A stretch of 64,000 nt of DNA from Gammaproteobacteria bacterium. GTDB taxonomy: Bacteria > Cyanobacteriota > Vampirovibrionia > Vampirovibrionales > JAJTHC01. The position numbers were made by a program, and so were the translations under genes. The notes under the pieces were generated by a model that saw nothing but the letters and a program-made list of their open reading frames with translations, was not told where the DNA came from and did not search any database. The stretch covers positions 3,546 to 67,545 of the forward strand of contig JBEISK010000005.1 of NCBI GenBank assembly GCA_040375445.1, in the 5' to 3' direction. Shown here one piece after another: positions 1-64,000 of the stretch. Within the stretch, counting starts at the first letter, position 1. Every line of letters begins with the position of its first letter.

Positions 1-733
1 TCATGCCCTCGCCAAAGCCTTGAGCCAGCATCACGAGGTGTATGTCGTGGCACCTGAAAAAGAACAATCCGCTCAAGGTCACGCCTTGACTCTGCACCAT
101 CCCCTACGAGCCATTGATTTTACCAAACAATTCAACAAAGAAGGGGCAAACGTCCAACAAGCCCTCGCCATTTCAGGCACGCCCAGCGATTGCGTCAAGC
201 TCGCCATTACCACGCTTTTGAAAGATACTCCTGTCGATGTCGTGATTTCAGGCATGAATCACGGGCCTAACTTGGGGGGCGATGTCGTGTACTCAGGCAC
301 GGTGTCAGCTGCGCTTGAAGCCGCCATGAATGGCGTGCCAGCCATTGCCACCAGTGCCTTAGACGGGTATAATCCGCTATTCGATTATGACGATGCGTGT
401 CGATATTTAGCCAGCGTTTTACCAGACTTGGTGGATTTATTGAAGCATTCGTCTTGCATGGTCTTAAATGTGAACGTGCCAGCGGTGGAAGCCCAGTATT
501 ACGCAGGGCTGAAGCTTTGTAAGTTGGGGCATCGCATGTATAGCGATTTTTACGAAAAGCGTCAAGACCCCCGAGGCATTACGTATTACTGGCTCGCTGG
601 CGAACTGGTGCAGACAGGGGCTCATGCGGAAGAAGATGTGGAAGCCATTCGCAACAATTATGTGACGGTCACGCCCATTCATGCGGATTTAACCGATGAA
701 ACCGTCTATACGCTTTTACAAGGCAAATTGTAA
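1..733 (+). CDS. surE: 5'/3'-nucleotidase SurE (5'-truncated at window edge)
   Basis: VVAPEKEQSAQGHALT, GTPSDCV, SGMNHGPNLGGDVVYSGTVSAALEA motifs; frame open back to window start, N-terminal NDDG motif lies outside the window. Confidence 0.95.
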   Translation, partial: HALAKALSQHHEVYVVAPEKEQSAQGHALTLHHPLRAIDFTKQFNKEGANVQQALAISGTPSDCVKLAITTLLKDTPVDVVISGMNHGPNLGGDVVYSGTVSAALEAAMNGVPAIATSALDGYNPLFDYDDACRYLASVLPDLVDLLKHSSCMVLNVNVPAVEAQYYAGLKLCKLGHRMYSDFYEKRQDPRGITYYWLAGELVQTGAHAEEDVEAIRNNYVTVTPIHADLTDETVYTLLQGKL

Positions 734-734
734 A

Positions 735-2246
735 TTAGCCCACCATGTTGATAATGCTTTTGTAGATCTCATTATAGGTTTGCACAATGCGAGACGACGC
801 TTCAAACATACGCTGATACTTAATCATATCCAAGCCTTCTTCATCCGTATTCACCCCTGAAACGGCTTGACGGTTGGCTTGTAGTTGATTCAACAAGTCT
901 TTTTGACTTTCGTTACGGTCGCTATAACTTTTGGTGTCTGTTCCCAATGCTGACACGAAGTTTTGATGAAACCCTTCAAGCGTATTATTATTCAAGACCG
1001 CAAATATCGTATTCTTAATCGCCGCCATGCTCGCCGCATTCCGAGAATCCCCCACCCCAGCAAAGTTACCTGGTGCGGTGGCGTCGTTATTAGCAAGGGA
1101 AATTTTGTCCATATTATTGTCAAAAGCCGTGTTGACATTCAAGTAAAGCAGTTTAGGGCCTGACACATAAGAGGGGTCTAAGCTGTAAAGATTCGTATAC
1201 GCATCCGCCGTGTGAAGGGTACCTGCCAAATCTCGACCCGTGGCTTGTAAGTTGTTAAATTGAGTAGAAAGCGTTTCCAACATATTCGACAAATCTTCAA
1301 ACGTGGAATACACGTTTTTAATCGACGTATTATTACCAGCGACATCTAAGACCGCTTTCACTTCTCCAGACGCAATGGTATTCGTAATATCCACCGCACC
1401 GTTTACTGTTGTGATGCGAGCAGGGATTCGATCCGCATTAGGCAAGGTACTAGCGGTGAGTGCAAGGGTATCGAGGATTTTACCGCCTCTCAACATATCC
1501 TGCCCCCCGATGCTTAAGCTCACTTGGTAATTGGGCATATCCGTTGTTTTGACATCAATGACTTTAGAAATCTGTTCGAGCAGAAGGTTACGCTTGTCGA
1601 TTAAGTCATTCGGCACCGCATTGGCGGATGTCGAAATCCCGATTTGACGGTTTAAATCGGCAATTAAGGCAATTTTCGTATTGACATCATTCACCCTTAA
1701 ACCCAACTGGCTATTGGGCCAGCTTCCTGCGGTGGAATCGCCCACTAGGTTTTTATGCAAGTCCATCAGTTGTTGCCCTTGTTGCTTAAACACACGAATC
1801 ATGTCCCGACTTTGCTGAATAAAGGCGGTACGAGCAGGCAAGCTCTGCGGATTGTTTCGCATATCTGAAACAGCGTCAAACATGGCTTGCACTCGGTTTG
1901 AAAGCCCTGAAAAGGACGGTTCCCCAATAATGCCTTCGGTTTGTCCTAAAAGCGTTGCCGCAGTCTTGACTTCACCTTGGACGGCTTGTTCTTGCCGATA
2001 TTGCTTGTCTAAAAAGCTGTCTCTCAGTTGTGTAATGCCTGTGACATCGACACCTTGCCCGATGAAAAAACCCGCCCCTGACGTTTTGAGTGGGTAAGCG
2101 GTTGCTAAATCTACCCGCTGGCGAGTGTAGCCTTCCACATTGGCATTTGAAACGTTATGGTTCACCACGTTCAACGCCGTTTGAGCGGCAAGCAAACTTC
2201 TTTGTGCGGTTTGAAATCCGAAGAAACTAGGGCTAATACTCATCAT
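735..2246 (-). CDS. flgK: Flagellar hook-associated protein 1 FlgK
   Basis: N-terminal ALNVVNHNVSNANVEGYTRQRV and C-terminal SGVNTDEEGLDMIKYQRMFEASSRIV axial-protein motifs; start moved to the MMSIS Met. Confidence 0.92.
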   Translation of the reverse strand: MMSISPSFFGFQTAQRSLLAAQTALNVVNHNVSNANVEGYTRQRVDLATAYPLKTSGAGFFIGQGVDVTGITQLRDSFLDKQYRQEQAVQGEVKTAATLLGQTEGIIGEPSFSGLSNRVQAMFDAVSDMRNNPQSLPARTAFIQQSRDMIRVFKQQGQQLMDLHKNLVGDSTAGSWPNSQLGLRVNDVNTKIALIADLNRQIGISTSANAVPNDLIDKRNLLLEQISKVIDVKTTDMPNYQVSLSIGGQDMLRGGKILDTLALTASTLPNADRIPARITTVNGAVDITNTIASGEVKAVLDVAGNNTSIKNVYSTFEDLSNMLETLSTQFNNLQATGRDLAGTLHTADAYTNLYSLDPSYVSGPKLLYLNVNTAFDNNMDKISLANNDATAPGNFAGVGDSRNAASMAAIKNTIFAVLNNNTLEGFHQNFVSALGTDTKSYSDRNESQKDLLNQLQANRQAVSGVNTDEEGLDMIKYQRMFEASSRIVQTYNEIYKSIINMVG

Positions 2247-2297
2247 GGGGGAAACTCTCTTTCTCATCCGTTTGGCGTTCAATCAACGGGTAATTTT

Positions 2298-2867
2298 CTA
2301 TACTTGGCGTTGCATGGTACTGATGCTTTGATTTTTCTTCGTTTTGCCTTGGGCGGTATAAGTGAGTTCTTTTTGCCCACTTTGAATGTGTTGTTTGACC
2401 CATGCCATACCTTGATTCACCCAGTCTAGAGAGGCATGTAATAAGCGTTGCGTTTCTTCTTGCAAGTGAGCGACTTGTGTTAAAGTGACTTTAAGATCGT
2501 TTCTCACTAGGTTGAACGCCTCTTTTTGATCCGTCGGCATTGCCAGTAGAATCATCGTGGCGTGAACAGGTTCAAGGGCAAGTGGCCAGAATTCTTTAAG
2601 CATCTCCATGCGTCCTTCTTCAAGGGCATCGAGCTGTTTACGCAGTTTTTTGAGTACTTTGTCTTGAGCGGGTAAATCCATGACGCTTTGTTTTAACAGA
2701 CTGACTTTCTTTTGCAATAACAGATCTTGCACATTACGGTAAATGTGCAATTGTTGCTGTAAATTGTCAATCATCGTCACCGCTTGATAGGGTGTTAACG
2801 TACTTAGAACAGGGGTGTGTGGTTCAGCATTAAAGGGTGTAGAATGTTGTGTGTTTGGTGAAATCAT
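2298..2867 (-). CDS. flgN: FlgN-like flagellar export chaperone
   Basis: Helical protein immediately upstream of flgK; C-terminal LQEETQRLLHASLDWV...TYTAQG pattern typical of FlgN. Confidence 0.7.
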   Translation of the reverse strand: MISPNTQHSTPFNAEPHTPVLSTLTPYQAVTMIDNLQQQLHIYRNVQDLLLQKKVSLLKQSVMDLPAQDKVLKKLRKQLDALEEGRMEMLKEFWPLALEPVHATMILLAMPTDQKEAFNLVRNDLKVTLTQVAHLQEETQRLLHASLDWVNQGMAWVKQHIQSGQKELTYTAQGKTKKNQSISTMQRQV

Positions 2868-2896
2868 GGGGGTTGGTTCTCTTCGTTTTACAGGCG

Positions 2897-3400
2897 TTAT
2901 ATTTTGATGTCGACAAAAAGGCTTTTTCGTGTGGCATAAGCTCGTTCAATGGCAGATTGATCCACGCCCACAAAACCGGCCTTCTCAGCGATGGATTGAA
3001 TGTCTCCTACAGGGAGACCAAAACGTCCTTGTGGAAGTAGTTGAGCTGGGGAAAGGTTTCTATTTCTAGGGGGCTGTGTAGGTGACTGTGTCTCAATAAA
3101 ATCTACTTGCGATTGGGCTTGATTTTGAAAGCGGTTGTAGTCTTGCTGACGAAGTTCAGGACTTAGAACGGCAGATGTTTGTGGAGGGGGGGGGACTTCA
3201 ACACGTCCACTAGTGGGCATTGCTCGATTAGACGTTTCGGATGAAAGGATTTGTGTTTCTTGCAAGTTTTGAGAAAAAACGTCAGGAGCAGTCGTTTTAG
3301 GGGGGATATTCGTTTGTTGAATGCGTTCTCGAACGGCTTTAAGGCGTTCCATATTCAATTTGGCTTGCGTCCCATTAGACGAAATTTGTGTCATCATCAT
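2897..3400 (-). CDS. Hypothetical protein upstream of flgN-flgK
   Basis: ORF in track (2897..3478); likely start at MMMTQ; low-complexity N-terminal two thirds. Confidence 0.6.
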   Translation of the reverse strand: MMMTQISSNGTQAKLNMERLKAVRERIQQTNIPPKTTAPDVFSQNLQETQILSSETSNRAMPTSGRVEVPPPPQTSAVLSPELRQQDYNRFQNQAQSQVDFIETQSPTQPPRNRNLSPAQLLPQGRFGLPVGDIQSIAEKAGFVGVDQSAIERAYATRKSLFVDIKI

Positions 3401-3535
3401 TCGGTTGTTCTCTCTCTTTAATGTCGGCAGTGGTGTTAGTTGAAGGTATCCTTTAGCAGTATGACGCCTTTCGTACAATGCCTTGATGCACCTTTAGACG
3501 TATTTTTTGTATCCACAGGTTAGATAAAGCTTCCT

Positions 3536-3639
3536 TGTCCCCTCTCCTAATTTTAGGAGAGGGAAGAGAACGTCGCTAGACGTTCGAGGGTGAGGTTAAA
3601 CCTTAGACTCCGTTTGTGGGTTTAACCGCCCCCTAACCC
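3536..3639. repeat. BoxC/REP-like palindromic repeat, family A (partial, inverted relative to 10667 copy)
   Basis: tgtcccctctcctaattttaggagaggg hairpin, then the reverse complement of the 10667-10794 body. Confidence 0.85.
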
Positions 3640-3654
3640 GTCGAAGCTAAAGCT

Positions 3655-3728
3655 TCTCTTGGGAAAGAAAACCGTTGGTTTCCTCTCCCAACCTCTCCTT
3701 CCTAAAGGGGTAGATTCACTTCGTGAAT
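3655..3728. repeat. Repeat module B (second copy 16246-16319)
   Basis: gggaaagaaaaccgttggtttcctctcccaacctctccttcctaaagg..agattcacttcgtgaat nearly identical at both sites. Confidence 0.85.
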
Positions 3729-3830
3729 GAGTTTATCCCACCCCTCTCGCTTTCCCTTTGTTCCTGCCGTCCGCAAAATGTCTCGGAAGCCTCGCATTTA
3801 GTGCGTTGTCGGCAAGTATTTGCTTTGTCC

Positions 3831-3858
3831 GTCATTGCCACGCTACGCTCGCAATGAC
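3831..3858. repeat. GTCATTGC-type palindromic repeat (family D)
   Basis: GTCATTGC-N12-GCAATGAC hairpin; related sequence at 60297-60375. Confidence 0.6.
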
Positions 3859-3894
3859 AAAATTCGTGGTTCGGGACGGGAGGGAGGGGGGGAC

Positions 3895-4020
3895 GGGGGA
3901 TTCTTAAGGGGGGCATACTGGGGGGAGGGAGGACGTAACACGTCCCTCCCCCCGCCGCCCCTTAAGCCGCTTTGGGGGTTTGGGGAGTCTTTGGCGGGAC
4001 AAAGACCCCCAAGCACCAGC
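3895..4020 (+). repeat. GC-rich structured repeat, family C, copy 1
   Basis: Shares taagggggg..ccccttaa stem and gtctttggcgg..caaagac..gcaccagc end with 19305-19530 and 27374-27584. Confidence 0.85.
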
Positions 4021-4066
4021 TATAAAAGGGAACGAAAACCCAAAAACCACTTATTATATAAAAACA

Positions 4067-5914
4067 CTATACACGAGTTGCAATGGCTTCATGAAGCTTT
4101 TCCGCCACCGTGAGTGACACGCCCAAGACACGCTGTAAATCGTCCACGCTGGCGGATTGAATCTTTGCCCATGTGCCAAACGCATTAAGAAGCTTTTGCT
4201 TGCGTTTTTCACCGACACCAGCGACACCATCCAACGGATGCTTTAACGCCTGCTTGCCTCGCAATTGACGGTGGTAGCTAATCGCAAAGCGGTGAGCTTC
4301 GTCTCGAATGCGTTGCACCACTTGCAAAGCAGGAGCCGAATGCGGTATCACCACAGGGTAGTCTTCCCCAGCAATGAAAATCTCTTCAAACCGCTTGGCA
4401 AGCGACACCATGGGAATTCCCTGCCAGCTTTGCTCGTGGGTGGCTCGTAAGGCGGCGTTTAGCTGTCCCTTGCCTCCGTCGATAATCAATAAATCAGGTC
4501 TCGCCCAATCGTCACGGTGCTTGCTACGACGGGTAATCACTTCGTGCATGGAAATAAAGTCATCGGGCTTGCCTTCGGCGGACTGGATTTTAAAACGGCG
4601 GTACTCTTCTTTCGCTGGGACGCCGTCGACAAAAACCGTCATGCTGGCGACGGTTTGACTGCCTTGAAAGTGAGAAATATCGTAGCATTCCATGCGTCGA
4701 GGGAAAATCGGTAAACGCAAGCGTTCTTGTAAATCCAACAAGGCTTTGGTCGGATCGTTCCTCAACTTCGACGCTTCATAGAGTTGAGCTTGTTCCAAAC
4801 CACTTTGGGCGTTGACTTGAGCCAGCTTTAACAGGTCAAACTTGCCCCCCTTCTGCGGATGCACCAAGCTCACCTTCTTTTGATGCACATGGCTCAACCA
4901 GTCTTCGACGACATCGGCATCGTAAATCGGGTATTCGACAATGACTTCATCGGGCAGATCGTCGGCTTCTAAACGCCTGTAATACTGCAATAAAAAGCTA
5001 TTATACACTTCTTCCGCCGATTCCCCAAAACTCAAGGGAATCACAAAGGGTTTGGATGCCACGACCTTGCCGTAGCGAATCACCAAAACCTGCATCGACG
5101 CTTGAAAGGCATCGCTGGCAAGGGCAATGACATCTTGATGCTTGGTCATATCTTCAGAGACAATCACCTGTTTTTGCCCAATGCGTTCGACGGCTTCAAG
5201 GCGTTCAAGCAAGGCTTTCGCTCGTTCGTATTGCATGACATCGCTGGCTTTTTGGATTTCTTGCTTGAGCTTGGCTTCTAAATCGTGCGTTTTGCCTTTC
5301 AAGACCAGCACCGCTTGATTGACAATATCTTGGTAGTCTTTTGGTGAAACCAGCCCTTGACACGGCCCCGCACAAAGCCCAAGCGTGTAATTCATGCACG
5401 GCCGGTCTTTAAACAACGGCGTGGGGCGTTTGCGTAAGGGAAAATGCTTTTGCAACAATTTTAACAAGGCATACAATTCAGATGAATTCGTGTAAGGACC
5501 AAAAAAACGAGTGTTTTTACCCTTGTGATGCGTGGGCTTTTTGGTGGAACGTGCCACAAAAAGACGTGGGTAGTCGTCGTCGCTAATGCCGATCCACGGG
5601 AAGCGTTTGTCGTCCTTGAGCAGGATGTTGTACTTGGGTTGGTGTTGTTTGACGAGGCTGTCTTCTAAAATTAGGGCTTCGACTTCGGTATTGGTGACGA
5701 TGTAATTGAACTGCTTAATCAGCGGAATCATCATTTTGGTTTTGGGGCTATGACCGCCGTTTTTGTTGAAATAGCTTTTTAGACGGTTTTTCAGCACTTT
5801 GGCTTTGCCGATGTACAGCACCTCGCCGTGGGCATCCAACATACGGTACACCCCCGGTTTCGCGGGGATGTTCTTGAGTTCGCGTTTCCAGTCAAAGGGA
5901 GCAGGGATATTCAT
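4067..5914 (-). CDS. uvrC: Excinuclease ABC subunit C
   Basis: GIY-YIG (PGVYRMLD..LYIGKAKVLKNRLKSYF), ECYDISHFQG, LLIIDGGKGQL, QRIRDEAHRFA, C-terminal HhH. Confidence 0.97.
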   Translation of the reverse strand: MNIPAPFDWKRELKNIPAKPGVYRMLDAHGEVLYIGKAKVLKNRLKSYFNKNGGHSPKTKMMIPLIKQFNYIVTNTEVEALILEDSLVKQHQPKYNILLKDDKRFPWIGISDDDYPRLFVARSTKKPTHHKGKNTRFFGPYTNSSELYALLKLLQKHFPLRKRPTPLFKDRPCMNYTLGLCAGPCQGLVSPKDYQDIVNQAVLVLKGKTHDLEAKLKQEIQKASDVMQYERAKALLERLEAVERIGQKQVIVSEDMTKHQDVIALASDAFQASMQVLVIRYGKVVASKPFVIPLSFGESAEEVYNSFLLQYYRRLEADDLPDEVIVEYPIYDADVVEDWLSHVHQKKVSLVHPQKGGKFDLLKLAQVNAQSGLEQAQLYEASKLRNDPTKALLDLQERLRLPIFPRRMECYDISHFQGSQTVASMTVFVDGVPAKEEYRRFKIQSAEGKPDDFISMHEVITRRSKHRDDWARPDLLIIDGGKGQLNAALRATHEQSWQGIPMVSLAKRFEEIFIAGEDYPVVIPHSAPALQVVQRIRDEAHRFAISYHRQLRGKQALKHPLDGVAGVGEKRKQKLLNAFGTWAKIQSASVDDLQRVLGVSLTVAEKLHEAIATRV

Positions 5915-6041
5915 GTCATGACTTTTTTGTAACAATCTTAATGGCATTAGCACTATTGTACGTCCTAAATACGTTTTTGCTCATAAGTCGTATAATTATT
6001 CGTACGTTATCTATTATTTTAGTGTGAAAAAAGGAACTATT

Positions 6042-6839
6042 ATGTCATTAAATCCAACAAGTCTTGTAAATACACCTGCTACTAGCCCTACGGCTTATGT
6101 GCCGTTGAATCAGCGAAAGGACCATAAACTCATAATCGAAGTCCCTGAAGATCCTCAAGACGCCTTGGCTTTGGTGGAAGATCTTTACAATCAGGCATCC
6201 GTTCCCACGGAAGAACAAAAGGCCACGGCTCCTTATAATAAAATCGTTCGGAATGATGGTTCGATTTATCTTAGTCCTAATAGTGATAGTCTTCCAAGAG
6301 GTACTTTTTTTGGCGTTGACGGATCTTTTTGTGAAACTATGAACAATAATGAGTTAAGCACTTCTACAGTGGAAGGACCTTCTTTTTTAATTGATACAAA
6401 CGGTAAAGTACAGGTAATCCCTCGGGAGTACCTATTACCCGGAATTTCAGGGATTCAAGAACAAGCCACGGATCCTAAAATTATTGAAGAAGTGCAAACC
6501 TTAATGTCCCAAGCCAAGCCCCAAGAAGAAATCCCCGAACGTTCCCTTGAAGTGGGTTATGTGAAATTCCCGGGTGGTCATTTAGAAATACTCAAAAAAG
6601 AACTCGATGGAACAGATAAATTATATTCTATATTTACAGATGGTAGTGTGCTTGTTTCTGTCAAGAAGGATAAAAATGTTCTTGGGTTTGGTGACCCTCA
6701 ACAAATTATTAAACCTGGGGAATTGCCTGTTTTAAAAGAAGGCGAAGAACGCCCTGTAGGTCAAGCCCTAAGCGAAGCGACGGCGACGGAAGAAGCCAAA
6801 TCCCCTGCCAATGGTCAAGTTCTCAATTTAGAAGCGTAG
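6042..6839 (+). CDS. Hypothetical protein, S/T/P-rich N-terminus, no signal peptide
   Basis: Long ORF, AAAGGA RBS before MSLNPT, downstream terminator-like hairpin. Confidence 0.75.
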   Translation: MSLNPTSLVNTPATSPTAYVPLNQRKDHKLIIEVPEDPQDALALVEDLYNQASVPTEEQKATAPYNKIVRNDGSIYLSPNSDSLPRGTFFGVDGSFCETMNNNELSTSTVEGPSFLIDTNGKVQVIPREYLLPGISGIQEQATDPKIIEEVQTLMSQAKPQEEIPERSLEVGYVKFPGGHLEILKKELDGTDKLYSIFTDGSVLVSVKKDKNVLGFGDPQQIIKPGELPVLKEGEERPVGQALSEATATEEAKSPANGQVLNLEA

Positions 6840-6863
6840 TCCTTTAAAATCAGTGATTTACAG

Positions 6864-6901
6864 AAAAACCCTAACGTTTTGTAACAAAGCGTTAGGGTTT
6901 T
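6864..6901 (+). terminator. Intrinsic terminator-like hairpin
   Basis: aaaaccctaacg...cgttagggtttt inverted repeat after the 6839 stop. Confidence 0.6.
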
Positions 6902-6966
6902 CTTCATAGGTGCCGAAGGGTATTGTATACCATTTAAACGAGTGAATAGCGTGTTAGGCTATTCTA

Positions 6967-7046
6967 GGAGCCTAGATTTTTTTGTGAGGGCGTGTAGTGA
7001 GACCTACATAACCAAACAAAAAAATCGTAGCGACAACGAAGAGACA
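6967..7046. repeat. Hairpin repeat family E (partial copy at 35069-35096)
   Basis: gg(a/c)gcctagatttttt(t)gtg(a/c)gggcgtgt shared by both sites; here gatttttttgt pairs with acaaaaaaatc. Confidence 0.55.
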
Positions 7047-7162
7047 ACACGACATTTAATCGTTTCATTGGTATTAACGCTAGTGACCCCCTTATCGCTT
7101 AGCGTGTGTGAAATCGTGGTGCATCGTCACCATTAACCTGTAAGAGAGAAGGAAATACTCCT

Positions 7163-7393
7163 ATGTCACTTTTAAAATTGGTTCAAGTCGCAAGCCTTTC
7201 GTTACTACTCACTTTAGGCGTGAATGCCAGCAGTGCTTTTGCAGAAGAGCATCCTGCTTCACATGGTGGGGTGGAAGCCACCGCTTCTAATGAACATCAA
7301 GACAAACATCCTGCTGAACATGGTACGACTCATGGTAGTGAACATGGTGGAGCGAATCACGCTGAACACCCAGATGCTTCAAAAGGCAAGTAA
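7163..7393 (+). CDS. Small secreted His/Glu-rich protein
   Basis: AAGGA RBS; Sec signal ending SSAFA-EE; mature part EHPASHGG..EHGTTHGSEHGG. Confidence 0.8.
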   Translation: MSLLKLVQVASLSLLLTLGVNASSAFAEEHPASHGGVEATASNEHQDKHPAEHGTTHGSEHGGANHAEHPDASKGK

Positions 7394-7406
7394 GTTTATT
7401 ATTCTT

Positions 7407-7438
7407 AAACACCCTGTTTCTTTGGAATAGGGTGTTTT
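7407..7438 (+). terminator. Intrinsic terminator
   Basis: aaacaccctgtttc-ttt-ggaatagggtgtttt. Confidence 0.7.
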
Positions 7439-7516
7439 GCCTTCTTTGATGTTACTCTATTATAATAGGGAGAGGGTTCAAAGAACTCCATTACTATGAA
7501 GATAAAGGATCTAACG

Positions 7517-8035
7517 ATGAAAAATGTTTCCATTACCCAATTTTCTGCGTTTGCTTTAGCCATTACGCTTGCTTGTGCGAGTACTTCTGCCTTTGCCGAA
7601 GGCGGAGGAGGTCAATACCAAGCCCAACGTCAGCAAATGCAACAGCAACGTCAAAGTAATCAAGCCCAATGGCAACAACAACGTGAGTCGAATCAAGCCC
7701 AAATGCAACAGCAAAAAGCCCAGTGGGAACAGCAGAAGCAAGCGGGTCAAGCGCAGCGTCAACAAATGCAAGCCCAGCGTGAATCGATGAAGACTCAAAT
7801 GGAACAGCAACGTGCGGAACGTCAAGCTCAAATGCAAGCCAAACAACAAGAAAGACAAGCCCAACACGCCCAGCGTCAGCAAGACATGCAGGCTCGTCAG
7901 CAACAGTTTGAGCAAAGAAGTCAAGAACGTCAAGCGAAAATGAATGAAATGCAGGCTCAACAAGCCCAACGTCAAACTCAAATGCAAGCTCGTCAACAAC
8001 AGTTCCAACAGCGTCAAACCGCTAGACCTCAATAG
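7517..8035 (+). CDS. Secreted Gln/Arg-rich coiled-coil protein
   Basis: AAAGGA RBS; signal peptide ending TSAFA-EG; mature region almost only Q/R/A/M/E. Confidence 0.8.
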   Translation: MKNVSITQFSAFALAITLACASTSAFAEGGGGQYQAQRQQMQQQRQSNQAQWQQQRESNQAQMQQQKAQWEQQKQAGQAQRQQMQAQRESMKTQMEQQRAERQAQMQAKQQERQAQHAQRQQDMQARQQQFEQRSQERQAKMNEMQAQQAQRQTQMQARQQQFQQRQTARPQ

Positions 8036-8050
8036 TTTCCTTCCGATTCA

Positions 8051-8088
8051 AAACCCTCCTTCTCATCATTGTGGAAGGAGGGCTTTTT
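8051..8088 (+). terminator. Intrinsic terminator
   Basis: ccctccttc..gaaggaggg followed by cttttt. Confidence 0.7.
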
Positions 8089-8119
8089 CATACCTTCTAT
8101 AAACTTTTGTAACGCACCC

Positions 8120-8147
8120 TAAAGCTTTGATGACAATGTACCGATAG
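8120..8147 (+). promoter_or_regulatory. Putative sigma28/SigD-type promoter
   Basis: TAAA-N16-ACCGATAG resembles the TAAA-N15/16-GCCGATA(A/T) consensus. Confidence 0.4.
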
Positions 8148-8233
8148 AAATAATAAGCCCTAACTTAATTTGAATGAGGAGCAGGCTTAAAATTCAAAAA
8201 TTTTGCCAAGAGAGATTATAAGGAATCCCACTC

Positions 8234-9001
8234 ATGAAAGCACTTTTTTCAAAACAAGCTTTGACTTTTGTCCTCGCCATGACTTTTAGTTTGGTCGGAC
8301 TGAATGCTGTTCATGCGATTGTTGTACAAAGTCAAAATGGTAATGTGGCTGATGAACAAGCCATTGCCGCTGAAATGGCACGTCTTGACGCACTTGCCGC
8401 TCAACAAGCAGCGGCTCAAGCGGCAGCGGCTCAAGCGGCCCAACAGGCGGCGGCCCAACAAGCAGCAGCTCAAGCGGCAGCGTACCAAGCGGCCCAACAG
8501 GCGGCGGCCCAACAAGCAGCAGCTCAACAGGCAGCGGCCGCAGCGGCGGCTCAACAAGCAGCTATAAATGCGGCAGCGGCTCAAGCATCTCAACTGGCGG
8601 CTCAACAAGCAGAAATAGCAAGACGAGCAGGTTTAACGCAAGGGCAACGTGATGCTGAAGATGCTGCTATTGCAGCTCAACAAGCGGCGGCTCAAGCGGC
8701 TCAAGCAGCAGCGGCGGCTCAAGCGGCTCAAGCAGCGGCGGCGGCTCAAGCGGCTCAACAAGCGGCTCAACAAGCGGCTCAAGCAGCGGCGGATCAAGCG
8801 GCGGCGGCTCAAGCGGCTCAACAAGCAGCGGCTCAAGCAGCGGCTCAAGCAGCGGCGGATCAAGCGGCTCAACAAGCAGCGGCTACAACGGCTCGCCTTG
8901 CACCATTTACTAAGCCTGAGAAAGTTAGCTTAGATATGGCAGCACAAAGTACGCTTTCACCTCAACGTCAGCTTAAAGCAAGAACTCAAAATTGTACATA
9001 A
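8234..9001 (+). CDS. Secreted Ala/Gln-rich repetitive helical protein
   Basis: AAGGA RBS; signal peptide ending NAVHA; QAAAAQ repeats encoded by caagcggcggct-type microrepeats. Confidence 0.8.
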   Translation: MKALFSKQALTFVLAMTFSLVGLNAVHAIVVQSQNGNVADEQAIAAEMARLDALAAQQAAAQAAAAQAAQQAAAQQAAAQAAAYQAAQQAAAQQAAAQQAAAAAAAQQAAINAAAAQASQLAAQQAEIARRAGLTQGQRDAEDAAIAAQQAAAQAAQAAAAAQAAQAAAAAQAAQQAAQQAAQAAADQAAAAQAAQQAAAQAAAQAAADQAAQQAAATTARLAPFTKPEKVSLDMAAQSTLSPQRQLKARTQNCT

Positions 9002-9035
9002 AATTTAACCTACACGATTTGTCAAGAGAGGGCTT

Positions 9036-9944
9036 TTAGCCCTCTCTTTGGCTTTCGCTGAGCAATTCCCGAACATGTAAGGTATCAATCAACCGCAACG
9101 TCCCCAATCGCGCCGCCACAAGCAAGCGACTATGACTCGTCAAGAACGCCTGTGGTTCAAAGGTCTCATCATCGACGGCTTCGACATACTCCCACTGAAG
9201 TTCCTGCCCCAAGGGATACATGGGTTGTAGTGCTTTCCACGAAAGTTCAAATGCCTTTTGAAGATTCAACGGCGGAGCCGTAGGAGCCTGATTTAAGGTA
9301 TGAAACGCCACCGCAAGCCCTTGCATGGTTTCAAATAAGGCGAGTGCCGTTTGACGCTCTTCAGGGGTATTGATGTATTGATTGCGTGACGACAATGCCA
9401 AGCCGTCGCTGTCACGCACCACAGGATGCACCAACAGTTGAATAGGGAAGGCTTTGCTTTTAATCAAGGCTTTAATTACAGCGACTTGTTGGGCGTCTTT
9501 CTGTCCAAAAACAGCGAGTTGAGGTTCTACCAGGCTAAACAGTCGATGCACCACGGTGACGACGCCGTCAAAATGCCCCTTGCGACTCGCACCGCATAAG
9601 CGGTTGGCGATTGATTCTTCCGCGTAATGCGTAATCTTAAGCCCGTCAGGATACATCACCTCAACAGACGGGGCAAAAATAGCATCCACTTGATCGTTTT
9701 GGCAGGCGATGAGATCCGCTTCAAAGGTACGTGGGTATCGATCTAAATCTTCATTCACGGCAAATTGTGTCGGATTCACAAAAATAGACACAATGACAGC
9801 GTCTGCGTTCTGGTGGGCGTCTTTAACCAAGGCTAAATGCCCTGCATGGAGGTTGCCCATGGTCGGTACCAAGGCGATCTTTTTCGATGCTTGGGATTGT
9901 TTCCAATTTTGAAGTTCTTCTAGTGTTCGTAAAACGATGGTCAT
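9036..9944 (-). CDS. panC: Pantoate--beta-alanine ligase
   Basis: VPTMGNLHAGH, SIFVNPTQF, FGQKDAQQ, LALSSRNQY, RLIDT. Confidence 0.97.
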   Translation of the reverse strand: MTIVLRTLEELQNWKQSQASKKIALVPTMGNLHAGHLALVKDAHQNADAVIVSIFVNPTQFAVNEDLDRYPRTFEADLIACQNDQVDAIFAPSVEVMYPDGLKITHYAEESIANRLCGASRKGHFDGVVTVVHRLFSLVEPQLAVFGQKDAQQVAVIKALIKSKAFPIQLLVHPVVRDSDGLALSSRNQYINTPEERQTALALFETMQGLAVAFHTLNQAPTAPPLNLQKAFELSWKALQPMYPLGQELQWEYVEAVDDETFEPQAFLTSHSRLLVAARLGTLRLIDTLHVRELLSESQREG

Positions 9945-9961
9945 CGAGTTGTCCTTTTTTC

Positions 9962-10630
9962 TTAATCAAAGTAATGGCGTTCTTGCTGAATAGTCGTGAG
10001 CTTTCCGTGTCCTGTCACCACGGTGGTGTCCACATCTAGTACATGTAAACGTTGGGTAATGGAACGATAGATGGCGAATTCGTCGCCTCCCCACAAGTCG
10101 GTGCGACCAATGCCTCCGTGAAAAAGCGTGTCGCCTGCCACCAAAATGCCTTGCGATTCCAAGTGAAAACAGCAGGAACCAGGTGTATGGCCTGGGGTCA
10201 CCAGCGTTTGGTGCGTGCCTAAGTCGTCCAAATCAAGCGTTTGTCCGTCTTTAATAAAGCCGTCAGGGGGGAGCGTTTTTTCTTGGTGGAGGGGGAATCC
10301 AAAGAGTTGGCATTGTGTTTCCAGCATATCCCACAAAAAGAGGTCTTTTTTGTGGAGGAAGAGGGGGCAACCTGTGGCTTTTCGCAAAGCTTCGGACGCT
10401 AAAAAGTGGTCGAAATGGGCGTGGGTATGGTACACCGCTTTAAGCGTGAGTTTATAGGTGCGTAAGCATTTCAGGAGTTCATCGGCATCACCCCCTGCAT
10501 CGATGATGACGGCTTCTAGGGTAACGGCGTTGTAGACCAAGGTGCAATTGCATTTCAGGGGGCCTACAGCCGTCACCAGCACATGAATGTGCTTGGATTG
10601 CGTTTCAAGTGGGATCCATTTTAGTGCCAT
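9962..10630 (-). CDS. MBL-fold metallo-hydrolase (glyoxalase II-like)
   Basis: THAHFDH, TPGHTPGS, GDTLFHGGIGRTD, GHG motifs. Confidence 0.92.
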   Translation of the reverse strand: MALKWIPLETQSKHIHVLVTAVGPLKCNCTLVYNAVTLEAVIIDAGGDADELLKCLRTYKLTLKAVYHTHAHFDHFLASEALRKATGCPLFLHKKDLFLWDMLETQCQLFGFPLHQEKTLPPDGFIKDGQTLDLDDLGTHQTLVTPGHTPGSCCFHLESQGILVAGDTLFHGGIGRTDLWGGDEFAIYRSITQRLHVLDVDTTVVTGHGKLTTIQQERHYFD

Positions 10631-10666
10631 GATGCCTGTGTCCTTTTGAAGTTTCTCTATTTGTAT

Positions 10667-10794
10667 TGTCCCCCTCCTAATTTTAGGAGGGGGTTAGGGG
10701 GCGGTTAAACTCACCAACAGCGTCTAGGGTTTAACCTCACCCTCGAACGTCTAACGACGTTCTCTTCCCTCTCCTAAAATTAGGAGAGGGGACA
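10667..10794. repeat. Full-length family A element (REPIN/MITE-like, terminal inverted repeats)
   Basis: Left end tgtccccctcctaattttaggagggg; right end ccctctcctaaaattaggagaggggaca. Confidence 0.9.
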
Positions 10795-10928
10795 GGACTT
10801 TCACAAAATCCTATATAGCATAACGGAATTGTAAAAGATTTACAAACAAATAAAGACAAGCGTTGCAAAATATGATATGCTGGTTTCATCTTGAAGTCTG
10901 AATGAAGATTTCAAAGCTATGAGGAAAT

Positions 10929-11378
10929 ATGAACCCTATGCCAAGCGGTCATTTTTTGTTTAAGCTTTCTCCCAAGAAAGTGGACTTTGTCGGTTTGTTT
11001 GCGATGGTACTCGCCTTATTTTGGATCGTGAGTGTGACCTTGTTGAATGAAAAACACTTGTTGGAATCCCAAGCAGATGGGGATCAGTTGGTGGTCTTTA
11101 CAGCTCAATGGTGTGCGTCTTGCGTCACATTAGTACCGAGCATTCAAGGGGTGTCTACTCGTTTGGGCATACCGTTTACGAAAATTGATGTGGACGATAC
11201 CAAAGCAACGGCTCAAGCCCGTCAATTTGGCTTGACGATTCCTCGTGCAGATTTACCGCAGGCGTATTACATTCAATCAGGTAAGCAAACGTTGGTGTTG
11301 AACGGTAAGCAATATACACCGAATCAAAGCAAGCAGGCGGATGCGGATGTAACGATTCAGTTGAACCGTTTGCGATAG
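10929..11378 (+). CDS. Membrane-anchored thioredoxin-like protein
   Basis: N-terminal TM helix; VVFTAQWCASC motif; KIDVD strand. Confidence 0.8.
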   Translation: MNPMPSGHFLFKLSPKKVDFVGLFAMVLALFWIVSVTLLNEKHLLESQADGDQLVVFTAQWCASCVTLVPSIQGVSTRLGIPFTKIDVDDTKATAQARQFGLTIPRADLPQAYYIQSGKQTLVLNGKQYTPNQSKQADADVTIQLNRLR

Positions 11379-11471
11379 ATTTCTCCTCTATTTAGTAGAC
11401 CTTACTATAGAAAATGTTTTTGGCAACGAAACAATAAGGAAGAATCCCTCTTGTTTTTATAGGAACTTGCC

Positions 11472-12479
11472 ATGTCTAAACTGCTTACAATTTTTACCTA
11501 TGCGTCTTGGGGACTAGGAGCTTTCTTTGTGGGGGCGAGTATTTTTGTCTGTATTTTGTACTTTTTTGCTCAAAACACACTGTCTCGTTACCTCTTTGAT
11601 GCGGCGTGGGTTTTATATCAGAAGCAATACTATAAAACAGCCTTGTTTGTTTTAGAAAGAGTTTTTCAATATACGCCGAACCATCCTTTGCTGTTTTATA
11701 CAATGGGCTTAATTCACCTTGAACTGGGTCACTTTGAACGTGGGAAAGATTATTTCTATATGGCTTTGCTTCAAAATAGTGAAGATCCTCTCTGTCTTTA
11801 TCAGTTAGGCGTTTTAGAATATCAATCCGAACACTATACCCTAGCGATTGATCACTGGATTAGTGCGATTCAATATCAAGAAAAACCTGAAGCCGATACA
11901 TACTATTATATAGGACTGGCGTATGACGCGTTACAGGAATTCCAAGCCACTTACGAAATTTTTCAACAAGGGTTGGAATTGGATCCAGGACATCAAGACA
12001 TGCTCACTTCAATGGCATATACCTGCTTAAATTTAGGAAACTTGGATGAATGTCGAATTTATTTAGAGGCTTTGTCAGAGTTTGGGGATCTTTCGGCTGA
12101 AGCGTATTACGTCATGGCATTGCTTTATGTGGAACAGGGGGATTTAGAAGAAGCCTTTAAAGCGATAGAAGATGCCGTAAGCTTGGATCCTAAAAACGTG
12201 GAAGTGCTTAATACGGCAGGAGTTTTAGCCATGTTGAATGAAGATGCGGATAAAGAATTGGCCCTTAGTCGTTTGGAAAAAGCTAGCAAAAATTACACGA
12301 AAGGGCAGGAAGCCGTTTTGTACAATTATGCGATTGCTTTAGGCGTTTCAGAAAATGCCGTGATGGCTCGACGGATTTTACGTTCGTTTACAAAGTTAGA
12401 AGTGGATGGGGAACTGCGTCGCAGTGCCACGCAGGCTCGTTTGATTTTACAGAAGCAGAATGTGATGACTACTATGTGA
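11472..12479 (+). CDS. Membrane-anchored tetratricopeptide repeat protein
   Basis: N-terminal TM; repeated YYYIGLAY/AYYVMALLY..A...DP TPR patterns. Confidence 0.85.
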   Translation: MSKLLTIFTYASWGLGAFFVGASIFVCILYFFAQNTLSRYLFDAAWVLYQKQYYKTALFVLERVFQYTPNHPLLFYTMGLIHLELGHFERGKDYFYMALLQNSEDPLCLYQLGVLEYQSEHYTLAIDHWISAIQYQEKPEADTYYYIGLAYDALQEFQATYEIFQQGLELDPGHQDMLTSMAYTCLNLGNLDECRIYLEALSEFGDLSAEAYYVMALLYVEQGDLEEAFKAIEDAVSLDPKNVEVLNTAGVLAMLNEDADKELALSRLEKASKNYTKGQEAVLYNYAIALGVSENAVMARRILRSFTKLEVDGELRRSATQARLILQKQNVMTTM

Positions 12480-12489
12480 TATAGTATGA

Positions 12490-12897
12490 TTACAGTTCAA
12501 AGCGATCAGGCAGGAAGTCAACGACGTTTTTTTGTGTCAACACGCCTTGAGCATCCCGAAAAACCAGCACGGTATCGTCCCCACAAAACTCGACCAAAGA
12601 CTGTCGACACGCCCCACAAGGGGTGATGTGATGATGCGGCGTTTTGGCGCCATACACGGCGATCGCCACAATGGCATCCGCTTGCTTGCCTTGTGAAACC
12701 CATGAAACCAACGCCGTGCGTTCGGCACAAATGGTTAAGCCAAAGCTGGCATTTTCGACGTTGCATCCGTGAAGGATCCCACCAGACGCAAGAAGCAACG
12801 CTGCTCCCACAGGGAATTGACTGTAGGGTGAGTAGGACGCTTCGCTGGCTTTTTGGGCTTCCGCAAACAAGGCTTCCGCTTGGTGTTGTTCTAACAT
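12490..12897 (-). CDS. cdd: Cytidine deaminase
   Basis: YSPYSQFPVGAALL, NVENASFGLTICAERTA, PCGACRQ. Confidence 0.96.
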   Translation of the reverse strand: MLEQHQAEALFAEAQKASEASYSPYSQFPVGAALLLASGGILHGCNVENASFGLTICAERTALVSWVSQGKQADAIVAIAVYGAKTPHHHITPCGACRQSLVEFCGDDTVLVFRDAQGVLTQKNVVDFLPDRFEL

Positions 12898-13376
12898 GAA
12901 AGCTCCTTTTCTTTGAGATGCTTTAAAAAGCCTACGCTGGAAATCTGCACCAACTGATACACATGCTCAAACCCATCGATACCCCCATAATAAGGATCAG
13001 GCACCTCAATTTCGCTGAAATCGCCCAAGCTGTAATCCAAGAACAAGGTCAATTTCTTCGCCAGTTCAGGGGTGGGAGCAATCAGCGAAGCATCCCGCAA
13101 GTTACGCTTGTCCATGACGAGCAGGTAGTCGAATTCGGTGAAGTCTTCGGCGGTGAGCTGTCTCGCACGTTGCGTGGTAAGGTCTATGCCGTATTGAGCG
13201 GCTTTGTCGATCGAACGCTCATCGGGTAGACATCCGACGTGATAGTAATGCGTCCCTGCCGAATCAACGTGGATTTTGTCGGCAAGTCCAGCGTCTTTCA
13301 CGAGATATTCCAAAACGCCGTGGGCGAGGGGGGATCTGCAAATGTTGCCCATGCAAATCATCAAGACTTTAATCAT
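12891..13376 (-). CDS. Low-molecular-weight protein-tyrosine phosphatase
   Basis: CMGNICRSP P-loop; DSAGT; VPDPYY. Confidence 0.95.
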   Translation of the reverse strand: MIKVLMICMGNICRSPLAHGVLEYLVKDAGLADKIHVDSAGTHYYHVGCLPDERSIDKAAQYGIDLTTQRARQLTAEDFTEFDYLLVMDKRNLRDASLIAPTPELAKKLTLFLDYSLGDFSEIEVPDPYYGGIDGFEHVYQLVQISSVGFLKHLKEKELSC

Positions 13377-14545
13377 AATGGGGTTCCTTCTAAAACAAGT
13401 TCAATCACACGAGCCTGATCGCTTTTGCTCAAATGCGGAGACGAGGGTAAGTTGATGCCTCTTTCCCACAAGGCATAGGCGTTTTCAAACTGAGAGCGAG
13501 GCTCCTGCAACGACGCTTCCACCAAAAACGGATGCACATAGTCAAAGGCGGTAAATGGCATAAAGACAGGTCGCACCTGCACACCACGAGTCTGTAAAAA
13601 GCCTTGCAAGCCTTTGCGTCTGGCGTGATTTTCCACATAAAGCAGATTCAGCCAATAGCTTGGTGTGATGTGTTCAAAGGCGTTTTGATACGGCGGATTG
13701 TGATGATGCACAAAATCCAAAGACGCTTGCCCCTTAAACGTCTGAAGATACCCATCCGCAATGCGACTCTTGGCATCTAAAAACGCAGGCAGTCGCTTGA
13801 GTTGGCTGATGCCTAAGCTGGCGTGCAAGGCGTTCATTCGCAGGTTGAAGCCGAGGGCATCGTGGAAGAGTTCGCCACTGCCGTAGCACTTGGCTTGTGT
13901 GCTTTGGTGCTTAATTTTAGCGAGTAAGTCGTGGTCTTCCGAAACCAAGATGCCTCCGCTGGCGGTGGTGAGGGTTTTGTTGACGTTGAAACTATAAAAG
14001 CCGTAATGCCCGATCGTACCTACAGGTTTGCCTTCCACCAGCGTGCCGAGCGATTCGGCGGCATCTTCAATTAGAATCAACCCTTCGGCGTCGCACCAGT
14101 GACGTAATTTTAGTAGTTCAGGCATGGCAAGTCCGTAAAGATGCGTCACCAACACGACTTTCGTGTGGGGGGTTTTGGCGGATTGATACGCCTCAAGCGT
14201 GGGGGCAAAGGTGAGCGGATGCACATCCACCAAGCGGAGGCGGTGCTTTTGGTACAAAAACGGATGAATACTGGCCACAAAGCTGGTCGCTGGGCAAAGG
14301 ACTTCCGTGCCTTGGGGCAAATCGAGCAAGTGCAAACACATCCACAAGGCGGACGTGCCTGATTGTGTGGCGACGCATCCCAAATCGGGGCTGGCTCCCC
14401 ATGCGTGGAGCTGGGCAAGAAAGGCGTCTTCAAAGGTTTCCACCACAGGAGCGGCAGACGAAATCCAACCGTCTCGCAAGGTGGATGCCACCGCTTGCAC
14501 GTCGTCTTCATTCAAATCAGCTTCACACAGGGGAATGGATTTCAT
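13373..14545 (-). CDS. DegT/DnrJ/EryC1/StrS family PLP-dependent aminotransferase
   Basis: SGTSAL, IEDAAESLG, YSFNVNKTLTTASGG, GFNLRM, GINLPSSP. Confidence 0.9.
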   Translation of the reverse strand: MKSIPLCEADLNEDDVQAVASTLRDGWISSAAPVVETFEDAFLAQLHAWGASPDLGCVATQSGTSALWMCLHLLDLPQGTEVLCPATSFVASIHPFLYQKHRLRLVDVHPLTFAPTLEAYQSAKTPHTKVVLVTHLYGLAMPELLKLRHWCDAEGLILIEDAAESLGTLVEGKPVGTIGHYGFYSFNVNKTLTTASGGILVSEDHDLLAKIKHQSTQAKCYGSGELFHDALGFNLRMNALHASLGISQLKRLPAFLDAKSRIADGYLQTFKGQASLDFVHHHNPPYQNAFEHITPSYWLNLLYVENHARRKGLQGFLQTRGVQVRPVFMPFTAFDYVHPFLVEASLQEPRSQFENAYALWERGINLPSSPHLSKSDQARVIELVLEGTPL

Positions 14546-14687
14546 AATAAGGACTCTAGTACTAAAGGCTACAGTCCTTATTTTACATGATTTTCTAAGT
14601 TTGGCTTTCATCTTGAATAAAAAAGCCCAAACTCACCTTCAATGTTATAATAGAAACAAGAACGCTCTAAACATAGGAGAAATTGCC

Positions 14688-15305
14688 ATGCCCCTTCTTG
14701 AATCTACTGCAACCGCCACAACTCTTGCCACGCCCACCAGCCAAACCTTGATCTGGAAGTACATGGGAAGCGTCGGCTTGTGGAGCGTCTTGATTATCGG
14801 CGGATTGGTCGCTTTTTTGTGGCTTCTGAAAACCAAGCCCGAAGTCGTGCAGATCATCCGCAGTTGGGTGGGTATGGGGCATCCGCCGAGTCAAGAAGAC
14901 GAAAGCAAGCTTAAGGTCGAAGAAACCTTAGAGCTTGACGAAAACAAGCAATTGATGATTATTCAATGCGAACACGAGCGTTTTCTCGTGTCTTCAGGCG
15001 CCGATGGCTTGCGTTTTCTCACCAAGCTAGACAGTAGCCAAGCTTACGTGGAAGCCTTGCAAGACGCCTACGAATCTGAAAAAACCACGCATGAAGATGC
15101 CGCAGGCACACGAGGCATGGCGATTACCCCCAATGATACAGGCTATAGTCCTGCTAGTACACAAGCAGGGGTCACGGCTCCGACTAGCCCACGTTCAGGC
15201 ACCTTTTTACAAGGGGTGAGAAGTCTCTTCCCGTTGACACAGGGGACGCCACAGTCATGGGGGACTACTTCGTCGTCATCGCATCCACCATTCGGCTTAA
15301 AATAG
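14688..15305 (+). CDS. fliO: FliO-like export-gate assembly protein
   Basis: AGGAG RBS; one TM then LKVEETLELDENKQLMIIQCEHERFLV (FliO cytoplasmic domain); directly upstream of fliP. Confidence 0.75.
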   Translation: MPLLESTATATTLATPTSQTLIWKYMGSVGLWSVLIIGGLVAFLWLLKTKPEVVQIIRSWVGMGHPPSQEDESKLKVEETLELDENKQLMIIQCEHERFLVSSGADGLRFLTKLDSSQAYVEALQDAYESEKTTHEDAAGTRGMAITPNDTGYSPASTQAGVTAPTSPRSGTFLQGVRSLFPLTQGTPQSWGTTSSSSHPPFGLK

Positions 15306-15360
15306 CGAAGGCTCTGAAAAATAAGGCATTTGGCGTGCTTTAATAAGCGTGTATAACTGC

Positions 15361-15490
15361 TTGTCCCCCCTCCTGATTTTAGGAGGGGGTTAGGGGGCGG
15401 TTAAATCCTCAAACGAAGTCTAGGGTTTAACCTCACCTCGAACGTCTGAAGACGTTCTCTGCCCTCTCCTAAAATTAGGAGAGGGGACAA
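15361..15490. repeat. Full-length family A element
   Basis: Colinear near-copy of 10667-10794 with the same terminal inverted repeats. Confidence 0.9.
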
Positions 15491-15528
15491 GACAAGAACA
15501 CCCCTTCAAGAAAAAGGAAGACACCCCC

Positions 15529-16188
15529 ATGGCGACCGCCGCTTTTTCAGGAGCCTTTGCCAATTTAGACCCTGCCTTGCAGCTCATGTTGCTGATGGCA
15601 AGCTTGACCCTGCTTCCCTTTATGGTGTCAGGCATGACGAGTTTCTTAAGGTATGTCATTGTTTTTTCCATTCTCAAGCAAGCCATGGGAACCCAGCAGG
15701 TTCCGCCTTCTATGGTCTTAGTGGGGCTTGCCTTAATCCTCACCTTTTACACCATGAGTCCTGTTTTTGGAGAGATGTACACGGCGGTGAATCCCTTATT
15801 GAATAACCCCAAATCAAATGTCATGGATATTATGAACAAAGGCGTGGTGCCGTTGAAGCAATTTATGATGCGTCAAACGCGAGAGGAAGATGTGCGTATC
15901 TTCTTAGAAGTGTCTCGTAAACGAGCCCCCGAATCGGTGAACGACTTAAGTATTTGGGAAATTACGCCTGCCTTTATGTTGAGTGAATTGCGGACGTCCT
16001 TTGAAATTGGCTTTGTCATTTTCATTCCCTTTGTCATCATCGATTTGGTGGTTGCCAACATCTTGATGGCACTGGGGATGATGATGCTGTCGCCCACGAT
16101 TATTTCATTGCCGTTTAAGATCTTGATTTTCATTGCGGTCGACGGTTGGTCTTTAATTGTCAGAGGTCTCATTCAAAGCTTCAACTAG
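15529..16188 (+). CDS. fliP: Type III export gate protein FliP/SctR
   Basis: MTSFLRYVIVFSILKQAMGTQQVPP, PAFMLSELRTSFEIGF, LGMMMLSPTIISLPFK..VDGW. Confidence 0.93.
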   Translation: MATAAFSGAFANLDPALQLMLLMASLTLLPFMVSGMTSFLRYVIVFSILKQAMGTQQVPPSMVLVGLALILTFYTMSPVFGEMYTAVNPLLNNPKSNVMDIMNKGVVPLKQFMMRQTREEDVRIFLEVSRKRAPESVNDLSIWEITPAFMLSELRTSFEIGFVIFIPFVIIDLVVANILMALGMMMLSPTIISLPFKILIFIAVDGWSLIVRGLIQSFN

Positions 16189-16206
16189 GAACTGTCTGTA
16201 AGAAGT

Positions 16207-16355
16207 CTCCCTCACCCCACCATGGTCGAAAAAGTTAAAACTTTTTCTCCTGGGAAAGAAAACCGTTGGTTTCCTCTCCCAACCTCTCCTTCCTAAAGGC
16301 GAAGATTCACTTCGTGAATAAGAAGGATGTTTACCTCTCCCAAAGGGAGAGGGAG
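16207..16355. repeat. BoxC-like repeat interrupted by module B
   Basis: ctccctcaccccacc ... [module B 16246-16319] ... cctctcccaaagggagaggga. Confidence 0.7.
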
Positions 16356-16393
16356 TAAAGCCCCCTAAATCCCCTAAAGAAAGTGTTGCCCCC

Positions 16394-16804
16394 ATGGATT
16401 ACCTACTCGAACATGTGAGACAAGGCATCTTATTGAGCCTCATGCTTTCAATGCCCCCTATTTTAGCGGCGGCGGTGATTGGTTTAATCGTGGGTATTTT
16501 ACAAGCCGTCACCCAAGTACAAGAACAAACACTTTCCGCTGTGCCTAAAATGATTGTGGTTTTTTTGATACTGATTTTAGCAGGGGGTACGATGCTTGAA
16601 ATGTCTGGGCAGTATATTCGCGAATCCATGCAACTGGCGTTTCAAGTGGTTCCAGCGACAGGGCATTTCTTGTTACCGCCTCAGCAAAAAAATGCAGGCT
16701 ATCAAAAAACGGCGGGTGAAAAAGGCACCGTTTATATGATTCAAGAAAAACGTCAAGCTCGTAATTCGGCTCAAGCCAGCCGTAAAACCATGGAAACGCC
16801 GTAA
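16394..16804 (+). CDS. fliQ: Type III export gate protein FliQ/SctS with C-terminal extension
   Basis: GLIVGILQAVTQVQEQTLSAVPK motif; 136 aa versus about 89 aa typical. Confidence 0.9.
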   Translation: MDYLLEHVRQGILLSLMLSMPPILAAAVIGLIVGILQAVTQVQEQTLSAVPKMIVVFLILILAGGTMLEMSGQYIRESMQLAFQVVPATGHFLLPPQQKNAGYQKTAGEKGTVYMIQEKRQARNSAQASRKTMETP

Positions 16805-17610
16805 TGGCAGGTTTTGAATCGTTATTACAAGGCTTTCACGTCTTACATGCCCAAGCCAATGGAGGCATTGATGCGGGGCTTTTGATGTTATGTCGCTTTG
16901 GTGGATTCATCAGCATTGCCCCCGTACTAAGCCGTAAGGATATGCCCCCCCAATTTAAAATTGGGTTGCTCTTAATGCTTACCTTTGCGATGATGTCTCA
17001 TCCTTCGGTGCAGGCATCCGCCAATATCTTGAAAAGCACCGTCATTACAGAGTTTATGATGCTTATGGTCATCAACATTGTGCTAGGCTTATTCCTTGGG
17101 TTTGCCGTACGACTTATTTTTGAAGCGGTGTCTATGGCAGGCGGATTCATTACCATGCAAATCGGGCTTCAAATGGCGAGTATGATGGATCCTTCTACCA
17201 AGCAAAGTTCAGCGATTATGGGGCCTATTTTCAGTGGTGTTGCGTCAATTATTTTTGTCTACGTCGGAGGCATTGAACTATTGCTTAAAACACTGGACAA
17301 AAGCCTAGGACTGGTGCCGTTGCACGTGTTGAATGTGGCGTTTTTTAAGGTGATTACGGTCTATCAGTGGATTGATACATCGGCGTCGATTATTCCGCTG
17401 GCCATGTTGATTTCCGCACCGTTTTATATTACGACGATTTTGATGGATTGTATTTTAGGCATCGTGAACAAAACCGCTCAACAGATCCCTGTGTTTCAGT
17501 TGAGTGCGAGCATCAAACCCCTATTGGGTTTGATTATCTTTTTCGTGACGGTACCGACCTTGTTTCCCCTCATCCGCCATATAATGATCACCATGTTGCT
17601 GCGGATTTAA
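16804..17610 (+). CDS. fliR: Type III export gate protein FliR/SctT
   Basis: RFGGFISIAPVLS, MAGGFITMQIGLQMASMMDP, KTAQQIPVFQLSASIK; 1-nt overlap with fliQ. Confidence 0.9.
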   Translation: MAGFESLLQGFHVLHAQANGGIDAGLLMLCRFGGFISIAPVLSRKDMPPQFKIGLLLMLTFAMMSHPSVQASANILKSTVITEFMMLMVINIVLGLFLGFAVRLIFEAVSMAGGFITMQIGLQMASMMDPSTKQSSAIMGPIFSGVASIIFVYVGGIELLLKTLDKSLGLVPLHVLNVAFFKVITVYQWIDTSASIIPLAMLISAPFYITTILMDCILGIVNKTAQQIPVFQLSASIKPLLGLIIFFVTVPTLFPLIRHIMITMLLRI

Positions 17611-17620
17611 GCATATTATT

Positions 17621-17648
17621 CCCTCTCCTAATTTTAGGAGAGGGGACA
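17621..17648. repeat. Single family A hairpin
   Basis: ccctctcctaattttaggagaggggaca. Confidence 0.8.
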
Positions 17649-17793
17649 AAGCCGTTTGCTTTACAACCAAAAAAACATGGGTTTTAGGCACTAGTCAAAA
17701 GAAGCTTCCCTTTGTCATAATGAAAAAGAGTAGCTCTTTGAAAATTAACAAAAAACAGACGTGAGGGTCAAGAAATCGACTCAAATCCCTTTA

Positions 17794-17941
17794 TTGTGTG
17801 TGTCAAAAAACGAGTTTTATGTGTCAGAAATAGGGGTTTCGTGTGACGAGAATCGGTATTTCGTGTGTCGAAAATAGGGGTTTCGTGTGTCAGAAATGAG
17901 GGTTTCGTGTGTCGAAAATTAGATTTCGTGTGTCGGAAATT
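17794..17941. repeat. Seven direct repeats with 21-22 bp period (iteron-like)
   Basis: Core TTTCGTGTGTC(A/G) starting at 17794, 17815, 17837, 17859, 17881, 17903, 17924 (first two degenerate). Confidence 0.85.
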
Positions 17942-18021
17942 ACCTCTTTTCACTAGCCTTTTTTATTTTTATGGCATAATAAAAATTGATTATACCTCCG
18001 AAACGTAAAAGGTGTTTCTCT

Positions 18022-19230
18022 ATGCCAAATGAATCCAACCCCTCAACCGACGCCCACTTTACCGATGACCTCTATACCCCCTTTGCCAGCGATTGGCCTT
18101 CTATTGCAGGGCGTCCGCCACGGCGGGTGTCTAAAAAAATATGGGTTGGTAACGTCCCTGTCGGTGGCAATGCCCCTGTTTCCGTGCAAAGCATGCTTGT
18201 GAACGACACCCGAGACATCAAAGAAAGCATCATGCAGATTCAACGCCTCGCGGATGCAGGCGTGGATATTGTGCGTTTAGCTGTTCCTGATGCCGAAGCC
18301 GCAGAAGCCCTAAAATCAATCATTCCAGCGTCGCCTGTGCCCATTGTAGCAGATATTCACTTTGATTACCGCCTCGCCTTGCAAGCGGCGGACAACGGCG
18401 TGCATGCCATTCGTATCAATCCTGGTAATATCGGATCTAAAGACTTTGTGCGAAAAGTCGTAGAAAAATGCAAAGAACGTGAACTCCCGATACGTATTGG
18501 GGTTAACGGTGGTTCGGTGGAAAAAGCCATTAAATTGGCTTACCCCAAGCAGTTGGAACGTCAATTGGTGGAAAGTGCCTTGCTCAACGCTCGCATTTTA
18601 GAAGACGAAAACTTCGATCAGTTTAAAATTTCGGTCAAAGCCAGCGACCCTTTGCAAGCGGTCACGGCGTATCGGGAACTGGCTCGGCGGTGTGATTACC
18701 CATTACATTTAGGCGTCACCGAAGCAGGCACCTTAAAACGCGGCATCTCAAAAAGTGCGTTTGCCTTAGGCATGCTCCTCTATGAAGGCATTGGCGATAC
18801 CATTCGGGTGTCGTTAACGGCCGATAGTGTGGAAGAAGTCTTTGCAGGACAAGAAATTTTACGAAGCGTGGGCTTACGTCAAGAAGGGGTGAACATTATT
18901 TCATGCCCCGCATGTGGACGTTGCGAAGTGGATTTACATGGCTTGACCACTCAAGTAGAACAGCTTATCGCGAAATTGGATGTGCCTTTGACGGTGGCAG
19001 TCATGGGATGCTTTGTCAACGGACCTGGTGAAGCCGAGCATTCGGATGTCGGCATTGCAGGGGGTATTGGGCAGTATTACATTTTCCGTGGGGAAGATCG
19101 TATTCGCCGAGTCCCTGAAGCCGAAGCCTTGGATGCCTTAAAAGATGAGATTGAGCGAGCTACCGAAGAATTCAGAAAAGCGAACCCTGATTGGCAGGGA
19201 AGCAAGAAGGCTCAGCTGATTAGAAAGTAA
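18022..19230 (+). CDS. ispG: (E)-4-hydroxy-3-methylbut-2-enyl-diphosphate synthase
   Basis: VSVQSM, ADIHFDY, RINPGNIG, IRIGVNGGS, HLGVTEAG, ISCPACGR, MGCFVNGPGEA. Confidence 0.97.
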   Translation: MPNESNPSTDAHFTDDLYTPFASDWPSIAGRPPRRVSKKIWVGNVPVGGNAPVSVQSMLVNDTRDIKESIMQIQRLADAGVDIVRLAVPDAEAAEALKSIIPASPVPIVADIHFDYRLALQAADNGVHAIRINPGNIGSKDFVRKVVEKCKERELPIRIGVNGGSVEKAIKLAYPKQLERQLVESALLNARILEDENFDQFKISVKASDPLQAVTAYRELARRCDYPLHLGVTEAGTLKRGISKSAFALGMLLYEGIGDTIRVSLTADSVEEVFAGQEILRSVGLRQEGVNIISCPACGRCEVDLHGLTTQVEQLIAKLDVPLTVAVMGCFVNGPGEAEHSDVGIAGGIGQYYIFRGEDRIRRVPEAEALDALKDEIERATEEFRKANPDWQGSKKAQLIRK

Positions 19231-19304
19231 TTTTTTGCTTATGCTCGTTTACGTGTAGTGTCTTATTAATAAATGGAAAATGAGATGTTTAGACCGTTGC
19301 ATAA

Positions 19305-19530
19305 GCAGGCGTCCAAGCACTAAATCCGAGCGGGTGAGCGTACTGCGAATCCCCGAGCGATTTTGCGGACGTCGTGCAAAGGAATGATGCGAGGAGGTGG
19401 GGATTCAGGGGGGATTTTCAAGGGGGGACGAAGGGGAGGAGAAACGCAATGCGTCCTTCCCCGTCCCCCCTTGAACCGCCTTTGGGGGTTTGGGGAGTCT
19501 TTGGCGGCACAAAGACCCCCGAGCACCAGC
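19305..19530 (+). repeat. GC-rich structured repeat, family C, copy 2
   Basis: Aligns end to end with the reverse complement of 27374-27584. Confidence 0.9.
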
Positions 19531-19706
19531 TCAAGAAAGAAGCGAGAAACCCAAAAGCAGGATTCTTAAAATATCACTCTCTAAACCTAAAACACTAGAT
19601 AAACGTACCATGCTTGGTGGATTCTGTCAAAAAAATAGACAAAGGCGTTCATAATCTCTTATAATGAAGGCAACGTTCGTTTTTCATTAATTGGAGCCAC
19701 TCATCT

Positions 19707-22142
19707 ATGTTTTTTAATAAAAAAGAAGACGCCCATTCATCAAAAAAAAAGGTTAATACACTGGCTCCCGCCTTTCGCTATCCCAAAGTTAAAAATCGAG
19801 AGAAAAATCTCTTAACGCAAGATCCCCCTTCTTTTAATGATGATATTGACAACTACCTTCCTGAATACAATCCCACGGCTCACTTGAAAGTTGACCCCCC
19901 TTCATTAAATCTAAATCCAGATAGTTTACCTCCTTTAGTAAAGCCTGCAACACAGGAGTCGCCTATTTTTAGCTTAGAAGACGATTTGGAGACCAATCCT
20001 GAACTCACGACAAGCCTTTTTTTGGAAGAAGACCCTTCTTCCCTTGAACAGGAAAGTTCTTTTTCACCCATCTTTTCTGTTGAAACAGAAGGGGAATCCC
20101 CTCATTTTATGAAAGAAATAGAATCCGTATCCCTAGAAACGCCTATAACCGTATTGAGCGAGCCTGCGTTTAACTTGCCAAGTGAGATACCAAGCCTTAG
20201 TTCTTATGAAGCACCGCTTTCTTTTGAAGCCACGGATTCAGACGTAGAAAACGTCTATGAAACGGTATTGACTCATGAAATCGAAGATCTGTCTAAACAA
20301 ACTGTACGTGAAGAAGAGCATTTACTCAGTCCTCATGTGGCGAAACCTGCTCCTGAAAAGTTGACGCCAGCGGAAGAACTTTCGATTCAAGACCGTACCC
20401 TCGCGTTTGAAAATGAAGATCACTATTATAATCCCCTTGCCATTGGCGAAACCCTGCCAAGCTATCGCCTCGCCGAAACACAGGCACAAAAGCCGATAGA
20501 CACAACAGAGCTGGATGTTTTTGAAGATTTAGAAGAAGCAGATTTAGACTTACAAGAAAGCTTTGCCGTGGCTCAAAAAAGCAGTGAAGCGTTAGAAGCT
20601 GCTTTTAGCGTTAGCCCTACTGTTGAAGCCTTTAAAGCAGTCGAAGACCCTGTAGAAGATGCCGTTTTTGAAGAGGAAGCATCCGTTGAAGTTGTTTTTG
20701 AAGTAGAGCCTTCTAACGACCCGCCCGTTTTAAGTCCGCAGGAAGAAGACAGTCCCTTTTCGTTTCTTTCCATTGAAGAACCGCCTTCTTTAAGCGAACT
20801 GGAGACAACCGCTCTTTCAGATGTTTTTGAAACAGATATTGATGCATCTTTAGATTCGTCCCTGAATACTTCTTTAGATACCATCTTCGATACTTCAGTA
20901 GAAGCAGAAGCTCCCCCTGAAGAACCTCCCTTTATCCCTATGGATGAGAACACCTTTGACTTTTCACTCTTTTTGGATGAACACCCTGAAGCGGATACAC
21001 CCCTTATTGCTGAGGAAAGTAAGAACGTAGAAGCGGTTGTCCTTCCGAATCAAGACAATAACACGCAAGAGCTGTTTCCAAACAATCTCAATGACGATCT
21101 TGCCCCTTCAGGACGCATGGAGTCCCCCACAGAATCGCTTGAAAGTATTGAAGTGGTTGAGTTTCCAACAGAAGAAAACTTAGTAGTTGAAGACGATGAT
21201 GATTTACAATTCGTCGCCGAACCTTTTGCGTCACCTTCGGTGGAAACGAATTTCATTGCTTTGGAAGAAAATTTGGAAACTTTGTGCGATGCTAATCTTG
21301 AACTAGCGACTTTAGGCTTAGAAACGCCCTTAAATGAAGACCTTTCTGAAAAACGCTTGCCGGAAATTTTACCAGATGCCTTGCCTTTAGATGCCTTTTT
21401 TCTAGAAGAAGACGATCCCTTTGAAACCTTGCCCCCAGAGCTTAGCTCCCTTGAAGAAACAACCCCCACCCTTGCTTACGAAACCTTTCGCCAATTAGAA
21501 GAAGGTGATGATGGCTTAGATGCTGTTGAAAGCACTTTGTCCAACCACTTTTCCATTAAAAGCGATGCCGTGCTTGAAGATCCCAATGCTTTTTTAGATC
21601 CTAACTTGTTTTTTAGTTTAGATAGCTTGGAAGACGGATCAGCACCTGAAGAACTTTCAATGGATTTAGACCCTTTACCTGACTTTGAATCACTGGTGCC
21701 TATCTCCCCCCCTCACGTGTATACTTCGTCTGAAACCAGTGTGGCACAATCCAATAGAAATGAGCTTGCCACCCACGTCCCACCACAAGGCACCAGCGAA
21801 GTCACCTTAGAAGAATACGCCTGCTTGGCATTAGAAGATTTGGATATTCTCGTTTCACAACCTTTTCCTTATGGGGAAAGTCACTTGTACTTAGTTCACG
21901 TTAATAACATGTATGCCATTATTGCCCTCAAGCAAAACAAGTACACCTTCTTACAATCATTTTCAACCTTGCCTGAAGGCGTAGAAACTGCCAAAACAGC
22001 GGAAGGTCTAAAGTCAAAAGACGGCACGATCCAATTAACGTGGAATGCGTCTAGTTACAATGAACATATTTTTGACTTACAATTAGGCGCTTGGCACGCC
22101 TTAGTTGTAGAAGACAGCCAAAATATTACTTTGATGAAGTAG
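19707..22142 (+). CDS. Large highly acidic low-complexity protein with small C-terminal globular domain
   Basis: 811-aa ORF; E/D/P/S/L-rich for about 700 aa; last about 110 aa looks like beta-strands. Confidence 0.8.
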   Translation: MFFNKKEDAHSSKKKVNTLAPAFRYPKVKNREKNLLTQDPPSFNDDIDNYLPEYNPTAHLKVDPPSLNLNPDSLPPLVKPATQESPIFSLEDDLETNPELTTSLFLEEDPSSLEQESSFSPIFSVETEGESPHFMKEIESVSLETPITVLSEPAFNLPSEIPSLSSYEAPLSFEATDSDVENVYETVLTHEIEDLSKQTVREEEHLLSPHVAKPAPEKLTPAEELSIQDRTLAFENEDHYYNPLAIGETLPSYRLAETQAQKPIDTTELDVFEDLEEADLDLQESFAVAQKSSEALEAAFSVSPTVEAFKAVEDPVEDAVFEEEASVEVVFEVEPSNDPPVLSPQEEDSPFSFLSIEEPPSLSELETTALSDVFETDIDASLDSSLNTSLDTIFDTSVEAEAPPEEPPFIPMDENTFDFSLFLDEHPEADTPLIAEESKNVEAVVLPNQDNNTQELFPNNLNDDLAPSGRMESPTESLESIEVVEFPTEENLVVEDDDDLQFVAEPFASPSVETNFIALEENLETLCDANLELATLGLETPLNEDLSEKRLPEILPDALPLDAFFLEEDDPFETLPPELSSLEETTPTLAYETFRQLEEGDDGLDAVESTLSNHFSIKSDAVLEDPNAFLDPNLFFSLDSLEDGSAPEELSMDLDPLPDFESLVPISPPHVYTSSETSVAQSNRNELATHVPPQGTSEVTLEEYACLALEDLDILVSQPFPYGESHLYLVHVNNMYAIIALKQNKYTFLQSFSTLPEGVETAKTAEGLKSKDGTIQLTWNASSYNEHIFDLQLGAWHALVVEDSQNITLMK

Positions 22143-22650
22143 ACGCTTTTTCAAGCACAGCTTCAAAAGGAATTAACGGCGTAAAAGTGAAGCTACAGTC
22201 TTTGGGGAGCTTTGCTCCCATAAGGATGCCGGCTTCGTTGGGGTAGCTGCGGCAAAAAATCGGACGTGCCTCGTAATCCATACACAAGTTGTCTTCGCCC
22301 AAATTGTGGCACTTAAACACGACGCCTGTTTCCGTTTCGTATTGGGCTTCAAAAAATTGGTATTCATCAGGATGCAAGGCCTGCAAGGCTTGAAAGTCTT
22401 CCACCGACTGAATCACCTGCTTGCCGTAGGTAAGGAACAAGTTCTTGCAACAATCCCCGCATTGGTTGCAGGTGCCTGTTCGCACGGTGTACTTACCTTT
22501 TTCAATCACTTCTTTATAGGGAAACAAACGGTGCCGTAATTGACGAGACCACTTCAACAGTAGCGAAGAAAAGGGGATGCACCCTAATATAGTGAGGTAA
22601 AGCCGACTGCTGAGGCGTCGTTTGGGAAAAGAAGAGGGTAAATGGCGCAT
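22126..22650 (-). CDS. YkgJ/CxxCxxCC family cysteine-cluster protein
   Basis: CNQCGDCC ... CHNL..NLCMDYEARPIFCRSYP. Confidence 0.85.
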   Translation of the reverse strand: MRHLPSSFPKRRLSSRLYLTILGCIPFSSLLLKWSRQLRHRLFPYKEVIEKGKYTVRTGTCNQCGDCCKNLFLTYGKQVIQSVEDFQALQALHPDEYQFFEAQYETETGVVFKCHNLGEDNLCMDYEARPIFCRSYPNEAGILMGAKLPKDCSFTFTPLIPFEAVLEKASTSSK

Positions 22651-22713
22651 AGCTCCATTTTAAAAGAAACATCGCAGAAAGGCAAGTGAGAGTCACCTGT
22701 AAAGCGTTTGATT

Positions 22714-23427
22714 TTAATTAGAGCCGTTATTTAGTTGAGCTATTACTTCTCTTAAACCGTTATTTCTGTTTAACCAACCATTTAGGAATACACCTTGCCC
22801 TCGTGCGCGTGCAAAACGACGATAGGTTTGTTCCCTAATACGCAGATATTGATGAGGATCTTCTTGACTTTGGGACAGTAAACGTTCTGCTCGTTTAGGG
22901 CCCATGTTAACGGCTGTGTCAAAATGTACCATGGCTAGTGGCTGATTCGTTTGAGCAATTTTATCGGCACCACTGGCCCTCCAATAATCATTATAATAAA
23001 TATCTCGTATTTCTTTTTCAGAAATGTTTCTAACATATTTTGAAGTTAATCCTCTTCTTCCGCGGTAACTGTCATATGTTGCTTGTGTAATCCCTTGCAT
23101 GGTAGCTCCACCTGCATCATTGGGATGATTTGAAAATCCTCCTTCGAATCTTAAAGTATGTTCTAAGGCTACCTGAAAGTTAGAATCTGTTTCAGGGCTT
23201 GTGCCAGCTGTTTTAGGAGAGTCGGGGCCAGTCGTGTTTCTTGTAGCGAAAAAGGGTCCCTTAGATCCAGCACGACCAGACCACGGAAGTCCACTAGATG
23301 GCTCAAAGGTATCAACACGAGCAAGAGTGGTCGCGGGGGGGGCAGTCGTGGCGGGGGCGGATGATCGGGGGCGCGGTCCAATTTGTTGACTAGCACGTTC
23401 AAATCTATCTAAAGCAAAAACCATCAT
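22714..23427 (-). CDS. Glycoside hydrolase family 108 (lysozyme-like) with disordered N-terminus
   Basis: FEGGFSNHPNDAGGATMQGIT, IYYNDYW, FDTAVNMGP, FLNGWLNR. Confidence 0.88.
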   Translation of the reverse strand: MMVFALDRFERASQQIGPRPRSSAPATTAPPATTLARVDTFEPSSGLPWSGRAGSKGPFFATRNTTGPDSPKTAGTSPETDSNFQVALEHTLRFEGGFSNHPNDAGGATMQGITQATYDSYRGRRGLTSKYVRNISEKEIRDIYYNDYWRASGADKIAQTNQPLAMVHFDTAVNMGPKRAERLLSQSQEDPHQYLRIREQTYRRFARARGQGVFLNGWLNRNNGLREVIAQLNNGSN

Positions 23428-23559
23428 TTAATCGTCTCCTTCTGTGTGTGTTCGGGGGGGGATTTCGTGTTTTAATAAAAACAATCATTCCTTGCGAATT
23501 GCCCGCTTTAAGAAAGCTTTAAGCTTTCATAGAGGCCTTCTTTCTGCTATGCTGGGTGT

Positions 23560-25371
23560 ATGATGAACCCTCACGCTCCATTTCCCCCCAATGCCCAACG
23601 GCTCGATGCCCTAAGTACCCAGCAGGCTGTTGGAGAACTTCATGCCCTGTTTCAAGGGGCTAAAGTTCAAAAAATCAATCAATACAGCCCCACAGATTTT
23701 TCCTTTCACTTGTGGAAGCCCAACCCTGACAAGCACCCTGCGCTAGATCGGTGCTTTTTGTATGTCCATCTCAACAAGCAAAACCCCTTTTTCGCCATGC
23801 TCACCCACGACGAAGTGAAATCGATGTTTCCCACGGCAACACATCAAAGCCCCCTGCTGATGAGCCTGCGAAAATACTTGCAAGGCAGTCGTTTGGATGT
23901 CGCACAAAGCATAGCGGGTGAACCTGCTTTCACACTGGGCTTTAATTACAGCACCGAATTGGGCTTCAGGGCCTCGGTTAAGCTCGTGGTGGAAATGATT
24001 GGGAAATATAGCAACCTGCTTTTACTAGAAGGTGAAACACAAAAAATCCTTAACCTATTGAACGTCGTGAGTGACGAGCAAAGCCAGCTTCGTCCCCTTC
24101 ATGTGGGAACGCCCTACACCCCTCCCCCCCGTCCACAAGGCAAAACCCCTTGGACGAGCCTTGATTTGTCCCTATTATGGCCAACTGTCGACACCCCTTA
24201 TTCGGCAGAAACGGCATTTGACGCCATTAAGTCGGTGGGTTGGGGTATCGCTAAACATTTGGCGATGCCGTTACTAGAAACGGCACGCTCGTTTGAAGAA
24301 GCTCAAACCATTTTGAAGCAATGGGAAACGCATCCGCAGGGGGTACTGTTTCGAGATGCACATGGCGTCTTAACAGGTTTTCATGGCGTGGATGTCACAG
24401 GCAAAGGTGAAGCGGTTGGCTCGTCTCTACTTGCGGTGAGCGTTTATTACGGTTCGTGGAAGCAAGGGCAGTTGTGGGAAGAGGCTCGTCAACACTTACG
24501 CAAGCCCTTACGCAAGAAGCTAAACATACTCAAAAAAGGCTTAGAACACTTAAATACCAGTCAAGTCACGTCCCATACCCTAGACGATCTGCAAGTGAAG
24601 GGCGATATTTTAATGACGCTGTATAGTATGCGGCATTTCACGCAGGCAAAACCCTTTGAAAATACGTTTACGCCTGAAATGAATCCCTTAACAGGTGAAG
24701 CTGGCGAAGCGATTGATGTGGATGTCAAAAAAACGTGGCTCGAAAATGCCCAAGTCTATTACCGTTTGGTTCAAAAAGCCAAGGGTCGCAATACTTACAC
24801 GATTGAAGAACGCCTGCGTTTAGAAAACGAGCTTGCGTATTATAAGTCTTTGTCAGTTTTGTTGGAAAATGCCGAATCCTTAGAGGATCTTCATACCCTT
24901 GAAGCCGATTGGCGAGAGGCGGGCTTAGTAAAAGCGTTGAAATCAAAGGCTGGCAAGGGAAAAGCCTCTCCAAAAGCGGCGGCTGAAGAGGTGGGTGTTT
25001 TGAAGCTCACCAGCCCAGATGACTTGGTGATTTGGGTGGGGAAAAGCAGTAAAGCCAACGGTCAACTCATTCAGAAGCATTTGCGTCCGAAAGATTGGTG
25101 GGTGCATGTGGCGGAAGGTTTGTCGGGCTCTCATGTGGTGGTGAAGGTACATGGCACGCCGTGGGCAGACACGCCCAGCCTGCCGTTGCCCACACTCGCC
25201 ATGGCAACGGCTTTGGCGGCATGGTATTCCGAAGCACGTGACAGTGGGAAAGTGCCTGTTTTGTATACACGGGGCAAGTATGTTCGCCCCATTCCACAGT
25301 CATGGGCAGGGCATGTGAACTATTCGCATGAAGAAGCCCTCATGATCACCCCTCAAAAAGACGGGTTTTAG
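23560..25371 (+). CDS. rqcH: NFACT family protein RqcH/Rqc2 (FbpA-like)
   Basis: LRKYLQGSRL, LVVEMIGKYSNLLL, ENAQVYYR..KAK, NFACT-R IWVGKSSKAN..WWVHV..GSHVV. Confidence 0.88.
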   Translation: MMNPHAPFPPNAQRLDALSTQQAVGELHALFQGAKVQKINQYSPTDFSFHLWKPNPDKHPALDRCFLYVHLNKQNPFFAMLTHDEVKSMFPTATHQSPLLMSLRKYLQGSRLDVAQSIAGEPAFTLGFNYSTELGFRASVKLVVEMIGKYSNLLLLEGETQKILNLLNVVSDEQSQLRPLHVGTPYTPPPRPQGKTPWTSLDLSLLWPTVDTPYSAETAFDAIKSVGWGIAKHLAMPLLETARSFEEAQTILKQWETHPQGVLFRDAHGVLTGFHGVDVTGKGEAVGSSLLAVSVYYGSWKQGQLWEEARQHLRKPLRKKLNILKKGLEHLNTSQVTSHTLDDLQVKGDILMTLYSMRHFTQAKPFENTFTPEMNPLTGEAGEAIDVDVKKTWLENAQVYYRLVQKAKGRNTYTIEERLRLENELAYYKSLSVLLENAESLEDLHTLEADWREAGLVKALKSKAGKGKASPKAAAEEVGVLKLTSPDDLVIWVGKSSKANGQLIQKHLRPKDWWVHVAEGLSGSHVVVKVHGTPWADTPSLPLPTLAMATALAAWYSEARDSGKVPVLYTRGKYVRPIPQSWAGHVNYSHEEALMITPQKDGF

Positions 25372-25376
25372 GACTC

Positions 25377-26180
25377 TTACTGCCCGATTTGTTCAAACGT
25401 CGTTTGGGTCGGTTGGGCAAGATCTCTCCAAAATTTGGTAAGGGCTCGTTTGCCTTCTTGAAATTGTTCTACGACCCGCCCATGTGTTTCGCCTTGTTTG
25501 AGTGGAGGTAAGTTCAATATAACACTTCTAGAACCCTCTGGATTCGAATCTGAAGGAAGACGCAAATTCCCAAGTGAAGCGATCAGTTCTTGTTTGATTG
25601 CTAGTTTCCCTGGAACAATCAAAGAATCAGATGTTTCTTGAGCCCAAATTGTCGGAGCATTACCAAGTCCTGCTAATTCGGTGGTGTTAAACAAACTCGT
25701 ACTGGATCCTTTTTCATTTAACGAAGCAGGTGTTATTTGAGTGGTTAAACTAGCAGAAAGAGGTGCCGAGACAAAAGCCTGTAATTTGTTGGGAGTTTTT
25801 TTAGACAAATCTGCATGATCAATTCGACTCACTAACGTGGACGAGGAGTTTACCCTGCCGAAGTAGTAAAAAAGTTTTATCGCATGAGCCAAAACCTCGT
25901 CTATTGCAGAACCAAGTTCTCTATTTCTTGAAAACTGAATTTTTTGCTCCTTAGTACGAAAACGCAGAACGTCATTGGCTGGGGTAGTCGTCCTTCTTAT
26001 GCTTGGTACAATTTTTAAGGCCATGCCCTCCCAAGGGCTATCTCGTCCAACAAAGCTATTTACTAATTCCACATACCCTTTTACAAAGGCTCCCTGTGTC
26101 TTCGAATTAGCAAAGAGTAATCCTTGTCTTTGTTGAGTTGAGTTGAGTTGAGTTGAGTTGAGTTGGAGCGGACTGGACAT
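25377..26180 (-). CDS. Hypothetical protein with 5' (CAACT)6 tract; true start may be the out-of-frame ATG at 26197
   Basis: 267-aa ORF; stronger RBS (AGAGGA) precedes ATGs at 26200/26197 in another frame. Confidence 0.65.
   Translation of the reverse strand: MSSPLQLNSTQLNSTQQRQGLLFANSKTQGAFVKGYVELVNSFVGRDSPWEGMALKIVPSIRRTTTPANDVLRFRTKEQKIQFSRNRELGSAIDEVLAHAIKLFYYFGRVNSSSTLVSRIDHADLSKKTPNKLQAFVSAPLSASLTTQITPASLNEKGSSTSLFNTTELAGLGNAPTIWAQETSDSLIVPGKLAIKQELIASLGNLRLPSDSNPEGSRSVILNLPPLKQGETHGRVVEQFQEGKRALTKFWRDLAQPTQTTFEQIGQ
26136..26165 (-). repeat. Pentanucleotide SSR (CAACT)6
   Basis: Six perfect AGTTG units on the + strand. Confidence 0.95.
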
Positions 26181-26298
26181 AACCTACTAATGTTCATCAT
26201 AAAATCCTCTACATATTAAAAAACACAAAACACTAAAGATGCTATTGTAGTTTAATATGGTTAAATAGGGTTGTTTATGACAAAAGTGTTACAACTAT

Positions 26299-26763
26299 CT
26301 AAGCGTTTAAGGTGCTCAACATCCCGACACGACGTTCGTGACGCTCCCCTTCAAAGCGAGCATTCAACCACGCTTGAGTAATCACCGTGCCATACGCCCC
26401 TGAAACAAAGCGTCCGCCCATGCACAAGACGTTAGAATCGTTATGTTCACGGCTGAGTTGAGCCAAGTACGCATCATGCGCATGCACCGCCCGCACCCAA
26501 GGGAAGCGATTAGCCGCAATCGCCACACCCACGCCTGAACCACAGGTGATAATGGCTTTAGAAATGTCCGCTTCTTGCATGAAGCGTGCCACTTTTTCAG
26601 CAATCGACGGATAGTCCACCTTATCCGTTTCGCTAAAGCATCCCAAATCTTGCACATCATAGCCTTGTTGAGACAAGTAATCCGCCAAAACAGACTTTAG
26701 GGCAAACCCAGCATGATCGCACCCTACGACGATGCGTTTGTCGATGACATTTTTAATAGTCAT
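26299..26763 (-). CDS. rpiB: Ribose 5-phosphate isomerase B
   Basis: GCDHAGF, VDYP, CGSGVGVAIAANR, REHNDSNVLCMG, FEGERHERRV. Confidence 0.96.
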   Translation of the reverse strand: MTIKNVIDKRIVVGCDHAGFALKSVLADYLSQQGYDVQDLGCFSETDKVDYPSIAEKVARFMQEADISKAIITCGSGVGVAIAANRFPWVRAVHAHDAYLAQLSREHNDSNVLCMGGRFVSGAYGTVITQAWLNARFEGERHERRVGMLSTLNA

Positions 26764-26784
26764 GATTTTACCTAACTATTGGTA

Positions 26785-27180
26785 TTAATTGTCGTGATGC
26801 TTGTGGTCGTGCGTGCAATCGTCCCCATGCACGTGATCGTCACACAAGCCCAAATGATCATGTAAGTCTACTTCAAAATCCATGCCTTCAAGCTGTTCGA
26901 TGACTTTATTGAACTCGTCTTCATCTTCAATCGATTCATAGACACGTTCTTCGCCGTCTAGCGTCACTTTCATCACCACAAACTCTTCTTCATAACCTTC
27001 TTCAGAATCGGGGGCATCCAAGGAATCACCCTGATATACCAACAAAGCATAGAGGCTACCGTCAATTTCAAACTCTTCAACAGGCTCAAAATAATGGACG
27101 TTGCCGTCTTCATCGGTGGTTTCTACCACGGCGACTTCATGCAAGTTTTTTTTCAATTCAGCATCATCAAATCCCATCAT
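26785..27180 (-). CDS. DUF1292-like acidic protein with His/Cys-rich tail
   Basis: TDEDGNVHYFE..FEIDGSLYALL..IEDEDEFNKV pattern; tail HDHLGLCDDHVHGDDCTHDHKHHDN. Confidence 0.7.
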   Translation of the reverse strand: MMGFDDAELKKNLHEVAVVETTDEDGNVHYFEPVEEFEIDGSLYALLVYQGDSLDAPDSEEGYEEEFVVMKVTLDGEERVYESIEDEDEFNKVIEQLEGMDFEVDLHDHLGLCDDHVHGDDCTHDHKHHDN

Positions 27181-27373
27181 TTCAAGTATTTCCTTTATTT
27201 AGCTGTACTTCCCGAGAAGCTTTCTAGCAGGTCACACCTTATTTAATCACAAGGGCATTTTGACGACAACCCTTTGTTTTTTCTTTGTGTTTTAGAAAGG
27301 TTTGCATTACACTAGACCTTGATATTTAATTATTTGTTTCTTTACAAGAAAATAGATAACTTGTTCCTTTTAG

Positions 27374-27584
27374 GCTGGTGGTCGTCAGAGACCTTTGCTC
27401 CGCCAAAGGTCTCCAACACCTCTAAAGGCGGTTTAAGGGGGGACGGGGGAGGACGTATTGCGTTTCTCCTCCCCTTCGTCCCCCCTTAAAAATCCCCCCT
27501 GAAACCCCACCTCGTCGCATCATTCCATTGCACGACGTCCGCAAAATGTCTCGGAAGCCTCGCATTTAGTGCTTGGACGCCTGC
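27374..27584 (-). repeat. GC-rich structured repeat, family C, copy 3
   Basis: Reverse complement aligns with 19305-19530; 27536-27572 is identical to 3768-3804. Confidence 0.9.
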
Positions 27585-27648
27585 CCATCGATTATCTCCA
27601 TTTTCGCAAAGAAGTTAATTGCAACAAAATAAAAAGGATTTAAACACC

Positions 27649-28842
27649 ATGAAATTTCTTACAGCAGGCGAGTCTCACGGGCCAGGTTTAACCATTTTAC
27701 TCGACAACATTCCCGCAGGTATTCCGATTTCGTCTGAATTAATTAACAACGATTTACGGCGTCGCCAAGGCGGTTACGGTCGTGGCGGTCGCATGTTGAT
27801 TGAAAAAGACACCGTACGTTTTTTGGCAGGCGTGCGTTTTGGAAAAACCACGGGCGCACCGATTGCGTTATTCATCGAAAATAAAGATCATAAAAACTGG
27901 GCAGGCATCATGGATGCAGAAGGTGAGCCTACTGATGAAAAAGCCTTCGTTCGTCCACGCCCTGGTCATGCGGATTTGGCAGGCTTTTACAAGTATGGTT
28001 TGACGGATTTACGAGATGCGCTTGAGCGAGCGTCCGCTAGAGAAACGGCGGCTCGTGTAGCGGCAGGTGGCGTGGCGAAAGCTTTATTAAAAGCCGTAGG
28101 CATTGATGTCTTTAGTTACGTGCATGTGCTAGGCGGAAAAGCCTTGCCCATTGGCGAAGGCTTAGATTACACGCAGGATGTAGACGCTTTTATTGCCTAT
28201 GTGGAAGGCAACAATCTGCGTTGTGCGAGTGATGATGCCACCCAAGTCGCCGTTCGTCAATACATTGATGAGGTTCGCAAAGCAGGGTCTACCTTAGGTG
28301 GTGAAGTGCATTGCGTGGCAACAGGCGTGCCAGCAGGTTTGGGCAGCTATGTGCAGTGGGATCGCAAGCTCGACGGGCAGTTGGCGCAAGCTGTGATGTC
28401 GATTCAAGCGGTGAAAGCTGTGGCGATTGGCGATGGTGAGCAGGGGTCTTTGGTAGACGGTTCCGTGTTTCACGATGAAATTCGTCTAAATGCCGACAAG
28501 CAGGTGGTTCGTCCCACGAATCGATCAGGGGGCTTAGAAGGCGGTGTGACCAACGGACAACCGCTTTTGGTTAAAGCGTGGATGAAGCCGATTGCGACCT
28601 TGATCAAACCCTTAATGAGTGTGAACTTAGACACGCAAGAAGAAGAAGTGGCTCACTTTGAACGCAGTGATGTGACGGCGGTTCCTGCCTGTGCGGTGGT
28701 GGTTGAAGCCATGACGGCATTGACGCTTGCCAAAGCCCTCACCGAAAAGTTTGGCATGGATCACTTGGGCGACATTCAAGCAGGGATTGCTCACTATCAA
28801 GCCCGTTTGACGCCAGCTCCTGTGGGCGAACATTCGACTTGA
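27649..28842 (+). CDS. aroC: Chorismate synthase
   Basis: TAGESHG, RRRQGGYGRGGRM, RPGHADL, ERASARETA, SGGLEGGVTNG, MKPIATL, ERSDV. Confidence 0.97.
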   Translation: MKFLTAGESHGPGLTILLDNIPAGIPISSELINNDLRRRQGGYGRGGRMLIEKDTVRFLAGVRFGKTTGAPIALFIENKDHKNWAGIMDAEGEPTDEKAFVRPRPGHADLAGFYKYGLTDLRDALERASARETAARVAAGGVAKALLKAVGIDVFSYVHVLGGKALPIGEGLDYTQDVDAFIAYVEGNNLRCASDDATQVAVRQYIDEVRKAGSTLGGEVHCVATGVPAGLGSYVQWDRKLDGQLAQAVMSIQAVKAVAIGDGEQGSLVDGSVFHDEIRLNADKQVVRPTNRSGGLEGGVTNGQPLLVKAWMKPIATLIKPLMSVNLDTQEEEVAHFERSDVTAVPACAVVVEAMTALTLAKALTEKFGMDHLGDIQAGIAHYQARLTPAPVGEHST

Positions 28843-28937
28843 ACTTTCTATTTACCTTCATGTATAGACAATCGACTTTCTTATGCTATACTAAGTGATG
28901 TGATTTACGCTTTTCTTTTTTTCAAGGTCTTTTTGTT

Positions 28938-29627
28938 ATGGCAACTCTCCCCACGATGTCTCCATACCTCCCTATCCACTGGGGAGCCTCCGTGCATCCA
29001 GCCCCTTCAGCAAGAGGGCCAATTAACGCATCCAGCAAAGTAAACACAACTTACCCTAGCTTGTACGATAAAGTCAAATCCGTGAGACAAGGTGGCGTTT
29101 TCATAACCTATGTCTTTACGCCACCGACACGAGCAAAAATGAGTAAATGTTCCATTTACCTTGAACAGGCGTTACGCCCCATATTGACTTCGCCCAATTG
29201 CATTCGCTACTTGGAAGAAGCGGGCTTCCCTGAAGTGAGGCAAGACAACCAACTCTTACATCAAGCTCAACAGCTTTTGGATTTAGCGTGCTTAACCTTG
29301 AGCATCAATAACGTACAACGCCCTACGAATTACCCCACTCCCCTTTATCGATTAAGTATTGAAATGAATGCCTACCTAAATGACCGCCCTTCAGAGATGC
29401 AAGCCCTAGGTATTAGAGGAATTTCAAACTATGATGCAGGGGTCTTCCACCAGTTGGCAACGAAGTTGCTATGGTCTGTCGGCGTTCAAGAAACCTATTT
29501 GACCATTCAGGAACAAGACAATTTGTTACATATTTTAATTGATGCCGCTCAAGCGTCTTTACGCATGTTGGTTTGGCAAAAGCAAGCCAGCAAAATTAGA
29601 AACAATTACAACCAGCCAAATTATTAA
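28938..29627 (+). CDS. Hypothetical protein, P/S/T-rich N-terminus
   Basis: 229-aa ORF, no family recognised. Confidence 0.7.
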   Translation: MATLPTMSPYLPIHWGASVHPAPSARGPINASSKVNTTYPSLYDKVKSVRQGGVFITYVFTPPTRAKMSKCSIYLEQALRPILTSPNCIRYLEEAGFPEVRQDNQLLHQAQQLLDLACLTLSINNVQRPTNYPTPLYRLSIEMNAYLNDRPSEMQALGIRGISNYDAGVFHQLATKLLWSVGVQETYLTIQEQDNLLHILIDAAQASLRMLVWQKQASKIRNNYNQPNY

Positions 29628-29844
29628 ATTTCGTAGAATGTCTTTGGCAGATCGACTATTTTAATACTGATAGCGGTTTTACAGGTGACTAAAAAGTCGT
29701 TTACTCCCTCTCCAACTCACTAAATGCCTTCACCCGATATGATGAGCCTGTAATATATTTTAATGATCTGTAAGAAAATTTCGTAAGCGTTTCCTTTTTA
29801 TTGAGTATACTGACATTATCTTTACTGCTAGAAAAGGTTCACTA

Positions 29845-30402
29845 ATGCAATTCAGACAATGGGCTTCGGCGTTTACAATTATCGAGCTTAGTATTATCAT
29901 TGCAGTCATCGGTATTATGTCAGCTGTGGTCGTCGTGATCTTTAAAAATACAGAAGAAGCTACAGACAAAGCCTCGTTAGAAGCAGGTATGTCGACCTTT
30001 CAAAATGTCTTGGTGGAAGGCAGTCAACGATCTGACGTCGCCCCTAGAAATATTGATCTACGTGCCATTCTTGCTGCGGTAGACCCTCAAGCTGCCTATG
30101 CAGGTTTTACAGGAGATGCTACCGCTTATACTACTGCAATTGCTGGTGTGCCAGCAAACACTCAATATCAATGGACGTTTAATAATGGGGCACCCCCAAC
30201 CGTAACTTTGCAGACCAAAGCTCGTCGAGCTGCTGACTGGTCAGGATCAAGAAGCCTAACCTTTCGTGTTAACGATTGTGGAACGGTTTGCCCTGTTACC
30301 TTAACTGGCTTTGACAATTATGAATTAATACCAAACACGAACACCTTTTGTGAGGCTGATCCTGTTGAACAAGACTGCAATGTGATTTTGAGAAAGCCTT
30401 AA
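29845..30402 (+). CDS. Type IV pilin-like protein
   Basis: A|FTIIELSIIIAVIGIMSAVVV class III signal (E at +5); four Cys near the C-terminus. Confidence 0.8.
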   Translation: MQFRQWASAFTIIELSIIIAVIGIMSAVVVVIFKNTEEATDKASLEAGMSTFQNVLVEGSQRSDVAPRNIDLRAILAAVDPQAAYAGFTGDATAYTTAIAGVPANTQYQWTFNNGAPPTVTLQTKARRAADWSGSRSLTFRVNDCGTVCPVTLTGFDNYELIPNTNTFCEADPVEQDCNVILRKP

Positions 30403-30476
30403 TGATATAATGCTATTTATCGGCTATACTGAAGAAGTGTCCGCAACAGGGGATTTATTTTGTGACGTTTCCATCG

Positions 30477-30962
30477 ATGCCTGCTTATTTTAACGCCTTT
30501 ACCCGTCTTGAAATGGGAGTAAGCGTCTTGATTATGGCGATTCTGTTTATCTTTGCTTGGGTGACCTATGAACGTGCCTTTGAAGAAACCGATGCCAAAG
30601 CCCTTCAGCAAAAGCTTCTTGACTTTCAAAACGCTTTGATCGAAGGCGGCCAACGTAGCAATCTTCCCCCTAAAGACTTAGACCTCAAAATGGTCATAGA
30701 AACCATGCCTGTTGAACCCTTCTACCAATGGAAAAACCTAGACGATTCAGGTGTCGATCAACGCATTGAATTGCGTATGACTCCAAAGAACCGTCCTTCA
30801 TTGACTGAACTACGTGCGCTCACGTTTCGGGTGAGTGATTGTGGAGATGTTTGCCTCGTTACCTTAACAAACTTTAGTTATTACCACCTTAGTCCCAATC
30901 CTAATGCCAGTTGCCCTGAAGACCCTGTTTCAACGGTGTGCAATTACTTGTCTAATGAATAG
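30477..30962 (+). CDS. Type IV pilin-like protein, paralog of upstream gene
   Basis: A|FTRLEMGVSVLIMAILF; shares FQN.L.EG.QRS...P...DL and LTFRV.DCG.VC motifs with 29845. Confidence 0.72.
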   Translation: MPAYFNAFTRLEMGVSVLIMAILFIFAWVTYERAFEETDAKALQQKLLDFQNALIEGGQRSNLPPKDLDLKMVIETMPVEPFYQWKNLDDSGVDQRIELRMTPKNRPSLTELRALTFRVSDCGDVCLVTLTNFSYYHLSPNPNASCPEDPVSTVCNYLSNE

Positions 30963-30985
30963 GAAGTGATAAATAGGAAACTCTT

Positions 30986-33019
30986 ATGTTTGATGCGTCG
31001 ATTGCAAGTGTTTTACTGGTAGCAACCGGAGTTGCCACCCTTTTTCACTCCCTAAAACTACCCCCTGTCTTAGGCTTTATGCTCGTGGGAACGTTAACAG
31101 GTCCTTATGGACTTAAATGGATGCAAGATCAAGCCACCGTAGACGGTATGGCAGAACTTGGTTTGATTTTCTTGCTCTTTATGGTGGGCTTAGAACTTTC
31201 GCCAGCCAAGCTAAAACGGATGAAAAATACCGCCTTAAGTGTCGGGGTTCGTTACATGTGCTTAGGTACCCTTGTCTTAGGAACTGGGTTACTCGCTTTA
31301 CAAGCACCACCATTACTGGCTTATGTGTTAGGAGGCGTCTTAAGCCTTAGCTCAACGGCTTTGGTCATTAAATGTTTGGAAGATGCACAAGCCATGACAA
31401 GCACGGTGGGACGTGTGACACTCGGCACCCTTATTGTTCAAGATATTACGGTGATCCCCCTTTTATTGCTGGCACCTGTAGTACTTAAAGTCTACGGAGG
31501 AGGCGATGTAAACATTACATTGCTCGTGTGGGACTTAAGCAAAGCCCTTTTAGTTTTGGTGGCAACTGTGGCCTTAAGCTTCCACTTTATACCTAAATTG
31601 GTAGATAAATTGGCACAAGCCCGAAATCGTGAACTCTTTACCTTGTCTGTATTTAGTTTAGGAATTGGCATGGCGTTCTTCACCTATTGGCTGGGTTTGA
31701 GCCTTGAAGCTGGTGCCTTTGTGGGGGGACTCGCCTTAAGCGGAAGCCTTTATAGCAAGCAAGTCTTGAGTGACAGCCGTCCCTTTCGGGATGTCTTTGC
31801 CTCTGTCTTTTTTGTTTCATTAGGGGCTTTACTCAACTGGGATGTCTTAAGTTCACAATGGCTCCAGATTCTAGGCTTGTGTGTGACTATTTTAGGACTC
31901 AAAACCATTGTAGGCATCGTCGTGGCCAAGCAAGCCAAACTTTCATGGAAGGTCGCTATTTCATCCGCCTTGCTCTTATTTCAAGTGGGTGAACTTTCTT
32001 TCATGGTGCTTCATCATCTCAAAGACGGCGTGCAAAACGCGCCACTTCTCCTAGCATGGAGCCAGCAATGGATGGATGCCTTCATTCACGCCATTATCTT
32101 AAGCCTATGGGTGACGCCTTTACTAAGCCGCTTTTTATTTTCGCATGGGCAAGCATGGCTTTCAAAATTCACCGACAGGTGGGATCATGCCGATCTCCTT
32201 GAAGAACAACGCCATACCTTAGCTGACGCCAAAGGACAAAAACAATTAGAAAAAAGTACGGTTTTAATAGTGGGTTACGGACCTGTGGCTCAACAGCTTG
32301 CTGAAGCCTTGCGTTCTGAACATATTGCTTACCATGTACTTGAACATAATGCCGTCACCGTTAAAAGCTTAAAAGAAGAAGGGATTTCGGCGATTTATGG
32401 GGATGCCACATCCCCTCACGTTTTAGAATCAGCAGGAGTCAAATCCGTCGATTTATTGGTGGTCACGGTTCCCATTGTCCATGTGGCAACTTCCATTCTC
32501 TTTCATGCCCGAGCACTCAAACCTGAACTGACGATTGTGGCACGAGCCAAATATCGTACGGATGTCTCCCCCCTGTATGAAGCAGGAGCGGATGCTGTTA
32601 TTTACGATGAACTCGAATCGGGGCATCGTTTTATTCATTATAGCTTACTCAAATTGGGCTTTTCCATGCAAGAATCGCATAGCATGGGCTTATTGTTAAG
32701 GCAGCAATTTGAAGGGGAGTTCCATCCCCCTGAAATAAGTGGTACCTTACCTGAACATTCTAGTCGCTTGGCTCTAGTGGGAGACACCTTACTAGAATGG
32801 ATGCCTGTCCCCAAAGGGTCACCCCTTATTTGCCAAAGCCTGGAAGGGACGAAGCTAAGACAACGCACAGGCGTCAATATCGTGTCCATTATTCAAGGAG
32901 ACACCCTTGAGCGACATGATGCCACAGCCAAAAGCGTCCTAAACGCAGGGGATGTACTCATTGCTATCGGAAAGGCCTCTCAACTGGATACCTTACGAGA
33001 GACCTTAAATAACATTTAA
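30986..33019 (+). CDS. CPA2/Kef-type cation:proton antiporter with TrkA-N and TrkA-C domains
   Basis: AELGLIFLLFMVGLE, LSSTA, LIVQDI, FQVGELSF, VLIVGYGPVA, YGDAT, LRQRTGVNIVSI. Confidence 0.93.
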   Translation: MFDASIASVLLVATGVATLFHSLKLPPVLGFMLVGTLTGPYGLKWMQDQATVDGMAELGLIFLLFMVGLELSPAKLKRMKNTALSVGVRYMCLGTLVLGTGLLALQAPPLLAYVLGGVLSLSSTALVIKCLEDAQAMTSTVGRVTLGTLIVQDITVIPLLLLAPVVLKVYGGGDVNITLLVWDLSKALLVLVATVALSFHFIPKLVDKLAQARNRELFTLSVFSLGIGMAFFTYWLGLSLEAGAFVGGLALSGSLYSKQVLSDSRPFRDVFASVFFVSLGALLNWDVLSSQWLQILGLCVTILGLKTIVGIVVAKQAKLSWKVAISSALLLFQVGELSFMVLHHLKDGVQNAPLLLAWSQQWMDAFIHAIILSLWVTPLLSRFLFSHGQAWLSKFTDRWDHADLLEEQRHTLADAKGQKQLEKSTVLIVGYGPVAQQLAEALRSEHIAYHVLEHNAVTVKSLKEEGISAIYGDATSPHVLESAGVKSVDLLVVTVPIVHVATSILFHARALKPELTIVARAKYRTDVSPLYEAGADAVIYDELESGHRFIHYSLLKLGFSMQESHSMGLLLRQQFEGEFHPPEISGTLPEHSSRLALVGDTLLEWMPVPKGSPLICQSLEGTKLRQRTGVNIVSIIQGDTLERHDATAKSVLNAGDVLIAIGKASQLDTLRETLNNI

Positions 33020-33450
33020 TTGGTATTCGTAGATTTAGCAGTCGCCTTTGTAGGGGACTTTGCTTTTGAAACCGCGGGTGTTTCAAGATCTTTAACGATG
33101 GCCTCTTTCACCGCATCAACAGCATCTCGCTTAAGTTTAACAGGAATACTTGCCATTAACGCCACTTGATTCGTTTCAGGATCCGTCTCTAAGTTCAGCT
33201 CAATATCTTGCTTGTCAATTTCAATATACTTTGAAATAACCGTCACAAGCTCATCTCGCATGGCTTCAATCACATGCGGTTCAAGTTGCGTACGGTCATG
33301 CATTAACACCAAACGCAGACGGTTATAGGCAGAAGAGCGCCCTGAATTACTCGCATCATCGGCATCAAAGTGCTTATCTAAAGGATTTGTCGTAATGTTG
33401 GCTTGTTCTAAAGTCGTCAAACCAAATAAGTTAAGGAGTTGTTTAAACAT
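33016..33450 (-). CDS. minE: Cell division topological specificity factor MinE
   Basis: SSAYNRLRLVLMHDR..MRDELVTVISKYIEID..ALMASIPV; downstream of minD. Confidence 0.93.
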   Translation of the reverse strand: MFKQLLNLFGLTTLEQANITTNPLDKHFDADDASNSGRSSAYNRLRLVLMHDRTQLEPHVIEAMRDELVTVISKYIEIDKQDIELNLETDPETNQVALMASIPVKLKRDAVDAVKEAIVKDLETPAVSKAKSPTKATAKSTNTN

Positions 33451-33523
33451 CTGTATAGACCTTTCTATCCGTAATCGGTAAATGAGCTTTTTTCAATTAA
33501 AATAGTATCACATTTTAATTGAC

Positions 33524-34399
33524 TTACGCTTGCTTACGACTCCCCTTAAATAAGGCTTTTAACTTGTCTACCCATGAATCAGGTTCATCCAGATTCAAGA
33601 ACGGTACGTCTTCTCCCGCAATGCGTTTCGCTACATTACGGTACGCTTGGCCAGACACACTTTCTTCGATGTTCACCACAGGCTCGCCACGGTTAGTGCT
33701 AATGATAATATCCTTGTCTTCAGGAATCTGCCCCAACAGACGGATGGATAAAATCTCTAACACATCTTCAGTAGACATCATATCATTCATCTTCACCAAG
33801 GCAGGACGCACACGGTTGAGTACCAAGCGATAGTCTTCAATCGTGTTTTTCGCTTCCAGCAAGCCAATCACACGATCGGCATCCCGTACGGAAGACATTT
33901 CAGGGGTGGCGACCACAATGGCTTCATCGGCGGCGGCAATGGCGGTTTGAAAGCCTTGCTCAATGCCAGCTGGGCAATCAAGCAAAACGAAATCAGCCAC
34001 TTCACGCAGTTGCTTACAAATTTCGACCATATGCTCTTCATTCAAGGCACTTTTGTCTCGGGTTTGAGCCGCTGGCAACAGTGTCAAGTTTGGCAGGCGT
34101 TTGTCTTTTACCAAGGCTTGTTGCAAACGGCAACGCCCTTCTAAAACATCAATCAAGTTATAAACAATGCGGTTTTCAAGCCCCATTAAAATATCCAAGT
34201 TCCGCAAGCCAATATCGGTGTCAACCAACACAACTTTAAAACCTAAGCGTGCTAAACCCGTTCCAATATTGGCGGTTGTGGTGGTTTTGCCCACACCCCC
34301 TTTGCCCGAAGTCACCACAATGACTCGACCCTTGGGTTTGGCAGGCTTCTTTTTGGGGGCTTTTTCAGTGGAATCCATCAAATCTTTTTCGACTGTCAT
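33524..34399 (-). CDS. minD: Septum site-determining ATPase MinD
   Basis: VTSGKGGVGKTT, DIGLRNLD, DCPAGIEQGF, SSVRDADR, C-terminal amphipathic WVDKLKALF. Confidence 0.97.
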   Translation of the reverse strand: MTVEKDLMDSTEKAPKKKPAKPKGRVIVVTSGKGGVGKTTTTANIGTGLARLGFKVVLVDTDIGLRNLDILMGLENRIVYNLIDVLEGRCRLQQALVKDKRLPNLTLLPAAQTRDKSALNEEHMVEICKQLREVADFVLLDCPAGIEQGFQTAIAAADEAIVVATPEMSSVRDADRVIGLLEAKNTIEDYRLVLNRVRPALVKMNDMMSTEDVLEILSIRLLGQIPEDKDIIISTNRGEPVVNIEESVSGQAYRNVAKRIAGEDVPFLNLDEPDSWVDKLKALFKGSRKQA

Positions 34400-34652
34400 G
34401 GTGATACCTCGTAAATACAAAGACAAATACATTAAAATTAAGAGCAAAATGCCGTACGTATTAAACAAATTACTTAGTAACGTAACTATTTAATAGTATA
34501 CGCCAAAGGGGTTTATTTTGGTTGCGATTGTAAAGTCATTTGCTAAAGATGTTACATTTTAGGCTTATTTACAAGTCACTTAGGCAATTTATGAGAAGAC
34601 CGCTTCTTTATTTAATTAAGTCACGTTTAATCAAAAGAAAGAGTCCTCCACT

Positions 34653-35024
34653 TTGCAAGAATTATTACGCACACGTTCTATTCATTCCTTTCTGCAATAC
34701 TGCTTTGGCCTGCCTTCATGGGTGCATGGTATTTTAATGTGCGTGGCTTTAAGTGTTTATAGTATGATGTCTCCCTTGTGGGGGCTGATTAAAGCCGCCT
34801 TTTCCCCTTACTTGGATGTAAACACTTTGACGCATTCGCCCGAACAGGCGATGCAAGCCTTAACGGAATTTGCCGACTTGATTGAGTTGAATCCTGATGT
34901 CGTGCAAGACTTGCAGTTAGCGCTTATGACTTATTTGATTTTTCACCTGATTTACATGATATTCATGTGGAAGTTTACCTTGTGGACGGTGGATGTCCTT
35001 AAGGAACGAGTCCACTCTGACTAG
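34653..35024 (+). CDS. Hypothetical membrane protein
   Basis: 123-aa ORF with two hydrophobic segments; start uncertain. Confidence 0.5.
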   Translation: MQELLRTRSIHSFLQYCFGLPSWVHGILMCVALSVYSMMSPLWGLIKAAFSPYLDVNTLTHSPEQAMQALTEFADLIELNPDVVQDLQLALMTYLIFHLIYMIFMWKFTLWTVDVLKERVHSD

Positions 35025-35209
35025 ATAGAGAGCCATTTTTAGAGTTTTATGTACAGGTTGCTAGACAAGGCGCCTAGATTTTTTGTGCGGGCGTGTGGAT
35101 TAAGTTTTGTAACAATTGTTTGTGACTGGCAGGATTTAAAATTGAGGGTGTTTTATACTGATGTCTTCCCCTAGACGTTCTTGTTCAATAAAACCTAAAG
35201 GATCTAACC

Positions 35210-35795
35210 ATGTTGTCTGTCTCCTCTCCTCTCCTCTCCTAATACACCCACTCGTGTCGCAAAGGGGGCTTCTCAGTCGGCTCATCAGCAACGAGACGGA
35301 GCACTCTTTAAGGCACTAGTTAACAATACCCATCCGAATCAAAACAAAATTATTTACACTCTTCCACCCTTAATACTTAGGTTATCCCCTGATATTATTC
35401 CAGCAAACGACCAAACAGGCTTTTTCTCAAATGTCAATACTTTCCCTGGAGGTACCTCTTTTAACTTTAAGAACTTCTACAGTTTTAGGATTAAGAGTCC
35501 GACTCAGAAAGGTTGGCTTATTGCAGTGGGAGAACATTTACCCAAAGTCAGAGCTATAGATGAAATAAGCCAGACTAAAGAAATTGTCAGTGACCCAAAA
35601 TTGAAAGAAGAACTAGATTCACTAGAGATTGAATTGGTTACAGATCTAGCAAAGCAAGTCCCTAATTACACGATTAAGAACAAAGAAGGTGTGCTTACAT
35701 TGATTCGAGATATTGTTCTAAGCTTGGGGGAGCCTTGGAGTCCAGAAAACATAGAGAAGGTTATAGCCAAAATGAATGAGTATTCCTTTTCTTAA
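35210..35795 (+). pseudogene. SSR-frameshifted (putatively phase-OFF) hypothetical gene
   Basis: AAAGGA RBS + ATG 35210 reads MLSVSSPLLS*; the frame from 35241 is stop-free (NTPTRVAKG...) into ORF 35526..35795; a (CTCCT)4 tract lies at the junction. Confidence 0.75.
35221..35240 (+). repeat. Pentanucleotide SSR (CTCCT)4
   Basis: ctcctctcctctcctctcct, starting 11 nt after the A of ATG 35210. Confidence 0.9.
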
Positions 35796-35852
35796 CGATT
35801 AAAAACAGACTTCTCTCCCTCTTGGCGAAATAAAAAAGGGAGAAACGTTTGA

Positions 35853-36959
35853 CTAAACGTTAAACCTAAAGTGCATGACATCGCCGTCTTTTGCGATGTA
35901 CTCTTTGCCTTCCAAACGGAGCTTGCCTGCTTCTTTGGCCCCTTTTTCCCCTTTGCACTGCACATAATCGTCATAGGCGGTGACTTCGGCTCGAATAAAG
36001 CCTTTTTCAAAATCCGTATGAATCACCCCTGCACACTGAGGTGCCGTAAAGCCTGCTTCAAACGGCCAAGCCCGTACTTCCTTCACGCCTGCCGTAAAAT
36101 ACGTATACAAGCCCAACAAACGATACGTTTCCGTAATCAGCGAATCCACGCCACTGGCTTTGACGCCCAAACTTTCTAAGTAGCTTTGCTTTTCAGCTTC
36201 ATCATCCAACGCCGAAAGTTCCGCTTCAATTTGAGCCGAAATCGCCACCACAGGACGCCCCTCTTCTTTCGCTCGTTCCACCAACGCCTTATAATGGGGA
36301 TTCGCTAGAGGATCCGCCAATTCTTCTTCGGCGACATTGCCTGCATAAATCAAGGGTTTTACCGTCAATAAGCCTGAACGCTTTAAAAGCTCGGTTTCAT
36401 CGGCATCAAACTCATGGGCATGTTGACTAATCATTTCGCCCCCTTCTAAGAAAGGCACCAAACGTTGCATTAAAGCGAGTTCAGATTTGGCATCCGTTTC
36501 GACTTTGGCCGATTTCTGCAAACGAGGCAAGCGTTTTTCAATGGATGTCACATCCGACATGCAAAGCTCTAGCACGATGGTATCTACATCACGACAAGGG
36601 TTCACGCTATTTTCAACGTGCTGAATGTTGTCGTCTTCAAAGCAACGCACGACTTGCACAATGGCATCCACTTCTCGGATGTTCGCTAAGAATTGATTGC
36701 CCAAGCCTTCGCCTTTGGAAGCCCCTCGAACCAGTCCAGCAATATCCACAAACTCAAACACGGCAGGAATCACTCGTTCCGTTTTCACCAAGTCTTGCAA
36801 GACATACATACGAGGGTCTGGCACTTTAACGATGCCTGTATTCGGTTCAATGGTACAAAACGGGTAGTTGGCACTTTCGGCTTGAAAGGTCGAGGTAAGA
36901 GCGTTGAAGAGGGTTGATTTTCCGACGTTGGGCAATCCAACAATACCAGCTTTAAGCAT
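35853..36959 (-). CDS. ychF: Ribosome-binding ATPase YchF
   Basis: GIVGLPNVGKSTLFNALT, ANYPFCTIEPN, DIAGLVRGASKGEGLGNQFL, TGS-domain end DGDVMHFRFNV. Confidence 0.98.
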   Translation of the reverse strand: MLKAGIVGLPNVGKSTLFNALTSTFQAESANYPFCTIEPNTGIVKVPDPRMYVLQDLVKTERVIPAVFEFVDIAGLVRGASKGEGLGNQFLANIREVDAIVQVVRCFEDDNIQHVENSVNPCRDVDTIVLELCMSDVTSIEKRLPRLQKSAKVETDAKSELALMQRLVPFLEGGEMISQHAHEFDADETELLKRSGLLTVKPLIYAGNVAEEELADPLANPHYKALVERAKEEGRPVVAISAQIEAELSALDDEAEKQSYLESLGVKASGVDSLITETYRLLGLYTYFTAGVKEVRAWPFEAGFTAPQCAGVIHTDFEKGFIRAEVTAYDDYVQCKGEKGAKEAGKLRLEGKEYIAKDGDVMHFRFNV

Positions 36960-37130
36960 AAGTGTTTCCTTTATGACGTTAGAACGAGTCTAGCTTATCA
37001 AAAACAGGCGTTTTGTGAAAGCCTCTTTTTGTGGAACCCTGCATAGAAAAACAGACGCTTGTGAGGCGTCTGTTTTATTGAACTATTTATTTGTAGAATG
37101 GTTCTATTTAGTTGTCGGAAGATTGAGTCT

Positions 37131-37847
37131 CTAGTAAGGTGAATACTGTTGAGGCATTGGGCTGTAAGAACCGCCGTAGCTAGGAGGCTGTGGTTGAGGC
37201 ATGCCATATCCGCCCTGTTGAGCGTAAGGATCCATGCTGTAGCCGCCATAGCCTTGGCCCATGCCGTAGCCGCCCTGTTGAGCGTAAGGATCCATGCCGT
37301 AGCCACCGTAGCCTTGGTCCATGCCGTAGCCGCCCTGTTGAGCGTAGCCGCCGTAAGCACCATAACCGCCTTGGTAAGGTACTCCAGCAGACCAACCTTG
37401 TGGAATATAACGCGGATCGTTGAGACCCATGGTGTTGTAACCTTGAGCATCGCGACGTAAGGAAGGAAACGTGGAAATAGGTTGGAAGAATCCAGGGAAG
37501 CTTGCCGTAGTTGGGTTACTTGCCAAACCGCCTTGTTCTGGGGTTCCCCATGAACTAAGACTGAATCCAGGTGTAATAGCTGCTCCGATAACGGAAGACA
37601 AGGAGTATTCGTTACCGTACAATCCAGGGTTACCCGTAAACAAAGCAATTTGACCCGCTAAGTCACGAGATAAAGCAGCACCGACTCGGCTGATGTTTTG
37701 TGGAAGTTGTAAGCTGGAAGAAACGTTGACTAACTCACTCGAAGGAGGGTTAGCAAACTGACTGCCACCTTGCTGTCCATAAGCTTGGTAGCCTTGTGGT
37801 TGACCGTAGCCTTGTGGTTGGGCATACTGTGGGTTGTTCATATACAT
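37131..37847 (-). CDS. Gly/Tyr/Gln/Pro-rich low-complexity protein
   Basis: AGAGGA upstream; QPQGYG and YAQQGGYGMxQGYGGY repeats. Confidence 0.75.
   Translation of the reverse strand: MYMNNPQYAQPQGYGQPQGYQAYGQQGGSQFANPPSSELVNVSSSLQLPQNISRVGAALSRDLAGQIALFTGNPGLYGNEYSLSSVIGAAITPGFSLSSWGTPEQGGLASNPTTASFPGFFQPISTFPSLRRDAQGYNTMGLNDPRYIPQGWSAGVPYQGGYGAYGGYAQQGGYGMDQGYGGYGMDPYAQQGGYGMGQGYGGYSMDPYAQQGGYGMPQPQPPSYGGSYSPMPQQYSPY
37201..37346. repeat. Intragenic 60-bp tandem repeat (about 2.4 copies)
   Basis: atgcc.ta.ccgccctgttgagcgta recurs at 37201, 37261, 37321. Confidence 0.85.
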
Positions 37848-38023
37848 TGTGATTAAAAGTCCTCTATTTTCTACTCTATTGTTAAGGTGTTGTTAATGTG
37901 TTCTAAAGGTTGTGTGTCGTAAAGATAAAACCTAAGTGAAGTCTATGTGCCTAAATAAAGTATTAAGGCATAATTAAATTGACGTTTTGATACATTTTGT
38001 TACAAAATGCTGTAGAAAGCTCT

Positions 38024-38125
38024 GTCCCCTCTCCTTGAGGAGAGGGCTAGGGAGAGGGGGGGATTTTTAAAACCCAGCGTTGACATCTACTCCCCACCCC
38101 AACCCTCCCCTTAAAGGGGAGGGAG
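38024..38125. repeat. BoxC-like inverted doublet (family A-related)
   Basis: ccctctccttgaggagagggctagggagagg ... ctccccaccccaaccctccccttaaaggggaggga. Confidence 0.75.
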
Positions 38126-38295
38126 TAAAACCACTTTCGCAGAATCTTCCAAAGAGGTTACAATCCAGTAACAATCATTAAACTTTACTTATGAACTAGA
38201 CGAAGTAAATAAGATACCCTATACTTGTAGTATAAGGTCAATCTTTGGGTAGCTCCGCTACCTATTTCAGTTGAATAATGAGGAGGATCTAGCAT

Positions 38296-38772
38296 ATGAT
38301 GACTAGACTGTCGATTCATGGCCGTAACATCGAATTAACGTCTGCGATTAAAGACGCCCTATTCGAAAAAACGGAACGTGTGTTTTCCCATTTTGACTTT
38401 ATTCAAAGCGTGGATATTCACCTGTCTGTTCAAAAAAACCCCCGAATTAGTGAAGCGCATTCTGCCGAAGCCTTGGTGCATGTCAACGGTGGCATGGTGA
38501 AGGTGGAAGCATCGAGTGAAAATTTGTATGCGTCGATTGATTTATTGATTGACAAAATCATGCGTTCCCTTACCAAGTACAAGTCTAAACATTTAATGAG
38601 ACAAAAATCGGCTCGTAGTCAAGGTGGCGAAACCTTACGAGTACAAGGACTTGATCAAACTGTTTCAGGCTATGAAGAAGATGCCTACCACATTGAGTTA
38701 GAACTGAGTAATGACAATGAAGCCGCCGCCTTTGCGGAAGCGGAAGTGCAAAGCATTCGCTATGCGTCTTAA
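38296..38772 (+). CDS. hpf: Ribosome hibernation promoting factor (HPF/RaiA)
   Basis: GAGGAGG RBS; IHGRNIELTSAIKD, ENLYASIDLLIDKIMRSLTKYKSK. Confidence 0.92.
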   Translation: MMTRLSIHGRNIELTSAIKDALFEKTERVFSHFDFIQSVDIHLSVQKNPRISEAHSAEALVHVNGGMVKVEASSENLYASIDLLIDKIMRSLTKYKSKHLMRQKSARSQGGETLRVQGLDQTVSGYEEDAYHIELELSNDNEAAAFAEAEVQSIRYAS

Positions 38773-38809
38773 CGGTCGTTTGGGTTTGCGACTAGATGAC
38801 TAAATACTT

Positions 38810-38840
38810 AAAGGGATGCTTCGAAAGGGCATCCCTTTTT
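38810..38840. terminator. Bidirectional intrinsic terminator
   Basis: aaagggatgc-ttcgaaagg-gcatccctttt between convergent genes. Confidence 0.75.
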
Positions 38841-38849
38841 GGTTTAGGG

Positions 38850-39494
38850 TTACTTTATCGACCGCTCTTTAAATACATATGAGAGTGCTTGAGACACTGG
38901 GTTAAAAGATTTTCTCGCTAATTTACATAACGGGGATTGCCAAAACGCATTGACGCCTTTTACCATATTGACCACACCAGTTGCTGTATCGACCAATTCT
39001 TTAGTTTCCATATTTTTTTTCAAAGCCGTTACCGCATTACTGAACTGCTGTAAATCAGGGTTCCTCATAGTTGCTCCTGAAAGCAATTCCTGCCCCACAA
39101 TTAAAAGATCTTGCAAGGATTTTTTATCAAGCACATCCTTTTTAATATTATCAATGGTATTTTCCATACTGTGTTGGCACGACTTTAAAGCGGCCATTTC
39201 GTTCATGTTAAAGGCCAACAAACCCAACGTGGCCACTTGTGTGGCAACTAAAAAAGGCAAGCCCCATTTCACATAAGCAGGCACAGGGGCTTCTTTACTT
39301 TCTTCATTACTTTTTTCAATCGAGTTTAACACCGCAAACAAACGAGCGTTCAAAGAGTTTTCATCCCGATGATGCCCTACATCCATCACAGGCTTCACGA
39401 CCGTCGCGGCAGGAGCCTGTGTCGAAGATCCTACTGGTAACGGCGGCAGGCTAGGCGGATATATCATTGAAGGTGAAGCAGGAAGGCTCGCCAT
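38850..39494 (-). CDS. Hypothetical protein, P/S-rich N-terminus and one central TM helix
   Basis: AGGA RBS before MASLPASP; WGLPFLVATQVATLGLLAF hydrophobic segment. Confidence 0.7.
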   Translation of the reverse strand: MASLPASPSMIYPPSLPPLPVGSSTQAPAATVVKPVMDVGHHRDENSLNARLFAVLNSIEKSNEESKEAPVPAYVKWGLPFLVATQVATLGLLAFNMNEMAALKSCQHSMENTIDNIKKDVLDKKSLQDLLIVGQELLSGATMRNPDLQQFSNAVTALKKNMETKELVDTATGVVNMVKGVNAFWQSPLCKLARKSFNPVSQALSYVFKERSIK

Positions 39495-39570
39495 AGATTT
39501 TCCTAACAGAATAAAAGGTTCCATTAGTCAGATAAAACACCCTAAAGCGTAAAAGATGCTAGCTAAACTT

Positions 39571-40554
39571 CTACAATGTGGGTTTCTCAAAATGAGTCGG
39601 GACATCCCACCGTGTGGGAGGCATTGGCTTCGGCAGGCTAGGCTTTAAAGCTTGATACGGCGAAACGATTTTCGCTTCCGTGTAAGGAAACAAGTCCTTC
39701 GAAGGGACAAAACTGCTATAGCAACGGTGTTTTTGACACACGGCGATCGTTACCTGCCCTGTCATTTCGTCCAAGTGAAAACGGGTCACAGGTCGCCCTT
39801 CCGTTTCATCTAGGCGTGCCTTCATCGTATCCACCCAGCCGATCTTGCCTCGCTGCGGATGCCGTGCATTTTCGTGTCGTAAGACGGCGGTCACCTTTGA
39901 AATCCCTTCGGGCGTGGCTTGACTTTCCATAATGGGCAAGACTGCCATGACCTTGCCTCCTTGGGTGACGATGATGAGATCCATTTGCTTGTTGAGTCGC
40001 TTAAGCTGCCCTAAGCTTTCATTTACAGGTGGATTCCCTTTTGAAAGGGACGATTGGGGGGCTTCTCGTAGGTTCACTTTTTGCGATCCGTCATTCCACT
40101 GCCCCAACTTAAATTGATAAATACCCGCCTTTAAGCTCATTTGATGCCATTTAACGGCATAGGGTAAGGTTCCCACAGCATAAGGGGTGTAATTGTTGAA
40201 GGCTTGTTCAGCGAAGGCTTCTAAGTCCACTTCTTCAAAGGGATGCTCCTTCGCATTCCAAAAGGAACGAGGGCCGTCGTCCTTAAAGCCATGCTTATTT
40301 TCGCTAGAACCAGGGTCGTCCCATGCGTTTTTATATCCACGAGATGCCCCCCAATGATCTAACGCCCAAGGGGTGTCGGGTTTGGCAAAAACAGGTTGCA
40401 CCGATTCAAAGCGTTCAGGCGCATGATACGGTTCATAAATGCCTAACGCCCTTACTTCACTTTTTGGGTAGGGTTCGTTTATGGCATGAGCAAAAGAGGT
40501 CGCCGTTGCGAAATAGAAAAAAGTAAAGGCAAATACAAAGGGATTCATGTTCAA
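39571..40554 (-). CDS. Hypothetical secreted protein
   Basis: Hydrophobic N-terminus ending SFAHA; 327 aa, no family recognised. Confidence 0.7.
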   Translation of the reverse strand: MNMNPFVFAFTFFYFATATSFAHAINEPYPKSEVRALGIYEPYHAPERFESVQPVFAKPDTPWALDHWGASRGYKNAWDDPGSSENKHGFKDDGPRSFWNAKEHPFEEVDLEAFAEQAFNNYTPYAVGTLPYAVKWHQMSLKAGIYQFKLGQWNDGSQKVNLREAPQSSLSKGNPPVNESLGQLKRLNKQMDLIIVTQGGKVMAVLPIMESQATPEGISKVTAVLRHENARHPQRGKIGWVDTMKARLDETEGRPVTRFHLDEMTGQVTIAVCQKHRCYSSFVPSKDLFPYTEAKIVSPYQALKPSLPKPMPPTRWDVPTHFEKPTL

Positions 40555-40596
40555 AGAAGTTATCCTTTAAATCATAAAAGCATCCATGCCTTATCA

Positions 40597-41262
40597 TTAA
40601 GTGTTTGGGCGTCCTTGCCTTAACTGTTGAATGGTTTCGCTCATGTTAGGAGCATTAAAAATCGCCGAGCCTGCCACAATCGTGTCGGCTCCTGCGGTTA
40701 ATATCTCGGCGATATTCGTCAATCCCACACCGCCATCCACTTCTAAGTGGATGCGTCTTTCACCAATGAGGGCTTTCGCCTGCTTGATCTTTTCTAAGCT
40801 GTACGGAATAAAAGCTTGTCCCCCAAATCCAGGGTTCACACTCATAATCAAGATTAAATCTAGATCGTCAATGACAGGTTCCAACACAGAAACAGGCGTA
40901 TGCGGATTCAAGGAAACCCCTGCTTTAACGCCTAAAGACTTAATCAACTGCAAAGTACGATGCAAATGCGTGCAAGCTTCCACATGGACGGTGAGAATAT
41001 CCGCCCCTGCCTTGGCAAAGTCGGGGATGAGGGCATCGGGTTTTTCAATCATCAAGTGAACATCCAACGGTAGGGTCGTGACTTGGCGTAAGGCGTGAAC
41101 AACAGGAGCCCCAATGGTCAGGTTCGGTACAAAGTGACCGTCCATCACATCCACATGAATCCAATCGGCTCCAGCGGATTCCAGTGTTTTTAAGGCATCG
41201 CCCAAGTAGGCAAAATCCGCAGAAAGAATGGAAGGGGCAATAAGAACAGGTGATTGAGGCAT
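40597..41262 (-). CDS. rpe: Ribulose-phosphate 3-epimerase
   Basis: IAPSILSADF, HVDVMDGHFVPNLT, DVHLMI, MSVNPGFGGQ, EVDGG, VAGSAIF. Confidence 0.98.
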   Translation of the reverse strand: MPQSPVLIAPSILSADFAYLGDALKTLESAGADWIHVDVMDGHFVPNLTIGAPVVHALRQVTTLPLDVHLMIEKPDALIPDFAKAGADILTVHVEACTHLHRTLQLIKSLGVKAGVSLNPHTPVSVLEPVIDDLDLILIMSVNPGFGGQAFIPYSLEKIKQAKALIGERRIHLEVDGGVGLTNIAEILTAGADTIVAGSAIFNAPNMSETIQQLRQGRPNT

Positions 41263-41337
41263 GACAGTTTCCTTATGCATTTTGAGAAGCATCGTAATCA
41301 TGATACACTAAACAAAGTTCTACAAAAATCTTCTTTG

Positions 41338-41368
41338 TCTTATTCCTCCTCCCTAAGGGAGAGAGGGT
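41338..41368. repeat. Family A-related hairpin fragment
   Basis: gtcttattcctcctccct is the reverse complement of the end of the 51632-51760 element. Confidence 0.55.
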
Positions 41369-41403
41369 AAAGTCTTCTATCAACGAAAGAAATTTATACA
41401 TTG

Positions 41404-42150
41404 ATGATGTCTAAAAAAGGAATCGCCCACTATTACAACATCTTCAAATATGACGTCGCCTTGCCGTTTTTTTCAAAGCAGTTAGCCCCTGCTTTTTTGA
41501 ATCATGTACGGTGGTGGTGGCGACGTTCGACTTGGCAAGTTCACTCTGAAACGCAAGCCTTACTAGATGCTGGCACGCCTGTTATTTTCGCTATTTGGCA
41601 TGGGCAAATGTTTACGCTGGTGCATCCGCAATGGATGAAAGGTGTCAGTGAATCGGATCAAACGTTGCCTCCTTATGTCTTGATTTCTCAAAGTCGGGAC
41701 GGTGATTTTATCGCCAATGTTGCCAAGCATATCGGATTCCCTCACAACATTCGAGGCGCTCACGGTCGTGGCGGGAGCAAAGCCGTGATGGCGATACAAA
41801 ATTTGTTCACCGAAAAGAAGGGGCATCTTATTTGCTTAATGGATGGACCTCGTGGGCCGAAGCATGAAGCGAAAAAGGGCATTGTGAACTTGGCGTTTCA
41901 GCTTGGTGTGCCAATTATTCCTGTCGCTGGGGTTACACCGCACCACTGGTTTAAGTTCTATTCGGCGTGGGACGATTTTGAGATTCCCGATATCGCCTTT
42001 CCCATTCATGTAGACTTAGGCAAGCCGATTTGGATTGAAGCCTCCGCCGATGAGGATGAAGGCGTGTTGGCGAAGGTCAATGAGACGTTGGTGTCTCATT
42101 TAAAGACGACGTTGTTGCGTTGTGGGAAGAATCCTCAAAATAGGCTTTAA
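41404..42150 (+). CDS. DUF374 / lysophospholipid acyltransferase family protein
   Basis: VIFAIWHG, LISQSRDGD, IRGAHGRGG, DGPRGP, GVPIIPV, WDDFEIP. Confidence 0.85.
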   Translation: MMSKKGIAHYYNIFKYDVALPFFSKQLAPAFLNHVRWWWRRSTWQVHSETQALLDAGTPVIFAIWHGQMFTLVHPQWMKGVSESDQTLPPYVLISQSRDGDFIANVAKHIGFPHNIRGAHGRGGSKAVMAIQNLFTEKKGHLICLMDGPRGPKHEAKKGIVNLAFQLGVPIIPVAGVTPHHWFKFYSAWDDFEIPDIAFPIHVDLGKPIWIEASADEDEGVLAKVNETLVSHLKTTLLRCGKNPQNRL

Positions 42151-42163
42151 AACACTATGTGAT

Positions 42164-44266
42164 CTACTCTTCCATGTTAATGGACGCCACTGCCTGCACC
42201 TTCACATCAGGGATGAGTTCGCTGTACGCCAAAACCACCGAATTGGGCAGGTGTCGGTCTAACAGCTCAAACAACGGCAAGCGAATACGAGGCGAGCATA
42301 AGATCACAGGCGGTCTTCCATAATGCTGTTGCACCATGCGAGACGTGTCACTAATGGCTTGAATCAACTGTTGCACCTGCATCGGATTCAACAAGAACAT
42401 GACGCCCAATTCCGTGCGTTGGCAGGCTTCATCCAACACGGTTTCCCATTCGTTAGACAAGGTCGCCGCCAGTAACTGCTTGGTTTTATCCGCATGAGAA
42501 ATACAGATTTGACGACCTAGTGAAGCCCTTAATCGTTCTGAAAGCGTGTCAGATTCTCGGCTAAATCGAGCGTAATCACTCAAGCGTTCAAAAATGAATT
42601 GAATGTCTTTAATCGACACTTTTTCTCGAATGAGGTTGACGAAAATCTTACGTAAGTCATTGGGCGTCAACATATTCGGCACGAGTTCTTGAATGACACT
42701 TGGATCACTACCCCGCATCAGCTCCATGAGCTTAAGTACATCAATTTTCGTCATCACATCATCGACGTATTTAATCACCACCATTTGCAAGTGAGTAATC
42801 ACGGCATCGGTCGATTCAACCGCCACGGTCTGCAATTGTTCAGGAATATCCGCTTGAGCCACCCATAAGGCAGGCACGTTCAAGGCGGAATCCGTGCCTT
42901 GAATGACTTGAGCAGGCTGCGCGACGCCATAGGTGTCAAAATAACTTTGCAAAATCATGTAATAACCAGGGTAAACCTTGCCTGTGGCGACAGGGTTGCC
43001 TCGAATGGAAATGAGGTATTCGTAAGGTTCAATTTCGGTGGAATCCATAATGCGGATGTTGGGTAGAATGAAGCCGAGTTCATCGGTTAAGCGAGTCCGC
43101 AGACCTGCAATTTTACCGAGCAACTGCCCGTCTTGCTCAGGGTCTGCAATTTGAAGGAGGCTTGCCCCCACTTGAAGACTAAGTACATCGACGCCCATTC
43201 GTTCGTACATACGGTTGGGATCAATCATTTGTTGCATGTTTTCTTGCACTTCTTGCAATTCACCCATTTGAGCCTGAACATCGCTGGTGATGAAGACGCT
43301 AAACGCCATGCCCCCTAGAATCATAGCAAACAGGACAAAAGGCCACCAGCTTAAACCTGTAATGGAAGAGGTCACCGCAATAAAGAGCAAGAACATCGCC
43401 GCAAAAATAAGACCATACGGCTTGCCACGAAACTGGGTGAAGAAATCTTTCGCCAAACTGTCGGAAACACTGGTGGTACGCGTCAGTGTAATCCCAATCG
43501 CCACGGACATAATCAAGGCAGGAATCTGTGAAGCCAAGCCGTCACCGATTGTTAGAATCGTGTATTTATTGACGGCTTCCATAATCGGTAAGCCTTTCAT
43601 CAAAACCCCAATGGCAATACCCCCCACGATGTTAATAATTGTGATGATAATCGCCGCAATCGAATCTCCTTTGACGAACTTCATGGCACCATCCATCGAA
43701 CCCAACAGGGACATTTCCCGTTGCAAGTTTTCACGCAATTGCCGTGCTTGATCAGGTCCAATAAAGCCTGCGTTTAAGTCGCCATCGATCTGCATTTGTC
43801 GACCGCCCAAAGAGTCGAGAGCGAATCTCGCCCCAACTTCCGCCACACGTTCCGACCCCTTGGTAATAACCATAAAGTTCACGGTTAAAATGATTAAGAA
43901 CAAAATCGCCCCAACCACCATGTTACCGCCTGTAACGAATTCTCCGAAGGCTTGCACCATCTGCCCCGCATGACCATGTGCCAAAACGGCACGAGTAACC
44001 GCAATCCCCAACGCCAATCGAAACAGGGTAGACACCAAAATCAAAGACGGAATCGCCGCCAAATCCAGAGGTTGCTTAACGTACAAGGACATCATGAGCA
44101 AGACCACGGAAAGGCTGATGTTAAAGGCAATGGAAGCATCCATAAACCAATCAGGCAAAGGCACCAAAATGATCAAAATTAGAATAAGCACGCCAACAAC
44201 CAGCAATATCTCACTAATAGGAGGAATTGCAAAGGCGTTGTTTGGAGGAGCGTCGGACATCATCAT
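42164..44266 (-). CDS. flhA: FHIPEP-family type III export protein FlhA/SctV
   Basis: TLFRLAL, VITKGSERVAEVGARF, DGAMKFVKGD, LTIGDGLASQIP; cytoplasmic domain with LIREKVSIKD and VLAYSEL. Confidence 0.92.
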   Translation of the reverse strand: MMMSDAPPNNAFAIPPISEILLVVGVLILILIILVPLPDWFMDASIAFNISLSVVLLMMSLYVKQPLDLAAIPSLILVSTLFRLALGIAVTRAVLAHGHAGQMVQAFGEFVTGGNMVVGAILFLIILTVNFMVITKGSERVAEVGARFALDSLGGRQMQIDGDLNAGFIGPDQARQLRENLQREMSLLGSMDGAMKFVKGDSIAAIIITIINIVGGIAIGVLMKGLPIMEAVNKYTILTIGDGLASQIPALIMSVAIGITLTRTTSVSDSLAKDFFTQFRGKPYGLIFAAMFLLFIAVTSSITGLSWWPFVLFAMILGGMAFSVFITSDVQAQMGELQEVQENMQQMIDPNRMYERMGVDVLSLQVGASLLQIADPEQDGQLLGKIAGLRTRLTDELGFILPNIRIMDSTEIEPYEYLISIRGNPVATGKVYPGYYMILQSYFDTYGVAQPAQVIQGTDSALNVPALWVAQADIPEQLQTVAVESTDAVITHLQMVVIKYVDDVMTKIDVLKLMELMRGSDPSVIQELVPNMLTPNDLRKIFVNLIREKVSIKDIQFIFERLSDYARFSRESDTLSERLRASLGRQICISHADKTKQLLAATLSNEWETVLDEACQRTELGVMFLLNPMQVQQLIQAISDTSRMVQQHYGRPPVILCSPRIRLPLFELLDRHLPNSVVLAYSELIPDVKVQAVASINMEE

Positions 44267-44346
44267 TTATTTGGATTCTTTACGAGTTTGGCATTTATTC
44301 ATTATAGAGGATGAACATTACATTAGTATAAAGTATGTAGAAAGGT

Positions 44347-45264
44347 TTAATGTTCGTCGAAGGCAGGAGCATCCCACGTTTGGAGGGTAGCATCGCCTTC
44401 AAGCAAGTGATCAAACTCAGCTTCGGCGGAAGATTGCGAGGCGATCGCCACATTCGGCAAGCCTAAAATCTTGCGAATCATGTGAAGTTGCGTGGTAAAC
44501 GTCGCATCAATTTGCCCACCAGACGTTTCTACAATGCAACTACCTAAGTCCACTTCGGCGTCGCCCACCACAATAATATGGCGCTGCACTTCGCCTTGCC
44601 ACGTTTCTTCATGTTCTTTAATATGTTGACGCAAAAATTTCACATCGCTGGGGTGTACTTTAAACACCACTTCTTTCTGGGTGCGATCCACCTTGCCTAA
44701 AACATCAAGAGCGATACCCACGACCAAGGCACGATCGCACGACAATTCCACCTTAATCAAGCGCTGGGCGATCGCCATTGCCATGGGGGCAATGTCTTGC
44801 ACAGATTTTTCAAGCACTTGGCTTTTAATCGTATCCAACTGGTCTAAAATCTGCCAAATCGCTTTGGACGATTCTTCGGCTTCTTTCATGCCTTCGACGT
44901 AACCATTTTGCTTGGCTTCTTCAAAGCCTGCTTGATACCCTTGTGGATGTCCATCCTGATAACCTTTGTTATAACCCGTATCATAAGCGTCTTGATAGAT
45001 GGCTTGCGGGTCTAAAGGGGCTTCATGGTCACTACGGCGACGCTTATAGGTGCTGGGGTCTTGGGGAACTTGTGTTTCTTCCCAAACCAGTTGATTCAAG
45101 AAATCATCGTCTGACGATGTGGGGGCTGTTGGTGAAGACACACCTGCTTGCTGATGAGCCACTTGGGCTAGCCACGGAGGCAACGGCTCCCCTGTGGGAA
45201 GCGTCCCATGACTGGTGGGGTTTTGTGTGGCTTGTTGTGAACGAATCCGTTTAATCAGAGGCAT
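44347..45264 (-). CDS. fliH: FliH/SctL ATPase-regulator
   Basis: GxxxG run (GYNKGYQDGHPQGYQAGFEEA), KVHPSD, GSCIVETSGGQIDA. Confidence 0.9.
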   Translation of the reverse strand: MPLIKRIRSQQATQNPTSHGTLPTGEPLPPWLAQVAHQQAGVSSPTAPTSSDDDFLNQLVWEETQVPQDPSTYKRRRSDHEAPLDPQAIYQDAYDTGYNKGYQDGHPQGYQAGFEEAKQNGYVEGMKEAEESSKAIWQILDQLDTIKSQVLEKSVQDIAPMAMAIAQRLIKVELSCDRALVVGIALDVLGKVDRTQKEVVFKVHPSDVKFLRQHIKEHEETWQGEVQRHIIVVGDAEVDLGSCIVETSGGQIDATFTTQLHMIRKILGLPNVAIASQSSAEAEFDHLLEGDATLQTWDAPAFDEH

Positions 45265-45307
45265 AAGGGGTTTCTCTTTATAGTGGGAGCTTCAGTCGTG
45301 TTGAGAT

Positions 45308-46510
45308 TTAGGCAAGAATGGTATTGTAGTAATTGAATAGGGCTTGTTCGAGTTTCGGCGTCCACTGCGGGATTTGATTATACCCGTTGGAGTGCTTATG
45401 TACAAGTCCTGCTGCCTTAAATAGACGTTGTATTTCAATACGTTCACCTTGCATCAAGTTTTCTAGCACCGTTCGGTTGTCAGGGCGTGCTAAAATATCA
45501 CATAGGGCGTGACGTAGGCGTTTTTCTTGGGCATGGGGATCTTCAGCCACCGCCTTAACGTTGTGTCTAAAGTCATTAAGCTTTTCAAGCACTTCATTCA
45601 TGGGCAGTTCTTGGGCAATATTTTCTACATTCATATAATGAATAATCTGATTACCCACCCCAGAAGGGAACTGATTCAACCATTCATTTTGAAGTGGAGG
45701 GGCTTGCGTCGTTAAAAACAAAGCGAGTGCCGCCAATTTAAGTTGCACATGCTTGGTATTCTGATGAGGTATCGCCACAGGTTCTGGCGGAGGGGCAGGG
45801 GCATACATCGCTTCATAAGACTGAAGGGCTTGAGGCGACGGCATGGTCTGAATAGGCACTTGGCGATTCATGGGTGAAGCTGGAACGTCTTTTTCATCAA
45901 AAAGAGGAGCCTCTTCAAGAGGCAGTTCAGCTTGAGGGGTTTTATTAAATCGATTCGTGGGAGCATCAGGGGGCATGTCTTCTTGCCCAATCGGGCCATG
46001 AATATTTTCATATTCGCCCAAATAATGGTGCAAGGCACTGGCGACCATTTGCTCCATCCAGCTTTCAAGTTGGGCGTCATCAAACTGCAATTCGGGCGTC
46101 GCTTCTTGCCCTACGGTGGCGGAAACAAACTGCTTGGCTTGAAAGAAGGCATCTTTCGCCAAACCTTGCAAAATGACTGATTTAGGCTCGCCTTTTAGAT
46201 TGTGTTCTTGAGCCTTTTCACTGGCATGAATAATTGCATGGGTAAATAGCGACAAAACCTTATAGCAGTGCCCCACATTAAAGGCCAAATAAGGAGCCTT
46301 AGGATCCTGCGGTTGAAACCCTGGTTCTTGCTGAAGTAAGCCCACCGCCACTTGAATAAAGTGAGCCGTAATATCCGCCGAACGTTTAATTTCACTGATA
46401 TTTAAGCCTGAACTACTGAGGGCTTCCGTGACTTTCTCGGCAAACTCCACCGAAAGGGCTTCGGCGTTCATGGAAATAATCAAAGGATCCACAGGGGGAC
46501 GTTTTGCCAT
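45308..46510 (-). CDS. Hypothetical protein in the fliG position, with a FliG-like segment
   Basis: Between fliF and fliH; LKLAALALFLTTQAPPLQNEWLNQFP..QIIHYM resembles one FliG helical repeat. Confidence 0.55.
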   Translation of the reverse strand: MAKRPPVDPLIISMNAEALSVEFAEKVTEALSSSGLNISEIKRSADITAHFIQVAVGLLQQEPGFQPQDPKAPYLAFNVGHCYKVLSLFTHAIIHASEKAQEHNLKGEPKSVILQGLAKDAFFQAKQFVSATVGQEATPELQFDDAQLESWMEQMVASALHHYLGEYENIHGPIGQEDMPPDAPTNRFNKTPQAELPLEEAPLFDEKDVPASPMNRQVPIQTMPSPQALQSYEAMYAPAPPPEPVAIPHQNTKHVQLKLAALALFLTTQAPPLQNEWLNQFPSGVGNQIIHYMNVENIAQELPMNEVLEKLNDFRHNVKAVAEDPHAQEKRLRHALCDILARPDNRTVLENLMQGERIEIQRLFKAAGLVHKHSNGYNQIPQWTPKLEQALFNYYNTILA

Positions 46511-46531
46511 GCGTGAGTCTCCTTGTTTTCC

Positions 46532-48286
46532 TTATTCTGCGGAACTTAACCATTGAGCAATATTCATATCCTGCGGACGAATCGCTGGGGCATCGTTGGA
46601 CGCATTCTTCATGTTTTCATTCAATTCCTTCAGGGCATCTTTCAGTTTTTCAACGCTCTGTTGGCGGGTGCGTTCAAGCACTTGATGCTGTTCTTGTTGG
46701 GCTTGCATCAACTGTTCATTCAGCTGTTGCTGATACTGCAAGTGCGTTTGCGTTTCTTCCGCATGTTGACGCAATTGCTGTAATTCGTTAATCGCCGAAT
46801 CCAAGGTTTCTGCGGTATGCTGTGTCTTTCCACTATTACCCATAAACATCATAATGGCAACCGCTCCTATTACCGTAATCGCCATCCAAGGGAGCCACGT
46901 CATCACGCCAGCCGCCGTTTCAGGGCTTAAACCTGGCAATAAAAAGCCAGCGGTATTCATCGGCGGTTCAGGTAAAGGATCTTCTCCTGCCAAAGGCTTG
47001 GGGTTTTCAAAATCGGTGCGAGCCAAGCTCACATTCAACGGATTGACTCGTGGGCTTGCGGAACGAGCAATCAAGACTTGTAAATCTTCAGGCGGAATGT
47101 TAGGGTAGTAATCGTCATCAATCGTCACCGCAATCGAAACATCTTCCACCATACCCGGTACGCTGGTTTCCACCCATTGCGTATGCCCGTTTTGATAGCT
47201 CACTTCCGTGCCTTCACGCAAGTAGCCGTCGTTACTGCTACTTTTGGATATATTTTCCATAGACTGCATGGATTGACCGATCGCCACTTTACTGTCGAGT
47301 TCAGGGGGTAAGAATCCCGAAACAGGTCCACTGGCTTTACCGTTGGAACTGGAACTTCCTCCACTACCACCGAGTGTTTCTTGAAAACGTTGCTTACTTG
47401 CCACTACTGATTTGGATGGATCAAAGTTCTGCACCATGGTTTCTTTGGGCGATTCACGCAAGAAGGTCGAAACTGTCACCACATAACGCCCTTCGCCAAT
47501 GAGCTTGTCGAGTTGAGCCGCCACTTTTTGCTTCATGTAAAAATCTTGATCCGCAGCCTTGTCTTGCAATTCTAAGGCGGAATCTAGCACACTATTATAG
47601 GTATTGCCGTTGGTGTCCGACAGTGCCACATGCTTGGCTTCCAACCCTTGAATACCCCCCACCATTAAATTGATGACGGCTCTGACTTTGTCTCGTGTGA
47701 GCCGTTCACCAGGAGGCAACGTCACTTGCACCGCCGCCGACGGAGGCTTACGATCGCTGGCAAAAAGCGTGGGGTCTGCTATTGAAATTTTCACATGGGC
47801 GTCTTCCACAGGGGGCATTTTGCGGATGATTCTGGCCAAATCGCCTTCTTGCCCACGAATGAGTTTGATCTGCTTTTCTTCACGGCTTGCCATCATATCG
47901 CTGGTGTCAAAGGCTTCCATGCCGAGCTTGCCGTCCATTAAGCCTGATTGAGCGAGAGTCAGCAGAGCTTGATCCCGATCGTTTAAGGTGGCATCTTCCG
48001 CAAACATCAACGACACTTTGCCCCCTGTGCCAGCGAGGGTATCGAGGCGGATGTCTTGCCGAGAGAGTAAGGCTCTGATTTCGACGGCTTTACCTGCGGC
48101 GATGTCGGTGGCTAAAGGGAGCTGTTCTTCGCTCAGGACTTTCGCCCCTTCATCGACCTTGACTGCTTTGCCTCCACTGCCTGCGACGGCTGTGATGATA
48201 ATAATCACCACAAGCAGAACCACCCCTCCGATGATCGAAAAGAAGAGTCTTCTATTTTCCATTAAGGCTTGCAATTGTGGAGGCAC
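46532..48286 (-). CDS. fliF: MS-ring protein FliF/SctJ-like
   Basis: Two TMs; GMEAFDTSD..SREE..RGQEGDLARII..VEDAHVKI..LF..PPSAAV..HVALSDTNG (YscJ/FliF ring motif). Confidence 0.85.
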   Translation of the reverse strand: MPPQLQALMENRRLFFSIIGGVVLLVVIIIITAVAGSGGKAVKVDEGAKVLSEEQLPLATDIAAGKAVEIRALLSRQDIRLDTLAGTGGKVSLMFAEDATLNDRDQALLTLAQSGLMDGKLGMEAFDTSDMMASREEKQIKLIRGQEGDLARIIRKMPPVEDAHVKISIADPTLFASDRKPPSAAVQVTLPPGERLTRDKVRAVINLMVGGIQGLEAKHVALSDTNGNTYNSVLDSALELQDKAADQDFYMKQKVAAQLDKLIGEGRYVVTVSTFLRESPKETMVQNFDPSKSVVASKQRFQETLGGSGGSSSSNGKASGPVSGFLPPELDSKVAIGQSMQSMENISKSSSNDGYLREGTEVSYQNGHTQWVETSVPGMVEDVSIAVTIDDDYYPNIPPEDLQVLIARSASPRVNPLNVSLARTDFENPKPLAGEDPLPEPPMNTAGFLLPGLSPETAAGVMTWLPWMAITVIGAVAIMMFMGNSGKTQHTAETLDSAINELQQLRQHAEETQTHLQYQQQLNEQLMQAQQEQHQVLERTRQQSVEKLKDALKELNENMKNASNDAPAIRPQDMNIAQWLSSAE

Positions 48287-48388
48287 GCTAAAAATCCCTA
48301 ATTTAAGCTAGTATTAGTCTAGTCTTATTTTAGCAAGTTCTAAAGCGACTTTTCAGGATTCTTGAACGGCTTCCACTATTTAGGGTAT

Positions 48389-48748
48389 TTAAGGCAAGAA
48401 ATAGCAGACGGCTTGGGTATCGGTTTCGTAAATACAGACCTTGCTCACCTCAGAGATGCTTTCTCGCAATTCATTAAAAATCAAGCGAGCCATAAATTCG
48501 GCACTGGGACTTTCACCTGCAAAATCGGGCAAGGTGTTGAGATCCTGATGATCAAAACGGTCGATAATAGGATCCAAGACCGCTTTCATGTCCTTAAAAT
48601 CTAGGGCGATATTCGCTTTGTCGAGCGTGTTCATTTGCACATAGACCCGTACTTTATAGTTGTGTCCGTGAGGGGTGGCACATTTGCCGACATAATTGAG
48701 CAAGTGGTGAGCCGAAGAAAAATGGCGTTCTAGCATCATTTCAAACAT
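48389..48748 (-). CDS. queD: 6-carboxytetrahydropterin synthase
   Basis: FSSAHHL..GKCATPHGHNY, DFKDMK, FDHQDLN, PSAEFMA, IYET. Confidence 0.93.
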   Translation of the reverse strand: MFEMMLERHFSSAHHLLNYVGKCATPHGHNYKVRVYVQMNTLDKANIALDFKDMKAVLDPIIDRFDHQDLNTLPDFAGESPSAEFMARLIFNELRESISEVSKVCIYETDTQAVCYFLP

Positions 48749-48873
48749 AAAAAATCGTTCCTTTTTAAAAAACAGAAGGGTGAGGGAACCTTCATTCAAA
48801 GGGTATCATAAACATAGGGGACAAAACAAGTCAAAGACTTGTGAGAAGACCTTTCGATTCGTTATTCTGAAAG

Positions 48874-50190
48874 GTGAAGCACAGACTCAATCAAGGTAAA
48901 TGCGACGTGGTAGTTTCGATCAAAAAAAGCCTCATTCTACTAAGCACGCTCGTCGTGCTAGCCGTTGCCGTACTATTTTATCAACTTTCCTATATCATCG
49001 TACATGACGACTTAAGCCGTCATCTTGGCGTGTGGATGAAAGCTCCCCAAGCATTTTTGGGGAATCCGCCAGCGTGGTTGAATCAAAGCTGGAAGAGCTA
49101 CAAAGCTCGCTTTATTCAAGCCGATGGGCGAGTCAAAGACTTTTATAATAATAGTGCCACCACAAGCGAAGGGCAAAGCTACGCCCTTCAACAAGCCGTT
49201 TGGCTCAACGACAAAGCCTCGTTCGACACCCTCTGGCATTGGACGAGAGACAACCTGCAAGTGCAAAAAGAGCATAAGCTCTTTTCATGGAAGTGGGGAG
49301 AAGATCCCAAAACGAAAAAATGGGGCGTGCTAGACGCCAGCGTCGCTGCGGATGCCGATCAAGACATCGCCTTTGCCCTACTTATGGCTCACGAGCGGTG
49401 GCACGATCCGAACTACAAAAAAGAGGCCCTTCGTATTTTAAACGACTTATGGAAGCACGAAGTTACTGAATCGGCATGGGGGCCAGTGCTTTTACCGGGG
49501 AATTGGCATCGCTTTGAAGCCAAGATCCCTGATGTGGTTTTGGTGAATCCGTCGTATTTGTCTCCAGCCTTGTACCGAGTCTTTGCTCAAGTGGACAAAA
49601 CGCATCCTTGGGAAAAGCTGGTGAGCAGTAGCTATCAAATTTGGGAGGCATCCTTTAAGCTAAACAAACGAGGCTTACCCCCTGATTGGGTGTGGCTAGA
49701 TCGTTCCAAAGGCAAAATCTACGCCAAGCACGACGATCCAGCGTTTAAGGGTATGACGAGTCAATTTGGCTATGAAGCCTGTCGACTGCCGTGGCGTTTG
49801 TTTCAAGATGTGGCGATTAGTCGGGCGTACAAGTGGAAGAATCCCACGGGCGAAGCCTTGTTGAAGGGACTCAACGAAAGCTTAGATCAAGGTTTCCCAG
49901 AAGTCACGCGCTTAGACGGCGTCAAAGTGCAGGCGTTTGGTTCAAAGGCTCGAGAAGCAGGCTTTTGGCCCTTGTTGATTTTAAATGATTCCCCCTTGTA
50001 CGAAACCTATGCTTCGCATTATAATTGGCAAGACGCCCTTAAAAGCGACGATTACTATGCACGCAATTGGTTATGGTTTGCGGTGTGGTTACAGGTGTTT
50101 CAACAAACACAGTTACAGCATTTAGAAAGTACGCACAACACCCCGCCTCAATTGTTGCCCTTGTTGACTCATTCTTTAGATGTTGATTGA
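48874..50190 (+). CDS. Glycoside hydrolase family 8 (endoglucanase/chitosanase-like), membrane-anchored
   Basis: TSEGQSYAL, FDTLWHWT, AADADQDIAFALLMA, VNPSY, GLPPDW, GYEACRLPW. Confidence 0.9.
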   Translation: MKHRLNQGKCDVVVSIKKSLILLSTLVVLAVAVLFYQLSYIIVHDDLSRHLGVWMKAPQAFLGNPPAWLNQSWKSYKARFIQADGRVKDFYNNSATTSEGQSYALQQAVWLNDKASFDTLWHWTRDNLQVQKEHKLFSWKWGEDPKTKKWGVLDASVAADADQDIAFALLMAHERWHDPNYKKEALRILNDLWKHEVTESAWGPVLLPGNWHRFEAKIPDVVLVNPSYLSPALYRVFAQVDKTHPWEKLVSSSYQIWEASFKLNKRGLPPDWVWLDRSKGKIYAKHDDPAFKGMTSQFGYEACRLPWRLFQDVAISRAYKWKNPTGEALLKGLNESLDQGFPEVTRLDGVKVQAFGSKAREAGFWPLLILNDSPLYETYASHYNWQDALKSDDYYARNWLWFAVWLQVFQQTQLQHLESTHNTPPQLLPLLTHSLDVD

Positions 50191-50213
50191 ATAAATAGAG
50201 AGACCCCCTTGCG

Positions 50214-50615
50214 ATGAAATTGCCCCATACCGCAGAAGAATTATTGTTTCAGGTGCATCACGGCGTGATGCTCTCTCGGGTGGACAATTTCATTCTGCCC
50301 TTTCAAGTGGGGATTCTGCCGAAGGAAATCGGCATGACGCAACGCTTACGCTTCAATGTGCGGGTGGCGTCTAAAGAAATGGGGCGGGTGGGCGAAAATT
50401 TGCAACTCAGTTTTGACTATCGCTTGATTGTGGAAACGCTGGAAATACTTTCCAAAGCCAAGCACGTGCCGTTATTGGAAGAAATCGCCGAAGAGCTGGC
50501 AGGGGTCGTCTTGTCGCATCCTTTGGGCTTGGGCTTGTGGGTGCGGATTGAAAAGCTGGACTTGCTCCCTAATGCCGAAAGCATCGGTATTGAGCGCGTG
50601 TTTCTCAAACATTAG
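50214..50615 (+). CDS. folB: Dihydroneopterin aldolase-like protein
   Basis: VGILPKE..TQRLRFNV, FDYRLIVE, HVPLLEEIAEELA, VRIEK..AESIGIE. Confidence 0.75.
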   Translation: MKLPHTAEELLFQVHHGVMLSRVDNFILPFQVGILPKEIGMTQRLRFNVRVASKEMGRVGENLQLSFDYRLIVETLEILSKAKHVPLLEEIAEELAGVVLSHPLGLGLWVRIEKLDLLPNAESIGIERVFLKH

Positions 50616-51526
50616 GCTTTTTTAGATTTGTTTAAATCGGGCAAATAGGCGACAGGGTTTTCAGCCTTGCCTGCTGTATTGCGAACTTCAAAATGCAAGT
50701 GAGGTCCTGTGGAACCGCCTGTACTACCTACTTCCCCAATTTGTTGCCCTTGGGTCACTTCTGTACCGTCCGCTAAAGGAGATGGGTTCTTCATGTGACC
50801 ATAACGGGTACTGGTTCCGTTCGCATGGATAATATCAATATAGTTTCCGTAGCCACCCGCATTAAATGGTTTCTGTTTCACTTTCCCTGCAGCAGCAGCA
50901 AGAATTGGGGTACCCTCAGGCGCGGCTAAATCTTGCCCTTCGTGCATTTTTTCAGTTCCGTGGATAGGGTGCTTTCGCATACCAAACCCTGATGTCGCCT
51001 GTCCTTTTGGTAAAGGGTTAATAAAACTTACATTGCCTGACCCGCCTGATGCGTTCGACGTTGGCATAGCAGGATAACCCGAGTTCATCGCCACGGCATT
51101 GGTAGGTATCGTCGCCGCTTGAGCGGGGGCTCCTGTTACAAACTGCTTGGCACCAGCAATGAGTTGTTCCATTCCCGTCCATGCGTCCGAAGCGACTCGT
51201 TTGGCAAAGTCAACAGGATTACTCGAATCAGACGCAGGAATCGACGCACTACGAGGCATCACGGAGGGCGAGCTTGTGGGACTTGTTCCACTAGGCTGTG
51301 AAGCATTTTGATTCGCACGCAAAGCAGAAATATATTGCTTTTCCATATCCTTGGCTTTTTGAGCCTGCTCGTTCTGCTGGGCGGTGACTTGCATACTTGT
51401 CGTAAGCTGGGTTGTGGCCTTTAAAAGCTGATTAACATCCGAACCCATACCACTCGACGGACTTTGTGCTGTGGGCGGAACAGGCATTGACATATTCGGA
51501 TTGCTCAAATAATTGGTTGAAATCAC
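50612..51526 (-). CDS. M23 family metallopeptidase with low-complexity N-terminus
   Basis: TSGFGMRKHPI..MHEGQDLAAPEGTPI, TRYGHM, GSTGGSTGPHLHFEVR. Confidence 0.92.
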   Translation of the reverse strand: MISTNYLSNPNMSMPVPPTAQSPSSGMGSDVNQLLKATTQLTTSMQVTAQQNEQAQKAKDMEKQYISALRANQNASQPSGTSPTSSPSVMPRSASIPASDSSNPVDFAKRVASDAWTGMEQLIAGAKQFVTGAPAQAATIPTNAVAMNSGYPAMPTSNASGGSGNVSFINPLPKGQATSGFGMRKHPIHGTEKMHEGQDLAAPEGTPILAAAAGKVKQKPFNAGGYGNYIDIIHANGTSTRYGHMKNPSPLADGTEVTQGQQIGEVGSTGGSTGPHLHFEVRNTAGKAENPVAYLPDLNKSKKA

Positions 51527-51631
51527 AAGTATTGTCCTACGTCGATGTCTCTATAAATGTCGTCACTAGCATAAAACCATGCAAGAGACTCTTTTGTGCT
51601 ATCTATTATTATAAAAACAAGCACTAAGCTT

Positions 51632-51760
51632 CTTATCCCTTCTCCCTTAGGGAGAAGGTTAGGATGAGGGATTCGAGATGCCTAGTCAGAGCTGGTGTCC
51701 CTCCTCCTAGCGTAGCCCGCCATAGGCGAGGCGTGCGACCTAAGGGAGGAGGAATAAGAC
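51632..51760. repeat. BoxC-like composite repeat (family A-related)
   Basis: cttatcccttctcccttagggagaaggttaggatgaggg ... taagggaggaggaataag. Confidence 0.7.
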
Positions 51761-51856
51761 GAACAAGAAGTTCGCAGAACTTTCTATAGACCTCCTTTTT
51801 CGTTTATACTAGAATAAAGCTACTTTATTAAAACTTTATAAAGGAGTCCCCTCGCC

Positions 51857-52360
51857 ATGATGAGTCCCCAAGCCACGACGGAGAAAAATCTTGTGACTGC
51901 TGAAGAACACCTAGAAATGCTCCCTGCCTTAACAGTGAATGAAATCAAAGCACACATCCCCCATCGCTACCCTTTTTTGTTGGTGGATCGCGTCACCGCT
52001 CACGCCAAAGGGACTTACATTGAAGGCTATAAAAACCTGACCGCCAACGAAGCGTTTTTTGAAGGGCATTTCCCCCACCTCCCTGTGATGCCGGGCGTGC
52101 TTCAAATTGAAGCACTGGCTCAACTCGGGGGTATTATGGTCGCTCATATGCCAGATGGCATCGGCAAAATTGGCTTATTTGCGGGTTTAGACAACGTGCG
52201 TTTTCGTCGCATGGTCACTCCTGGTGATCGGCTGGATTTGCGGGTGGAACTCGTGCAGTTTCGTCGTGTGTTGGTCAAAGTCAAAGCCGTGGCTTCGGTG
52301 AATGGGGAAACCTCCGTTGAAGCAGATATGATGTTTAGCTTGATGCCCAAAGCAGACTAA
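51857..52360 (+). CDS. fabZ: 3-hydroxyacyl-ACP dehydratase
   Basis: IPHRYPFLLVDRV, FFEGHFP..PVMPGVLQIEALAQ. Confidence 0.97.
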   Translation: MMSPQATTEKNLVTAEEHLEMLPALTVNEIKAHIPHRYPFLLVDRVTAHAKGTYIEGYKNLTANEAFFEGHFPHLPVMPGVLQIEALAQLGGIMVAHMPDGIGKIGLFAGLDNVRFRRMVTPGDRLDLRVELVQFRRVLVKVKAVASVNGETSVEADMMFSLMPKAD

Positions 52361-52447
52361 CCCAAATTAGCACAAGGGCTTGTTTTGACGTATTTATGCT
52401 ACTATAACGATAATAACCCTCTTTTGAACAACTTACAGGACTCCAAA

Positions 52448-53608
52448 ATGCCCTCCACACTGCTTTCTCCCCCCTCTGCTTCTGAAGAAATTGCCGACTA
52501 CACCCCCATGACGCAAGTCACCTTGCCCCCTTTGAAAAACAGTGGCTTGGCTCCGTTAATTGGTAAGACGCAGGCGGAATTGGTGGATCTCTTTACGAAA
52601 ATGGGGCATCCTCGCTTTCGGGCGGAACAGGTGCATCATTGGTTATATGTGAAATGCGTACAATCCTTTGATGAGATGTTGAACTTGTCGAAAGGCTTTC
52701 GTCAACACCTTGCTGAAAGTTTCCAAATCGGGACGCTTCAAATCGCCAGCAAGCAGGTTTCTGAAGACGGCACGGTGAAGTACTTGTTTCAATGTGCCGA
52801 CGGCAACGTCATTGAATCGGTTTTAATGTATTTTGAAGAACGAGAAAGCTACGCCCTATGCGTGTCGACTCAAGTAGGGTGTGCCATTAACTGTTCGTTT
52901 TGTGCCACAGGCAAAATGGGCTTAAAGCGGCATTTGTCTGCAAGTGAAATTGTGGAACAATATGTGAAAGTACAAGCCGACAGTGGCCAAGAAATTCGAA
53001 ACGTGGTGTACATGGGCCAAGGCGAACCTTTGCACAATTATGAAAACACGGTAAAATCCCTGCGGGTGCTTAATGAATCCTGCGAAGTGGGGATGCGTCG
53101 TATAACAGTGTCGACCTCAGGCTTGGTGGATCACATCGACAAGCTCGCCGAAGAGGAAATGCCCTTGACGCTGGCGTTGTCGCTTCATGCTCCGAACAAC
53201 GAGATTCGCTCTCACATTATGCCGATTAACAAGCGTTGGCCACTGGAAACGCTCATCCCTTCGCTGGAGCGGTACTTAGCATCCACCAACCGTCGTTTGA
53301 CGATGGAATACATTATGATTGACGGCATAAACGATCAACCCGAACACGCGCACCAACTGGGGCAGTTGATTCAGCATTTGAAGTGTAATATCAATTTAAT
53401 TCCGTACAATCCGATCGCCAAAGACTTGCCTCGTGCGGTGGATTATAAGCGTTCGAGCAATAATGCGATCCGCACCTTTATGATGATTTTGTTGGATCGT
53501 TACCACAAGAAGGTGACGGTGCGTTTAGAGCGTGGCGTTGATATTGACGCGGCTTGTGGTCAGCTCGCCAATCGCTTTCAAGCGGACAAAGAGTTAGTCC
53601 TTAATTAG
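52448..53608 (+). CDS. rlmN: 23S rRNA m2A2503 methyltransferase RlmN
   Basis: CVSTQVGCAINCSFCATG, MGQGEP, SLHA, INLIPYN, DIDAACGQL. Confidence 0.96.
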   Translation: MPSTLLSPPSASEEIADYTPMTQVTLPPLKNSGLAPLIGKTQAELVDLFTKMGHPRFRAEQVHHWLYVKCVQSFDEMLNLSKGFRQHLAESFQIGTLQIASKQVSEDGTVKYLFQCADGNVIESVLMYFEERESYALCVSTQVGCAINCSFCATGKMGLKRHLSASEIVEQYVKVQADSGQEIRNVVYMGQGEPLHNYENTVKSLRVLNESCEVGMRRITVSTSGLVDHIDKLAEEEMPLTLALSLHAPNNEIRSHIMPINKRWPLETLIPSLERYLASTNRRLTMEYIMIDGINDQPEHAHQLGQLIQHLKCNINLIPYNPIAKDLPRAVDYKRSSNNAIRTFMMILLDRYHKKVTVRLERGVDIDAACGQLANRFQADKELVLN

Positions 53609-53646
53609 CAGACGCTTCGCCGAATAGGACTTTTTCTTTAAGTTCG

Positions 53647-53955
53647 TTAGCCCTCAAAATCGGAGGCTTTCACCTCATGCAACCAACGGCGATACTGCCA
53701 ATCTTCGTAAGAAAGGCAGTATTCATAAAGACTTTTCAGCAAAATATCCCCACTCGGGCTTTTGCCTTGAAACAACAACACTGGGCGTTCAAGGGTCAAC
53801 TCAATTTCCGCCACCAGTACATCCCGCACCTTGTCTTCGCTTGTCGAATCAGGATGCTTCAAATGCCACAAAAGCCAATTTTGTAAGACTTTAATCGCCG
53901 ATCCTCGTTCAAGGAACTGGGCTTTTAAGGTTTCAGCAAAGGCTTCTAAAATCAT
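53647..53955 (-). CDS. Hypothetical protein
   Basis: 102-aa ORF of globular composition occupying the gap between rlmN and the porin gene. Confidence 0.65.
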   Translation of the reverse strand: MILEAFAETLKAQFLERGSAIKVLQNWLLWHLKHPDSTSEDKVRDVLVAEIELTLERPVLLFQGKSPSGDILLKSLYEYCLSYEDWQYRRWLHEVKASDFEG

Positions 53956-54280
53956 CGCAGGGGGGTCTTTCTACTTATAACGCTTTTATAATATTGTAAC
54001 AAAAAAGAGGGATCCGCTAAAGCCCTCTAAAAAGGGGACTTTCTTTGTCTGTTTTACTAAAAATGAAAAATTTTTCATCTATTTTGATGATTTACCTATT
54101 CCCTTAATGGAAGACTTGTGTTAGTATGGCGTCAAATGGTATGTTGAGAACCGTTGGTTTAAACACATTAAGTTTTGGGACGTAACTTAGTATTATAATG
54201 ACGAATCGTTATACTAGTAAGAAAGTCCTTATATGTTACCTAGTTCAGTGTAAATACTGAGAGTTAAGGAGTAGAAATCC

Positions 54281-55945
54281 ATGGCTTCGAATAAAGTGAC
54301 CCCCATTTTATTGGCAGGATCCTTGTTTTTAGCAGGTATGGTCAATGTGGCAGATGCCCGCATTGAGTCCATTGACACCACTCGTCCTGAAGATCAACGT
54401 TTGACCCGTATGGAAGATTTAGTTGATGTTTCTGCACATCATTGGGCGTATGACGCCTTAGAAGAATTGGTAAGTAAGTACGACGTAATTGAAGGTTACC
54501 AAGTTGCTAATGGCAAGTTCAAGTTCAAAGGGACTCAATATGCCACACGTTACGAACTCGCCGCTGCCTTGCGTGATGTTTTGTACTTAGTACGCTCTGG
54601 TAAGGTGTTCTTGAAAAATAGTGACACCAAAACCTTGTCCGCTTTGGAATCTGAGTTTGCTCCTGAATTGGGTGCGTTGAAAGCGCGTACCGAAGCGTTA
54701 GAAGCTCGTGTAGGTGCTATTGAAGCTGACAAAGATCGCTTTAAAGTCGGCGGGGACTTCACCGTAGGTGCTTTAGGCGGTTTTGAGTCAGGTGACAATA
54801 GCTACGGTGATGCTGTTCAAGCCATTTCTCGTTTACGCTTAACCGTTGAAGCCCCTGTTTACAAGGGTGAAGAAGGTAAGTTCTTGGGTGAAGGTCGTGT
54901 CAAAGTTCGTGCGGTTGCTGCTTTGGGTAGCAATACGGGTGGCATTTTTGGACAAAGCCGTATTGCAGCAGATGCGTCTAACGGTAATGAAAAGGGTTCC
55001 AACGGAAGCACAAACTCCCGTCAGAATGTTTACTTGGATCGTGCGGGTTATGAACAAGATTTCAACTTGTTTAACAATAGCCACACCTTATTCGCGGGTA
55101 TTTTACCTTGGCGTGATTACTTCGACAAATCCGCTTACCGTGGTCAAGAAAACACGCAATTCCAAAACAGTGCGTTGGTCAACATTCCTGGTATGCCAAC
55201 AAATGCAACGCTTGCCATGGTCGGTGCTAAAACCAACTTTGTCATCAATGATGACTTAAACGTTGGATTGACCCTTGCCTATGGTGCGCCTAACGAGCGT
55301 AACGTGCAGAATAACTACTTTGCCAATGCTGAAGCACGTGCCGATTATAACTGGTCAAACTTAGACAACCGTAAAACAAGCGTTTACGCTGGTTTAGTAG
55401 GTATCTTCAATGACAACTCCAGTTATCAAGCGGCCACAACAACGACTGTTAACCGTGCAGGTAGTCTTAACGCTTATGGGCCAGGTAACACCCACTTGGC
55501 TTACATCGGTTTAGATCAAGAAATCTACAAAGGCATTGGCTTGCATGCAGATTACATGTACAACAATGCTAAAGCGGGTTCTGCTTACTTGAACGGCATG
55601 AACCAAAACTACAATAACACGGGTGGTTTTAGTACCTTCGGTGGGGCGAATGTTGCGTTAGCACCTCGTCAAGCGGGTAGTGTTGCCTTACATATTCCCA
55701 CGAAAACCCTTGGTTTCCGTGATGGAGACAACATCGGTGTTGGTTATGCGGTGACGACATTCAGCGATAGTTTCACATCCGACGGACGTGATCGTATTGC
55801 TCAAGTGGTAGAAACTTACTACAACTTCCGCTTGAACGATCGTGTTAGCATCATTCCTAGCCTTCAAGCAGGCATTACGCCTTTTGGACGCTCTGATCAA
55901 GACTTGTTCTACGCTGGCGGACTCCGCACCAGCATCAAGTTCTAA
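54281..55945 (+). CDS. SLH-domain outer-membrane porin (cyanobacterial SomA/OprB-like)
   Basis: Signal peptide; DVSAHHWAYDALEELV..IEGY..TRYELAAAL SLH; coiled coil; beta-barrel ending VETYYNF..LRTSIKF. Confidence 0.9.
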   Translation: MASNKVTPILLAGSLFLAGMVNVADARIESIDTTRPEDQRLTRMEDLVDVSAHHWAYDALEELVSKYDVIEGYQVANGKFKFKGTQYATRYELAAALRDVLYLVRSGKVFLKNSDTKTLSALESEFAPELGALKARTEALEARVGAIEADKDRFKVGGDFTVGALGGFESGDNSYGDAVQAISRLRLTVEAPVYKGEEGKFLGEGRVKVRAVAALGSNTGGIFGQSRIAADASNGNEKGSNGSTNSRQNVYLDRAGYEQDFNLFNNSHTLFAGILPWRDYFDKSAYRGQENTQFQNSALVNIPGMPTNATLAMVGAKTNFVINDDLNVGLTLAYGAPNERNVQNNYFANAEARADYNWSNLDNRKTSVYAGLVGIFNDNSSYQAATTTTVNRAGSLNAYGPGNTHLAYIGLDQEIYKGIGLHADYMYNNAKAGSAYLNGMNQNYNNTGGFSTFGGANVALAPRQAGSVALHIPTKTLGFRDGDNIGVGYAVTTFSDSFTSDGRDRIAQVVETYYNFRLNDRVSIIPSLQAGITPFGRSDQDLFYAGGLRTSIKF

Positions 55946-55969
55946 GCTATTCTATAGCTAAAGCTAACG

Positions 55970-56004
55970 AAACGCCCTTTGCTCAACGAGTAGAGGGCGT
56001 TTTT
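55970..56004 (+). terminator. Intrinsic terminator
   Basis: aaacgccct.tgctc-aac-gagtagagggcgttttt. Confidence 0.75.
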
Positions 56005-56050
56005 ATGCTATAGTTACAAGGTATAGTCGTCTTTAGAGTTTTCTGTGTAT

Positions 56051-56521
56051 ATGAAAATACTCGGTATCGACCCTGGATTAGGACGCATCGGCTTTGGGCT
56101 GATTGATGTAAGCGTTCGTAATAATCCCCAAGCACTCGGCTGGGGGATTATTGAAACCACGCCAAAAGCACCCATTGGCAAGCGTTTGGTGGAAATACAT
56201 CATGATGTCAAAGCACTCATTGAAGAGGCGGCTCCCGATGTGATTGCGATTGAATCGCTCTTTTATTTTCGCAACAATACAACGATCGTACCTGTGGCTC
56301 AAGCCCGTGGGGTGATTTTGCTCTTGGCGGAACTCGCTGGCGTGCAGACGGTTGATTATACGCCGATGCAGGTCAAGCAAGCCTTGACAGGCTACGGCAA
56401 GGCGGAAAAGCACGAGGTCACCGAAGCGGTGATTTTGCGACTGAACCTACTCAAAAAACCCACCCCCGACGACGCCGCCGACGGTCTAGCCATTGCACTG
56501 ACTCACAGTCAATTCATTTAA
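56051..56521 (+). CDS. ruvC: Holliday junction resolvase RuvC
   Basis: ILGIDPG, IAIESLFY, QARGVI, YTPMQVK..GYGKAEK, DDAADGLAIA. Confidence 0.97.
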   Translation: MKILGIDPGLGRIGFGLIDVSVRNNPQALGWGIIETTPKAPIGKRLVEIHHDVKALIEEAAPDVIAIESLFYFRNNTTIVPVAQARGVILLLAELAGVQTVDYTPMQVKQALTGYGKAEKHEVTEAVILRLNLLKKPTPDDAADGLAIALTHSQFI

Positions 56522-56660
56522 TCTATCGAATACTATAGAGTCATGTGTTTTGACTGAAAGGCTTGTCATTTTTATGTTTTGGGTATAATGGGGGTATGTC
56601 CCCCTATTGGTGAGTTTTTCAACCTGCCAAACCTATTTAATCTAAAAAGGATGCTTCCCC

Positions 56661-58145
56661 ATGACGGCACTGAAAGAACGTAATTCCATTGAACAAACCG
56701 TAAACTCCCGCCTTACCAAAATTGTTGCCACGCTCGGGCCCGCCAGCCGTCACGCTGAAGGCATCTACAGCCTTATTTCATCAGGGGCAAACGTCTTTCG
56801 CTTTAACTATTCCCACGCTGAATACGAAGAGCTCGAAAAAGCGTATGTGAATGTCCGTAAAATCTCCAAAGAACTCGGCAAGCCTGTCGGTATTTTAAGC
56901 GATTTGCAAGGCCCTAAGTTCCGTGTTGGTTTCTTTGAAGGCACCGACGGCATACCTTTGAAAGCGGGGCAGTCTCTACGTTTTGCCTACAGCGAAAAGA
57001 ACGACGGGGGCAATGAAGACTTAATCGTCTGTAATGTCAAACCCATGTTTGAAGCCTTTGAAATCGGCAACACAGTTTTGTTCGACGACGGCAACATCCA
57101 AATGAAAGTAAGCTCTCGTGTAAGTTCCACCGAAGTCATCGTAGAAGTCTTGACAGATGGCACCTTAAAGCAACGTAAAGGCATCAACGTGCCTGAAATC
57201 ACCATTCCTGTGGCGGCTTTGTCCGACAAAGACAAAACCGATTGTTTGTTTGCCTTAAAGCAAGGCACCGATTTTATGGCCCTTTCCTTTGTACAACGCC
57301 CTGAAGATGTCATTGAATTGCGGGATTTCATGCTCGCTAACGGATGCACACCTTCCAATATCCCCAAAATCATCGTCAAAATCGAAAAGCCTCAAGCGGT
57401 TGAGCGTTTGGATGACATCCTCGCTGAAGCGGATGGTGTCATGGTCGCTCGTGGAGACTTGGGTGTGGAATTACCTGCCGAACAAGTCCCTGCGGCTCAA
57501 AAAATGATGATCCGTAAATGTATTGAAGCAGGCAAGCCTGTTATTACCGCCACGCAAATGTTGGAATCTATGACCTCTGCCCCTGTGCCAACTCGTGCGG
57601 AAGTCTCTGATATTGCCAACGCTGTTTATGACGGTAGTGATGCCACAATGCTTTCGGGCGAATCCGCTTATGGCGACTACCCCACGGAATCCGTCCAAGT
57701 CATGGCAAAAGTGCAAGCCGAAGCTCGCAAGCATTACGGCGAGTTTACTAGCTTTGACAGCCTTTGCTATGAAGAATACCCTGAATCTGTATCGCCTGAA
57801 ATTGTGGCTCGTGCAGCTGTTGATGCCACTTGGGCCGGTGAAATTGAAGCCATTGTGGTCATGAGTTATTCAGGTGCCATGGCTCAACGTGTGTCCAAAT
57901 ATCGCCCTGAAGTGCCGATTATCGCCTTGACGCCAAATGAATCCGTTTTCTATCAATTGACCTTGCTTTACGCCGTTTTACCTGTTCAATTTAACGCATC
58001 TGAAACCACGGAAGCCACCCTTGCAAGTATTCGTACTTGGTTGCTTGAAAAAGGCTTGGTCTCTTCAGGAGCCAACATAGTGGTCTGTGCAGGGACGACT
58101 GAATTAGCGGGATTAAGCAACAGCCTCTTGATCACCAAAGTATAA
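56661..58145 (+). CDS. pyk: Pyruvate kinase
   Basis: TKIVATLGPAS, DLQGPKFR, IVKIEK, MVARGDLGVE, ATQMLESM, PTRAEVSD, MLSGESA. Confidence 0.98.
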   Translation: MTALKERNSIEQTVNSRLTKIVATLGPASRHAEGIYSLISSGANVFRFNYSHAEYEELEKAYVNVRKISKELGKPVGILSDLQGPKFRVGFFEGTDGIPLKAGQSLRFAYSEKNDGGNEDLIVCNVKPMFEAFEIGNTVLFDDGNIQMKVSSRVSSTEVIVEVLTDGTLKQRKGINVPEITIPVAALSDKDKTDCLFALKQGTDFMALSFVQRPEDVIELRDFMLANGCTPSNIPKIIVKIEKPQAVERLDDILAEADGVMVARGDLGVELPAEQVPAAQKMMIRKCIEAGKPVITATQMLESMTSAPVPTRAEVSDIANAVYDGSDATMLSGESAYGDYPTESVQVMAKVQAEARKHYGEFTSFDSLCYEEYPESVSPEIVARAAVDATWAGEIEAIVVMSYSGAMAQRVSKYRPEVPIIALTPNESVFYQLTLLYAVLPVQFNASETTEATLASIRTWLLEKGLVSSGANIVVCAGTTELAGLSNSLLITKV

Positions 58146-58191
58146 GAAACCCCCTGTTTAAAAGACTTATAGTTTAGAGGAGTTTTCGTCC

Positions 58192-59493
58192 ATGAACGCC
58201 ACGTCTTCAACGAATACAACGAATGTCTTCACATTTACTTTGCCGGATATTGGTGAGGGAGTAGCTGAAGGCGAGATTATGGCATGGTTTGCGGAAGAAG
58301 GGCAAGCCCTTCAAGAAGATCAAGCCCTCTTAGAAGTGATGACCGATAAAGTCACGGTCGAAATACCTGCACCTCGGGCGGGGATTTTACATAAAAAATA
58401 CGTCCAAGTCGGTGATGTCGTGCCTGTTGGCAAAGCCTTGGTTGATATTCATTTTGGGGATGCCCCAGCGGAGGCCCCCTTCTCAAAAAGCCTCGAAAAA
58501 AAACCCGACGTTTCAACCTCAAGCATTGCTCCAGTACAAATGCCCCCTCAAACGCCAAAAGAGAAGTCAATAGTGGAGCCTCCCCCTCAAACGACTTGTG
58601 CATTAACTCACGCCGTGTTAGCCGCACCTGCCACACGCCAACTTGCCAAGCGTTTAAATGTGGATATTCACACCGTAGTAGGAACAGGGCTTCACGGACG
58701 GATTCGTCCTGAAGATGTGGAAGATCACGCACGCCGAGTCAGTGTGCCACAAGGGGCAACGTCCATTCATACCAGCATTCTACGTCAAAGCCCTTTAGAA
58801 GCAAAAGATATTCCGTATACAGGCATTCGCAAAAAAATTGGCGAACGACTTTTAGCCAGCACGAAAAACATCCCGAGCTTTGCGTATGTGGATGAAATCC
58901 GCATGGACAAGGTCGAAGCCTTACGCCAAGAACTCAAAGGCATGGCAAGTGAAGCAGGCGTGAAGCTTACGCCCTTGACCTTCGTTTTAAAAGCCGTGAC
59001 CCTTGCCTTGCAAAGCTTTCCCCAGCTTAATAGCCGTTTAAATGACGCTCAAACGATCATTCATCAGCATGCGGGCATCCACTTGGGAGTGGCGGTAGAT
59101 GCCCCCATTGGACTTGTGGTACCTGTCATTAGCAATGCCGAGCATTTACACCTATTTGAGATTGCCAAACGTGTTCAAGAACTGGGTATGCTTGCTCGAG
59201 ACGGAAAACTCAAACCTCAGCAGCTGCAAGGTGGAACTTTCACCGTTTCAAGCATCGGCAGTATCGGCGGACTATTAGGGATTCCTATTATCAACGCCCC
59301 TGAAGTGGCTATTTTAGGCGTGAATGCCTTGCGTAAGGTCGCTGTGGTCAATGAGCGAGACGAGATTGTGGTCGGCAAAGTCTTAAACCTGTCGCTTAGT
59401 GCGGATCACCGTGTCGTCGACGGAGCTGATGCCGCTCGCTTTGTCAACCTGCTGAAGTCTCTCTTAGAATCGCCCGCTCAACTGCTTTTGTAG
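58192..59493 (+). CDS. 2-oxoacid dehydrogenase E2 (dihydrolipoamide acyltransferase)
   Basis: Lipoyl domain EVMTDKV, E3-binding AAPATRQLA..GTGLHGRI, catalytic DHRVVDG. Confidence 0.95.
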   Translation: MNATSSTNTTNVFTFTLPDIGEGVAEGEIMAWFAEEGQALQEDQALLEVMTDKVTVEIPAPRAGILHKKYVQVGDVVPVGKALVDIHFGDAPAEAPFSKSLEKKPDVSTSSIAPVQMPPQTPKEKSIVEPPPQTTCALTHAVLAAPATRQLAKRLNVDIHTVVGTGLHGRIRPEDVEDHARRVSVPQGATSIHTSILRQSPLEAKDIPYTGIRKKIGERLLASTKNIPSFAYVDEIRMDKVEALRQELKGMASEAGVKLTPLTFVLKAVTLALQSFPQLNSRLNDAQTIIHQHAGIHLGVAVDAPIGLVVPVISNAEHLHLFEIAKRVQELGMLARDGKLKPQQLQGGTFTVSSIGSIGGLLGIPIINAPEVAILGVNALRKVAVVNERDEIVVGKVLNLSLSADHRVVDGADAARFVNLLKSLLESPAQLLL

Positions 59494-59621
59494 GGAACTA
59501 GCTTAAGCACCTCTTAAAATGCTTGCCTTTTAAGCATTACTATATTAAAATGCACTCAATGTTATGCTTTTACAGGCGAAACTTATTACTTGAACCCCTG
59601 ATCAATTGAGGACACTTTTTT

Positions 59622-60248
59622 ATGAAAACGGCTTCGTTCAATGCGTTTACTAGTTCACCTATGGCGATGCAACACCCTTTGGCAAAGAATCAAAAAGCGT
59701 TGGGGCAATCCCAGCGTGAAGGTTTCAGTATTTTAATCCCCTTAAGTCCTTCAGAAGTAGCGGCAAAAAACTCATTAAATTATTCAGCTTTGAAACCTAT
59801 AGACTTGAAAAACATACTCCGTGTTCCTCCTGAAGAAGGTATCACTTTTACGGATGCTGCTAAGAATGATTCTAGCTATAACAGAAGAATACTTAACTCA
59901 ACCGAAGCATCGAAGTTGTCTTTACGGAATCTAAGTTATGTATTGAATCCATACGGCTTGGACATTGGTATTGTTATAAATCCAGATAGATTGGTACGCC
60001 CTAGGTTTACGGCGCTAATCACCCCAAAACAAATGAAAGGAGAAAGATCTAGGCTTGTAATCCCAGTTCTCGGAATCAAAGATCCGATTCAGGTAGGAAC
60101 AAAATTCACTTTAGCTAAAGATGCAGCAACATCCATCATAGATGAAGTTATAAGGGTATTTTCGGAGAAAGAACTAAAAATTATAAAGGAAAGGCTTATA
60201 GGACAAAGGGGTCCCCTTAACGCACTTATTTCAGGCTTATCCATTTAA
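59622..60248 (+). CDS. Hypothetical protein
   Basis: 208-aa AT-rich ORF with GAGGA RBS; no family recognised. Confidence 0.7.
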   Translation: MKTASFNAFTSSPMAMQHPLAKNQKALGQSQREGFSILIPLSPSEVAAKNSLNYSALKPIDLKNILRVPPEEGITFTDAAKNDSSYNRRILNSTEASKLSLRNLSYVLNPYGLDIGIVINPDRLVRPRFTALITPKQMKGERSRLVIPVLGIKDPIQVGTKFTLAKDAATSIIDEVIRVFSEKELKIIKERLIGQRGPLNALISGLSI

Positions 60249-60296
60249 TAAGTCCTAGACATTATTAATTTTTCTACCCACGAAAGTCCTATTTCT

Positions 60297-60375
60297 GTCA
60301 TTGCGAGCGTAGATTGGCAATCTGTCAAGACCTCACAGGTGGGGGAAGAGATTACTTTGTTTCACTCGCCATGAC
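60297..60375. repeat. GTCATTGC-type inverted repeat element (family D)
   Basis: gtcattgcgagcgtag..ggcaatc ... gattac..ctcgccatgac between convergent genes. Confidence 0.6.
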
Positions 60376-60422
60376 GCTGGATTATTTTGGATAAATTTCC
60401 CAGAGCTTTCTATAAGATTTTG

Positions 60423-61352
60423 TCAATCCACCTTCAGAATATCAATATCTTGCGACGCCAAAGCAGGCAAATGCGTCTTTAAATAAGCGTTTAAGGTCTC
60501 CACTCGACCCGTCGCCAATAAGCGGACAAGATCCTTCCCCTGCCCTTCAATACCAAGAGATTGACGCTCATAAGCGATCCCTAAACGCTCGGCAATCACC
60601 AAAACCAACGCTTCACTCGGATCTATAAAAATCGTCTTGGGCATATACCTGCGTAAATCGGCTTTCAAACCCAAGTAATGGGTACAACCAATAATCAAGG
60701 CTTCTGGCGGATCCTCTTCAAACAAAGACGCATAACGATGCAATAAAACCTCTACCGATTCGACCTCAGGGTTACCTTCTACCGCTTGAGCCAACCCTGC
60801 ACAGGAAGCGCTCTGCCAGCTAAGTTGAGGGTAAGACGCATCAGCATATAAGCGTTTTGCTAAGGCAGGGTATGCCCCACTATTGACGGTAAGGGGCGTT
60901 GCCATGAGTCCCACATGGGCATAATGTTGCTCTGCCCCTAAGCTGGCAATCAGTTCACGCATCAACAACGACAAGGTGGGTCGCAGAATATCAATGACGC
61001 GATCAGGACGAATCCCATGCTGGGCAAAGACTTCAGGTGAAATACTTTCCCACACGGCAGATGCCGTATTACAGGCAAATAAAATATAGCTATTGTCACA
61101 ATGACGGGTCAATAAAGTGCCGACCAAGAGCAGGAGCCTCTCTCTTAAAAGGGCGGGATCTTTATCGCCATAGGGCATCCACGCCGAATCGGCGACAAAA
61201 CTAATGGGGCACCCTAAATTGGCAGACCACAATGTTTTAAGAACGTTTAAGCCCCCCACGCCTGAATCAAAAACAATCAAATGAGCAGGACGAGGGCTCA
61301 ACCACTTTAAAGACGCATCATCTTGAAGAAGAGAAAGAAGGGATTTAGGCAT
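60423..61352 (-). CDS. murI: Glutamate racemase
   Basis: FDSGVGG, MPYGDK, ACNTAS, GCTHY. Confidence 0.93.
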   Translation of the reverse strand: MPKSLLSLLQDDASLKWLSPRPAHLIVFDSGVGGLNVLKTLWSANLGCPISFVADSAWMPYGDKDPALLRERLLLLVGTLLTRHCDNSYILFACNTASAVWESISPEVFAQHGIRPDRVIDILRPTLSLLMRELIASLGAEQHYAHVGLMATPLTVNSGAYPALAKRLYADASYPQLSWQSASCAGLAQAVEGNPEVESVEVLLHRYASLFEEDPPEALIIGCTHYLGLKADLRRYMPKTIFIDPSEALVLVIAERLGIAYERQSLGIEGQGKDLVRLLATGRVETLNAYLKTHLPALASQDIDILKVD

Positions 61353-61358
61353 ACTGGT

Positions 61359-63323
61359 TTACCGCCCGTTTCGCTTGAAGTAGGCATCCACCCCATCGGC
61401 GATCGCTTTGGCTTGCTGGCGTTGACGAAGCTCCGTATTCAGAACCTTCAGCTCATTAGCATTTGAAACATAGCCCAATTCACATAAAATGCTTGGCACC
61501 TTAACGTGATTAATCACATAAAACTGATTCTTTCTCACCCCACGATCCAGCACCGCCAAAGACTGCACCTGCTTGGCATGCACCGCTTGAGCCAAACTCA
61601 AGCTAAAGCCATGATAGTAATACGTTTCAAGCCCATAAATCGCTGAACTATTGCTGGAATTATGATGCACACTAATAAAAATGGTGGGATTATAACTGGC
61701 AGCCACCTGCGTAATTTCTTTCAGACTCAAGAAGGCATCCGTGCTACGGGTCATGTAAACAAGGTAGCCTCGAGCTTGTAATTCGTTGCGTAACTTCAGT
61801 GCGACACTTAAATTCAAGTTTTTTTCCATAATCCCGTCACGCATGGCACCCGCATCTTTACCGCCATGCCCTGCATCAATCACAATCACCTTTCGAGCGT
61901 TATTCGAGGGACGGATCGGCGTATTCATTCGAGAAGGGTTCACTAAATTAAAGCTGAGCTCTAAGGCATTTAAACTCGTAAAGGGCGTGCTTCTCAAATC
62001 TTCAAACGGCTTATTCAATTCCACCAACAAACGACTGCCTTGAGCCGACTGCATATGACTCAAGCTTTTCAAATACGGGAAATGGGACACATCAAAACCC
62101 ATCGGTTCAGGAGGCGCCGTGACATTCAACAAGTCCACACTAAAGCGAGTCGGACTTTCCTTCACCACCTTGTACTGAATAGGGCGTTGCGATTCCAAAC
62201 GAAACTTAACTGGCGTATTCGGGGATTCATTTGAAATATACAGTTGCTTTAAGGCACTCATGACCTTGGGCTGGGTGAGTCTAACCTTGTCCCAAAACGG
62301 GTTCTTGGATTGAGACGGTTGAATAATCACACTATTTTTAAAGGCGTTGTCTTGGCCTTGCAGCACCGTAAAATTACGAGGCTCTTCCGTCTCAATAACG
62401 ACTCTCACCACATTCGGGGTATTTTGAGACACCCTCACAGACCAGCCCTGCCACTGAGTCACACCAGAAGTTGGGTATGCCCCTTTGGCATCAGGTTCAC
62501 TTGAAAAGAGTTTGGGCGAAATCGCCGCAGGTTCCAGATCCAAAACAAAGCGATGGGGATTTTCCAAGTAAAACTCATTTTTAACCTTAAGGGGAAGACT
62601 ATTGAGTGAAGGCTTTAGCATGAAGAATTGATCTTCAATTTCAATGAGTTCAATGGTCGTTCGGCTTTCAACAGGCTTCGTTGGAGAGACAGGGGTAGAT
62701 GAGCCATCACTGGCATTTGAAGGCACTGGCGAACTGGCATAGGTTGGACTTTTCGTATTTTCAATAACCCCACCACCATGCCTAGATTCGCTCCGCACGA
62801 TGTTAGACGCTCCACTCAAAGGGTTCGGAATGAGGAGACGTCCGTTACTGAGGCTTACCAAGTTTAATGCCGTTAACGTCGTGCCTGCCTTATAGGTGAG
62901 TACGACACGGGCTAAATCAATCAGACTACCGCCATGTTGAAGCAATTCCACTTTTTCAATGCCTTGCATGCCAACAGCGTAGCCTGAAGGCAAGTCATTT
63001 TTTAACTTAGCAAAGGGGAAGTCAATAATCAGTTGATTCTTGGGGATATCCAACTTCAAGAGGTATCGGGGGGAGGAACCTTCAGGCGTATTTTCGAACA
63101 AGCGTTCAGGCAAAAGGAAAAAGCCCTTTTCATCAATGTCAAAGGGTTGAGAGTCGATATTCGATTGAATCGACACAAGCGAAAATGCCACTGGTTTTGG
63201 GGATAGCGGTAAACCTGATTCCGCCCAAGTGAAAAGCGGATTCAGAAGTCCCCCTACAAGGAGGAGGGAAAAGAGATTAAAAATCGTATAAGTTCGCCAC
63301 AAACGCACTAAGCAAAACCTCAT
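61359..63323 (-). CDS. N-acetylmuramoyl-L-alanine amidase (Amidase_3) with AMIN-like domains
   Basis: Signal peptide; LENPHRFVLDL and RVSQN..VRVVIE AMIN; VIDAGHGGKD, EKNLNL, FISVHHNS, SILCELGY. Confidence 0.93.
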   Translation of the reverse strand: MRFCLVRLWRTYTIFNLFSLLLVGGLLNPLFTWAESGLPLSPKPVAFSLVSIQSNIDSQPFDIDEKGFFLLPERLFENTPEGSSPRYLLKLDIPKNQLIIDFPFAKLKNDLPSGYAVGMQGIEKVELLQHGGSLIDLARVVLTYKAGTTLTALNLVSLSNGRLLIPNPLSGASNIVRSESRHGGGVIENTKSPTYASSPVPSNASDGSSTPVSPTKPVESRTTIELIEIEDQFFMLKPSLNSLPLKVKNEFYLENPHRFVLDLEPAAISPKLFSSEPDAKGAYPTSGVTQWQGWSVRVSQNTPNVVRVVIETEEPRNFTVLQGQDNAFKNSVIIQPSQSKNPFWDKVRLTQPKVMSALKQLYISNESPNTPVKFRLESQRPIQYKVVKESPTRFSVDLLNVTAPPEPMGFDVSHFPYLKSLSHMQSAQGSRLLVELNKPFEDLRSTPFTSLNALELSFNLVNPSRMNTPIRPSNNARKVIVIDAGHGGKDAGAMRDGIMEKNLNLSVALKLRNELQARGYLVYMTRSTDAFLSLKEITQVAASYNPTIFISVHHNSSNSSAIYGLETYYYHGFSLSLAQAVHAKQVQSLAVLDRGVRKNQFYVINHVKVPSILCELGYVSNANELKVLNTELRQRQQAKAIADGVDAYFKRNGR

Positions 63324-63402
63324 TTATGCTAGATTTAATACTAACATAAGTACACCATTTTCGCATCGGTCTGTATTTTTTGTTTCAGGATTTCACGGCC
63401 AC

Positions 63403-63432
63403 AAAAAAGCCCTCCGTGTAGAAGGGCTTTTT
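63403..63432 (-). terminator. Intrinsic terminator after rpsI
   Basis: aaaaaagccct-ccgtgtaga-agggcttttt. Confidence 0.75.
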
Positions 63433-63437
63433 GAAGC

Positions 63438-63839
63438 TTAACGCTTGGAGTATTGAGGTTTCTTACGAGCTTTGTGAAGTCCGTATTTCTTACGCTCTTT
63501 TACACGAGCGTCACGAGTTAAGAAGCCTTCGACACGCATCAAACGAGCGTAATCAGGGTTAAGTTCAGCTAAAGCACGTGCCACACCCAAGCGAATCGCT
63601 TGAGATTGACCGACTTTTCCGCCACCTTCTACCTTACACAACACCGTGTATTGAGATTCTACACCAGCAGAAACCAAGGCTTGCTTGACTGAAACATGCA
63701 AAGACGCACGGTTTCCAAGATACTCTTCAACACTTTTTCCGTTGATGAGGATCGTACCTGTACCAGGCAATAAACGCACACGAGCAATCGCTGATTTACG
63801 GCGACCTGTACCACGTTGTCCAACTTGGGGATAAGACAT
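63438..63839 (-). CDS. rpsI: 30S ribosomal protein S9
   Basis: GTGRRKSAIARV, GGGKVGQ, LTRDARVKERKKYGLHKARKKPQYSKR. Confidence 0.98.
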   Translation of the reverse strand: MSYPQVGQRGTGRRKSAIARVRLLPGTGTILINGKSVEEYLGNRASLHVSVKQALVSAGVESQYTVLCKVEGGGKVGQSQAIRLGVARALAELNPDYARLMRVEGFLTRDARVKERKKYGLHKARKKPQYSKR

Positions 63840-63887
63840 ATAACGTCTCCTAAATTAATCCTTGTAAACAAATAAATCTTGCAAAGC

Positions 63888-64000
63888 CTATTGGGGGAAT
63901 ACTTTAGGCTGTTGAGCTTCATGCGGATGTTCAGCACCCACATAAACGTGAAGTTTCTTAATTTGCTGACGACCTAAACGGTTGTGAGGCAACATGCCAC
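63888..64000 (-). CDS. rplM: 50S ribosomal protein L13, C-terminal part (truncated by window)
   Basis: Manual translation [36 protein letters not shown]; upstream of rpsI; not in ORF track. Confidence 0.95.

What the first reader, a model, noticed from the sequence alone, without database searches (positions are those of the whole stretch)
42164..48286. Candidate flagellum-derived, injectisome-like type III secretion core (fliF - FliG remnant - fliH - flhA/sctV)
Seen: four co-oriented genes in the order FliF, unknown, FliH, FlhA, with no fliI, flhB, fliM/N or mot genes nearby. The FHIPEP protein reads EMSLLGSMDGAMKFVKGD. Known (recalled, not searched): flagellar FlhA usually has EADFYG(S/A)MDGASKFV, whereas injectisome SctV has ESQL(Y/F)GxxDGAMKF; canonical order is fliF-fliG-fliH-fliI. 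FliF length and the FliH GxxxG run are flagellar-like. Inference: a hybrid, possibly non-rotary export machine intermediate between flagellum and injectisome in a probable Melainabacterium, perhaps for host or prey interaction. Caveat: flgK/flgN are in this window, so a real flagellum may exist.
Basis: partly seen in the sequence, partly recalled or inferred. Interest (0 to 1): 0.85.

Follow-up and report, generated by a model that had tools for sequence, protein, structure and literature searches.

The report
Second, filament-less flagellar-type secretion machine
These four genes belong to a second, divergent copy of the flagellar protein-export machine that non-photosynthetic relatives of cyanobacteria keep even where they have lost the flagellum itself, so it probably does something other than swimming.

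Summary
On the minus strand, window 42164-48286 encodes FliF, a 400-aa unknown protein (X), FliH and FlhA. This is not the genome's only set. The 1.9-Mb Vampirovibrionales genome has two FlhA, two FliF, two FliPQR, two FlhB and two FliI, but one FliG, one FliM and one MotA. The window carries the divergent set ("system 2"), including FliO/P/Q/R at 14307-17610.

In a relative, system 2 is one cluster: rods, lytic transglycosylase, FliE, FliF, X, FliH, FlhA, FliI, FliJ, a FliK-like protein and a hook/rod protein.

I sampled 151 genomes of the class. The 54 genomes of three families gave no match to flagellin, FliG_C, MotA_N or FlgH. All 54 keep the system-2 FlhA and one FliN-like gene, and 53 keep one FliP of the system-2 type.

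System-2 FlhA forms a clade outside canonical flagellar FlhA and outside SctV. An AU test does not quite reject common origin with the canonical copy (p = 0.055).

X has a FliG_N-like domain and no detectable torque domain.

Best reading: a non-rotary, flagellum-derived basal body that exports proteins. It is flagellar-type, not injectisome-like. Partial flagellar gene sets in gut relatives are already published. The separate paralogous system is not, in the papers I searched.

The parts
46532..48286 (-). FliF2: MS-ring protein of system 2 (584 aa), with a long cytoplasmic C-terminal tail ending in a conserved Trp
   Evidence: PF01514 106.4 bits and PF08345 39.6 bits. TIGR00206 fliF 111.5 bits against SctJ TIGR02544 40.1 bits, both under their cut-offs. 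A second, canonical FliF lies on contig C56. Orthologues stand next to FlhA2 in G007, G020, G041 and G151. Alignment A3.
45308..46510 (-). X: system-2 protein in the fliG position (400 aa). It has an N-terminal helical domain (1-175), a disordered Pro-rich linker (183-237) and a C-terminal helical domain (250-400). The first ~75 residues of the C-terminal domain fold like FliG_N. No FliG_C was detected.
   Evidence: No Pfam family in any of 65 family members. AF2 mean pLDDT 85.7 for the whole protein and 93.9 for the C-domain. VIA-align top hits are FliG 8umd_B (Z 6.5, rmsd 4.3, 67 aligned) and 5wuj_B (Z 6.3). Orthologues give weak FliG_M and MgtE_N hits. The profile was found in 72 of 151 class genomes, beside FlhA2 wherever both coordinates were listed.
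44347..45264 (-). FliH2: the FliH/SctL-type partner of the export ATPase
   Evidence: PF02108 68.8 bits. Best NCBIfam FliH model 95.5 bits against SctL TIGR02499 38.3 bits. It is the only Pfam-detectable FliH in the genome. The GxxxG/A run is at about residues 97-125.
42164..44266 (-). FlhA2: export-gate FHIPEP protein of system 2 (700 aa)
   Evidence: PF00771 671.3 bits. TIGR01398 FlhA 633.2 against TIGR01399 SctV 546.3 bits. 34% identical to the canonical FlhA1 on contig C20. It sits in a clade of its own outside canonical FlhA and SctV.
14307..15305 (+). FliO-like protein upstream of FliP2. The true start is probably further downstream, because this ORF overlaps the neighbouring aminotransferase gene.
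   Evidence: PF04347 FliO 28.3 bits at residues 189-256.
15529..16188 (+). FliP2: export-gate subunit of system 2
   Evidence: PF00813 237.1 bits. 42% identical to FliP1 on contig C28. The single FliP of flagellin-less families is 45-60% identical to FliP2.
16394..16804 (+). FliQ2
   Evidence: PF01313 84.9 bits. 29% identical to FliQ1.
16804..17610 (+). FliR2
   Evidence: PF01311 164.4 bits. 25% identical to FliR1.

Best explanation
The four genes encode four parts of a second flagellar-type type III secretion system ('system 2'): the MS ring (FliF2), a FliG_N-like adaptor without torque domains (X), the ATPase partner (FliH2) and the export gate (FlhA2).

System 2 is ancestral to the class Vampirovibrionia. 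Its other parts are FliO/P/Q/R2 in this window and, elsewhere in the genome, FliI2, FliJ2, a FliK-like protein, FliE2, FlgB/C/F/G-like rod proteins, a rod/hook D1 protein, a lytic transglycosylase and one FliN/SctQ-like protein. Presumably one of the two FlhB copies also belongs to it.

Inferred mechanism: it assembles a non-rotating basal body with a periplasmic rod. It exports proteins through the FliPQR-FlhB-FlhA gate, driven by the FliH-FliI-FliJ ATPase complex and proton-motive force.

It works beside the canonical motility flagellum ('system 1': FlhA1, FliF1, FliG, FliM, FliY, MotA, FlgH, flagellins) and persists where that flagellum has been lost.

Shown: the paralogy, the gene content and the distribution. 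Inferred: absence of rotation, the export function, the substrates and the destination.
For: **Two sets in one genome.** There are 2 FHIPEP (847.5 and 671.2 bits), 2 FliF, 2 FliP, 2 FlhB and 2 FliI genes. There is 1 FliG_C and 1 true MotA. The paralogues are 25-42% identical.

**Not a binning artefact.**
- 39 of 41 genomes of the order gave two or more FHIPEP matches, among them the closed genomes G007 and G020.
- The 2 genomes with one match (89% and 81% complete) had the divergent type.

**Full cluster.** In G041 the genes stand in this order: rod, rod, FlgB-like, FlgC, SLT, FliE, FliF, X, FliH, FlhA2, FliI, FliJ, FliK-like, FlgE/F/G-D1. The orthologues are scattered in G000.

**Distribution over 151 class genomes at least 85% complete.** The table gives matches in the three flagellin-less families.

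| Query | f7 | f8 | f9 |
|---|---|---|---|
| FlhA2-type | 35/35 | 8/8 | 11/11 |
| Flagellin | 0/35 | 0/8 | 0/11 |
| FliG_C | 0/35 | 0/8 | 0/11 |
| MotA_N | 0/35 | 0/8 | 0/11 |
| FlgH | 0/35 | 0/8 | 0/11 |
| FliMN_C (mostly one match) | 35/35 | 8/8 | 11/11 |
| Rod C-domain | 35/35 | 4/8 | 11/11 |
| FliP (single, 45-60% identical to FliP2) | 35/35 | 7/8 | 11/11 |

**Tree.**
- LG+G4 careful, 70 rows: canonical FlhA 48 rows (100/99), FlhA2 clade 15 rows (100/100) outside it, SctV 6 rows (100/100).
- LG+C20 PMSF, 32 rows: the same topology.
- The branching orders inside the type-1 and type-2 clades are congruent.

**X.**
- FliG entries fill 8 of the top 18 VIA-align rows. Only 6 of 48161 chains reached Z 5 or more.
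- Complex prediction of X residues 241-400 with the FliF2 tail gave weak support: score 0.39, best of 3 controls 0.06.
- That mark was reached by 58 of 80 solved complexes and 2 of 110 mismatched pairs. At 0.60 or under it was reached by only 7 of those 80 and by both mismatches.
- The runs agree in at least 82% of contacts, and the partner pLDDT is at least 66.
- FliF-FliG complexes are solved, so the pass may come from memory.

**Selection.** dN/dS against G007 is 0.03 for FlhA2, 0.07 for FliF2 and 0.13 for X. dS is 1.3-2.5, near saturation.
Against: - No expression or structural data. No RNA run holder was listed.
- 'No match' to Pfam flagellin, FliG_C, MotA_N or FlgH in a six-frame search does not exclude very divergent homologues.
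- No outer-membrane component was identified for system 2. Export beyond the periplasm is therefore unsupported.
- FliH is the only Pfam-detectable FliH in the genome. The 257-aa ORF after FliG1 gave no hit. Sharing of FliH between the two systems is not excluded.
- The AU test does not reject FlhA1 and FlhA2 as one clade at 0.05 (lnL difference 44.7, p-AU 0.055). The deep placement could therefore be fast evolution after a lineage-specific duplication.
- Tree references are biased. The genome contigs rows were picked by the MDGA[MS]KF / KGD motif. The SctV rows come only from plasmids, with no Chlamydiota or Myxococcota SctV.
- The X profile was not found in f6 (0/23), f8 (0/8), f9 (0/11) or f11 (0/1).
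- The FliG_N likeness rests on Z 5.8-6.5, which is a middling range for helical folds. Foldseek gave no match at E 0.001 or better.
Confidence: 0.6

Rival explanations
1. System 2 is a second motility flagellum, as in dual polar/lateral systems. It would borrow FliG, stators and flagellins from system 1, or use one of the six flagellin genes.
For: The parts are flagellar-type throughout: FliE, rods, FliK-like, FliJ and a long FliF. The genome has six flagellin-family matches. There is a MotA-like ORF beside FliL-FliM-FliY in addition to the MotA on contig C16.
Against: System 2 persists in 54 of 54 sampled genomes of f7, f8 and f9, which gave no flagellin, FliG_C, MotA_N or FlgH match. Flagellated genomes carry only one FliG_C and one FlgH. 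X has no detectable torque domain. In passages of Soo et al. 2015 (PMC4451040), V. chlorellavorus is described as having a single polar flagellum.
Confidence: 0.12
2. System 2 is a decaying relic of an old duplication, or of flagellar loss, with no present function. This is the 'incomplete flagellar gene set' reading in the literature.
For: Soo et al. 2014 (PMC4040986, passages) read the partial sets in Gastranaerophilales as loss of a functional flagellum. Di Rienzi et al. 2013 (PMC3787301, passages) read MEL.A1 as ongoing genome reduction. The genes are dispersed in G000.
Against: Full-length open frames occur in 115 of 151 sampled genomes, across nine family codes and in small genomes of 1.6-2.3 Mb. 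The branching is congruent with the canonical copy, which implies long vertical retention. dN is far below dS. The set retained together is coherent: gate, ATPase complex, MS ring, rods and a FliN-like protein.
Confidence: 0.13
3. System 2 is a specialised contact-dependent injection device for prey or host cells, a functional analogue of an injectisome built from flagellar parts.
For: The lineage includes an epibiotic predator (PMC4451040 passages). In the unrooted tree the FlhA2 clade lies on the branch between canonical FlhA and SctV. FlhA2 of f1, f2, f3, f4 and f7 shares the SctV-like ES...DGAMKF motif. A lytic transglycosylase sits in the cluster.
Against: No needle, translocon, secretin or effector/chaperone genes were found in the G041 cluster. 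I did not search for them genome-wide. No FlgH or other outer-membrane ring was assigned to the system. It is kept in gut lineages with no known predatory habit. Soo et al. 2015 attribute predation to a type IV secretion system.
Confidence: 0.15

Closest known systems
Bacterial flagellar type III export apparatus and basal body (FlhA/FlhB/FliPQR, FliF, FliG, FliHIJ, FliE, FlgBCFG)
   Same: Every recognisable part is of the flagellar kind. The local gene order is flagellar: rods, FliE, FliF, [fliG position], FliH..., FliI, FliJ, FliK-like, hook/rod. FlhA2 scores higher on the FlhA model than on the SctV model.
   Different: It is a separate paralogous set that coexists with a canonical flagellum. 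Its FlhA lies outside the canonical FlhA clade. FliG is replaced by a protein with only a FliG_N-like domain. No flagellin, MotA_N, FliG_C or FlgH travels with it. flhA sits between fliH and fliI.
Injectisome (non-flagellar T3SS; SctV/U/R/S/T/J/N/L/Q/C)
   Same: It shares the homologous export core, a single FliN/SctQ-like protein, no torque generator and no filament of flagellin. The ES...DGAMKF motif occurs in FlhA2 of five families.
   Different: FlhA2 is outside the SctV clade (100/100). The MS ring is FliF-type, not SctJ. The system has FliE and FlgB/C/F/G-like rod proteins, which by recall injectisomes lack. Secretin, needle and translocon genes were not searched.
Filament-less flagellar basal bodies of the aphid symbiont Buchnera (recalled from the literature, not seen in any call)
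   Same: A flagellar basal body and export apparatus kept without flagellin or stators, and proposed to act as a protein exporter.
   Different: There, the sole flagellum was reduced and FliG/FliM/FliN were kept (recalled). Here, a distinct paralogous system exists alongside an intact flagellum in many lineages, and it has its own FliG_N-only protein.
Dual flagellar systems (polar plus lateral, for example E. coli Flag-2)
   Same: Two sets of export-gate genes in one genome.
   Different: The Flag-2 FlhA-like row nests inside the canonical proteobacterial FlhA clade in my tree. By recall such systems have their own flagellin, FliG and stators. System 2 has none detected.
'Partial flagellar gene sets' reported in non-motile Gastranaerophilales
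   Same: This is the same genes seen from the other side. Passages of Soo 2014, Di Rienzi 2013 and bioRxiv 10.64898/2026.04.24.720558 report retained flhB, fliI and flgG. [quoted passage not shown]
   Different: In the passages I read, those papers treat the genes as leftovers of the one flagellum. Here the retained genes are shown to be the system-2 paralogues, which also exist beside a complete flagellum in flagellated relatives. I could not open the supplements: Table S3 of Soo 2015, Fig. S7 of Soo 2014, Supplementary file 1 of Di Rienzi 2013 and Extended Data Fig. 3 of the preprint. They may list the duplicates.

Membership tests
FHIPEP (FlhA/SctV superfamily, PF00771) | Full-length match to the FHIPEP profile above the gathering score | tested here: met
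   671.3 bits against a cut-off of 29.1, over profile positions 2-656 of 657.
Canonical flagellar FlhA (equivalog TIGR01398) | Score above the curated equivalog cut-off | tested here: not met
   633.2 bits against a cut-off of 772.1.
Canonical flagellar FlhA (equivalog TIGR01398) | Placement inside the flagellar FlhA clade | tested here: not met
   The clade lies outside the 48-row canonical clade (100/99). It also lies outside the 18-row clade under LG+C20 (98). Caveats: AU p = 0.055 for union with FlhA1, and the reference sampling is biased.
Injectisome SctV (TIGR01399) | Score above the cut-off and placement in the SctV clade | tested here: not met
   546.3 bits against a cut-off of 692.25, lower than the FlhA model. 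The 6 SctV rows form their own clade (100/100) without it. Only plasmid-borne SctV were sampled.
Injectisome (NF-T3SS) as a system | Short SctJ lipoprotein ring, secretin SctC, needle SctF, and no flagellar rod or FliE | tested here: not met
   The ring protein is FliF-type: 584 aa, fliF 111.5 against SctJ 40.1 bits. FliE and FlgB/C/F/G-like rod genes belong to the cluster. Secretin and needle families were not searched.
Motility flagellum as a system | Flagellin filament co-inherited with the basal body | tested here: not met
   Flagellin_N gave 0/35, 0/8 and 0/11 in f7, f8 and f9. All 54 of those genomes keep the FlhA2-type gene.
Motility flagellum as a system | Rotor protein FliG with the torque-generating C-terminal domain, and MotA stator | tested here: not met
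   FliG_C gave 0/54 and MotA_N 0/54 in f7-f9. There is one FliG_C per flagellated genome, apart from the two f4 genomes (2 and 3 matches). X gave no FliG_C match.
Motility flagellum as a system | fT3SS export gate, MS ring, ATPase complex and axial rod proteins | tested here: met
FliG (PF14842, PF14841, PF01706) | Sequence match to the FliG_N, FliG_M or FliG_C profiles | tested here: not met
   0 of 65 family members matched any Pfam family at E 0.01 or better. The best result is one orthologue with FliG_M at 23.6 bits, under the cut-off of 25.
FliG (PF14842, PF14841, PF01706) | FliG_N fold that binds the FliF C-terminal tail | tested here: inconclusive
   The top VIA-align hits are FliG_N chains at Z 6.5, 6.3 and 5.8. 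The complex with the FliF2 tail got weak support: 0.39 against a best control of 0.06.
FliH (PF02108) | Match above the gathering score | tested here: met
   68.8 bits against a cut-off of 24.1. All NCBIfam FliH equivalogs scored below their cut-offs.

The most novel reading that the evidence does not exclude
System 2 is a third major branch of type III secretion machines. It would be an ancient, non-rotating, flagellum-like nanomachine with its own rod. It sits between canonical flagella and injectisomes in the FlhA/SctV tree. It is inherited vertically through Vampirovibrionia and used to deliver proteins to prey algae (Vampirovibrionales) or into the gut environment (Gastranaerophilales). 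That would make it a living example of the kind of intermediate proposed for the flagellum-to-injectisome transition.
Probability: 0.25. Interest if true: 0.9.

Novelty: new variant of a known kind. Interest (0 to 1): 0.75.

Why it matters
How a rotary flagellum gave rise to a non-rotary secretion machine is a long-standing question. Natural intermediates are scarce.

Here a whole bacterial class appears to carry a flagellar-type export machine that has shed the filament, the stator, the L ring and the torque-generating part of FliG. It keeps the rod, the MS ring and the complete export core. It does so both beside a normal flagellum and without one.

This gives a directly testable system. One cultured relative exists (Vampirovibrio chlorellavorus) and many gut genomes are available.

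It also changes how 'incomplete flagellar gene sets' in human-gut and animal-gut Gastranaerophilales should be read. They are not debris of a lost flagellum. They are a distinct, conserved machine.

Tried and rejected
- **First tree (116 rows).** It contained 9 rows translated from a wrong frame (longest-ORF artefact in GC-rich loci), which produced a 3.9-length branch. I corrected this and do not use that tree.
- **LG+C20 mixture model on 70 rows.** It did not finish in two 300-s calls. I replaced it with LG+G4 careful on 70 rows and LG+C20 quick on 32 rows.
- **Foldseek against PDB.** No match at E 0.001 or better for the whole X model or for its C-domain.
- **VIA-align on the whole model.** It was dominated by generic helical hits to the N-domain. 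The N-domain remains without an assignable fold.
- **hhalign of the X family against the single FliG1 sequence.** Probability 4.7%.
- **hmmsearch of the X profile against FliG1.** E = 0.002 in a six-sequence database, which is not meaningful on its own.
- **tblastn and phmmer of X and FliH2 against the genome.** No paralogue found.
- **Promoter and terminator scan of 41800-49000.** Counts at chance: 11 against 9.6 and 8 against 8.0.
- **Expression.** No RNA holder listed. Read laying was not run. DNA words occur in freshwater and lake metagenome runs. I did not lay them, so I draw no habitat claim.
- **Bin chimera as the source of the duplicates.** Rejected. Both copies occur in closed single-contig genomes, and both sets of contigs carry housekeeping genes.
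- **Left unresolved.** Which FlhB copy (contig C44, or contigs C51 plus C38) belongs to system 2. Whether FlgK and FlgN in the window belong to system 1 or 2.

Full report
**What is there.** Window 42164-48286 holds four tightly spaced minus-strand genes.
- FliF-like, 584 aa: PF01514 106.4 bits and PF08345 39.6 bits.
- A 400-aa protein with no Pfam or NCBIfam hit, called X here.
- FliH, 305 aa: PF02108 68.8 bits.
- FlhA, 700 aa: FHIPEP 671.3 bits.

NCBIfam favours the flagellar models over the injectisome models. The scores are FlhA 633.2 against SctV 546.3 bits and fliF 111.5 against SctJ 40.1 bits. All four are under their curated cut-offs. The flanking genes are housekeeping genes. The same window also carries FliO-like/FliP/FliQ/FliR at 14307-17610 and FlgK/FlgN at 735-2867. 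Names attached to close FlhA homologues place the organism in Vampirovibrionales, among the Melainabacteria. The V. chlorellavorus protein is 63% identical.

**Two systems in one genome.** The 1.91-Mb assembly has 71 contigs, 94.6% completeness and 1.2% contamination. It holds these counts:
- two FHIPEP genes (847.5 bits on C20, 671.2 bits in the window);
- two FliF and two FliP-Q-R clusters;
- two FlhB, one of them split over two contig ends;
- two FliI;
- one FliG carrying all three FliG domains, one FliM, one FliY-like protein and one extra 558-aa FliMN_C protein;
- one MotA with MotA_N, and six flagellin-family matches.

The window's copies are 34% (FlhA), 42% (FliP), 29% (FliQ) and 25% (FliR) identical to the others. 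Flagellar genes of both sets lie singly or in twos and threes among housekeeping genes. Missing neighbours therefore mean nothing here.

The duplication is not a binning artefact. 39 of 41 genomes of the order gave two or more FHIPEP matches, one near 850-897 bits and one near 665-720 bits. These include single-contig genomes. The 2 genomes with one match (89% and 81% complete) had the divergent type.

**What system 2 consists of.** Around the FlhA2 orthologue of G041 (family code f4) the genes form one cluster:
- two FlgE/F/G-D1 rod proteins, a 117-aa FlgB-like protein and FlgC;
- an SLT lytic transglycosylase;
- FliE, FliF, the X orthologue (317 aa, FliG_M 23.6 bits, under the cut-off) and FliH;
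- FlhA2, FliI and FliJ;
- a 256-aa protein with a weak FliK hit;
- a 276-aa FlgE/F/G-D1 protein.

G151 (f7, closed genome) has FliE-FliF-X-FliH-FlhA. G020 and G007 have FliF-X-FliH-FlhA. The methods of Di Rienzi et al. 2013 list the same order for ACD20, plus a second flhA on another scaffold (passages). Searching with the G041 proteins finds the G000 orthologues scattered on contigs C35, C39, C40, C49, C53 and C54. It assigns the FliI on C49 to system 2 (666 against 428 bits).

**Distribution.** I searched the same sample of 151 class genomes, each at least 85% complete, with each query. The rows give matches per family code.

| Query | f1 | f2 | f3 | f4 | f6 | f11 | f7 | f8 | f9 | f5 | f10 |
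|---|---|---|---|---|---|---|---|---|---|---|---|
| FlhA2 protein | 16/16 | 2/2 | 17/17 | 2/2 | 22/23 | 1/1 | 35/35 | 8/8 | 11/11 | 0/33 | 0/2 |
| Flagellin_N | 16/16 | 2/2 | 17/17 | 2/2 | 23/23 | 1/1 | 0/35 | 0/8 | 0/11 | 0/33 | 0/2 |
| FliG_C | 16/16 | 2/2 | 17/17 | 2/2 | 23/23 | 1/1 | 0/35 | 0/8 | 0/11 | 0/33 | 0/2 |
| X profile | 16/16 | 2/2 | 17/17 | 1/2 | 0/23 | 0/1 | 35/35 | 0/8 | 0/11 | 0/33 | 0/2 |

- MotA_N matched 60 of 151 genomes and FlgH matched 60 of 151. Both gave 0/35, 0/8 and 0/11 in f7, f8 and f9.
- Those 54 genomes nevertheless keep a FliMN_C gene (54/54, mostly one match, against 3-5 in flagellated genomes).
- They keep rod C-terminal domains (35/35, 4/8, 11/11).
- They keep a single FliP that is 45-60% identical to FliP2, whereas FliP1 is 41% identical (35/35, 7/8, 11/11).
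- The 'second FHIPEP' of f7 is only a ~490-aa protein with the FlhA cytoplasmic domain.

So flagellin, FliG, MotA and FlgH travel with FlhA1, not with FlhA2. Record titles label the f7-like sequences as Gastranaerophilales MAGs.

**Phylogeny.** I built a 70-row FHIPEP tree (LG+G4, careful search, 704 columns).
- Canonical flagellar FlhA forms a 48-row clade (100/99).
- That clade contains the Vampirovibrionia FlhA1 clade (12 rows), which is sister to a Blackallbacteria row (99/97).
- It also contains the E. coli Flag-2 row.
- The 6 SctV rows form a clade (100/100).
- The FlhA2 clade (15 rows, 100/100) lies outside both. It joins a Marinamargulisbacteria row only weakly (95/43).
- The inner branching of type 1 and type 2 is congruent ({f6, f11, (f8, f9)} against {f1, f2, f3, f4, f7}). 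Both were therefore present early in the class.

A 32-row tree under LG+C20+F+G4 gave the same arrangement (98 and 100 SH-aLRT).

Caveats:
- Holding FlhA1 and FlhA2 together costs 44.7 lnL units, with p-AU 0.055, which is not rejected at 0.05.
- The reference loci were selected by an FHIPEP motif.
- The SctV rows are plasmid-borne only.

FlhA2 of f6, f8, f9 and f11 reads ERES..[FY]G.MDGASKF. FlhA1 reads EADFYGTMDGASKF.

**The unknown protein X.**
- Its family has 78 clusters among 1.84 billion representatives. None of 65 aligned members matches any Pfam family.
- The family profile recovers the positional orthologues in G041 (E = 2e-28) and G151 (E = 3e-21).
- AlphaFold2 gives two confident helical domains joined by a disordered Pro-rich linker (mean pLDDT 85.7).
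- I folded the C-domain alone (pLDDT 93.9) and compared it with 48161 chains. Only 6 reached Z 5 or more.
- The best hits are FliG chains: 8umd_B residues 1-67 (Z 6.5, rmsd 4.3, 67 aligned), 5wuj_B (Z 6.3) and 5tdy_D (Z 5.8). Eight FliG entries stand in the top 18.
- Z values of this size are common for helical folds, and Foldseek found nothing significant. I therefore read this as moderate evidence for a FliG_N-like module, which is the part of FliG that holds the FliF tail.
- Complex prediction of X residues 241-400 with FliF2 residues 528-584 gave weak support. The score was 0.39 and the best of 3 controls 0.06.
- That mark was reached by 58 of 80 solved complexes and 2 of 110 mismatches. 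At 0.60 or under it was reached by only 7 of the 80 and by both mismatches.
- The runs agree in at least 82% of contacts, and the partner pLDDT is at least 66. Solved FliF-FliG complexes may explain the pass.
- No FliG_M or FliG_C domain above threshold was found in X.

**Selection.** Against the same-genus genome G007, dN/dS is 0.03 for FlhA2, 0.07 for FliF2 and 0.13 for X. dS is 1.3-2.5, near saturation, so only 'dN far below dS' is safe.

**Interpretation.** The cluster is the core of a second flagellar-type T3SS that is older than the orders of the class. It is retained without the parts that make a flagellum swim. The most economical mechanism is a non-rotating basal body (MS ring, FliG_N-like adaptor, one FliN/SctQ-like protein and a rod) that exports proteins. 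Rotation, substrates and destination were not tested. No outer-membrane component was found.

It is flagellar in kind, not injectisome-like. It resembles Buchnera's filament-less basal bodies in logic (recalled, not from a call). It differs in being a separate paralogous machine.

**Literature.**
- Soo et al. 2015 describe one polar flagellum and a T4SS-based predation model for V. chlorellavorus. A 'find' in the main text gave 0 occurrences of 'type III', 'T3SS', 'FlhA' or 'FliF'.
- Soo et al. 2014 and a 2026 preprint report partial flagellar gene sets in most Gastranaerophilales. The preprint mentions a postulated secretion role (passages).
- Utami et al. 2018 discuss completeness only.
- I ran four literature searches: 'Vampirovibrio' + 'flagellar' + 'type III secretion' (3 papers), 'Melainabacteria' + 'type III secretion' (5 papers), 'Melainabacteria' + 'flhA' (1 paper) and 'Gastranaerophilales' + 'flagell' (38 papers, 20 listed).
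- By title, abstract or the passages I read, none describes two paralogous systems.

Noticed in passing
G151:C1:1501950-1502969; G060:C3:11192-12226; G041:C7:59407-60495; G037:C27:4388-5527 (loci L078, L079): Stand-alone proteins of about 490-530 aa that match only the cytoplasmic C-terminal half of FHIPEP (profile positions ~276-656). They occur in the f7, f4 and f3 genomes listed under 'where' and look like a soluble FlhA_C paralogue.
   Followed up: no
e.g. G032:C3:271149-271604 beside 271661-272803; G030:C8:79064-79510; G034:C14:413980-414423: Several f3 genomes carry one or two extra ~175-aa ORFs beside X. These match only the N-terminal domain of X (profile positions 6-153), which looks like tandem duplication of that domain.
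   Followed up: no
window 735-3478 (minus strand): FlgK (515 aa), FlgN (189 aa) and a 193-aa ORF with no family. I did not assign them to system 1 or system 2. Only this one full-length FlgK turned up by phmmer. The two other hits (E 3.5e-4 and 4.5e-3) are rod/hook-family ORFs.
   Followed up: partly
whole genome G000: Flagellar genes of both systems are dispersed singly or in groups of two to four among housekeeping genes. For example, FlhA1 stands alone between SAM synthetase and an aminotransferase, and FliG1 stands alone. This is unusual for flagellar regulons.
   Followed up: partly
loci L081 and L090 (genome contigs): Records titled 'uncultured Acinetobacter sp.' and 'uncultured Gammaproteobacteria bacterium' carry FlhA2-type genes that nest inside Gastranaerophilales and f11. 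L090 is identical to the G069 copy. The record labels are probably wrong.
   Followed up: no
window 19707-22142 (+): An 811-aa ORF with no Pfam family lies 2 kb downstream of FliR2, after gcpE. No link to system 2 was tested.
   Followed up: no
G000:C61:71646-72461 (L036:13601-14419, minus): A 272-aa ORF directly upstream of FliL-FliM-FliY has a weak phmmer match to MotA (E = 1.6e-4) and no Pfam hit at 1e-5. It may be a divergent second stator-like protein.
   Followed up: no
window 48874-50190 (+), 50612-51526 (-), 22714-23427 (-), 61359-63323 (-): Several cell-wall or glycan hydrolases lie in the window: a GH8 BcsZ-like endoglucanase next to the cluster, an M23 peptidase, a GH108 lysozyme-like protein and an AMIN-amidase. 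They may be relevant to a predatory or envelope-remodelling lifestyle. I showed no link to the cluster.
   Followed up: no
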